The notes under the pieces were generated by a model. The model saw only the letters and a list, made by a program, of their open reading frames with translations. It searched no databases and was not told where the DNA came from. A stretch of DNA of 55,151 bases, the filler included, from Jimgerdemannia flammicorona (lineage: Eukaryota): the NCBI GenBank assembly GCA_003990765.1. It is 3 parts of 3 records of this genome, joined end to end, with 100 filler letters (N's around TTAATTAATTAA, not from the genome) between each part and the next. Parts side by side here need not be neighbours in the genome. Positions count along the whole stretch, not along the records: positions 1 to 18,322 come from RBNJ01002239.1; 2 more parts are not named here. One strand, written 5' to 3'. This document shows positions 1-55,151 of the stretch, in pieces. The translations under genes and the position numbers were made by a program. Position 1 is the stretch's first letter, and each line of letters starts with the position of its first letter.

Positions 1-423
1 TCAGGCCCTTGCTCTATATGAAGGGAGTGACCCTTCACCATCACGCCAAAATACAAAGGGAAGACGCCAGCCCATAAACACCAGTTTTCGACCCCTTGCC
101 AGAGGTTATGGGATCAGCAAATTTTTCAAGACTGGACCAATGAATAAGGATGCTCAGGAAGATCCTTATTCAGGAGGAAGATGTAACAGTGACCCCAGAA
201 TGATGACATCAGCACAGGAGACAGCCTTTCTTTACAAGCCACTAGATCAGAGTACAAGAAGATCATACGGCATATGAGATGAGCAACAATGACCAACTGT
301 GAGTCATTGTGACTACAGCATAAGTATTCTGAAGAATATAAAAGAAGGATCAAGGAACCGCAGTAGCAGCAACCAACAAGAACCCCCAATCCCAAAATAG
401 CTCAAAGACTTACCACAAACAAA

Positions 424-1281
424 ATGCCTGCTGCTCATCAAACCTCAAGGTCAAGAAATCATCAAGGTATCTCGGTTGAGGAAAGGATGTTCCAAGACAT
501 CAGAAGAGCCATGAGAACCTACTCAAGAAGGACTCCTAGCATCAACCTGGGTACTGCAGACCCTTATCACTTTATCCTCTACTGCTGTGAAATGGAAACA
601 AGGATCACTATTGCCACCGAATGCCTCCAAATGTAGCAGGAGTATGAAATAGGAAACCTCCTCTGCCGGGAGTTCCCATAGGCCAGCCCTCAAGAGCTAC
701 AAGATGCCACCCCCATAGACCTACGTGAGACAAGGACAGCAAAGAAGATCCATCAGATCTTCAGGCATGCACCATGGTTGATCCCCAACTTGGAGTATGT
801 TAGAGTCTCAGACTTCAGAGACCTGTCATCCCGCTATATCAATGCACTAGAAGCCAGGGTAGCCACAGAAGCCCAGTCCACCATCACCCTTAACAACAAA
901 GAAGTAGAAGACTTCTGGTACCCTATCCTTCAGGACAACCCAGACCAATTCCTGCAAGGATTGATCTCAGTATTCTAAGGCCCAAGCATCCGAGTTAGAT
1001 CTCCCCAAGACCCCACATTTGTCCCCTATTTTGTGGAAGAGAATCTCATAGACTGGAGAGCTCCAGACCTTGTTCCCGATTTCCCCACCACAGCCAAATG
1101 TGATGACGTCATCGATGACGTCATCCCATGCGATATATTCGAAGCATGCAAACTGTGCAATGAGACATGCGAAGTACCCGAAATGCGTGACCTACATGAT
1201 GAATTCGCAGACCTTATCTCTTTCAGTGATGATGATGATGATGATGATGAAGCTCCCATGATCTTGAACTTTCTACTCTAA
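424..1281 (+). pseudogene. Disrupted accessory ORF (~285 codons or longer) downstream of integrase in Gypsy family A
   Basis: ORFs 424-636, 778-978 and 1033-1281 are in one frame. The interrupting stops (TAG, TAG, TAA) are TGG, CAG and CAA in copy 2. Ends in an acidic tail DDDDDDDEAP. Confidence 0.75.
1102..1125. promoter_or_regulatory. Perfect 24-bp palindrome made of two tandem GATGACGTCATC (CRE/ATF-type TGACGTCA) sites
   Basis: Sequence gatgacgtcatcgatgacgtcatc is seen directly. Regulatory function is inferred only. Confidence 0.4.
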
Positions 1282-1293
1282 GTTCTTTGTTAC

Positions 1294-1415
1294 ACTGGAT
1301 AATGTCAGCACTGGTATTCTCATGTAATACTGAATAATGCCAGCACTAGTATTCTGAGGTGATGTGAAATTGTTCTAGCACTGGTATTTTGATGTGGTAC
1401 TAAATAATGCCAGCC
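1294..1415 (+). repeat. ~35-bp tandem repeats within family A LTR
   Basis: Recurring ataatg(c/t)cagcact(g/a)gtatt units. Counterpart at ~12380-12470 in copy 2. Confidence 0.7.
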
Positions 1416-2399
1416 CTAGAACTTAGTAGTTTTAGTTATTGGAATTTATATTTAGCTTTATATCTTAGCAACTATTGAATTATATTTTGTATAAATACCT
1501 CTCTTATTTCCTCTGAAATAAAGTCAGTCAACTTAGTGCAATATACACACTTCCTTGCAAGCAATCTAAGAGATAACAAGACAGTTAAAGATAAGAAGTT
1601 TGAGAACTATAAGACCTTGGGAAGGCACTCCAATAAGAACTTGCTTATAACAACTTGAGTTAGTCTAAAAGATACACCTTGAAGAGAATCTGGCATATTT
1701 GAAGGACTCAGCGACCACTACATGACAATAGCTATTTTATAATTTCAGTGATACAATTTTACTACTCATCATATCAGTCTCTACTAAAGGATGGTTTGTT
1801 CTAGACTATCTTTTAGTCATTATTTCAATATCTATAAGTATCTTCTATATCAATTCCTGAACAATTATTTTTATTTATATCTAAATTACTCTATTCTACA
1901 GATTCTTCTTTTTTTTCTGAGAATAGGATTTCAATGTAATTGATATGTAATACTCAGGTAGGTAACTGAATTTATTCCTTATATATTATATAAGTAGAAC
2001 TGTATCTATAATAATGTTGAGATATTTTATTTATAGAGTATATATAACCTGTCTATAGTAATAGTATTTTTTTATATCAGATCTATGATATTTCTGATAT
2101 AAGTTTGTTTGGGAGCTGGAAGGTTCTATAACTATTCACTAATTGCAAAATAGGCCTATAGTTGATAGACTTATAGTAGGTATCTGGCTAAGATGAGATT
2201 TTCTTAATAAATCTGAATTTACTAGCAGGGACTTCTATTGGCTAGATAGAATTAAGATAGAAGAACTGAAAGTAATTGAAATGAACTAAGGATAAGAGTT
2301 TAGAGGTACTGATCAATTCTTTGATTTATTGTATGAAGGAAGATATATATATCTTAAGACAATTGATATATACTAATATTCTTAAAGTTTGTTCATCCA

Positions 2400-3400
2400 T
2401 ACTTCTTAAATAGATACTAATTTCTCTAATATTATATACAAGATAAAGTCCTTCTCATTTGGGCTCTAGTTTAGTAATAAAGTTTATTTTGATCATACTT
2501 CTCCAAACTAATACTTGATCTCCAATCTTGATCTTCTAATTCTTCTATTTTTAGTATAGTACTTCTTTTATCTTTCTTGGACTTTAATTATCTGAGCTCA
2601 GACTTGGTTATATAATTATTCTGTCTTTTTAAGAAGTTCTCTGAGATTCTCATACATAGTCAGTAGTTCTGGTTTTCTTAGCAAATATTATTTTGAATAG
2701 CTTTTGTTTAATAGAAATATATAGTAGGGATGTTCTAAATTTCCCATAGAATCTCAGATAGATAGAGGTCCCAGTTAATAGAATTAACTTGAGCAAGTCC
2801 TTTCTTGATGATTTGATTCATTTGTTCTATTATATCATTAGTTTGAGAGTAGTATAATGTGGTTTGTTTGAGATAAATCTTATAAATTTAAGCATAACTT
2901 GTAATTATATTATTGATGAATTCTGTATCTCAATTAGACATAAGTTCTTCTGAGAGTCTATATCTAAGTGTAAGTCTATAGAGGAGGCTAATGATGGTTA
3001 GGGTATTGGTAATTTTCATTGAAAAAGCTTTAGACCATTTGGTCAGATATTCTACAAATACTAAGATATATTTATTTCTCATTAGTATAATTAGTAGAGG
3101 TCCAAATATATCTAGACTCTATTTCTGGAAGATATTGTCTAGTAATATGATTGATTGTAGTAGTACTTGGTAATTCTTCTTTCTTTAGTACTTCTGACAG
3201 ATATCATACTTCTTAAGTATATTCTAGACTTGTATTCTGAGATTAGACTAATGTTAATATATTGTTCATAGCTTTTTTTCTACATTTGTTTATCTTTAGT
3301 AGACTTTCTGGTATTCTTTTTGGATGAGATCTTCTTGTACTTTGATAGTTAGAGAAGCTTTTTTTAGAATATAGTTTCTTGGTACATCTTTCTTTTAGTT
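2400..3400 (-). pseudogene. Gypsy integrase (family B), degenerate
   Basis: LDIFGPL (~3095-3118) and TTLYYSQTNDIIEQ (decayed TTPYHPQTNGxxE, ~2820-2865). Confidence 0.85.
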
Positions 3401-3449
3401 CATTAGAGTTAGTGAGAAAGTACATCAATATTGTTATAAGCTTTCCTTA

Positions 3450-4620
3450 CTTTGTGGATAATGGTAATTTTATAATCTTATAAGATAAGGATCCAGTAGA
3501 TAAGAATTCTGATAGATTTCTTATAGTTAAATAGCTATTTGAGAACAATATGATCAGTTATCAGAGTAAATCTTTTTCTAATAAGATAATATTTGAATAG
3601 AGTAACTGTCTATATAACTGTAAGATATTTTAATTTAGTACTACTATAGTTGATCTACTGCTGATTGGTAGCTCAACTTATATAAACTATCATATGGTAT
3701 TATTAGTCAGATCCTTCTTAGGCTAGAACTGCTCTGAGGCTATCTTTAGAAGTATCTGTATATAAGATAAATAACTTCTATAGATTAGACCAAATATAAA
3801 TTAGTACTATAGTTATGCAGTACTTGAGTTCTTTGAAGACTAGTTCTTATAATTCTGTCTATTTATAAGATACTTCTTTCTTGAGAAAGGTTCAGATTGA
3901 GATAGTAATTTGGACAAAATCCTTGATAAACCTTCTATAGTAGGATATCAATATTAGAAATAATAGTATTTCCTTTAAGGTCTTGGGTACTGACTAATTA
4001 TTGATCTTCTTGGTTTTCTTTGAGTCTATATAAATTTCTTCTTTTAAAACTATAAACCCAAGAAATTCAAGTTTCTGTTTTCCAAAGTAGTATTTCTTAG
4101 TATTGAGCCTCAGGTGGTTCTTGTAGATGAGCTTGAAGAACTCTTTTAGGTGATGCAGATATTCTTCAAAATTTGCTAAATAAATGTTAGAGTAATCCAT
4201 GTTTATAATTAGACAGTAGTGAATCAATAAACTATAGACTAAGTTCATCATTCTTGAGAAAGTAGAAGATATATTATAAAGTCCAAAGAGCATTTAGAGA
4301 TACTCAAACAGTTTTTTTAAAGTAAGAAAAACTGTCTTCTGAATGTTTTTGAGATCTATAGAGATTTTATGAAATCCTGCAAAAAGATCTATACTGCTGA
4401 AGTATCTGATATCTTGTAACTAGACCAAGAGATCATTGATTCTGGACAAAGAATAGATATTCTTTTCAGTAATTAAATTGAGTTTTCTATAGTCTATACA
4501 GAGTCTCTATCCTTCTTTCTTTGGTATAATAAGTATAAGACTGGTCCAAGAACTGATAGAGAATCAGATGATCCCATTGTCTAAGAGTTCTTGAATATAT
4601 TCCTTTTTAAATATCTTTAG
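3450..4620 (-). pseudogene. Gypsy reverse transcriptase and RNase H (family B), degenerate
   Basis: RT motifs RLCIDYRKLN (~4480-4510), SSIDLFAGFHKI, MLFGLYNISSTFSRMMN and LEFLGFIV. RNase H motifs ILYTDTS (TDAS) and FTLITDH. Confidence 0.9.
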
Positions 4621-5224
4621 GTAATGGGGTATTCTATAAGACTTCTGCCAGATAAGTGTTGTATCTTCTATATTTATACTATAGTGGTATAATGAGTTAT
4701 ATAGAAGATTACCATAGTTAGTAATAAAGATATCTTAATATTTATAAAGAAGTTCTACTAGTTATCACTATTACTGAGATGTTAATTTTTCTCCAATATT
4801 AGTAAAAGACTTTACTATCTCCTAAGTTACAAAGGAGTCTTTTTTTTCTTCTGAGACCTTTTGCTATTTCCTAATAGATTTAGTTCATAAACTTCTCTAT
4901 AAGTTCAGTTGAGATAGAGTACTAGATATATATTTTATAATAGTTCTTTTTAGCAAGATGATACTTTTTCAGCTCTGGTTGGTTGCTCAAGAATATACAG
5001 GATTTATCTTATCAGAAAATATATATCCTTCAATATTCAGATTTTGGATATCTTCATTGAGTTTAAAGAAGAGATTTCTGGGGTCAGATGGTATAAAGAT
5101 TTTGAAGATAGTCTGCTCTTCTAGTTCTAGGATAAGGTTCTTGTATAATTTGACTAGTTAGTAATATACTTTCTGGAGGACATTCTTTTTGAGATAATTG
5201 ACCTAGAGGAGATATACTTTCTTC

Positions 5225-5580
5225 TTGTCTGAGCTTCCAAATCCTTCAGCTTGTCTTATTCTTTCAGTCAGTTTAGGGACTTCTTATAATTGAGGAGTCT
5301 TGATTTTCATGAAGACTACTTATGCAATCTTTTGCCTATATATTCTAGATCTATAGTTTCTCCTTCTATAGTTACTTCTTATCTAACAAGTCCAGATCTT
5401 GAGATTAGTTGGATATATGTAAGTTCTTTTAGATAGTTATATAGTTAGTTCTATTCTAAATACCAATATTCTTCTAGATTTGATAGGTTCATCTTCCAAA
5501 CTATAGAGGTCATATCTCATATCTTCCTGGTGAGCTTTGGTCAGAGGTTTGGCCTTGAGATGTAGCAGGATATACTAGAC
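5225..5580 (-). pseudogene. dUTPase domain within Gypsy family B pol
   Basis: Manual translation gives all five trimeric dUTPase motifs in order, with frameshifts and a deletion: TKAHQEDMRYDLYS (1), SRSGL (2), GETIDLEYIG (3), QKIA*VVF (4), RQAEGFGSS (5). Confidence 0.85.
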
Positions 5581-6855
5581 AACATATTTGTTGAGTTCAG
5601 ATTGTCCTTAGATTAAAGCTCTATTGGTAGTAAGCCTCTAGACTCTAAGATTGAGGTACAGCTATCTAGCTTCTATGGAGAGATCTCAGAGGTAATTGAT
5701 TTCTCTTTTTCCTATAGGATTTAGGACTTCTATAAAGTTTGTAGCATCTTCTATCTATCTTTGGCAGATTATATATCTAATGAGGGTTAGGATGTCTTCT
5801 CTTAAATCATAGATCTTGAGAGTTCTTCTTTTTGATTTCTTGGTCTGGTTTTTTCAAATTTGAGTTCTATTATCTTCTCTCTTCAATATATGGACTACAA
5901 CATCCTGGCTGAGATGAATCTTCTGATGTCAGCAGTCTCAGTAGTCTGGGTATCTTTTATGATTATAATATTTCATTGCTCAAAAATATTATTCCTGATT
6001 ATTAATCTCTTATTGTCTTGGAAATTAATATCTATCTTGGTTATAGGTCAGAGGAAGGGTGACCAAGAGATATACTTCTGTTCAGATGAAGAGATCTTAT
6101 CCTCTAGCTCAGCTTTTTAGTATTATAGTGGTTTCTTGAAAGATAGTTATTTATATAATTGTGATCAGGATTTCTGGTCTACAGGATCTTTATCTTTCTT
6201 ATTGATCTAATAGATGATACTGATAGTAATAATTACAGAGAGAGTAGAAGACCAGTCTCTTTCTCTACTACCTTACTGGTTATAAGATTTGGTAGACAAT
6301 CTTCTAAGTCTCCTTTCTCTTATTCTTATCTCTTCTATCTTAAGTTGGTTTGTTATATCTACAAAAGTATAGTGGAAGGAAGGCAATGGTATTGAGTTAC
6401 CTCTTTATCAGTATCAGATTGGTATCTTTTATACTTTTTCATAATTTCTGGTACCTTTAGCTGCATCTGAAGTATATCTATTTAGTGTAGCACCTTCTTT
6501 CTTTTGCTATTATTAACAAGGTATCATCTAGTATATCATGAGCTATGTATAAAGTTGGCTAACCTTGGGTATCAATATTAGTATAGGTTATCTGTAGGTC
6601 CTCAGTATCTGTAGTAGAGCTCTCTGAACTTTGGCAAGCTTCTCAGTGAACATAGTTCTGGTGTAGATAACTGCTTTTCAGATAGAGTCAGAATGAGCAT
6701 TACAGATAGATAAAAGGACAATAATAGTGAACTAGTAAAGTACCAGGCTAGGGGTGGTCATCAGGATTGGAGTAGGTATTATCTTGGTAAGACCTTTTGA
6801 TTAGTTGACAGAAAGTAAGGTAGTATAGAAACTGATATTCTAGTTGTATCTAACT

Positions 6856-7000
6856 AGAACTGGGAGCTGATGCAGCAATAAAATTGAGGCCTGCAGGCTT
6901 GAGGAGTGGGACTTCTCTCATTTAGTAGTACCTGACTGGAACTGAGAGCTGATATAGCAACATAATTGAGACCTGTAGGCTCAGAGAGTAGAAGTGGGGC
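6856..7000. repeat. ~80-bp imperfect tandem duplication inside family B
   Basis: gaactgggagctgatgcagcaataaaattgaggcctgcaggct is followed by gaactgagagctgatatagcaacataattgagacctgtaggct. Confidence 0.7.
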
Positions 7001-8149
7001 TTTTTTAAGCCTTAGCCCATATGTCAGTCCTTTTGAGGAGATCTTGCAGATAAGTCCTTTACTTACCTACTCTGAATCTATTCTCTCTTCTATTAGCTAG
7101 TTGGGGGGTTTTTATTTGCCTCAGGCATTTGTTTAGAGTTTGGAATATTATTTCTTATTTAGTCCTGATATTGCTAGATCTAATATATAGATATGCTCTT
7201 ATATATAGTCATGATGATCCAGCTCCAGTAAATAGACAAGTTTAGTCTATATAGTGAGAGTTGGTATATCTGACATATATAGCAGAAATGGTAAGACTGT
7301 AGGACAATTTGATAGCTTAGATTAATGAGGAGATAATGTCTGGTAGATAGTGAGAGAAAGTTTTGGCTTATATAGTTTAGGTTCCTTTTTAATAAATCTG
7401 TAGGACTTTGAGTCTATAAAATAAATAAATAAAAAAAACAGAGAGAGTGAAAGACTATTTGGTACTGATATCTTCCTAGCTAAAAAGCTTTCTCATAGTG
7501 TATTTCTTATTTTGGAATAACAGTGACTATATTGAGTCCTTTTTCAATATTTTAAAGATCATTATCTTCTGGTGGTATCCAGTGAGGGTTATCCCAGGAG
7601 ATGAGTTCAGAGAGCTCTTCTTGCTTAGAAACTTTATGTTTGAGAGTTTCTTCTTTCTTAGACATTTCTTGACCCCAAACTACTTATATCTCTACAGCTT
7701 TAGTTGTGGGTATTTCTGAAATATATCTGTATTTCTTCTTTCTTTTTTTGTACTCAGAGCAGACTATACTAGGCAAATTCCTTTTTTTAATGATTCTAGA
7801 AGAGTGTTTGAGATATTTATATCTTTTGAGATAGGTGAGATATCTTTTAATTTGTCCTGCAATGGCTTCAATTGTGATAAGGATAGTATTTCTAGTCTAC
7901 ATATTATCTTCTGGCCTATCATCTACTAGGTTTATTCAGAGATTGAGTCTGGGATCATTTTTATCTTTGGATTTTTCTTCTTCTATAGTAGATTCTTCAC
8001 TGCTGACATACTTTTCTTAGATAGTAACCTTTTTCTTTTTCTTTGACTACTCATAACTGGTTATCTTAACTCTGTACTTCTTTTCTTAGTAATCAAATTT
8101 GGGTACTTGCTGGCCAATATCAATGACTGCATTTATTTCCTTCATCTAG

Positions 8150-8420
8150 TTGGTATTAAGGATTATATTATAAGTAATAACTTCAGTAATAATAGCTTTT
8201 GGGATAGAGAACTGAATGTGTTCTAGAGAAATAGTGATGTTTCATACTTCTCTAAGAGATTGAGTTTGGACTCTATCTGCTACTATAATGCTGAGATTAG
8301 ATGGTCTATCAATGGACTATTAGAGTGTGTCTAGAAATCATTTGGTAATAATACAGATAGCTGCTCTTATATCAATAAGAATTTTTGCTTTTTGTCCTCT
8401 AATATCTCTATATAGATAGA
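8150..8420 (-). pseudogene. Retroviral-type aspartic protease (family B), degenerate
   Basis: AKILIDIRAAICI is a decayed ILIDTGAAxCI (ACA->ATA, GGA->AGA). Confidence 0.7.
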
Positions 8421-8961
8421 TACTAATATATCTCTCTACAGTCTTAATAGTAGTTGGGACTAGTTCTTATTACAGAATTAAGACTCAGTCAGTGCTAAAT
8501 CTAGTAGTTGTTAATAATTTATTTTAAACTTCAGTAAGTATTAGTTGTAGAAACTATAGGAGAGAGACTTCTATTCTGACTTCTTGAATTTTTTACCAGA
8601 TTTCATTATAGATATCTCTGGATATAGTCTTCAGGATATATTTCTTCTTGGGCTTTGAGACAGTAGGCTCTTATTCTTTTTGCTCTATTTCTTCATCCTC
8701 TGGAGATAGTTTATTTGTTTCAGAAACAAAAGGTAAGAGAGACCAGAGAGATATTTCTACTTGTTCTTCTTTATATCCTTCATCTTCTTCTTAGATAATT
8801 CTTCTGCTGGTATTCCTGGATGGTCTTTCTATAGGTCTCTTCCTTTTCTCTGCTAAGTAGACTATCTTTTTAGTAAAGACCTTAGCTAAATATAAGTCTA
8901 GGTTACTGTAATCTTCACTATTGCTTTTTTCTTCAAAGTCTTCAACAGAGTGGGCTTCAGT

Positions 8962-9527
8962 TAGTGCTCCTAATGAGCCAATTTAATCTGGATTGGATTT
9001 GGATTGATTCATCCGGATACATCTGGATGGATTCGAATCAACCATTGTTGATTTCCAAATTAGACAATTAATTGTTTACATCAATAACTCAATGAATAAT
9101 CATCCAAATTTGATGATCTTGATGTCATTTGAAAGCCCTTAATAAGGCCTTTCTAATGATATAAAGTATACATTAAAATCAGATTATGCGATGCCAAGAT
9201 ATTAAGGAAACCGTTCTATTTGACAAAATTTCCAAAATCAGTGATTCAGACGTTTTCCTTCATAACTCAGCAACGCATGATCTAATTTCAATAGTATTGG
9301 TATCATTAGATAGGCCTTATTAAGGGCTTTCAAATGACACCAAGATCATCAAATTTGGATGATTATTCATCGAGTTATTGATGTAAACATTTAATTGTCT
9401 AATTTGGAAATCAAAATAATGGTTGATTTGAATCCATCTGGATGGGATTCAAATCCCATCTGAGTTGATTCAGATGGAATTCGAATCCCATCTGAATCCC
9501 ATCCAGATTGACTCATTCGGAGCACTA
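8962..9527. mobile_element. hAT-type foldback MITE (566 bp) inserted in family B
   Basis: Termini TAGTGCTCC...GGAGCACTA. Long inverted arms cover most of the element. Perfect 8-bp TSD GCTTCAGT at 8954-8961 and 9528-9535. Confidence 0.93.
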
Positions 9528-9539
9528 GCTTCAGTCTTC

Positions 9540-10700
9540 TTATACTAAGTTTCATTCTTTCAATTTGAGGGTTCTGAGTCTCTTTAGTTACTTCTTCTAT
9601 TATCACTTTAGTGATATAGTACTAAACTATCTACAGTAGAAGTACTGAACTTGAGCTCTGTTTTAGACAGGATATCTTCTTTCTTCTTACTGATAGCTTC
9701 TGTTATCTCTGAGTGAGTAACCTTGGTTTCTTTATAGTATATCCTCTATTATCTTGTGAGTAGCTCTAATTTTTATATATGGTGAGTTTTTCAATCTACT
9801 CAATCAATCAGTCCAACTTGGAACTGAGATCTTAGATTTCATTCCTATTCTTCTTTTATTCTTTGGCTGGTTTTCTTTCTTTTGATCTTTCCTGTCCTTA
9901 GAGGAGTCCTTATAGGGCTTTGACCAAGATATTCTCCTTGCCATCTTTCTTGTCATAGTTACTCTAGATAGTTTCTTGTCTAATATCAAAAAATCCTTAA
10001 ACTATATCTACTTGCTCTTCAGACCTTCTGATATCTAGAGTACAGATATACTGAGTAATATTTGGAGAAATTCTATTTATAAAGATCATTGGTCTATAAT
10101 GTCTTAGTTAGTGATATTGAACTCAGCTATATGAATTCTCTTTTGGATTCTTATAAAGAATATTCTAGGTGATTCTCCAAAATTTATCTTTATTTCTATA
10201 ATAAATTCTTGAGCCTTATAGTGAGTCTCATTTTCTGTATACTTCTCAATGAGTCAGTGGGTCATGGCTTCATACTCTACTAGTCAGATTGGTACTACAT
10301 AGATAGTTACTCTAAGATTCAAATATATATTATTTTTTATTCTAGTGAAAATTCCTTTAGCTGGCTCTCTGAGTTGAGTCTTATAGATGATAACTTTTCT
10401 TTCAAAAGAGAGATTCTTCAGGACTGTGATTCCTTTAATTTTATTAAGAAATTCTCTTAGCTCTTTTTTCAGATATTCTGCAAAGGATAGCAATAGAGTG
10501 GCCATTTTATCATCACTGTCTTCTAATTCTAATTCTGGTTCTAATTCTGGTTCTAATTCTGATTCTAGTTCTAATTCTGATTCTGATTTACTTTCTGAAT
10601 TATTGCTAAAGTTCAGAACACTTGGATATCCTGAGAATAGTATTATAGATCTTAGATAAGATATAATAAGTCTGGGTATTCTTGAAGGAGCTACTTCTTA
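9540..10700 (-). pseudogene. gag-like region of family B, degenerate
   Basis: Lies upstream of the protease. ORF 10284-10505 (FLNKIKGITVLKN...KTQLREPAK) resembles a retrotransposon capsid N-terminus. Preceded by a Ser/Glu-rich repeat. Confidence 0.55.
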
Positions 10701-11689
10701 TTCTTCTTATTCTATGATAGCTGATAATAGAGATTCAATAGGCAAAATTAGTAGAACTTCTACAGGAAATCAGATTTATATAATGAGATCTTCAAGTTGT
10801 TATCAAGCTTGTCAAAGACTTTAGCAGGACTATCTATATAATCTGATTGATCTGATTGATCTGATAGTAAGTCTATTGATACTGGCTAAGGATTCTATAC
10901 TATACTGGCTTCTTGTTGAGATCCTTTTAATAGTAGATAGTTGGTAAGTCTTGAAGTAATTACTTCTCTTCCTGTCTAAATACTGATAATGACTAGTTCT
11001 CCTATAATAGTAGAGATTGGGGTTATATCAAATATATCTAGTTTGACTATAGGTTTTTGTAAGCTGAAAAGTTATATTAATTTTGAAATTTTTCAGTTGA
11101 GAGTTCTTGTGCAGATTTTGAAATCTTTCTAGTTAAGTCTCCAAATATAATATGTCTGGCTCAATAGAGGCAAATTACAAGATTAGAGGTTGATGTAGTT
11201 TAGCTTAAGCCCCCAGTTACTTTGTTAAAAAGTAACAAAATGTTTGAAGATTTTTAGTATCTTTATTGGTATTTAATAATATAATAGTCAAATTTGAATA
11301 TAGTAGTCAATTTTGGTAATTTTCTTATTAAGATAGTTCTTAGGTATATAGGTGATTTGTATATAGTATAAATGGATTCTTTATATAATTTCTGTATGAT
11401 AGTCTCTATATAGTATGATAATCTCTATATATATAATGATTTCTATATAGTATGATAATCTCTAAAAGTATGTAATTTCTATATAATAATCTTATAAGTA
11501 GATTTTCTAATAAGTAGTAGATTGGTAGATAACTTAATTTGATATAGATTTTTTCTAAATTGGTGAGCTTTTTGAATAATAACTCAGATAGCAAATTATT
11601 AATAAAGTTATATCAAAGACTGACTTTATTTATATAGGGCTATATATATTAGATAAACTAGCTCTACTGTGAAGTTGTATTCAATTTGA

Positions 11690-11975
11690 ATCAAATCCAG
11701 ATTTGATTCATCATATGATGATTTGATCTGAATCTCAAATCTGAAGCCATCTGAATCAACTTGGATTAATCTGAATCACCCATCTGAACTACCCCAATCT
11801 GAATCACTCAATTTAAATCACTCAATCCAAATCACTCAATCTAAATTACTCAATCTGAATTACTCAATCCAAATCCTTCAATTTGAATCCTTCAATTTGA
11901 ATTCTCCAATTTGAATCCTTCAATCTGAATCCTCATTTAAATCTTTCAACTAAATCCTCCAATCCAAATCCTCCA
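11690..11975. repeat. 14-bp tandem array (ATCTGAATCACTCA-like), probably subterminal repeats of a DNA transposon end
   Basis: More than 10 consecutive 14-mers. The motif resembles the ATCTGAATC/ATCCAGAT repeats in the MITE arms. Confidence 0.75.
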
Positions 11976-12019
11976 CATGACTCATATGTATACTGGATGT
12001 ATCTACATATACAATACAT

Positions 12020-14855
12020 TATCATATAGTGGTCACTGAGTCCTTCAAATATGCCAGATTCTCTTTAAGGTGTATCTCTTAGACTAACTCAAGTTTGTTA
12101 TAAGTAAGTTCTTATTAGAGTGCCTTCTCAAGATCTTATAGTTCTCAAACTTCTTATCTTTAAACTGTCTTGTTATCTCTTAGATTGCTTGCAAGGGATT
12201 ATGTATAAGTGAACCAGAACTGACTTTATTTCAGAGGAAATAAGAGGGGTATTTATACAAAATATAATTCAATGGTTGCTAAGATATAAAGCTAAATATA
12301 AATTTCAATAACTAAAATAAAATGCCAGGTCAGGAAAAACTACTAAGTTCCAGGGTCAGTACTGATGGTTGTACAGGTTCAGGGTACTGACATTATTCAG
12401 TATTACATCAAAATACTGATACTGGTATTATTCAGTGTTATATCAAAATACTGGTGCTGGTATTATTCAATATAACTAAGGAACTTAGAGCAGAATGTTC
12501 AGGACCATAGGGGCTTTATCATCAGAGGTCAGGATGTCTTTAAAGGAGATGAGATCTGTGAATTAATTATATAGGTCATGCATTTCACATATATTATGTG
12601 GGATGATGTCATCACCCAATGATGTCATCATGTTCAGTGGTAGGGATATTGGGAATAAGGAGATCTGGAGCTCTCCAGTCTATGAGGTTCTCTTCCACAA
12701 AATAGAAAACAAATGTGGGGTCTTGGGGAGGTCTAACCTGGATACTTGGGCCTTGTAATACTGAGATCAATTCTTGCAGGAATTAATCTGGGTTGTCCTG
12801 GAGAATGGGATACCAGAAGTCTTCTACTTCATCACTATTGAGAGTGATAGTGGACTGGGCTTCTGTAGTCACCCTGACTTCTAGTACATTGATACAGCAG
12901 GATGACAGGTCTCTGAAATCTGAGACTCTAACATACTCTAAGTTGGGGATCAACTATGGTGCATGTCTGAAGATCTGATGGATCTTCTTAGCCATCCTTG
13001 CCTCACATATATCTATGGGAGTGATATCTTGTAGCTCTTGGGGGCTGGCCTGTGGGAACTTCCAGTAGAGAATATTTCCTATTTCATACTCCTGCCACAT
13101 TTGGAGGCATTCAGTAGCAATGGTGATCCTGGTTTCTATTTTACAGTAGTAGAGAATATAGTGATAAGGGTCACCAGTACCCAGGTTGACACTAGAAGTC
13201 CTTCTTGAGCAGGTCCTCATAGCTCTTCTGATGTCTTGGAACATTCTTTCTTCGACTGAGGTATCTTGGTGATTCCTTGACCTTGAGATTTAGCAGTAGA
13301 CATTTTATTTATAGTGAGTCTTTGAGCTATTTTGGGATTAGTGGGTCTTATTGGTTGCTGTTACTGTGATTCCTTAATTCTTCTTTTATATTTCTCAAGA
13401 TGCTTATACTATAGTCACAATGACTCACAGTTGGTCATTATTGCTTATCTCATATGCCATATGATCTTCTTGTGCTCCAATCTGGTGGCTTGTAAGGAAA
13501 GACTATCTCCTATGCTGATGTCATTATTCTGGGGTCACCATTACATCTTCCTCCTGAATAAGGATCTTCTTGGGTATCCTTATTCATTAGTCCAGTCTTG
13601 AAAAATTTGCTGATCCCATAACCTCTAGTAAGGGGTCGAAAAGTGGTATTTATAGGCTGGTGTCTTCTCTTTGTATTTTGGTGTGATGGTGAAGAGTCAC
13701 TCTCTTTATATAGAATAAGGGTCTGATTCTGATCTTGACCAATCAGTTGATAGTTCAAACTCCTCTGGCTTTGAAAGTCTCATGGATGAGTAGTTACTGG
13801 TGCCATATCCCTTAGAGAATGGTCCAGACAGATAGCCTGCTGGTCATGGGACATGCTGTTATGATTCACAGACTAGAACCTTGTAGGCGGTCATTACATT
13901 TTGCTTCTCTTATATAGGTTCATGGTACTTCTTGAGTCTGTTCCTGTATACTATGGTAGGCAGTATGGTCTCTGAGATTTTTCTAAGCCAGAAGATAGTT
14001 TCCTTGATATCTTGCATATAGAAGAGTCCTTCCCATTTGGGCTCCAGTTTTTGTGACCATGAGGCTTCTACCATATTTTGATACAGTAGGACTTTTTCTC
14101 CAATTCGGATGGGTTCTAGAGTCTTGTGGTTCTTTTCCACATTCTTTCTTATCAGCACTTGTGACTTGATAATGTAATCTTCAGCCTTCTTCCTGATTTG
14201 GTATAGTCTTCAGATTTCTGTATTAACTTATCTCCAAGTTAGGTCTAGATTTGTGGCTGAGGTTCCATCAGAATCTTCTTCTCTGAAGAGCAGTTCTCTT
14301 GGAGTAAAGTGTGTGCTCTGTAACTGTATATCTCATAGGATAGAGAGGGCAGTTAGGAGATAGTTATCCCAATTTTCATATGTCTCTGAGATCTTCGCCA
14401 GGATGTTCTTGAGGATCTTATTGGTTCTCTCTGTCTGTCCATTTCCTTGAGGGTGGTATGCAGTGGTCTTGATGTGCTGGATCTTATATTTCTGATATAT
14501 TATCTTGTGAGATCTATTGACAAATTCTGTGCCATGGTCTGTTGTGATTTACTTTGGTGTCTTGTAGTAGCAGATGATTTCTTGGTACAGAAAGTCTGCT
14601 ATAGAGTGGGCATTAGTTTCTTGTAATGCTCCTGATTCTATCTATTTGATAAAGAGGTCTACAATAACTATAATATAGTAGTTTCCTGATAGTGTTACTG
14701 ATAGTGGCCCAATGATATCTATTGCAATATAGTAGAAGGAGATAGGCTCAATTCTTAATGACCTGGGTGCCTGGTCTTACTGATCTTGTTTCTATTTTTG
14801 GTACTTGTCACACCCTTTGACAAATTGGTGTAGGTCTTCTTCTATTTTGGGCCAC
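12020..14855 (-). mobile_element. Ty3/Gypsy family A, copy 2: integrase, accessory ORF and 3' LTR, truncated by a LINE
   Basis: Integrase is followed by ~1.7 kb matching 1-1727 in reverse complement. The LTR end has decayed to ...CTATATGATA. Confidence 0.88.
13910..14855 (-). pseudogene. Gypsy integrase (family A): core and GPY/F C-terminal region
   Basis: AIDIIGPL, ITTDHGTEFVN, TTAYHPQGNGQTERTN, KLEPKWEGLF...NRLKKY. Confidence 0.92.
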
Positions 14856-16200
14856 TTTTTTTTTTTTTTTTTTTATAGTCACTTGGACTCTTTCTTTATT
14901 ATCCTCATCTATCCCATATAAGTACAGTGAATCCACCCCCTATCCAATCCCCCTAGGGGGGCCCCTCCCCCCTATCCCTTCTTGATGAAACACCACTCTA
15001 TCGAAGACAATCCCCACTCTCCCACCACTCTGTTCACATATCCTTGTCACCAAACCTCGCCATTGCCCCCCTGAAGGACCCCAACCTATCCACCATCTAG
15101 TCATCAGATCCCCCAACAGCTCCTCTCACCTTAAAACCCTCTCCTGCAGTATCATCTGCTGCCTCTCCTCAAATACAAATAGCCAATATTCCACCAATCC
15201 CACCCAAACTGCTAACACCTACTCGACAGTAAGCCAACTATCACCCACTCCCCCACTAGCCAAGATCTCAAGTCCTCCCAGCAATCCCCCTCACTCTCTG
15301 GCCTATGCTCCACACCCAGTCTATTTCCTATTTCAACCCAAAAGTCCCTCAAAACTTCACACTCTCCCAGCCAATGTTCTGGTATCTGCACCAAACCCCT
15401 AGCTTGCCCTACATTGTAACACTCCTCATAATCGAAACAGCCACCCTCTACCAGATGCCCAGTGTGGAAATTCAGCATGACATTCCTCCACAGCATTCAC
15501 CACCACACCACCCAGAACTTGAGGGGAAGCCACTGCTGTACCTCTGTACTCCAAGACCAGATACCTGCCCAGTCCCACTCCTCACCAATCCTGACTGCCT
15601 GCCAACTACTCAGCCAAAGATCTCAGCCAAGACCCTGCTGACACTCCACTCTGTCCCCAATATCAAAAGCAGCAAGTGGAGTGCCCCTCAGTAGCAGTCT
15701 ATCTCATCGCCATATACTAGGTCTCCACAACACCTCCCCCTCATTGCCTTACCAGTGCAGACCAATTTGGTATGCTCCATTGACCACTCCTTACCAAAAG
15801 CCTTTAAACTGCAGCCTCTGAATTCTAGTGAGCCCTATCAAAGAGAGTAGATCTCCTGAGGACCCTCGGAGAGAGGTTCTCATCTCCCAAACCTTCTGCA
15901 GCAGAGGCACCCAACCCCCTCCATGTAGTTCAGCTGCTCTCTTCAACCACCAGACTCACAAACAGTGCAACCTCTTAGAGAAATCTACAAGGCCAAAACC
16001 TCCCCAGACCACCAGTGTTGCAAGAGTATCCCAACTGATCTAGGATCTCCTCCCTGCCCAAATCCAATCCCTAGCCACCTTTGTCAGCCTCTTCACCACC
16101 CAAGCTGGGAAGTCCAGATGGTAGGCCACATACTATAGCTTGGGGAACCAGTATATATTCAGAATTGATACCTGTAAGCACACAACCTCCAAGCTACTGA
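14856..16200 (-). mobile_element. L1/Tx1-type LINE 3' fragment with poly(A) tail
   Basis: T-run at 14856-14874 is a minus-strand poly(A). ORF 15212-15496 (PEHWLGECEVLRDFW) and GGFGLVDF are homologous to the ORF2 C-terminus at 34465-35230. Confidence 0.85.
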
Positions 16201-16239
16201 AATCACACATGACCTCCAAACAAATCTGAAAATCACCTG

Positions 16240-17975
16240 CTTGATCATGAAGCTGAGTCAATATGAAGTCACAGAACACAAGATTTACACAAACAGAATC
16301 TTACCAATCAGGACCAAATGCATATATACTGAGCACTAAGATATGTCAAATCAGAGAATCAAAACAAATAACAAACACAACTTCCAAACACATAAACATG
16401 ACCACTGAGATCTATACTCATATTCACGCTGACATTTGGAATGCCATTGTCAACCAAGCTATACTCCCTCTGCCCCTCATGAATATCCATAGCCTAGCAC
16501 CCCTCTACTTCATGGAAGTCCGATGGAATGCTCTGAACATGCTTAGCAAGGCCCACTGAATCGGACAAATCTCAAGCTATTACCAGATCAGCCACCTCCT
16601 GGAAGACATGATCGAACACCACCATGATATAGACATTACCCAGATATCTCAACACCAGAAGCTCATCACCTGCAAACATCGAGAACTCTTCTACAAGTAT
16701 AGTACCATTATTCTCTGCCTCTGAGTTACCACAGCCGAAATGATTGCTACCCTATCCTATAGCCAAATTGATGATATGATACAAGAACTCAACCACAAGT
16801 ACCTCAAGTATGTTGAAACCACAGACAGAACCTTCTCACACCCCAATGATTATATCCTGCAAATACCCCAAGTTGGATACACCATGAAGGATATCTATGA
16901 TATAATCCACTTTGATGAAGATGAAGCTGAAGATAATGATCCCTCTGATGCTGACATGACCTCTAGTCAAGAATCTCTGTCAACCCTGATCACACTGCCA
17001 ACCTTGCTGATGAACTTACAATAATTCATAACAGTATATATGACTTATTGGGACAATAACCACTGGCATAAATACCAACCTACATTCACCCCCGATTACT
17101 TCAACTACAATGAAGAGACTGGAGAACACAACCTGTACCTCCAGACAACCCTCGAGATTGAATCAACCATCTACCTCCTGAGTATGAGTGACATGAACCA
17201 TAGCCACCAGCTTACTACAACCCCATGACTCATAGTGCTGTAACCTACAGAAGGTATGCAGACAGTGAATCTGATGAAAGTGAAGATGATGCACCCCTCC
17301 TTCGCCCACCAACACCTTATCCAGTATATGAGACAGATGATGCTATTCTGTGGGATGGTGATGAAGTTTCAATATATTATTACCTCAGTGAACAAGGAGA
17401 AGTAATCTGTGAACCACTCTTCCTAGATGACTACTTCATCAGAGATGATGCAATCGATAATAATGTCATCGAAGACTACCCAGACAGTGCCTAAATCTAT
17501 AAATAGCCTAGCAGTCAGACGATCTCTTGATATATCAGATCACTCTTGTACTATATGACTGCATTCCGACTCAGCAAGGCACTTAGTGCTACATCTATAT
17601 TCAGCATAGTCCAGATAGCCCCACTAGTATAAATACCCCCTTCCCCAGACCTCAGAATCTCAGACTTGAACACTTGAACAATCCAAACACAACTCCTGAG
17701 CACTTCTCCACAATATCCCTTCACATAGCTACCCCTAGTATAGTAATATCATAAATAGCGAATAAACCTATTTAATAACCCACAAACCACTCTTAAGTAA
17801 ATCCACTTCCTGTTAGGTCCCACTCCTAACCCCATCATGAAATTTCCTAATTGGGTATTGTCTGCAGCGATACACCAATTCAACTAAGCTGGTCTTAGTT
17901 TCTTGAACTTCCTGAAATATGGAAAATCCTGAATATCCAGAACTAGTCCGAAAAAGGACTTCAGTTGAGACGTCA
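16240..17975 (+). mobile_element. Probable 3' accessory region and LTR of a third Gypsy-like family (C)
   Basis: In-frame ORF pieces 16398-17024 and 17040-17228, plus acidic ORF 17225-17494. These are followed by GTATAAATACCC (~17628) and AATAAA (17761), the same layout as family A. No pol in window. Confidence 0.55.
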
Positions 17976-18014
17976 ACCCAATCTTGAAATCAATAAGCAT
18001 AAAGGATGTACTCC

Positions 18015-18322
18015 ATTTAAGATCTTGGCTTGTAGGTAGGGTGGGGGATAGTTGGCTCACTGTAGAATGGGTGTTAGCAGTATGGGTGGGACTGGCAGGC
18101 CATTGGTTTTTTGTATTTGAAGAGGGGCAGCGGTTGGGGCTGCATAAGAAGGTATTAAGGTGGGAGGAGCTGGTGGGGGATCTGCTGACCAGATGGTGGG
18201 TGGGTTGGGGTCCTCAGGGAGGATGACGTCGCGGTTTGGTGATGAAGATCTATGAGCAGAGTGGTGGGAGGGTGGGGATGGTGTTTGACAAAGTGGTCTT
18301 TCACAGGGAAGGGGTAGGGGGG
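18015..18322 (+). mobile_element. LINE extreme 3' fragment
   Basis: LRSWLVGRVGDSWLTVEWVL... matches the reverse complement of ~14960-15270. Confidence 0.8.
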
Positions 18323-18422
18323 NNNNNNNNNNNNNNNNNNNNNNNNNNNNNNNNNNNNNNNNNNNNTTAATTAATTAANNNNNNNNNNNNNNNNNNNNNN
18401 NNNNNNNNNNNNNNNNNNNNNN
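18323..18422. other. Assembly spacer with artificial six-frame stop linker
   Basis: 100 bp: N44-TTAATTAATTAA-N44, identical in design to 36744-36843. Confidence 0.95.
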
Positions 18423-18437
18423 AAAAAAAAAAAAAAA

Positions 18438-20240
18438 GAGTTACCTGAGTCAAGGATCACCAAGATTAAAGTAGATGATGATGGTGAATCCTCCAATGAT
18501 AAGAGTAAACAAATGCGAAAATACTTCAATGTATATCAAGAGATATGTTCAGGATTAGGAAGTTATTGGGACATGACAGCAAGCTCTAGATAGTAGCAAT
18601 GTCAAGACTATATAAGCTATGCCAAAGTATATAAATGTGTGTATATTGTGATATCTTCTAGTGAGCCAAATATATATAATGAGACTAGGCAATATCTAGA
18701 CAGTAAGAAATAGAAACATGCAATGGATGAGGAATATGATTTGCTCATTAAGAATAGCACATGAGACCTAGTACCTCTTCTACCAAACTGTCAAGCGATT
18801 AGATCCAAATGGGTGTATAGGATAAAGTACAATGCCAATGGTAATGTAGAGCAATATAAAGCTCATTTTATTACCAAGGATTATTCACAGAATTATGGTA
18901 TAGACTATGTGATATTTTTGCTAGTATTGAAGCTTACTTTACTTAGAATTCTCCTTATGATCAGTATGATATATGATCTCGAAATCCATCATATAGATAT
19001 CAAGATGGTACAGAATTATATGTCTGGCAACCACAAGAATACAAACTATACAACAGCCCAAATGGCAAGCTTATATGCAAATTATACAAAAGACTATATT
19101 ATCAAATAAGCAGCATAATTATAGAATAAAAGAATCAATAAGCATCTACTTAACAATGGGTTCATATATTGTGAAGCAGATAATTGCATATATATCTAAT
19201 ATTATAATAATGGCATAGTATTTATTAGTATATTGGTCAATGATATAATCATCATTACTAGTAAGAACAGGCTCAATGAAGTAAAGGAAACTCTATACCA
19301 AGAATTCAAAATGACCAATATGGGTGAGATATTCTTCCTTTTGGAGGTATTGATTATATATGGTAGAAATGCATATATCATACACCTCTTGTAAGAAATA
19401 TATACGAAAGCCATTCTTGAATGCTTCAATATGAGTGAATGTAAGTCAGTTAGCACTTTTATGGAACTTCTGTAAAGTTAAGGAAGCCAAATACTATACT
19501 TAAGAATAATGACAACAATATGCCTACCAGAAATATTTCCTATTGGCAAACAGTTGGCTCTCTCATATATCTTATTCTAGGAATGAGACCTGACATATTA
19601 TATACTATAAATAAGATAGCACAGTATTCCTTCTACTATGATAATTCACAATATAGCACTGTTAAGTAGATTTTCCAATACTTAAAGAGATCAGTATACT
19701 ATATACTCATATTGGGTAGTGATATTGGATTGAGCAGGAATAATAGTAAGAGCAATAACATCTGGCTATCTAGTATATGTAATACTGATTGGGTTAGAGA
19801 CTTGGATGATTACTGCTCTATGACTAGATACCTCTTTCACTTTGGTAAAAATGACAAAGGGTCTATTGTTATATGGCAAACATATAAGCAGAGTTCTATG
19901 ATAATATCATTAATATAAGCAGAGTATCAGGTATTGTAATTGGCAACAAAGGTAGTCATTTGGCTCTGTGAACTATTTAAGAACTTGGATTTACTCAGGA
20001 GAGCACTATGCTATGCCAAGACAACCAGTCTACAATTGTACTTGCCAAGAATCTGGTACACTATAGTAGAATATAACATATTAATATACAGTATCATTTT
20101 GTATAGAAAATAGTACTATATATTCCCACAGAGTATATTATTGCAGACTCATTGACCAAAGCTCTCCCAAAACCAAAGTTCAAGCAATATGCTAAAGGAA
20201 TGGATCTTACAAGCTATACACCAGCATTCAGTTAACTGCA
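18438..20240 (+). mobile_element. Ty1/Copia retrotransposon fragment (RT-RNase H), degenerate
   Basis: RT motifs EPNIYNE, AMDEEYDLLIKNST*DLVPL, KWVYRIK...YKAHFITKDYSQNYGIDY and IHHIDIK. RNase H motifs TDWVRDLDD, QDNQSTIVLAKN and IADSLTKALPKPKF. Confidence 0.92.
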
Positions 20241-20577
20241 GGACAATTTTCAGACTATCAAAAGCCTCTTATACTCTCTATATATTTAACTTCTATATCA
20301 GTTATCTCTGTCATCTATGAGTTGATTATATATATTATATTCTTCATATTCTTCACCTATAGGTTGATGTTTTAGATATATTTTAGAATACTTTTCAACC
20401 TGCAAAAATTTTCACATTAGTCCAGACCTACATTATTGGTCTTTTACTATATTCTTTACTTATTTATATACTTATAAGTAGGGAATTTTGACCTTCTGCA
20501 GTTATCTAGATAGTACCCTGTTAGTCATGTTTAGTTTACTCTTATTTGCTTCTATTCTAGTTTGTATTCTTTTTTTG

Positions 20578-20582
<5 letters not shown>

Positions 20583-20649
<67 letters not shown>
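20583..20649. repeat. Poly(T) tract (67 nt)
   Basis: Homopolymer seen directly. Confidence 0.95.
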
Positions 20650-20655
<6 letters not shown>

Positions 20656-20759
20656 TATATCTTATTAAACAGAAGTGTTGAAATGGCAACTTGATATATC
20701 AGCATGTGATCTTATGCCATTCCATCAGATTTATGTCATTCATTAGTAATATAGGAAAA

Positions 20760-21480
20760 ATGTAATCTATATAACCTTAATGAAATCACCCCTCTTTTAC
20801 AACAGATATTATAGTTATTTATAAGCTAAATCTAAATTAGATAGAAAATAACTATTAATAATAGCTACAAAGTTTAATAGTATTAATTACAAAATAATAT
20901 TTTCATCAAAATATCATAATACTAAACTTATGACAAAGCTAAGAGATAGAAGGAAGTACTTTAAGAAAAAGAACTTTAGACAAAAGAAGGATTGAAAAAA
21001 AAATGTAAAAAAAAGATACAAATAAGAAAATTGTTAAAATATTTAAATTATATCTCTACAAGAAGTCTTTAAAGTACAAAAATCACTTCTTTAAGAAATC
21101 ATAGAAGAAATAATTCATAAATATATTTTTTTTCCTAAGTTTCATTGTAAATTAAACAATATTGAATATTTTTAGAGTTCTGTAAAGAAATATTATAGGT
21201 AAGTAATATAAATTAAATAATATTATAATTATTATATAATAATACTAATTATTAAATATATATATATTTATATATATATATTATAATATTTGGAACTCAG
21301 TGTAATTATACATTAATTAGACTTAAATAAAATATTCCTAAAGCTTTGGCTTCTGCTGATCTTTTTTTTATTTGTCAATATATACATTATTATAAAAATA
21401 TATAGATACTCATCAAGAACGTACATTAGCTAATACTAAAAATAATATAAAAAATATCATTCATATTACTATATCTCTTA
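20760..21480 (+). pseudogene. Extremely AT-eroded Tc1/IS630-like (DDE) transposase C-terminal remnant
   Basis: QEVFKVQKSLL*EII...HKYIFFPKFHCKLNNIEYF*SSVKKYYR matches the fungal QxDFxxQKS...GHxxIFLPKFHCELNxIExxW motif. Ends KYHSYYYIS* (KYKSHRRI-like). Confidence 0.65.
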
Positions 21481-21649
21481 AAAAATTATTTAAATTATAA
21501 TTATATCTAATAAATTATATATATACTAATTATATTAATTTTATATATATCAAAAAAAAATTATTTTATATATCAATATAATTATATTAAGTATTTTTAT
21601 TGAATAAACTCACTATTAGTATAAATAGTGAGTAGATATGAATGTTCTC

Positions 21650-22350
21650 AAATAGTAGCCTTAAGCAGTAGCTTGAGCAGCATGAGTTTTTGACTTGAGT
21701 AGCTTAAAGAGTATGAGTTTTTAGCTTGAGTAGCTTGAGTTTTTAGCTTCAGCATCTTGAGTTTTTGGTTTGAGGATCTCAATACTCTGATCTTAAATTT
21801 AAGACCAGATGTCCTAAAATCAAAAATCAGATAACCTTAAATCAAAGATCAGATTAACTTACATTAAAGGCCAGATAGTCTTAAATCAAGAGATTAAATA
21901 GTAAATCCTTGATGAGAACTGATTTATAATTAAGGCTAGTTACAATTTTGATCTTAAATCAAAGCTGGTCTTAGTCACATAATTTTAGTCTTAAATAATT
22001 AATATTTGACTTTAAAATTAAGTCAGACTCCTCTTATCAATCTTCTCTACTAAGTTTCTAAGACTCAAAACTATCAATAGAGACAGAACTATTAATAGAG
22101 ACAAATTATCAATAGAGATAGAACTATTAACAATAGAGTCAATGAAGGCAAACTATTGATGATATAGTAGATAGAGAGTGAACTATTGATGAGACAGAAT
22201 TGCTGAAAGAGGCAGTACTATTGATTGTGGAATCAATAGTAACTGAATTTTTAATAGAGATAGATTAATTGCTAGAGGCAGAACTATTGATAATGGAGTT
22301 GATAGAGATAGAACTATTAATGATAGAGTCAATAGAGACAGAATCATTGA
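21650..22350. repeat. Degenerate short tandem arrays (TTGAGTAGC; TTAAAATCAAA; GACAGAACTATTGAT)
   Basis: Three successive blocks of imperfect repeats, likely TE subterminal or low-complexity coding relics. Confidence 0.6.
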
Positions 22351-22364
22351 TGCATCTTTCTCCA

Positions 22365-23880
22365 CTACAATTCACATTACACAAACTTTTACAACATACT
22401 TTCAAGTCATTTATTAGAGAAAGACACTAAGATAATAGCAACCAGCAAGCAAGCAGATGTACATACTAGGTCAGGTGGACCTGGGGTCTTTGACTGGCAA
22501 CATGTCAGATGAGGGTATCGACTTAGGATGGGGCCTATCAGTGGTCTGAGTGGGCAGGACAGCTCAGGCAGTGGAAGCAACACTGGTGACAGAGCTGGAG
22601 GGCAGCAGGGGAGGAGCTTTGCAGATATACTGTGGGCTGGAGGTTGGCCAATCGGAACTTGAGGTGGGCAGACAGGAGAGAAGAGAAAGCAGAAGATTTG
22701 GAATGCTGGAGGTACTGGACCTCAGCTGGTGAGAGATAGGGCTAGTGGAGTAGCTGCTGGAAGTAGTGGTGGGACTGCTGATAGTTGTGTAACTGGGAAT
22801 CTGAAAAAAATTCCATATGTAACAGTTGATTGGTGGGCTGGGAAGTTGGGTCTGAAGTAGAAAAGAGATCTGGCTGATGGTGTGATGGGGCTGGTGGTGG
22901 TGCCATTACTCAAGAAGTCAATTTTGGAGTTTGTGGTGACCTTGTGTTTCAGGGGCCTGACTATGATGGCAACAATGGTTCTGGGGCATATATTGGAGCA
23001 GGTGGCTGGAGCAGCCTCAGTGAAGTTTCTGAAGGAGTTGGAGGGGGTGGAGGTGGGCTTTGAGGAGGTGGGCTCATTGGAGGAGACTTTGAAGTCTGGA
23101 GTGGCCATAGGAGAGGTAGTGGTCCCTATGGTATAGTACTTGAGGTAGGACCCCAGGGTGGTATAGTTACTGATAAAGGGGGTGGCTATGGTGATGAAGG
23201 ATGAGACTAGGAGGAGGGTGGAGGAGGTGATGGTGGAGTATAGCAATGTGGTTGATATCAGTTTCTAGGTGTGGGAGGGGACTACCTTTAGGATAGAAGA
23301 TGTAGATATCAGGATTAGACTGGCTGGAAGAGAGGTCACAGGGAAGACAAGTGACTGGCCCTCAGTATTGATGTGGGGGGCTTTTGTCTGCAAGGTGTCA
23401 AGGGTGAAAGGGAGTGAAGAGGAGGAGGAGGACTTGTCAGAGGCTCTTGAGGAGTTGAGTGGTGCTGTCGAGTGGAGGGCAAAGGCTTAGAAGTTGTATG
23501 AGGAGTTGACACACATGGAGATTATTGAAGAGAAGCATATTCACATTGATAAGAGGCAGTGGGAGAGGGCTCAAGGGTGCCAAAGGCAGAGGGAGCTGCT
23601 GGCAAGTATGGAAGGAGGGGCAAAGATGAAGGCTGAGGGCACTGAGAAGTCTGAGAGCATGGAGGCAAGTGTCTGGGCGAGTAAGGGAGGAGAAGCTGTG
23701 GAGGAGGTCCTGAAAGGGGCTGGGAAGATACCTCACAAAGACCGTTTTGCTGATGGTACATTCAAAGTCTGGGATCCAGTCATGGATAATACTCCCCCAC
23801 TGGTTAGGAGGGGTCCAGCTACAAGGGGTCAGGTGGCAGAGGATGAGCTGATGAGGGGCACTCAGTGGGGCAGACCTTTC
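22365..23880 (+). mobile_element. LINE 5' fragment (5' UTR and ORF1), diverged relative of the next element
   Basis: ORF1 pieces (VVPLLKKSILEF...; DIRIRLAGREVTGK...CKVS) align with 24360-24630 and 30710-31100. Shared 5' UTR motif CAGGTGGAC..CTTTGACTG.CA.CATG. Confidence 0.8.
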
Positions 23881-24644
23881 ACTAGTAACATTCAGGTGAT
23901 ACAAGACTCAGACAATACTTTCTACAACATTTTGGTGAAAGGTAACTAGCAATATAAACAGCAACAAATATACTAGTGAGTACATTAGCCAGGTGGACAG
24001 TAGTACCTTTGACTGACAGCATGTAGGGAGGAGGAGGGGTGATGGTTTGGGAATGCCAGGGCCTTCTAAGGCTGGCCATAGTACTGGAGGAAGAGGAAGA
24101 GGCAGATTGAGGCAACGTGGAGGGGAGAGGTTGACTTTTGCAGACAAGGTCAAGATGGGGAGAATGGCATCTGGTCTGGATAGTTGGCTGGGCCTGGGGA
24201 AGGTATTGATGGCTACTGCTGGGGGACAGAGAGGGGCCCCCATGGGAGGGTTGGGCAGTAGAGGCAGGGGGGGAGTAGGAGCTGTGACTGGGGATCTGGA
24301 AAAAAATGATGGTTGGTAGTTCAGGACAGAGAGTGGGCTTGAGGCCCAGGGACCTGGTAGATGGTGTGATGAGCATGGTGTTGGCACCATTACTCAAGAA
24401 ATCAAGGGCAGAATTTGCTATCATATTGTATTTCTGGGGCTTAGCAGTGGCTGCCAGGATGATCTTGGGACTGGTGGCATAGGAGATGAAGGGAGCAGCT
24501 TTAGTGAAGTTCTTGAAGGGGATAGAAGGGGTAGAGTTTGGGTTTAAGGAGGAGTTGTCATTGTTAGAGGCCATGGAGAAGGAGGTAATGGTGGGCAGAG
24601 TAGTGGTCCCTATGACCAAGTGCATGCACAGGGACTAGTGCTCT

Positions 24645-25010
24645 GCAAACCCAACCCAATTAACCTGAAACCCAACCCATAAAACAGCCAACCCAGAATT
24701 AGATGTCACCCATCTTTAACCCAACCCAGAATTATACATCACTTATCTTTAACCCAACCTGGAATTATACATCACCTGTCTTTAATCTGATCCAGAATTG
24801 TATGTCACCCATCTTTAACCTGACCCAGAAAGATACATTACCCATCTTTAACCCAACCCAGAATTAAACATAACTCATCTTTAACCTGACCTGAAAATGT
24901 ATATCACCCAGCCCGTTATTTACCCTTACCCCAAACCTGAACCCAACCCCTGAACCCGACCCTGAACCTGACTCCTGAACTCGACCCTGAACCCAACCCT
25001 CTGAACTCTG
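24645..25010. repeat. Left subterminal 33-bp tandem array of hAT, then short AACCCTG repeats
   Basis: Units tttaacccaacccagaattatacatcacccatc, period 33. Confidence 0.85.
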
Positions 25011-25239
25011 CACTGAAAAAATGATTTGGAAAATATTTGGATAATATTCATAACAATTGAAAGTGAAAAATATCTGAAGACCACCAAGAATCCAAACACA
25101 TGTATGCATGAATTGTATTTACACACAAGCTGTTTTGACATTCAGTCACTAGCTCACCAGCAATAGAAAAAATATATTCAAATGGAATAGATGTCGCTGA
25201 AATAGCGAGATAATCACGAGCTATTCATGAAAGATTAAG

Positions 25240-27406
25240 ATATACTGACTGATTTCACTGCTACCAATCCAGTATATTTATATGAGGATCAGCTGGATTC
25301 TCTGACAAATAACTGAAACAGAGAAATATGAGTGAAAATTAACCAAGCAAACCAAAAAACATAAAAACAACACCCACTATTCAAGCTCATCATCCACATT
25401 GATGCGCTATTTCTTCTTATATATTGAGTTGATAAAATCATTAGCATCACAAGATTTTGAGGGTATAATGACAGCATTAATAGGCTTATACTTCTTTTCC
25501 CATGTTCCATCTAATTCTTCTATTCATCAATTAAGGATTTTTTCCATTGCTCATGATGGAAATAACACATTTTGATATATGGAGCTAAGGCCAAAGCTAT
25601 ACTGTATAATGGTGTCATCTTGCAGTAATACTTTAGAAGTTTCATATGTACATTCTCAGCAGTAGTAAGCATTATCTATAAAAAATAAAAATATACACAT
25701 ATTACTTCCCAATTACTTACTATATTGGTTCCTAAATTCACAAATAAAATTACTTTCAAAATCATATACATATATATCTGATTAAAATGTTCACCAGTTT
25801 GATATGTATCAATGACATCTTCAAGGTGATTACATAGCCGATTAAATAGTGAGATAACAGCCACTATTGTAGGATACTTCGAAGTTGATATCACAGTTGT
25901 CACTTTGGCAAAAGACTCGAGAAATAAGCAATTCAATTCAAATTGTTGCTATACATCTTCAGATATATCGCTCATTTGTTTATCTATGGCACACAATATA
26001 TCCAAGCTCTATTTGGATGTAATATCAATTTATTTAGTACCAAAATACTTCCAAATCATATTCCAAAATCTATACAAATAGATTCAAAATCTTACCTTAT
26101 GAATCTCCAGAGCACGTACTAACATTTTATGAGTAGAACTACATCTCATTGTAATATCTAAGAGAGGCTTCAAAATGGAAATTCTGGAGGATTCACAGAC
26201 CTTTGCCAGTTGTGCTTGTTATTGCGCTGAATTTATGATCTTCTTTATCAACTCCTGTAGTTTTCCAATGGGCTCACTAAGAGAACCAAGAGTATTATGA
26301 ATGATGAGATTCAACATATACCCAAAACAGCATACATGAGTGAGTGGATGCTGGAGATTCTCAAACAGAGTATCATTGTTACTGGCATTGTCACACACAA
26401 TAACAATGATTTGATTGTCACTAGGCAATAAATCATCTATTACTAGCTCCAGACTTTTCACAAGATTGGCATCTGTGTGTGTTATTTTACTGATATTCAC
26501 AAAGTTTAAGATAATGTCATACATCTTCCAATTACTGTCAATTCAATGGACTGTTATTTCAAGGAAGGCCTTAATATTATTGTCTGATGTCCAACAATCA
26601 AGTGTAAGTGACACCTTCAACTTGAGCTCTGCTAGCCTTGCTTTCACTTGAGTCTGCAATAGTTTGAATTCCTTTCGAATAACTCACAAAATCATATCAG
26701 CCAATGGAAGGGCCAGATCAGGGTGTAATATGTGAAGGAGATACTTGAAGCCAGCATTTTCAATAGTAGAGAATGGCTGATATCCAGTGACAATAAAGTT
26801 GGCAATTAACTGATGGAAATTTTCATCACTTAAAGTCTTGCTAGTGTGTTTCTATTTGTAAGAATAAAATTTGATGAATTATTTTTCTAATAACCTCCTA
26901 AGTACTTCCTGAATTCCATTCTATCTATACTTATAATATCATCTTTCTTAGACCAGCAAGGATTCTCAGCATGCTAGAGAGGTAAGAGCATAGTATTGTG
27001 ATGCTTCCAGAGATGTCATTTAAGATTGTTGATATTGCCATCCTTCGATATATAGCTCCAAGTCATGCAATGGTTGCAACTGATGAGCTTACTTTGTAAA
27101 TTCTATTTGAATAGAGAGATATGAGACTATATTAGAACCTCAACTGCTTACAACCAACTACTCACCCTTACAACTAATGAGACCAATCACCTCTATGAAT
27201 ACAACCATTAGCACAATGTATAAAACTACATTTGTGGCATGATTCCACACCCAGCTATCACCAGGTTTTGTTTTTATTTTTATTCTGGTACTCATTGGTA
27301 ATAACGAACTAGTGGAGATATCTAATATATCCTCTGATATATCCTCTGATATATCATCTGACTGTTCCGAGATTTCTCCTAAATGTACTTCTTGATCTTT
27401 AGACAT
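25240..27406 (-). pseudogene. hAT transposase, intron-containing, disrupted
   Basis: BED finger (SWVWNH...CNHC...NLK*HL), SLTLDCWTS, IVCDNASNND, HVCCFGYMLNLII (CxxH-type), LDITMRCSST (TRWNST), STSKYPTI. Confidence 0.88.
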
Positions 27407-27749
27407 TTCGAATGTTTGATGATGGTGATGACTGGGAGCTTGAGTGGGAGGCTGAGAGCTGGAAAGTGGCTAGGGAGTGGCAAGCTAGAGAGTGGCGAAC
27501 TGGGAAATGAGCTGGGGGGGCAGTGAACTAGGGGCAGGGAGTTGGGGGGAGGCAGCAAGCAGCAGGAAAAGCCAGGAACTGTGGGGCCTGGAACAGGAGT
27601 CAGCAAGCTAGGGGGCAGTGAGAGGGAGAGCAGCAAGGTGGTGTGTGATAGCCAATGATCGATTGTGGACAGAGGATGGATGAATAAATATGCATGGGTA
27701 GTGAACTGGTACCCATCATGCAACTGCAAACAGCAAACATACTTTGGAC

Positions 27750-28400
27750 ATTCAGCATGTTCTGCATTGAGCAAGGTTTGCAATGATATTTGAGCGAGGT
27801 TTGTAGTGCATTTGAGTATGATTTACAGTGAGGTTCAAGCAAGATTTGCAAGTAAGATTAAAGTGAGATTTGCAAGCAAGATTTGCATGTAAGATTAGAG
27901 TGAGATTTGTATAAGCCAGGCTTTGCAAGCCTTTCACTTGCAAGCCTGGACAAGCTCAGTCACAAGCTGATATGATGTGTATATAAGCTGATATCACATG
28001 ATATTAACTATTGGCTGAGCTTGCAAGTGCAAGGCTTGCAAAGCCTAGCTTATGCAAATCTTGCTTGCAAATCTTACTCGAACCTTGCTGCAAATCTTGC
28101 TGCAAATCTCACTCAAATGCACCACAAACCTTGCTCAAATGTCATTGCAAACCTTGCTCAATTGGGGCTTATGCAGAACCCACTGAATTATACAGAGAGG
28201 AGTGGAATGCAGTAAGGAAAGCACTGGATTGCAAGCGTAAGTATAAGCATAAGCTTTGCTCCACTCAGTCTGACAAGCTGATAATAAGCTGATATCATGT
28301 GATACAGCTATCAGCTGAGTGGAGCAAAGCTCGTGCTTGCACTTATGCTTATGCTTATGCTTGCAATCTGGAGCTTAACTCACTGTATTCCACTCCTCTT
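27750..28400. repeat. Two adjacent long inverted repeats (hairpins ~27750-28186 and ~28194-28400)
   Basis: Arms attgagcaaggtttgcaatga... / ...tcattgcaaaccttgctcaat and agaggagtggaat... / ...attccactcctct. Both loops contain ATAAGCTGATATCA(C/T)(A/G)TGAT. Confidence 0.85.
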
Positions 28401-28725
28401 GTGTTCCACTCCTCTTGTGTTCCACTCCTCTTACACAACCCTCACATATTCCTCCACCTCCCTCACTCTCATTCCTCAGATTGCAAACAACATGTAATTT
28501 AGAAATGGGTTTCAAAAGAGATTTTGAAGAGATTCCAAAAGAGATTTCGAAGAGATTCAGAAAGAGCTTCTGAAAGAGATTTCAGAGAGATTCTGAAAGA
28601 GCTTCCAAAAGATATTATAGCTTTTGAACATTTAAGACATTGAAAGCTTACTTTTGCCTCTTGTTCTTTTCACCTCATCCTTCGCTTTGCCTTGTCCTTC
28701 ACTTCGCCTCACTTAATTCACTGCT

Positions 28726-30099
28726 ATGTTGAGAAAATGTAGATGTAACCACCCAGCCAATAAGTATTTACTTGGTCCCCCCCAAGCTCAATGTGCTTCA
28801 GCTCACTGTCCCAAAGCTCAGTGCCCTAAGATGCCCAGCTTGCTGACACCCAGTCTGCTGAGCTTGCTGACACCCAGCCTGCCGAGCTTGCCAACACCCA
28901 GCCTGTCGAGCTTGCCAACACCCAGCCTGCTGAGCTTGCCGACACCCAGGTTGCCAAGCTCACTGACTCCCAGCTCACTGACCCTCAGCTCCCCTATCTC
29001 CAGCTTGACTGCCAGCTCACCACTGGTCTGCAAGCACAAGGTCCCCCACCAGATCCCAATAATACAGCTCGAAAAAGTTAGTTTTTTTCTTTTTAAATCA
29101 ATGTCTGAATTTTTTTCCTAATAACATTTGAAATATACATATCCTCCAGCTTCTAAGCCTGGGCCGGAGTGCAAATCTTGCTACAATTTCCATTTTTGCC
29201 ATCAAGTTTGCCCAAACACTATCTGGAAGTATTGCCAAACCAATTTCCTGGATGCCCCAAACCTCACAGAGAAAAGACCTTACAAATCAGACATTAGGAA
29301 TGCTTTCACTGCAGCCCACAAATGCATTAAGAAAGTACATAATGACTAACTGAGGCAAGAAGTCTTAAGAGCAATAGAAAACCATACGAAAATTGTGGAA
29401 TATTCATCATACCACACTGGCTTCAAGATGAATGCCAAAGCATAGAACAAGTGAGATTGTCCAGATGGAATTGTTATCATGGATAAACATGAAAAACTGC
29501 TGGTCATATTTGAATGAGTATCAGTGAAGAATGACAAAACACTTTATACATAACTGATGGATGGCAGGCTTGTGCATTTTGTTGAGGGGGGTAGTGGTGG
29601 AGGAGATGGAGAGGTGGGAGAGGTCAGTGCCAGTGGAGGAGTCAGTGCCATTGGAGAGGTCAGTGGAGAGGTCAGTGCAGGGGAGGTTGGCATGTGGAAG
29701 GTTGGCATGGGGGAGGTTGGTGCCGGAGAGGTCAGTGCGGTAGAACATGGGGAGGTTGGCACAGGAGAGGTCAGTGCAGAGGAACATGGAGAGGTCAGCG
29801 CAGGGGAGGTTAGTGCGAAGGAACATGGGGAGGTCAGCACAGAGGAATACGGGAAGGTTGGTGCAGAGGAACACAGAGAGGGTGGCATGGAGGAACATGG
29901 GGAGGTCAGTGTAGAGGATGAAATAGAGGTTGGTATAGAGGAGGTCAGCGCAGAGGAGGATATAGAGGAGGAGGATATAGAGGAAAGCAGTTCAGAATAT
30001 ATTGAGGAAGATGGTTTGGAATATGAGAAGGAGGAGGATCAGTTGGTTTATAGCAATGAAGAGGAGGAGGATCAGTTGGTTTATAGTGATGAAGAGTAA
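28726..30099 (+). pseudogene. Second, divergently oriented ORF carried by the hAT (Ser/Pro/Thr repeats, then acidic GEVSA repeats)
   Basis: ORFs 28726-29121, 29128-29349 and 29557-30099 are co-frame. Possible intron GTTAGT...CAG at 29077-29149. Ends before the right subterminal array. Confidence 0.5.
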
Positions 30100-30244
30100 G
30101 ATCTGTTCACACTACTAAGTTCTTTATTTTCCTGATTTACTTCCTATTTATTTCCGATTTCATTTTGATTTCTGATTTCTGTTTGTTTATTCTAAATATA
30201 TATCTTAGATGTGCAATATATTTTTTTTGGTACCTTGTAGCTTA

Positions 30245-30670
30245 AAGGCGGATTAAAGATGAGTCTGTGTTAGGTTAAATATGGGTCAGAGTCAGGTCAT
30301 ATATATTTCTTGAGTCAGGTCACATATATTTCATGGGTCGGATCACATATATTTCTTGGGTTGGATTAAAGACAGGTTACATATAATTCCAGGTTGGGTT
30401 AAAGATGGGTGACATATGTTTCCAGGTTGAGTTAAAGATGGGTGATATATAATTCCAGGTCAGATTAAAGATGGGTGACATATGTTTCCAGGTCAGGTTA
30501 AAGATGGGTGATGTATAATTCTGAGTTGGGTTAAAGATGGGTGACATATTATTCCAGGTCAGGTTAAAGATGGGTGATATATAATTCTATATCAGGTTAA
30601 AGACAGGTGATGTATAATTCCAGATCAGGTTAAAGACAGGTGATGTATAATTCCAGGTTGGGTTAAATAT
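30245..30670. repeat. Right subterminal 33-bp tandem array of hAT (inverse of left array)
   Basis: Units gggttaaagatgggtgacatat(a/g)(a/t)ttccaggtt, period 33. Confidence 0.88.
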
Positions 30671-31944
30671 GTACATGGGTCAGCTCAGGTTGCAATGCAC
30701 TAACTGGGACCCTCGAGTGGTGCAGTTGATGGTGTTGGATCTTCCTATAGTATTGAGGAAGAGGGCCAGAGAGTTGATTGTGGAGGTGGTCAAGGAGTAT
30801 GGAGAGATTGTAGACATCAGGTTCAGGATCTGGGAGGGCACTGAGCTCTGGACCAGTGAAATTGATATCCAGGTAAGGCTGGCTGGCAAGGAGAACACAG
30901 GGAAGATGAGGGATTGGCTGGTTACTCTTAAGTGGGGACCAGTGAAGTGCAAAGTCTCGTGGATGAAAGGGATACTGGAAGAGGAGGAGGATTTGCTGGA
31001 GGCTCTTGAGGCTCTGGCTGGAGTGGTAGAGAGGAGGAGATTGGCTTGGAAGGAGTATGAAGCCAAGACAGTAGTGGAAATAGTGGATGGAAAGAGGATA
31101 AGGATGGACCAGGCAACCTGGGAGAAGATGCAGGAGAGGCATATCAAGAAGGAGCTGCTGAAGAAGTTGGGAGGCAGTGGAGTTGGCAGCAGTGCAGGGG
31201 AAGGTGGTGCAGGAATGGGTAAGAGTGCCTGGGCTGGAGAACACAGGACAGCCCAAGGTGGGGCCCAGGGTGGATCGAGGGAGGAGGGACAGGGTGGTAT
31301 GGAGGTGAGTGTGGAAATGAGCAAGGAAGTGCACCCTCAGTATGGTGTCCTGGGTGGAGCAGGGGGTGAGGTGGAACTACTGGATATACCAGAGGAGGAG
31401 TTGGATGAGTCAGTGAGGAGGAGCACTTTGGTACACCCAGAGGTGGGGGTTTAAAGGGTCACCCAGGGTGCTGTAGAGGTGGTGGATGAGGAGAAGTGGC
31501 TGTGGAAGACTCTGAAGGGAGTGGCAGTGGAGAAGCTGGGGGGAGAGAACTTCCAGGTTATGGAAGAGAGGCATTGGGAGGAAATTCTTCATGGTAAGGA
31601 GGTACTGAGGAAGGTTAGGAATGAGATTCTGGTGGTACTCTTAGAATCAGTGGAATATCAAGTAGATGATCAGAGGGAGGAGGAACTTTGGATGATGGCA
31701 AATGAATAGGAGACATACTTAAAGGGTTCAAGAAAGGGGTTGGAGAAGTAGAAAGTGGTCTGTGCAGATTATTGGGTGGAAATGGAAGTGGTGGATAGGG
31801 TGGAGTGTCAAGAAATCTTGGAGGCATTAGATGCTCAGGCTGTAGTAGAAGGTGACCAGGAAGCAGAGCAGCACTTGAATCTATTTGGGGATGAGATGAG
31901 TATGGAATAATAGGCTGGGTTCTCAAAATCAAACATTATACAAT

Positions 31945-34900
31945 ATGAATAATATAACTAGAATATTCTCTTTTAATGTGAATGGGTTGAGGGGTGCAGC
32001 TCAGTATAGATACATATTTGGTTGGCTCAAGGGTTTGGATGCAGATCTCTTCTTATTGTAGGATATATGTTATAAGATAGATGTGGACTTACAGGATTGG
32101 ACTAGGGAATGGGGTGGGGCAGCAGTATGGACTGGGCAAGTGGGTATTTTAATTAGAAAGTAGATGGAGGACATTGGCAATGTTGGACATTGGGGGAGTA
32201 GATTGATGTAGAGAGTGTAGAAGAGGCCTGGATGGAGCCCTTTGACTATTGGGTCATGTTATTGCCTGGCAGAGAGGGGGGAACAGGTAGATTGGATCAG
32301 AAATTTAAGAGAGGCTGGTGTGATGGGAGAGACAGGAATTGACTGCCTGGGGGGTGATTTCAACATGATACAAGATAACATGGTGGACAGGACCAATGGT
32401 GGGAGAGGAATGAGGGGTGGCAGTGGCAGGTTAGAGGATTGGATGGAGATAGAGATGTTGAGTTCTTTGGTTGACTTGGGGAGACAGTTCTGAGAAGATC
32501 ATCAAATTTATACTCACTGGGTGATAGGGCTAGGCTCTAGGATTGACTGGATATTGATGGTGGAGTACTGAGAAGCAGATGTCTGGGCTATGCTGGAGGT
32601 GGTTTGGTGCCCATGGTCAGATCATTGGGGTCTGATAGGGAGGGGGAGGTTGGGGGAAGTGGGGATGGGCCTGGACATTGGTGACTGAATTTTTCTTTAT
32701 TAGAGGATGGTATATTATGGGTAGACTGGGAGGTGGAGGTTATTGGAAAAATTGGTAGGTGGCAGGAGCAGGGTCTGGCGATTGGGGATCACTAGTGGAG
32801 GATGAAATTGAGTGCTCAGAGATACTGGAGGGAGACAGGGAAAGGATGGAGTGCTCAGTGGTAGTAATGAATGCTATGGGCATCACAACAATTGGTGGCA
32901 CTCCTAGGGAGATGGGCAGGGGTGTTAGAGAATTGGGAGGTGGCCAACTAGCATATTCTGTGGATTCAAAAGAAAGTCAATGAGCTTAAGGAAGTGACAC
33001 AAATAGAGGAAGAGGTTCAGCTGAAGAGGATGATGGCAAGGCTGCAGTGGCAAGGGTTGGAGAAGGGAGAGAGGCCCACTAGGTTTTTATTATGGTTGCT
33101 ACAAGTGTGGAGAACTAAACAATAGTGGGATAGTATCTTGGATGAGGATGGAGAGATGGCAGTGGGGACCCCGGTGATTCTGAGATTGCTGAGGAACCAC
33201 CAGGAGGATTTATAGAGTGAGGAAGAAGGGGGTGAGGATGCCTTGAACATTGAATGACATTTGGAGGATTGGTATCCAGACCCAGTATTGGGCCTGGAGA
33301 CACTGGTGGACCCAGTGCAGGGGGAGAAAATTTGCAAGGTTTTGGCTTTGACAAGCAAGAGGATGGCTCTGGGAGAGGATGGGCTTCCCTGGGATTTTTG
33401 GAAAAAGATAGCTGGAGTAGTGGTATTGGAGGAGATGATGGCAATGTGTGGTGAGGTTCTTTGGTCTGAAACTTAGATTGGGGACCAGCACCTAGGGCTG
33501 GTCTCTTTGCTTTATAAGGATAAGGAGAGAAGGGAATATTGGAAGAACTAGTGGCTGATCATGCTCCTTGATATGGACCACAAGCTAGTAACAAAGATCT
33601 TGGTGACTAGACTGCAGGGGATCACTCAGCAAGTACTAGGAGCAGAGCAGAGAGGGTGTGTTGGTGGGCAGTTGATCTGAGATGGGACAGCCTGGATCCA
33701 TGGAGTGATTGAAGGGGCTTGGGCAGTTGGGGTTGATGACTAGTTAGTGTTTCTGGATCAGGAGAAGATGTATGACAGATTGAGGAGGATCTGGCTGGAG
33801 GGAGTGCTGAAGTGGGTGGGAGCTCTCCCAGGGTTCAGGAGGTCATTAATCAGTCTTTTGGAAAACAGTTAATCAGTATTGGTAGTAAATGGGCACAGGG
33901 GTATAACCTTTCCACTTGGTCATAGGGTGCTGCAGGGGGATCCTTTGTTGTCTATCTTATATGCCCTTTCCTTGGAGCTCCTATTGGATAGGATCAGGCA
34001 TCAAATTGGGGGTTTGGACATTCTGGGGATTAATTGAAAAGTGTGGGCTTTTGTGGATGATATGGTAGTTGGACTGGGTTCATTGAAGGATGTGGAGGAA
34101 TTATAGAGGTTGGTGGAACAGTATGAGAGGGGCTCTTGTGCTAAACTCAACTGGCATAAATGTGAGACTCTGGTGCTAGGCAGTGGAATAGTTGGCAGTC
34201 ATATGATTGGAATGGTAGTACCAGCAGGAGAACTAGTTTGTTACCTGGGGATCTACTTCTCAGTATATAGGGCTCTCCTGCCCTATATATAGTGGGAATA
34301 GTGACTCCTAGTATGAGGAAATGTACTCTTAAGGTAGGGTGGTCGGCATATATCATTGGCAGGAAGAGTGATGGTGCTGATTGTATATTGACTGCCAAAG
34401 CTGTGGTATGTGGGATATGATTTGGACTTCCCAGCATGAGTGGTCAGGCATCTTCTGAAGAATAATGAGATCATGGGTCTGGGCTAGGTGGCAAAGTCAG
34501 ATAGGATGGGAGGTTCTGACCTTACCTATTGATAGAGGTAGGCTAGGCTTGGTGGACTTTACCAAATGTCTTCATTGCTTGAGAGCCTGGTGGCTGAAGA
34601 GGGTGAGTGAGTTGAGGGGCCAGGAGTGGGTATCACTCATGCAGAGGGTGTGGGAAGCTCAGTATTTCCCCTGTGGAGCATCTGGCAATCTGCTTGCAAT
34701 GGTGGCCCTGGATGGGAGCAAGAGGATATAGTATAGAGGCTTTTGGTTGGGGGTGGTGGATGGTGCAAGAAGAATTGGACTTCAGTAGCAGAGTGATAAT
34801 GGGGAGGGGGACTGAAGATCGCAGATGTGGAGATGGGACAGGCTACTGCTGGGTGGTGCATTGGTGGAGGATTTTAGGCTCAGTGATGGAATGGATTATA

Positions 34901-35290
34901 TGCAGGGTTTAGGGGGGGACCTGTGGCCTGAAGCATGGCAGAGGGTGGGGATTGGTGAGGAGTGGGACTGGAATAGTCTTTGGTCTTGGAGCAAGCAGGT
35001 GATGCAGTGGCTTAACCCCAAGTTCTGAGGGATATGGTGGAGGTTTTTAAGGCGGAATGTGATGTTGAACTATTGGTCTGGGCACTTGGTGGCGGATGGC
35101 CCCTTTGAGTGTGAGGAATATATAGATGTTGGTCAGGAGGGGGGTGTGGTACAAATGCCTGAACATTGGCTTAGCAAGTGTGAAGTCTTAGAGGAGTTTT
35201 GGCACTGCATTGCAAATCAGTTAGGACTGTGAGCCCTGGTGGGGGGGAAAGGGGGGAGATGGGGGGACCTATGCCAAAGGCTTGTGGGGA
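31945..35290 (+). pseudogene. LINE ORF2 (APE endonuclease, RT, C-terminal Cys/His region), multiply disrupted
   Basis: APE motifs MNNITRIFSFNVNGLRG, GGDFN, SRIDWI and WSDH. RT motifs LLDMDHKLVTKILVTRL, FLDQEKMYD, QGDPL, AFVDD, LPKLWY and GRLGLVDF. Confidence 0.92.
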
Positions 35291-36743
35291 TAGCCTCCTT
35301 CAACCTCATCCAATGGATACCCTCAGATGAACCCTTATGTATCTAGTTAGTAATCTTTGCTTGAATGTCCTCCACCTATGGGTTCCACAACATCTTCTCA
35401 GCCAGCAGAGAGGAGTTTAAGTACTAATGTCTGGGTCCATCTCCACTTCCCCCAAACTGCCCCTGTCCCAATATCCCCCAGTGATCAAACCATAGGTACT
35501 ACTCTACCTCCAGAGTCCTCTAAACATCAACACCCCAACATTCAGCAGTCAGAATCCAGTCAATCCTTGTACCCAGTTCATTCATCCAGTGTATATAGAC
35601 CCTCATGTTGCCCCACCATATTCTGCCCATATCCCTTAAGGAGCTAAGGTTCTCTACCTCCTCTCACTTATCCAGACCACCACTCCTCCCACCTGTACTC
35701 CTCTCTCCATCAGTTCTATCTAACCATGGATCCTGCAACATATTAAAGTCACCTCCCAGAACATCAATACCTTTCTCCAAGAGAATGCCCTCCTCCAAAA
35801 GATCCCTAATCTACTCAATCTGCTCACCCCTAACCACAGGGCAGTAGCAGGAGCCAACCCTCACTGATTCCCACCCAGGTTGATACCATTCTCCCCAGAC
35901 TAAATGGTCACCCCAGCTGCTGATTCTGCCCTAATCTCCTCTACCCTATCTTACAAGAATCACCACTTTACCACTCTAAGCAGTAGCTCATCCCCATTCT
36001 CTAGTCCACTCCACCTGATCTACCTCATCCTCACACCATATATCCTGTAGTAAAAAGAGATCAGCCTCCAATCTCTTAAGCCAAGTAAAAATATTCTCAC
36101 ACCACCCAGATCCCCTTAACCCATTCACATTCAGAGAGAAAATATTAGTTGTACTGTTCATAAGAAATAATATTGATTATCAATCTCATCCTCTACAAAT
36201 CTGCAATCAACTCCTCCTGTGCCAAATCCAAGTTATGTTCAGCAGCCAGTACCTTCTCCTCAACTGCCTGTGCCTTCAGCTCTACCAGAAGTTCAGCCAT
36301 TGCTCCATTCTCTTTTTCCTCAGGGTCCTCATGATACTTCAGGCATGCCTCCTGCTAGAGTTGCAAACCATGATGCTCTGCCCAACAGTAGGCAGCTTGC
36401 TCACTGGCAATGACTGCCAGCTCAGCCTCTCTCTCTTTATCAACCTCATATCCCTCCACCTCCAGGACAATCGCAAGTACCTCTGCCTTCAGTGCCACCA
36501 CCACCCCATCTCTATACAGAATCCATACCAAATGCTCCTCACTCATCACACATTGGTCCACTTCCCCCAACTCCCCCATTGTGAAGTTATCCATCATCTT
36601 GCTCATCCACAGCAGGTTCCCCACCTCCTTCCCTCCTGGCATCTCTGGCCTTCCCACATCCAGCATTATGGTATCACCCCCTACACTAGTAGTCTCATCC
36701 CACCCCTCCTCTGGGACATCCACCAGCTCATTCTCACCAACTG
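35291..36743 (-). mobile_element. LINE fragment (ORF1 end and ORF2 endonuclease), opposite orientation
   Basis: ORF2 start MNSTTNIFSLNVNGLRG at 36161 and GGDFNML (~35740-35760). The ORF1 end (ELVDVPEEGWDE) resembles 31370-31410. Confidence 0.85.
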
Positions 36744-36843
36744 NNNNNNNNNNNNNNNNNNNNNNNNNNNNNNNNNNNNNNNNNNNNTTAATTAATTAAN
36801 NNNNNNNNNNNNNNNNNNNNNNNNNNNNNNNNNNNNNNNNNNN
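36744..36843. other. Assembly spacer with artificial six-frame stop linker
   Basis: N44-TTAATTAATTAA-N44. Confidence 0.95.
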
Positions 36844-36866
36844 CCCCCCAACCCTACTCTCTCTAG

Positions 36867-38345
36867 GTTCTCGCTGTTATCGCCTTCGCCCTGATCCTCC
36901 CCTTCCTGCGCCTGGGCCCCGATCTAGGCACCGATGACCCCCCCCTCTCAATTCTCGCGCGCCTAGCACGCGTCGACTTCCTAGGCACGACGATCTTGGT
37001 ATGCGCCATAATCGCTTTTCTCCTCGCAACGGTCTGGACGACTTCCGGCATGCGCGACTGGTCCTCGGGAGTCGTCATAGGACTCTATCACACAGCCGCC
37101 ATTTGCATCGCCCTCTTCTTTGTCATTGAGACCATGGCTGCTGTAGTCCCTATCATTCCATCGCATATCGTCGAGGAGAAAACAGTCATTGCCTTATGTC
37201 TTGTTGCCAGCTTGGTCGGGTTCGGGTGGAAAGGGTTCTTGGGACATGTGCCATTGCTCATGCAGGTGAGTCGGGCTGTCGGGCAATTTGGTGGCCTGGA
37301 AGACTGGATATACAAATACATACGTACTAATTACCCCGGCTCCCACATTCTTGTTCTCTCGCGAAAGGTGATCCATGGTGAGGATGCCGTCATGTCTAGC
37401 GTGCGCTTCATTCCGCTTCTAGCCGGCAACGTGGTTTGCAGCATCCTCGCCGCCACCACTGTCCACCGCCTTGGATTCCGGTTTTACCTTGCCTCAGGAC
37501 TGGCTCTCTTCACTATCAGCATCAGCCTGTCATCCACGCTCGATGCCACCTCGGGCATAGGACAGGAAGTTGCTTTTTTCCTCGAGTTCGGCGCGGGAAC
37601 TGGTGAGCGCTTGGCCATAGAGAGGGTTTGGTGGAGATGGATAGTAGCGGGCAATCACTGATGAGGATGTATTTTGAAACTTTGATGCTTAGGGTTCTTC
37701 TTGCCGACGCTGGTGATAGCCGCACAAGCGTTCGCCAGGGAAGCAGGTCGGTGTTTATTGGTTCTCAGCTTGCTCTCTCTGTATTCGGTACTTTTGTACT
37801 CGGTATTTATTCACTTCGCCTCTGAGCTTCCACCCACTCATCTGAGCCACTTTGTGTTATGTTTAGACATGGCGGTTGTCACAAATCTCATCATCTTCCT
37901 GATAAACCTGTCGAGTACCATCGGAGACGTAGTGTGGGACGGGGTAAATCTTTCTTGTCGCTCATTTTGCCGGGCTTGCATTTGCTCCCGTCACTGTATA
38001 TTTACCAACTATCGTATTCAATGCAGATCCTCTCCTCCCGGCTAGACAATATCCCCCTCACCACTCTCGTAAGCACCTTCTCCATTTCCGTTCGTTGCTT
38101 CCTTTATTTCCCTTGAAATCCTTCAACCAATCGCATATCCTTTACATATACCACAGCCCGCCTCCGACAAACAGCACGTCCTCAACTCCATCATCAAATT
38201 CTCCACCGAGGCAGAGAGGGCCGCCGTCGTCGCGGCCTTTGTCGAGTCCGCCCAGTTTTTTCTGCACGCCGCCATCCCGCTCGCCGCCGTCGCGTTCGTC
38301 GCCGCGTTTTGGGTCGAGGGGTACCGATTCTCTAGGAGGTCGTAG
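36867..38345 (+). CDS. MFS transporter (DHA2/14-TM drug:H+ antiporter-like), multi-exon, 5' part missing at gap
   Basis: LARVDFLGT..., WSSGVVIGL, PIIP, many hydrophobic helices and GT-AG introns. Last exon ...AFWVEGYRFSRRS* with stop at 38343-38345. Confidence 0.85.
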
Positions 38346-38687
38346 TTGAAGAGGACTAGTTTCCTGCGGGAAGGGCCGCCGTGGTGGGTCGGCGATGGGA
38401 TTTCGAGTCGGGACAATTGATACATTTGCTATTTATTCGCGATGTCGGTTTGATTCGGCATTTACGGTGTTTTTTCTTTTTTTCCTCCTGTACAGTTTTC
38501 ATTTCGAGCAACGACTCGTGCAATTGTAAATATGATGTTTTCAACTGCCTACGTAATAACAGACCACCAAGAGACATTAAGTGTCACGTCTTTGCGTCTC
38601 CATCGCATCGTACTGTGAAAGCGTGGGCATATAAATAAATTAACATAATAAATAATAAATTATTATCCGTTTCACAAGCGTTTTCTA

Positions 38688-38759
38688 GGACCTTTAGCTC
38701 AGTGGCAGAGCGGGCGACTGCAGATCGCCAGGTCATTGGTTCAACTCCGATAGGGTCCT
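38688..38759 (+). tRNA. tRNA-Cys(GCA), intronless
   Basis: Acceptor GGACCTT/AGGGTCC with U73 discriminator, D-arm TAGCTCAGTGGCAGAGC, anticodon arm GGCGA-CTGCAGA-TCGCC, T-loop GGTTCAACTCC, downstream T-run. Confidence 0.95.
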
Positions 38760-38839
38760 TCTTTTGTCGATTTTGGTACTTAAATCACATGACTATGTTC
38801 TACCGTCACCTTTTTGAGCTTGGATTGTTTTGTCGACAG

Positions 38840-39590
38840 GATCTGACGCCAGCTGGCGCTTCCCGAGCAATCTCCTCGACCGGATCTAGCTTCTTTGTTG
38901 GATGATAACAACTCTCATCCTCGATGGCAGACATTCCGAATTCGGTATCCGATTCTTGATGCGAGTTGAGCCTTCCTGGGAGCTAAATATCGATGTTACA
39001 ACGCTCGCTGTCCTGCGCCAATGCACCGTGTTGCAAAATATCTGTCTGTACAAAGTCAACCGTGCGCACACTTTGGATTCCATGCTGCCGTCGTGGCCAG
39101 ACCTGCGCAAATTAGGCTACATAATGGATCCTAATACATGTACAAAATTATTATCCTCGCCCTGAGTCTGGCCTGCTGGCATTCGACTTTTTGAAGCCCG
39201 AGGTCTTCAGCGCTACGCTGTGTTGCATACTACTGCCTGCACCTGAAGGAGTTCGAGGTTATTTTCACCATCTGACGACACCGTGTTGGAAACTTTGTCG
39301 TGGCACAAACGCGCGCCCCAGCATTTTTATCTGAATATCTGCATCGTAGGTGAGAGTATCAACGAAGATGCTTACGATGGTTGGCCCGAACTTCAAACGC
39401 TGTCAGTGCGTAGTAATCCTCAATTGTCCGCGGCGTTTGTCTAGAGCGTATTGTGCAGGTGTGAGAAGCTTCGGCAACTCACCCTCCCTTGCCATCTGGA
39501 GCGCGACCGACGCGTGACGAGTTCGATTGAGAGTTGTTGATTTCCGAAAATGTCGTTACGATTGGAAGAGGAACGATGCTTTGAGTAAAG
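38840..39590 (+). pseudogene. Degenerate RNI-like LRR (F-box/LRR type) gene fragment
   Basis: LRQCTVLQNI, WPDLRKL, YCLHLKEF, WPELQTLSVRSNPQLS and CRCEKLRQL, with frameshifts and an in-frame TAG. Confidence 0.5.
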
Positions 39591-41526
39591 AGCGTCTATC
39601 GGAGACTTGATTATATTGCATGGCGGACGGTTTAGAACTTATAAATTGGCCTTACTATACACATTATTCTGTACTTTGTCTGAAATTCCTCCCCAAAGAA
39701 CAATGGAAATTGAGGCATTTCGTTGGATGTCCAAAACGGGACGAACAGGAATAGTAACCTTGTATCTTCAGCATGTGTTTTCTCAAATAAGTCCGGAGAC
39801 ATATTTGCTATAAAGAAACAGATTGAGGCATTAAGTTTACACTTTTAAGAGAAAATAAAAGCTCCGCCCGATGATGATACAGGTTGCAAGTGAGACGGGG
39901 GTATATCAAGTTTCTTTCTCGCAACCGGCCAAAGAAGGTTGTTGTCCAAGGGTAATCAACTCAATCCGACCATGGCTACTACCAGTAATAAGCTCCCGGA
40001 ACTTCTTTTTTTTTGTGAAGCGAAGGAAGAGCTACAGTGTGATACAGACTGTGCTTCGACGTTCATAAATCCCCCCCCCGACACACAAGAGATGTACACT
40101 GGTACACTGGCCATCCGGTTGTGATGGCACGTGCTTCCCCTAACCCCCAACCCCCAACCCCCCCCCTACGACTCTGCTCACACCCCCTAGACCAGGCCAA
40201 ACACCTGGATCAAGACACAATGAGATGGGTGTTCTGGCAAGCTACGCGAAAGGTACACATTGTTTTTTTTTTTTTTTAGCTTCGAAAAGGTGCTCATTAA
40301 ACTTAAAATACAGACACAATCTCATTTGGGATGGTTGACATCACCTCACCCAAATGTTTACTTTTTTCAAGATTGTACACGTGCGGTGTGGTATGACTTG
40401 GTGTGATATGATGCGTATGCGATGACACGCATAGAGAGAACTTCACCACCGACACGACTGACTTCCCTTTTAAAAGGCTCCAAACTGGTTTGCATTCGGC
40501 CGGAACCCAATTCGCCGTCCCCTTATGAACCTGCCCTTCCCCCAACGATCTGATGGTTGCAATGTTTCAGAACCTTTTGAGTGGAGTAGAGTACGGTAAG
40601 TGAGATTCCCATTCACACGGTATACAATGTTATAGGTGCACATCTGTCTTTAGAAGTACATAATTGAGCAGTGCGGCTTGGATCCATTCGCTGTGATGTG
40701 GGATTTGAGAAGTTTTCGTGCCTGAGAAGCTTTGGATTACGATCTCCAACCAGGCTAAGTGCCTTGTTAAGGTTAAAATACCTCTGGTGACTTGGTATGA
40801 CTCAAAAAACAGGAAGAAAGTAACTTTTAAAAAGTGGTCACCTCATGACTTCGCCACACTGTCCGTCATACATCGATATTCTGATTCCTAGATCCTAGGA
40901 CTCTTGGATGACTGCGGAAAAAGATTCTTCCGAATCATTGGACTGCTTATATTGGCATGCCTATGTTTCGGAGTCAATGAAAATAAATCTTAAACCTTCT
41001 CCGGAAACATTAAACCTTCTCCGGAAACAACATTGACACTGGTTTACTGTGCACAATAGGTATGTGTTTCCTAAAAGACTTGGCACGATCGACGAGCTGC
41101 AAGTTATGCCACTTTTAAAACCAAAAAGAACATCACCACGTGGCCTTTGTGCATTTTCAGAATATGGTCGTTGCCCCAATGTGTCCACGCAGTAGGGGGT
41201 GGCCAGGCTTGGGCGTAGAATGCGTGACAAGGAACTTCTTTCGGGAAAGGATCCATATGGGGATATGTCATGGTCATCTGATCGGTGGCGTCACATGAAA
41301 GTGTCCATAAAGTCCAAGTCAAAAGCATGCGCCATCCTGCCCTTCCATCGGACCAGAGCGAGGAGAAAGGAACAACAGAACAGAGCACCCATGCCTTTCT
41401 AGCATATCGAAAAGACATTAGTGAGCACGGCGACGAGACGAGACGAATGCCAATAAAAGGTCCGACTAAACCCACCGCTGAAACGAACCACATACCACTC
41501 CAATATCGTAGCCCGAGCAGCCAACT

Positions 41527-42312
41527 ATGCCCTCTCCTGCTGGCCCAGATTCCCCAGCCTCCGAAGACGACCAAAGCGTAGCTGCCATAGCTGGCGCCCC
41601 TACTCTCCCCATCCCGCCCTCATCCACGACCTCGGATACCACTTTCTCTCCGGGACTGCAGAATGAACTGGAACGGGCGTACGCGCAGACCTCACGCCGC
41701 GGTGTGTGGGCTCTGAACACGTTGCTAGCGCTGACGATCGTGGCGTACGTCGGGTGTTATCTGCTGGCGAACTTTGGCGAATCATTCCACTTCGTCTTTT
41801 TCTTTGGTATCCTCGTCGAGGTCGCCGCCCTTGTCCGCTGGCGCCAGCTACGTGGACTCTCCGGGCATGACTACTTCGACCCGATGGCCGCTCGCACCGT
41901 TGGCGCGGCTAGGAGGGCAGCTGCGAGGAGGAGGGCTGCCGATGAGGAGATTGGGATTCATGATGGTGTCGCGTTGCCCATGTATCGCGTTGAGGCTGGG
42001 CCTGACGAGCAGTGCTTCCCGGATATCGAGATGCCGCCGCCGAATTATAACGGCGGCGCGGAGGGTGACGAGAGGGGAGGGGCAAGTGCTGAACGCACGA
42101 GGGAAGAAGAAAGTAGGGAAACGCGGACAGCGGTCGCGGGACCGCCGCCGGAGTATTGGGTTGCGATTGCAGGGCTCACGGAGGGTGAGGGAGATAACGA
42201 GGGGGCGGACGAGCTCCGGCGGGGGTCGGTAATCAGTGCGCCGGACAGCGCCATCGTCATGGACATGCCTTCCGAATCCGAATCCGAGCGGGGAGAGCGC
42301 CTGAGCTCATGA
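41527..42312 (+). CDS. Hypothetical two-TM membrane protein with PY motifs (261 aa, intronless)
   Basis: Clean ATG-TGA ORF with GC-rich codon usage. Two hydrophobic helices, then LPMY, PPPNY and PPPEY in an acidic tail. Confidence 0.75.
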   Translation: MPSPAGPDSPASEDDQSVAAIAGAPTLPIPPSSTTSDTTFSPGLQNELERAYAQTSRRGVWALNTLLALTIVAYVGCYLLANFGESFHFVFFFGILVEVAALVRWRQLRGLSGHDYFDPMAARTVGAARRAAARRRAADEEIGIHDGVALPMYRVEAGPDEQCFPDIEMPPPNYNGGAEGDERGGASAERTREEESRETRTAVAGPPPEYWVAIAGLTEGEGDNEGADELRRGSVISAPDSAIVMDMPSESESERGERLSS

Positions 42313-42730
42313 GCCCTTTTGCTCCTTTTTGTCCTCTTTCTGTATTATCCGTCATAATTCTTATAGACACTCAAAAAAATCCTAGCCCAATCCCATCTCA
42401 TCCCTCTACATGTATTCGTGTTTGAATGCTGATCGATTGTACCATACATCATATCTCTATATAACCGTTTACCTGAACGAATTCATAATTATTCTCTTTT
42501 CTCACCGTGTAATTAGAACCTGTTGTACGTCATGTCCACACGCGCAATTATTCAAGTAATGCTGATAATAAATTTCTCGCCCTCCATCTCTCCCCCACAA
42601 CACTGGCCTTCAACAGACCTGCTAACAACGATAGCTTCGACATCACCCCATTTCCATCCTCCCTAATCAAAATTATTCCATTTTATTGTTTTACACGTGC
42701 CGCTCATCACTCGTCGCACCCTCGACACAA

Positions 42731-45255
<2,525 letters not shown>

Positions 45256-47637
45256 GGTCGTAGCGAAAGTTCGTCCGCTGAAAAAGAACGCATGTCACGT
45301 GGAGCTCAGCCACGTTATGATTTATACATATTGTGTCGATCAATTGCCAAACTCCGGGTGCCACTTACTAGAAATAGATCTATACCCCCGCGGCGTGGGA
45401 GGCGATTGTCACTAATGCTCGAACAATAATGCTATATAATTTATTGACTTTATTCTATATTTATATTATTTTACATAATTATATATCGATCGGATAGGGC
45501 TTGGCAACCTCATTTTAGGGGTGAGTGGAATGGATACAAAGTGATGCGAGGCAAATAGCATCATAATCGTCTCATTCTTTTATCTGTATATACAACAAAC
45601 CAGCCGTGCTCCTCTCCATGATAACCGCAAACCTGCCCGAATCGGAAGTAACCGTGAGCAGGGGCTCAGACGCACGTATACCGAAGCATGTACCAAGAGC
45701 CCTTGACGTAATGAAACTAGGTAGATTGGGACGATCGCACCCGCATCTTGATTATCGTGGCCTTATTCTCACGACATGCCAGCTGCACCGTAGGTAATTT
45801 AGGTACTAAGTAGAAACACAGCTGGATTTCCCTCGTACCATTGATTTTCACAGGCACGAACGTCGGAGTCGGACGCGCCGCGCATGCATGATGTTTTGTT
45901 GCGACGCCTTTTTCAACAAGGTTTAAGGGACTGTGCTGGCGCGCCGGGCTTGGACCTTCCTCTGTCGAGTAATTCCATGAACATCAAGTACCTATTATAG
46001 TACATATTTGAACTTGTCAACAAATGCAAATAAAGATTATGAAATGCTTTGGGGTACTAATAACTTTAAGTCGATGAGTTTGGGGAGGGGGAGGGGGGGG
46101 GGGGGTGATCAGTTTATTGCTTAGATGGAAGCTGTCAAAATCCAAATTACTATGCGATTTTGCTGACCAAATCAATCCACCACTAGAAGGTTTCCCAAAC
46201 CTCTTAAAATCCTGTTAGACCCAGATCTGGTTTCAGGCGGGCCCTAGACAAATAAAAATAAAAACACTTTGAGCAATTTGAGTCAACCTAAAATCTCTTT
46301 TGCATCCAGCGAAACATGCCTGTCATTGTCTTCGAAAGGCTTTTTTTAGAACGGCTCTTTAGAACGGCTCTAACGTTGAAGACTTTTTATTGGTGGCCAA
46401 GTCGGCTTTCCGTTGTCTAAATCCTATTATTCGGATTAATCTGCGACAATGTTTCGGCTGTTTTAATCACCGTCAGCCTGATCATTGTGCAGGTTTGTTT
46501 GTTTATCTATATAATATTATGACTAAACATTCAACACCAAACTTTCTTATGGATAAGTAGGTTCAGGACATACAATTTGCCTTCGGATAGGTGCTCCGCG
46601 TATCCTCAAATCCCTTCAACACGCAGCAATCTGCTGCTTACGTTTCACGATTCTTTGTCTCGAGGATCGTCTGTGCATCACGGAGTGCATCCGCGACTCA
46701 TCATCTTAGCCAGCGCAGTGCCATCCAATTTCCCGGGTCCCACGCGAATATTTTTGGTCAGGCAGCGCCACGCGTTTCAAGGAAGATCGACGTGTGAGCG
46801 TTAACGCAGCCAGTAATTGAGCCGCGCGGCTCTCGATCTGAGCTACATCGGCTCGTGCGAGGATGTCGGGGATCGGTGCCAGGCAATCGAGGTGGATGAC
46901 ATGCCTTCCATAACGTCGAGGATTGGATAAATCGGGCAACCTTTAGGCCTTCGGGTGCGTGGTGACGTACGACCCGTGCACGAAGGAGGAGAGCCTCCTC
47001 GTTGGATTGAAATTATGTGATCCCGATCTCTGACCCAACCTTGCTTGAAATTAATCCGATCCAGGCGAATCCTGATCGTGGCTGACCACATGGAAGCCCC
47101 AGATAAGTAAGGATCGGCCCAGATGCCTGGTCTGGGCCTTATTGCTCTACGGTGTCTTTGTTCGAAAATTATCGAAGTTTCTGTCTGTCCCATCATTCGC
47201 CACGCGACATTAACACTTTAGCAGAAATTCGTTATTGGCGAAGCGATTCTCACATGGCAGCGTCTCAGTTAGGGGCTGAGTTCTTTTAGCATTAGCGATC
47301 GCTCGCCTTTTGTTCCGAGATCCTCTGCATGCAGGTTCCCTAAGCAGCATGATGCAGGTGGATGGTGCTGTGCAACCAGTACTCCAAAAATTTCAACCCT
47401 CCAATAAGCTTTTGTGGAAGCAAATACCTCGATTTGGCCCAAACCTCCATTTCGCATCATCCATATATCTTGAGTGTGTGCTTGCCAAATAGCTCGTTGG
47501 TTCGTCCGTCTCCTCATCATTCTCGGTAAACTAACGACCCCCCTCCCCCTCCGCCCTCCTCCTCTCTCTCCCTCTGCTCTCTTTCCTCCCAACCCGACCG
47601 CTCAAGCGAAGACAAATCACGCCTATAACGACAAGAC

Positions 47638-49276
47638 ATGACCATCGCCTCCCTCGACACGACCCCCGCCTCCGACGCGACCGTCAACCACGTCAACCAC
47701 GCCCCTCGTCATCCACATGCCCGGCCAGTGGGCAGCGATTCGTACATATGGATAGACGGACGCGGTTTCCCGAAGACCGGCAATCCAAAGTACCTCTTGC
47801 CAAACGATGATATAGAGTGCCAAAGGCTCACCACCCAGCACTATATATTGGGGTTAGTTTGCGGTCACTTACGAGGGATTCTCGTCACTTTTGTGTAAAT
47901 GATCCGAACGCTAATAATTTCGGAACCTTTGTTTACATGCCCGATACATGAATGCATTCTTCTCCGAATAGTCGTGTCATAAAAAGGTATGTATGTTCAT
48001 ACGAAGTACTTGATTGAACGAATAAAATTATATCGTCCGCTCAATTGTCTCCGTCTACTCTCCATAGTCCTTACCGAGCCCCAATCACCGAGGCCCTTGA
48101 GAAAGGTATTAAAGTGCTTAATGTCGGGTAAGCATTAGCCCCACATGTTCTTAGTATTCCTTTATCGTCCAACGAGAGGCCGAACCTTCTTTCCGATTGA
48201 TTGACTCCCAGCTCCTTACCTTCCACACAGGTGCGGACCAGGTGCATGGAGCAAGGTGAGTCTTTTCCCAAATTGTCAACGACATCCCGAAACACAGTCA
48301 TACTAAATGCACCGTACGAACCAACTCCTTGCAGGAGCTCGCGGTGAGGTTCCCATTCTCGACCTTCGTGGCCACTGACATTGCGGACGTGTTCAACGCC
48401 ACCGGGTCCCCGCCGAATGTCACCTTTATCGTCGCCGACACCTTCAAGCTTCCCTTTGAGGATGAGTCATTCGACTATGTCTTCCAGCGGTTTCACTGCT
48501 TATGTTTCACCGAGGCCGCATGGCCTACCATCATTAGGGAACTCATGCGCGTCACGAAGCCAGGTGGAACCTTGGAGCTAGGTACACTACCTTGCAGATT
48601 GGTTATTCTCTTGTCTTCTCCATACTTGTTGAGGTGGCAGTTGATTGAGGGTGTTGAAATCTTCTGTCGTTTGCTTGTAGTTGAAATATCATGCACGATT
48701 CACGATGCCGGGCCAGTGACGACGACGTACTTTGAGAAGCGTATGTAACTCACCTCTTTATTATTTTGGAAGGTAAACAAAAGCCAACTGGGTCGACTAA
48801 GATCTAACGCTTTTCGACGTTGCCAAACCTTACAGTCCGCATGACGATGCTCATGCGCGGCGTGAACTCCAACTATGCGCCATTGCTTGGTGGCACCATG
48901 ACCTCGGAAGGGCTCGAGAACGTCAAACACGAGCAAGTGAAATGGAATATTGGCTGGGGACATCCAGAGCTCGGCAGACTCACTACAGAGGTAAGGGTCA
49001 GAAAGGGACGAGGAATGAGAAGCGGTGATTGGGGGTTGGCCAAGCCGACTAGCTGACTCAACACGTTGAAACACCCATCCTTCTTAGAACACGGCCGCCA
49101 CCTTCGGCGGTCTGAAGCCGCAGATGCTGCTAGTGTTGGGGCTGGATGAGGAGGAGTACGACCAGACTGTCAGGGAGGCGATCAAGGAGTTGAGCGGAGC
49201 GTACCCGAGCTACTGGACCATCGAGTGCTTCCACGGCACGAAGCCGGATCCGGACTGCGATGCGCCTGAGCGGTAG
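47638..49276 (+). CDS. Class I SAM-dependent methyltransferase (LaeA-like/Methyltransf_25 type), multi-exon
   Basis: YLLPNDDIECQRLTTQHY, VLNVG|CGPGAW, LPFEDESFDYVFQR and RELMRVTKPGG. GT-AG introns. Stop TAG at 49274-49276. Confidence 0.9.
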
Positions 49277-49303
49277 AACTTGGAATAATGGAGTCGATGT
49301 AGT

Positions 49304-49337
49304 GATGGGATGGATGGATGGATGGATGGATGGATGA
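49304..49337 (+). repeat. (ATGG)n microsatellite in 3' UTR
   Basis: gatgggatggatggatggatggatggatggatga. Confidence 0.9.
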
Positions 49338-50047
49338 TTGGATTGGTGCGTGTTCATTCGTGAGAGCAATGTGAACACTTATTTCGGGCGCTATAGCGGC
49401 CGGCACTTTGGGAGTGTCTAGATCCGTTTGGTCACCGCTGAGTAAAAAGTAATTCTCTCCCAACTAATTAAACAATGTTCATGTTACGGAGAACAGGGTG
49501 CACCTCACCTACCGCAGTTCTATTCTCTTATGTAGTCAAAACTGGATTTTGTATTTTGGAGATCCTCAATTCAGAGGTCCTTCAATATGGAGGGTAAATG
49601 ATGGTATAGATGTCGGAGCTAATGGGTACTGGCTGCAACTCGGGATGGACGAGACGGGTTTTGTATTCGGGTAACATAGCGCAACAGTATTTCGTCGGCA
49701 TCGGTATCCATATTCACTTTACCTTGTTTTAAAACATGACTAACTATGCGTATGTCTAGTTCGTATATATGAATATTAGTTTCCTGCCCTTCGTATACTC
49801 TATTTTATTATTTAAGTAATAATAAAATAGGATCTTTTTAATTTAGGAGCACGCACTTTTCATTTGAGTTCGGTGGGCCTAGCGGGATTTGACCTCGTCA
49901 ACGTTCCAACATCAATTGGATTGGATGGAGGATTCGCAGAGTTTATGTGGCTGGTAAACTTAGTTTCAATCTTCGGGACCCTATTCCATCGAAGTGCATC
50001 AAAAATACAGATTCAAACGACACACGAGGACGTCGCTGTAACCCCAA

Positions 50048-50710
50048 TCATCTCCTCGCCCCTACCACCTTCACCGCTGCCACCGCGACAGCCATGCCCG
50101 CCGCGAACCCGGTGACGAACGGCACGCTCTGGCGCCACCATGTCGCATACGACGAAGAGGCGGCGGCGCCCTTGCCCGGCAGTCCGTCGAGGGAGAATGA
50201 GTTCTTATCCACCCAGTAATCCTCCATGCATGTATTCTTGGCCCAGTCGAGCAGGGTGGACCTCTGCTCCTTGAACTCGTAGAGAGGGACGCCGAACCCG
50301 CAGCTCTGCCCGACGCGATGGACGTCGCCGACGATAACAGAGCGCGGGCTCTTGTGGCCCCGGAGCTCCGGGAACTCGCGCTCGGCCAGGGCCTCGTATT
50401 CGGGCGAGCCGCGCTCGTGGACGACGGCGGTGGTCCAGAGACGGATGATGCGCGGCGGGCCGTCGAAGGCGGAAAACATGAACGTCAAACGCCCGTTCTC
50501 CTTCACGTGGCTGATCGTCTCCACCCCACTGCCCGTCAGGTCCAGGTAGCAGACCTGCCTCGATGACAGGATGCGGAAGGCGTCGTAGCCCTTGGGTGAG
50601 ACGTTGACGTGGCCCTTGCCGGTCAGGGGCGCCGTGGCCACGAAGAAAAGCTTCTGCTGCTTGATCCACTCTTGGTGCGATTGGCTGATCTCCTCGTAGA
50701 AGGTCACCAT
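50048..50710 (-). CDS. Pyridoxamine 5'-phosphate oxidase-related FMN-binding split-barrel protein (220 aa, intronless)
   Basis: FFVATAP...HVNVSPKG...YLDLTGSGVETISH..ENGRLTFMFSAF.GPPRIIRL...SCGFGVP...SLDGLPG. C-terminal hydrophobic helix. Confidence 0.92.
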   Translation of the reverse strand: MVTFYEEISQSHQEWIKQQKLFFVATAPLTGKGHVNVSPKGYDAFRILSSRQVCYLDLTGSGVETISHVKENGRLTFMFSAFDGPPRIIRLWTTAVVHERGSPEYEALAEREFPELRGHKSPRSVIVGDVHRVGQSCGFGVPLYEFKEQRSTLLDWAKNTCMEDYWVDKNSFSLDGLPGKGAAASSSYATWWRQSVPFVTGFAAGMAVAVAAVKVVGARR

Positions 50711-51667
50711 GATTGCGCGGGCGGGGAAGGGAAGGGAAGGTGAGAAGAAATACCAAAGGATGAGCTCTGTCAGTGGGTCAAATTTTCAAATTTTTTGATT
50801 TTGTCTTTTGACGTCATTCAATATCGATGGATATGAGTCAACCTGAGAAGCCGCAGACATCTTTGAAAAATAAATATTTTATGGTAGATAAAATCACCTC
50901 GCCATTTGCGGGTAGTCCGCCTTTAGGAAAGAGTTATGGTGGCGGTGAGTCAGTCTGACATGTCGCATCCTTGACGAAGGAAAGCCGTGCAACATTAAAA
51001 CGGCTCCAGGCTGCAACACAACCTAATCGCAATCACTTCCAATGCAACTTCTTAATCCCTCTCGTGCCTCTTAGCTCCTGCCAAAACCGCGTGGAATTCG
51101 CTTTCAAGCGCACGATTCCCTGCAATGTTCTTGACTCTGGTGCTACCAATTCCCCTCACGTGGTCACGTAAACTCAACTGGATGCTGCGGCTTCTTGTGC
51201 AATCTGCAAAAAGCGCTTGGCCAACGAAGTCTCAGTATATTGAATAAGACCCAACACTGGCTCTCGTATTTCTATCCTCCTGTATGTTTGATTCCCACTA
51301 ACTCTAATCTCATTCAAAGTCTGGCCCTCAAACTGTACACTTGATCTACTTCGAGCACGTTCGTGGTTAGATTTTTCGTGCCACTGGCTAACATCTTGAT
51401 ATTTGGAAGCTCGATAGATACCTCCTGGATGAATATTTTATACAGCGTCGTGTAGTGTAATGTTGTATCCAGAAAGAGAGGCCTCGCTATCGACAAGTAG
51501 CCACGAGTCATCTCCGCGTATCATGTTACCTCGTCCCTATAACCTTCACAGCTGACATGCTCTACTAACTGGTTAATAAATATTTACATTACAACGACGT
51601 CACGATCGATGGAACGAAAATACAAAAGAGGAGGATTAGAGATATTACAGTTCAAAATTACCGCCAG

Positions 51668-51675
51668 AAAAGAAC

Positions 51676-51717
<42 letters not shown>

Positions 51718-51734
51718 AAAAAAAAAAAAAAAAA

Positions 51735-51778
<44 letters not shown>
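51668..51778. repeat. Long imperfect poly(A) tract just downstream of the GTPase stop
   Basis: About 110 nt, nearly all A. Confidence 0.9.
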
Positions 51779-51780
<2 letters not shown>

Positions 51781-51803
51781 ATAACCAATATAAGCATACC
51801 AAA

Positions 51804-54197
51804 CTACACAACCTCTGCCTCCCTCCTAACCCTCTTGATGACCCTGACCACCTTCCCCACGCATTTAGTTCTTCCTTCTCTAAATAACACCTGCGCGCCA
51901 ACTCTAATATATTCGGGCGCATGCACGAACCTAAACCTGACCTCCCCCCCCTCACCCGTCCTAAGCACAGGTCCCTGCGGCGGGCTCCTTGGCGGGCTCC
52001 TCGGCAGACTATGCGGCGGGATCCCACCACCATGCTTCTTCACGGGAGTAGATTTCGACCGCGCTATGGACAACGCCCCCAACTCGCCCCGCGAGATCGG
52101 AATCGCCGGCGCCGATGGCGGGCGCAAGGGCGGGGAGGCCGAAACCCCCGGATCCGATCCTTGGAGCAGAACGGGCTCAGTATCGCCCTCGGCCTCGCCC
52201 TCTGCGTCCGGTTTGACGACGCGGACAACGCGGACGGCCTGGCGGACACTGCCGGAGTGGACCATGCCCTGGAACCCCTTCCCGAGCCCTTGGACCGGGT
52301 GGCAGAGGACGAGAAGCTCAGCGTCGAATTCATCGTAGGCGGCCGGGAAGTCGGCGCCGAGGAGGACGGCACCCTTGCGCAACCGCGACGGGTCCAGCGA
52401 GCCCAGGTCGACGGCCAGCGTAGCGGCCTGTCCCGCGTGGATGAAGGAGGCTGGCATTCGGTGCCGGTGGATCGAGCTCACGGTCACGGGGATGAAGATT
52501 CCCGAGGCGTCCGGGCCTAGGTGGTAGGTGCGCTGCGCGGGCGGGTTGTGGATGCTGATCCGGCCCGCGCGGAGGACACCGCCTAGAACCGGACCTACGT
52601 CTAGATGGGAGGGAGCGAGGGAAGCGAACAGGTGAGCATGATATATGTGGAAATAATTCGCTGAAAGGAAGGTGCAGGGACTTACCAGGCACAGCATAAA
52701 CCTCCTCAACTTGGAACTCGACCGGTTCTTCGAGTAGCTGCTCCAAATTCTTCACTGGCTTGGGCAGCAGATTGAACAGCTTATTGAGCAGATGCATGTT
52801 CGCGCCCGTGACGCTGCTAACCAAGAAGATGGGTATCTCCTTCGCATGCACCGCGAAATTCGACACCCCAACGACCAAGTCATCCTCGTTCCTCACCACG
52901 ACGGGCACCTTCCTGTTTCCGGGAGCCTTGAATAAGGTGAGTAGCTGACCGACGGTACGCTTGAGTTGGTCAGCAGTGGCGATATCGATCTTTGTGACGA
53001 CGACGAACACGGGCACAGCGAGCATGACGGCGAGGGCAAAGTGTTCGCGGGTCATGTCCGGAACCCCGCCCGCGTTGGCTGAGACGATGAGGCAGGCGTA
53101 GTCAGGAGCGTGTCCCGTGAGCCCCGCGATTGTGGTGCGAAGGTATCGCGGGTGACCGCATGTATCGAGGAAGGTGATAATCTTTGAAGAAGACTCGCAG
53201 ATCTGCTCCCAGGTGGAAATGTTTGTTGTAGCGTAGTTGACGAGTGTGCCTGCGGAGTCGTAGCCAATGATTTCATGCGAGATGCTGGACGTCCGGCCGG
53301 TTTCGATCTCATGCCGGTGGCGGAAGAGGTTAAGTCTAGCGCGTCCGCGCCCGTTGTCCTTGACCCCGTGCGTAAGGGACCCGAGCAGCGTCGACTTGCC
53401 GGCGTCCTGACCGCCCACGATCGCCACTCGGATCTCCATGAACTGCTGGTCCTCTTTGAGTCGTCGCCGGATCAGCGCTTCCACCACTTTGTTTCCTGGG
53501 TGAGATATGAGCTCCTTGGTCAGGTCGTAGCGCGACGACGCGTTGCCCGTCGTCGTATTGATCGTCGTCGGGGGTTGCTCGACTGTAACTTCACGGATGA
53601 TGGAGACATCCGCATCGAGGAAGGAGGCCATGCGTCGAAGTGTGTCGATAGAGGCGGTCATGTCATCGTTCGAAAGGCCTGATGAAGGTGGAAAATGTAT
53701 GGTCAAAAATATGAATATCGAATGCACCTTAAAAAATATTCACTTGAATTATCGGGAATAGCTAGACACGAACCGACAAATGACCCATCATCGCTCACGC
53801 CGATCTCATACATCGCTTCTCCGCCACCCTCCGCCAGTCTATGCAGTCACAAACCGCATACAATCAGCAAACCATCTAACAATCGATCAGACAGCTCTAA
53901 CCACACACACGTACCTCCATTTCAGCTGGGTCACCAGGTGCTCAAACCGCTCGGGTGAGGGGTCGACGAGCTTGAGCTGTGTGCATGAAGGTAACATGGA
54001 ACGACTCAGCCGGATTCCAAGGACGAAGTGCAGCTCTGGCTGTTCATCATGCCCTTCTCTTACTCTCATCCGGGCACCGCGGTCTCCCGGACTCTTATTC
54101 TTACCTTGTACTCTATGTTTCCTTCGTTATCAACCTCCGGCGGCAAGGACGCCGATGTTTGGCTCTGGGCTGTCCAGGGAGAAAGGGTCCTCGACAT
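51804..54197 (-). CDS. GTPBP1/GTPBP2-family translational GTPase, multi-exon
   Basis: LPPEVDNEGNIEYK|LKLVDPSPERFEHLVTQLKWR|LAEGGGEAMYEIGV, GGQDAGKSTL, RHRHEIETGRTSSI, DTCGH, TKID, and C-terminal FREGRTKCVG. Start ATG at 54197 is inferred. Confidence 0.93.
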
Positions 54198-54999
54198 GGT
54201 CCAAGATAATATCGTCTTGTCACTTGGCTTGGTGTGTGCGGGAATTGATTCCTCCTCTTCGCGTGAATTCTGCAATACGCGAAAATCTTGGGTTTCTCTT
54301 GTTATTGGGGTGCGTGGGTAACGGGTGAGGCGCAGGGAATATCCTGAGGCTCCCAAACGTCCAAAACAAGTTTAAAAGGAACGATGGGAAGGGTCTAAAA
54401 ATTAGGTGAATAGGAATCCGATGGTAAGTTGTGATGTCGCGGAAGAGGTGGGGATGTCAATGGTGGAAGTGTTTGTAATATTCAACGTGGGTGCGATATT
54501 CGGAATCTCCAGTCCATGGTTGAAGGGGGGTTACAAGCGGGAAGAAAGGAGCTAAATGGCCATTAAAGGTTCGCGATGAAAGAGTTTCCTGTTTCCTGGC
54601 AACGTGAATAGTGTAGGGGGTAGTGGATCAGTGACTGATTTATATGGCAAATGATAAACAGGTTGCGTCACCCTCCACGACATGACTCACATTGAACCCC
54701 TCTGGCTAACCTGCTGAGCCTCCCTTTATCTTTATACATTAAGACTATACACCACATGCCAGTTGCCTCTGCTTGCACTCACGCAACCTGTAAGCTTGAT
54801 TGCAGGCAATCGTATCCACGTTACGGAAAATTAAATCATGATCAATTAAACCATGATCATAGGATATTTGATCCGCTGATCAGATATCGACACGTGGCAA
54901 TAATAAGGTTACCGTGCAGGTCTCCATAACAGAAACCAATGTTCTTCCGAGGAACTTAAGCCACGAATGGTAGTGACTTTAATACCGAATTTCTATTGG

Positions 55000-55008
55000 A
55001 AAAACAAA

Positions 55009-55041
<33 letters not shown>

Positions 55042-55151
55042 AAAAAAAATTAAAAAAAAAAAAAAATATAATAAAAATTATTAAAAAATTAAAAAACATT
55101 ATAAAAAAATTAATCAATTAAAAAATTTTTTTTTTTTTTTTTTTTTTTTTT
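55000..55151. repeat. A/T low-complexity end (poly-A to poly-T)
   Basis: Homopolymer-rich terminal sequence. Confidence 0.85.

Follow-up and report, generated by a model that had tools for sequence, protein, structure and literature searches.

Results

Organization of the locus

The window, that is, the whole 55,151-nt stretch of DNA analyzed here, opens on its plus strand with the 3' end of a repeat (copy 1, positions 1-1741), truncated by the edge of the window. The minus strand holds another copy at 12008-13726 (copy 2), which is in a more advanced state of decay and is 81.8% identical to copy 1 over 1774 alignment columns. Each copy carries a gene that could be aligned between them (Table 1). 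In copy 2, this gene follows a Ty3/Gypsy-type integrase on the same strand, recognized by its Pfam core domain; the C-terminal motif of the integrase ends at 13913, and the accessory gene starts at 13303. The description of the locus in the initial annotation, as an uncharacterized accessory gene downstream of a Gypsy-type integrase, is thereby borne out.

Copy 2 is cut off upstream at ~14960. No further pol domain was found on the minus strand upstream of this point, and a Pfam search of three frames of 13001-18400 returned the integrase core only. In copy 1, frame 2 of positions 1-423 contains three stops (275, 290 and 398), compared with eight and nine in the other two frames, and is open from the window edge to the first of them. 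Judging from this open frame and from the integrase upstream of the gene in copy 2, the frame-2 ORF probably belongs to pol. Neither frame 1 nor frame 2 of 1-423 matched a Pfam family at E ≤ 10, and Pfam searches of the accessory gene and of these two frames identified no chromodomain after the integrase. A likeness between the pol tails of the window and of L002, a metagenome contig with a distantly related gene, was also considered; BLASTP produced no alignment of window frame 2 with L002, and the idea was dropped.

Table 1. Features of the two repeat copies, in window coordinates.
Feature	Position	Strand	Details
Accessory gene, copy 1	424-1281	+	285 codons; ATG at 424, TAA at 1279-1281
Accessory gene, copy 2 (more decayed)	12485-13303	-	Alignment to copy 1
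Integrase core, copy 2	14449-14725	-	Pfam rve PF00665, E 4.8e-09
Probable 3' tail of pol, frame 2	1-277	+	Open for 91 codons, window edge to TGA at 275-277
Polypurine tract AGGAGGAAGA, then directly TGTAACAG	172-181	+	Kept in copy 2 at 13546-13555
Proposed long LTR, ~1546 bp	182-1727	+	Polypurine tract-TG and one X20 contig
Rival short LTR, about 440 bp	1288-1727	+	TGTTACA at 1288
Copy 2 counterpart of proposed LTR	12022-13545	-	BLAST of copy 1 parts against the window
TATA box 1, TATAAAAG	337-344	+	86 nt upstream of ATG
Conserved untranslated leader, AAGACTYACYAYAAAYAAA, ~20 nt	405-423	+	Directly before ATG
Four tandem units, 35-nt spacing, just 3' of gene	1272-1419	+	Family D1, 63-86% identity to reference unit
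TATA box 2 (TATAAATA at 1490) and, 27 nt from it, poly(A) signal AATAAA (1517)	1490-1522	+	

Further genes in the window are intron-bearing and eukaryotic, and encode a GTPBP1-like GTPase, a fragment of an MFS pump (a weak match to the fungal TRI12 family, below Pfam's cutoff), a PNPOx-like protein and a methyltransferase. With such genes in the window, the host looks fungal. A second Gypsy-like element of 27-33% G+C occupies ~2300-8000 on the minus strand and abuts the end of copy 1. Read-through translation reveals reverse-transcriptase-like and integrase-like motifs at ~4491, 4287 and 2929, and downstream of its integrase this AT-rich element leaves no space for an additional gene. A 305-nt inverted repeat (14967-15271 and 18017-18322, 79% identity) brackets a strongly C-rich segment of 3 kb, with a GC skew down to -0.49, that sits exactly at the cut of the copy 2 integrase and may be a nested insertion of some element. 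Extreme strand asymmetry is also seen at 30000-35000 and 22000-24000 (GC skew +0.33 to +0.55, ~40-50% G+C), and these stretches are unlike the AT-rich decayed repeats. In addition, the window contains a 67-nt T run (20583-20649) and three closely spaced A runs of 29-43 nt (51676-51778).

One reading frame, decayed by transitions

The copy 1 gene is interrupted by internal stops at nt 634 (TAG), 679 (TAG) and 976 (TAA), and had been read in the initial annotation as three short ORFs of a single frame. The corresponding codons in copy 2 are TGG, CAG and CAA, and the intact relatives described below have Trp, Gln and Gln at these places, so that the three ORFs do constitute one frame. Each of the remaining five frames of 424-1281 holds between 11 and 23 stops. 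Copy 2 has acquired stops of its own, at copy-1 positions 775, 946 and 1201, together with a 4-nt deletion after codon 4 and further deletions in the last third of the gene. The ancestral gene comprised ~285 codons and began at its own ATG in a conserved context.

Copy 1 and copy 2 show 272 differences, of which 216 are transitions, and the neighboring bases follow a pattern: of the 81 differences with C in copy 1 and T in copy 2, 42 are followed by A, and of the 64 with G in copy 1 and A in copy 2, 32 are preceded by T. The predominance of transitions, taken together with this neighboring-base pattern, identifies the decay of both window copies as being of the RIP kind.

Within the acidic region of the gene lies a perfect-looking palindrome (1098-1129) with two TGACGTCA cores, which encodes Asp-Asp-Val-Ile twice. 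The core reads TGACATCA in copy 2, and this version occurs three times in L001, a second metagenome contig with a related gene.

Boundaries of the LTR

We placed contigs of four public sequencing runs (X1, X3, X5 and X20) on positions 1-1741. From 1728 onward, the primer-binding-site-like sequence CTTGGTGCCCATTGG follows in 11 contigs, nine of them from X1 and one each from X5 and X3; the continuation begins CTTGGTGCCC, as expected for the primer-binding site that follows a 5' LTR. With these contigs running into such a sequence directly after 1727, the 3' end of the LTR at that position is firm.

For the 5' end, positions 1-1741 contain nine purine runs of at least 8 nt, three of which are followed by TG. 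One of the three is the 10-nt run at 172-181, which is followed directly by TGTAAC at 182, and in a single X20 contig a stretch of 255 letters of unrelated sequence stops immediately before 182. The polypurine tract-TG together with this contig break makes it more likely that the gene lies within the LTR. Based on these observations, we give somewhat better than even odds to an arrangement in which the gene of the window family would reside in the U3 of a ~1.5-kb LTR (182-1727), with a copy in each LTR, the boundary at 182 being supported by a single contig and a single motif. The window itself contains neither a 5' LTR nor a solo LTR for comparison.

The alternative is a short 3' LTR of ~440 bp starting with TGTTACA at 1288, with the gene between pol and this LTR and present once per element. 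We consider this layout a realistic possibility, though not the favored one. It is the layout of L002, in which a 12-nt purine run and then TGTAAT come directly after the stop codon, placing the gene upstream of the LTR; the window TGTTACA, 7 nt after the stop, is in the matching place, and Gypsy elements of fungi usually have short LTRs. However, no purine run precedes 1288. Where a polypurine tract is needed, both copies have pyrimidines instead (GTTCTT in copy 1 and GTTCCTTAG in copy 2), and because transitions cannot turn purines into pyrimidines, these are not a decayed polypurine tract. The proper polypurine tract-TG, at which the one contig breaks, is at 172-182. The initial annotation had placed the gene between integrase and 3' LTR: the position downstream of the integrase holds, and L002 has the layout as a whole, but in the window family it is doubtful given the polypurine tract-TG upstream of the gene. 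Both layouts may exist, set by which polypurine tract is used.

The coverage of the repeat by contigs also varies along its length, in a way that is not usable as evidence: X20, which may be an RNA run, has no cover over 1-177, and the summed contig depth of X1, X3 and X5 is ~3 times higher from bin 178 onward than over 1-177.

Candidate promoter, leader and transcript end

Upstream of the gene, both window copies, L001 and L002 share an unchanged ATATAAAAG, found 65-86 nt before the ATG in surroundings that are poorly alignable. TATAAA is confined to this place and the LTR promoter in copy 1 (337 and 1490) and in L001, with two occurrences each, and to this place in L002, with one. When the upstream sequence was shuffled, the probability of finding TATAAAAG was 0.0099, 0.0022 and 0.007 for the three lineages. 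The leader directly before the ATG is likewise kept in all four sequences from the three lineages; in L001, and again in L002, its phase to the ATG is shifted by a single base. On the far side of the gene, the pair formed by the second TATA box and the poly(A) signal recurs in L001, with TATAAATA at 1218 and AATAAA at 1244. The conservation of TATA box and leader in three lineages suggests that the gene is its own transcription unit, and we find it slightly more probable than not that this unit would extend from the TATA box 65-86 nt upstream of the ATG to the poly(A) signal of the LTR.

We also compared the flanks on both sides of the gene with each other. For the window family the likeness lacks significance (z 1.8, its score being reached by 24 of 300 shuffles), and the same holds for L001 (89 of 300 shuffles). 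In L002, a 33-nt direct repeat with 82% identity flanks the gene (170-202 and 1481-1513; z 6.3, 0 of 300 shuffles). As L002 alone has significant flank likeness, it is there that an element common to two promoters finds support; the repeat would fit two co-regulated promoters.

Splicing was set aside. An intron from 449 to 643 (GT..AG) is represented by one X20 joint (depth 6, side 22), which is too weak to call, and a spliced message would have to use the AAG that precedes the leader, a poor acceptor site.

Relatives and evidence for selection

Altogether, 15 relatives were identified: 13 proteins in public collections of billions of sequences, and two intact ORFs, of 323 and 291 codons, on the metagenome contigs L001 and L002. 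The intact relatives come from soil. Five relatives were obtained by a word-indexed search of 5.8 billion protein clusters, and an exhaustive HMMER search of 1.84 billion representatives returned five proteins at E ≤ 0.001, none of them longer than 342 aa; profile search brought the number of protein relatives to 12. All protein relatives are metagenomic and derive from contigs of 567-4848 nt, and they bear no informative name, three being labeled just "hypothetical protein". None of 91 stretches from viral contigs matched. Among 43 stretches from prokaryote genome contigs there was one 15-residue match, in a bacterial MAG (L003), which was taken as chance.

Some of the database entries show decay. 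Between P0013 and P0011, and between copy 1 and P0002, several arginines of the intact members are replaced by Cys, His, Trp or Tyr in the decayed ones, which is the expected CpG/CpA transition pattern, and indicates that there are decayed copies among the database "proteins" of the accessory family.

The seven relatives that reach the N-terminus all begin with Met-Pro at one and the same site. In the three pairwise comparisons of copy 1, L001 and L002, the pN and pS values are 0.293 and 0.691, 0.427 and 0.745, and 0.395 and 0.745. Non-synonymous changes are thus far rarer than synonymous ones, with ratios of 0.15-0.19 that are rough, since synonymous sites are saturated, and that are not near 1. 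The common start and a pN far below pS argue for a genuine stand-alone gene under selection. The relatives share 25-54% protein identity, and frames that stay intact at such distances are strong evidence of selection in themselves; by this comparison, the gene is clearly seen to have been kept intact by purifying selection.

Extra ORFs of LTR elements are often captured genes, as in rotifer examples described in part of PMC5408684, and a host gene might merely be carried along here, without a role in the life cycle of the element. We regard this as improbable, for two reasons: (i) in two large protein collections there is no relative outside short element-like contigs, and (ii) the place, start context and TATA box are the same in lineages whose proteins are only 43-54% alike, which suggests long co-inheritance with the element.

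Extent of the gene

The initial annotation had put the ancestral product at 285 aa or more after pol, and had allowed for an upstream extension in frame 1 (~190-423) because the stops there could be reverted by C-to-T changes. Any stop is revertible in this way, so "revertible" stops do not discriminate. The figure of ~285 codons stands, but the longer ORF does not. Eight stops interrupt the frame in 1-423, and all eight are also stops in copy 2; the N-terminally complete relatives share their Met-Pro start at the same place as the window gene; and single-base indels just before the ATG differ among the three lineages, so the upstream frame is not kept.

The same observations bear on the idea that the frame represents the C-terminal portion of pol, or of some other longer ORF reaching in from upstream of 424. 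The frame of the copy 2 integrase and that of the gene do coincide in copy 1. Against this stand the shared stops, the common start, the varying upstream phase, the 342-aa ceiling on relatives in the exhaustive search, and a search restricted to longer proteins in which none of 1460 candidates was a relative, and such an extension is therefore highly improbable.

Features of the encoded protein

By 19-residue Kyte-Doolittle averaging, the highest means in three members are 0.88 (copy 1), 0.47 and 0.66, with no membrane-like segment in any of them, and the protein is on this basis clearly predicted to be soluble. An envelope-like or other membrane protein, the common assumption for third ORFs, has in its favor the position after pol and nothing more, and with no hydrophobic segment and no Pfam or fold match it is the least probable of the alternatives, as the initial annotation had judged in finding no TM helix.

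The first 45 residues are basic and arginine-rich (8 Lys+Arg vs. 3 Asp+Glu), and the last 70 are strongly acidic (3 Lys+Arg vs. 22 Asp+Glu). Three motifs are conserved in the core of the alignment: W-x-E-Y-E-I, H-Q-x-F-R-H-x-P-W and W-N-P-x-L-x-D-N-P-D-Q. Two hydrophobic motifs are conserved in the tail: F-x-x-L-I-x-F and, at the C-terminus or close to it, P-x-hydrophobic-L-N-F. A model predicted from 15 sequences (mean pLDDT 56; 49 for an earlier model from 9 sequences) has helices spanning residues 18-185, a small hairpin at 200-212 and disorder from 217. Model and composition agree with the earlier proposal of a helical protein with an acidic tail.

Pfam searches with P0001 and the copy 1 protein gave no families at E ≤ 10, the 15 family members gave nothing better than E 0.028, and a profile search of PDB sequences gave no match at E ≤ 10. 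With the model, the best Foldseek match in the PDB had E 0.38, the best VIA Z among 48161 chains was 3.3, and the best match in BFVD had E 0.25, with none at E ≤ 0.001. The ESM Atlas yielded nothing usable (best feature score 0.83, best TM 0.33). The check for an already characterized domain, suggested at the outset, thus returned no match from Pfam, PDB sequences or Foldseek. Since the model is poor, "no known fold" is weak evidence; with that reservation for the fold, the predicted helical core appears to match no Pfam family, solved structure or known fold.

Discussion

We propose that 424-1281 is a defunct version of what was a genuine gene in its own right, an accessory gene located downstream of pol in a Ty3/Gypsy-type LTR retrotransposon. 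The gene would have encoded a soluble protein of ~285 residues maintained by selection, and would have had its own promoter; taken jointly, we assign these propositions a probability of roughly 0.55. Both gene copies in the window would have been killed by RIP-kind transitions. In a living element, the gene would be transcribed from the conserved TATA box upstream of its ATG, and the transcript would end at the poly(A) signal of the LTR. In the window family, this unit would lie within the U3 of a ~1.5-kb LTR, so that each LTR would carry a copy.

As to function, the basic N-terminus, the helical core, the acidic, motif-bearing tail and the location of the gene beside the promoter of the element lead us to suggest, tentatively, that the protein could work in the nucleus as a regulator or adaptor in the expression of the element itself, its acidic tail being of the activation type, by analogy to the transactivators of complex retroviruses. 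It might instead take part in anti-silencing or targeting, as the initial annotation had suggested. A more elaborate version, which we think unlikely as it stands, would make each LTR a small complete gene (TATA box, 285-codon ORF and poly(A) signal) upstream of the promoter for the genomic RNA; the protein would be a transactivator or host-factor adaptor of a kind new among retroelements, and would feed back on both promoters.

Additional ORFs after pol occur in plant and rotifer elements, according to the part of PMC5408684 that deals with them. The ORF3s of bdelloid rotifers described there resemble the present gene in being separate ORFs after pol, family-specific and not envelope-like. 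They share no domain with it, and the gene studied here differs by its conserved TATA box, its lack of a known domain and its possible location in the LTR. Boty-like Gypsy elements of Botrytis cinerea likewise bring an extra gene, brtn, into a fungal Gypsy element; in the portion of PMC8365987 that describes it, brtn is antisense, whereas the window gene is on the integrase strand, and this description sets the two apart. A survey of fungal LTR elements mentions no such gene in the portion of its text considered here (PMC3248453). Word searches of open-access text returned no description of the accessory family or of a protein gene inside the LTR of a retrotransposon. What is new is therefore the accessory-gene family, and possibly its placement, extra ORFs after pol being already known.

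Among the retroviruses, the foamy virus gene for Tas/Bel1 has ~300 codons, lies near the 3' end, is served by an internal promoter and encodes a protein with an acidic C-terminal part. The window gene would be comparable in its ~300 codons, its position near the 3' end, its apparent promoter and its acidic C-terminal part. A viral structure library gave no likeness in sequence or fold with the poor model (0 matches at E ≤ 0.001), and the host is fungus-like, not vertebrate. The sag gene of MMTV is situated inside the U3 of a retroviral LTR and encodes a membrane glycoprotein. Given an LTR start at 182, the window gene would resemble sag in having ~300 codons within U3; it differs in that its protein has no hydrophobic segment.

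Extra genes turn simple retroelements into "complex" ones, and the examples known so far are mostly envelope genes or captured enzymes. Public data contain very few members of the accessory family (13 database proteins and two contig ORFs), yet it has been selected across deep divergence and seems to have a promoter of its own, and its conserved tail motifs offer a direct handle for finding the host partner. If the gene is inside the LTR, every LTR, solo LTRs included, would be a copy of the gene, and both repeat annotation and the reading of effects on neighboring host genes would change. Should the feedback between two promoters also apply, unlikely as we consider it, the element would count as a "complex" LTR retrotransposon of a fungus-like host, and the factor would continue to be expressed even from its solo LTRs.
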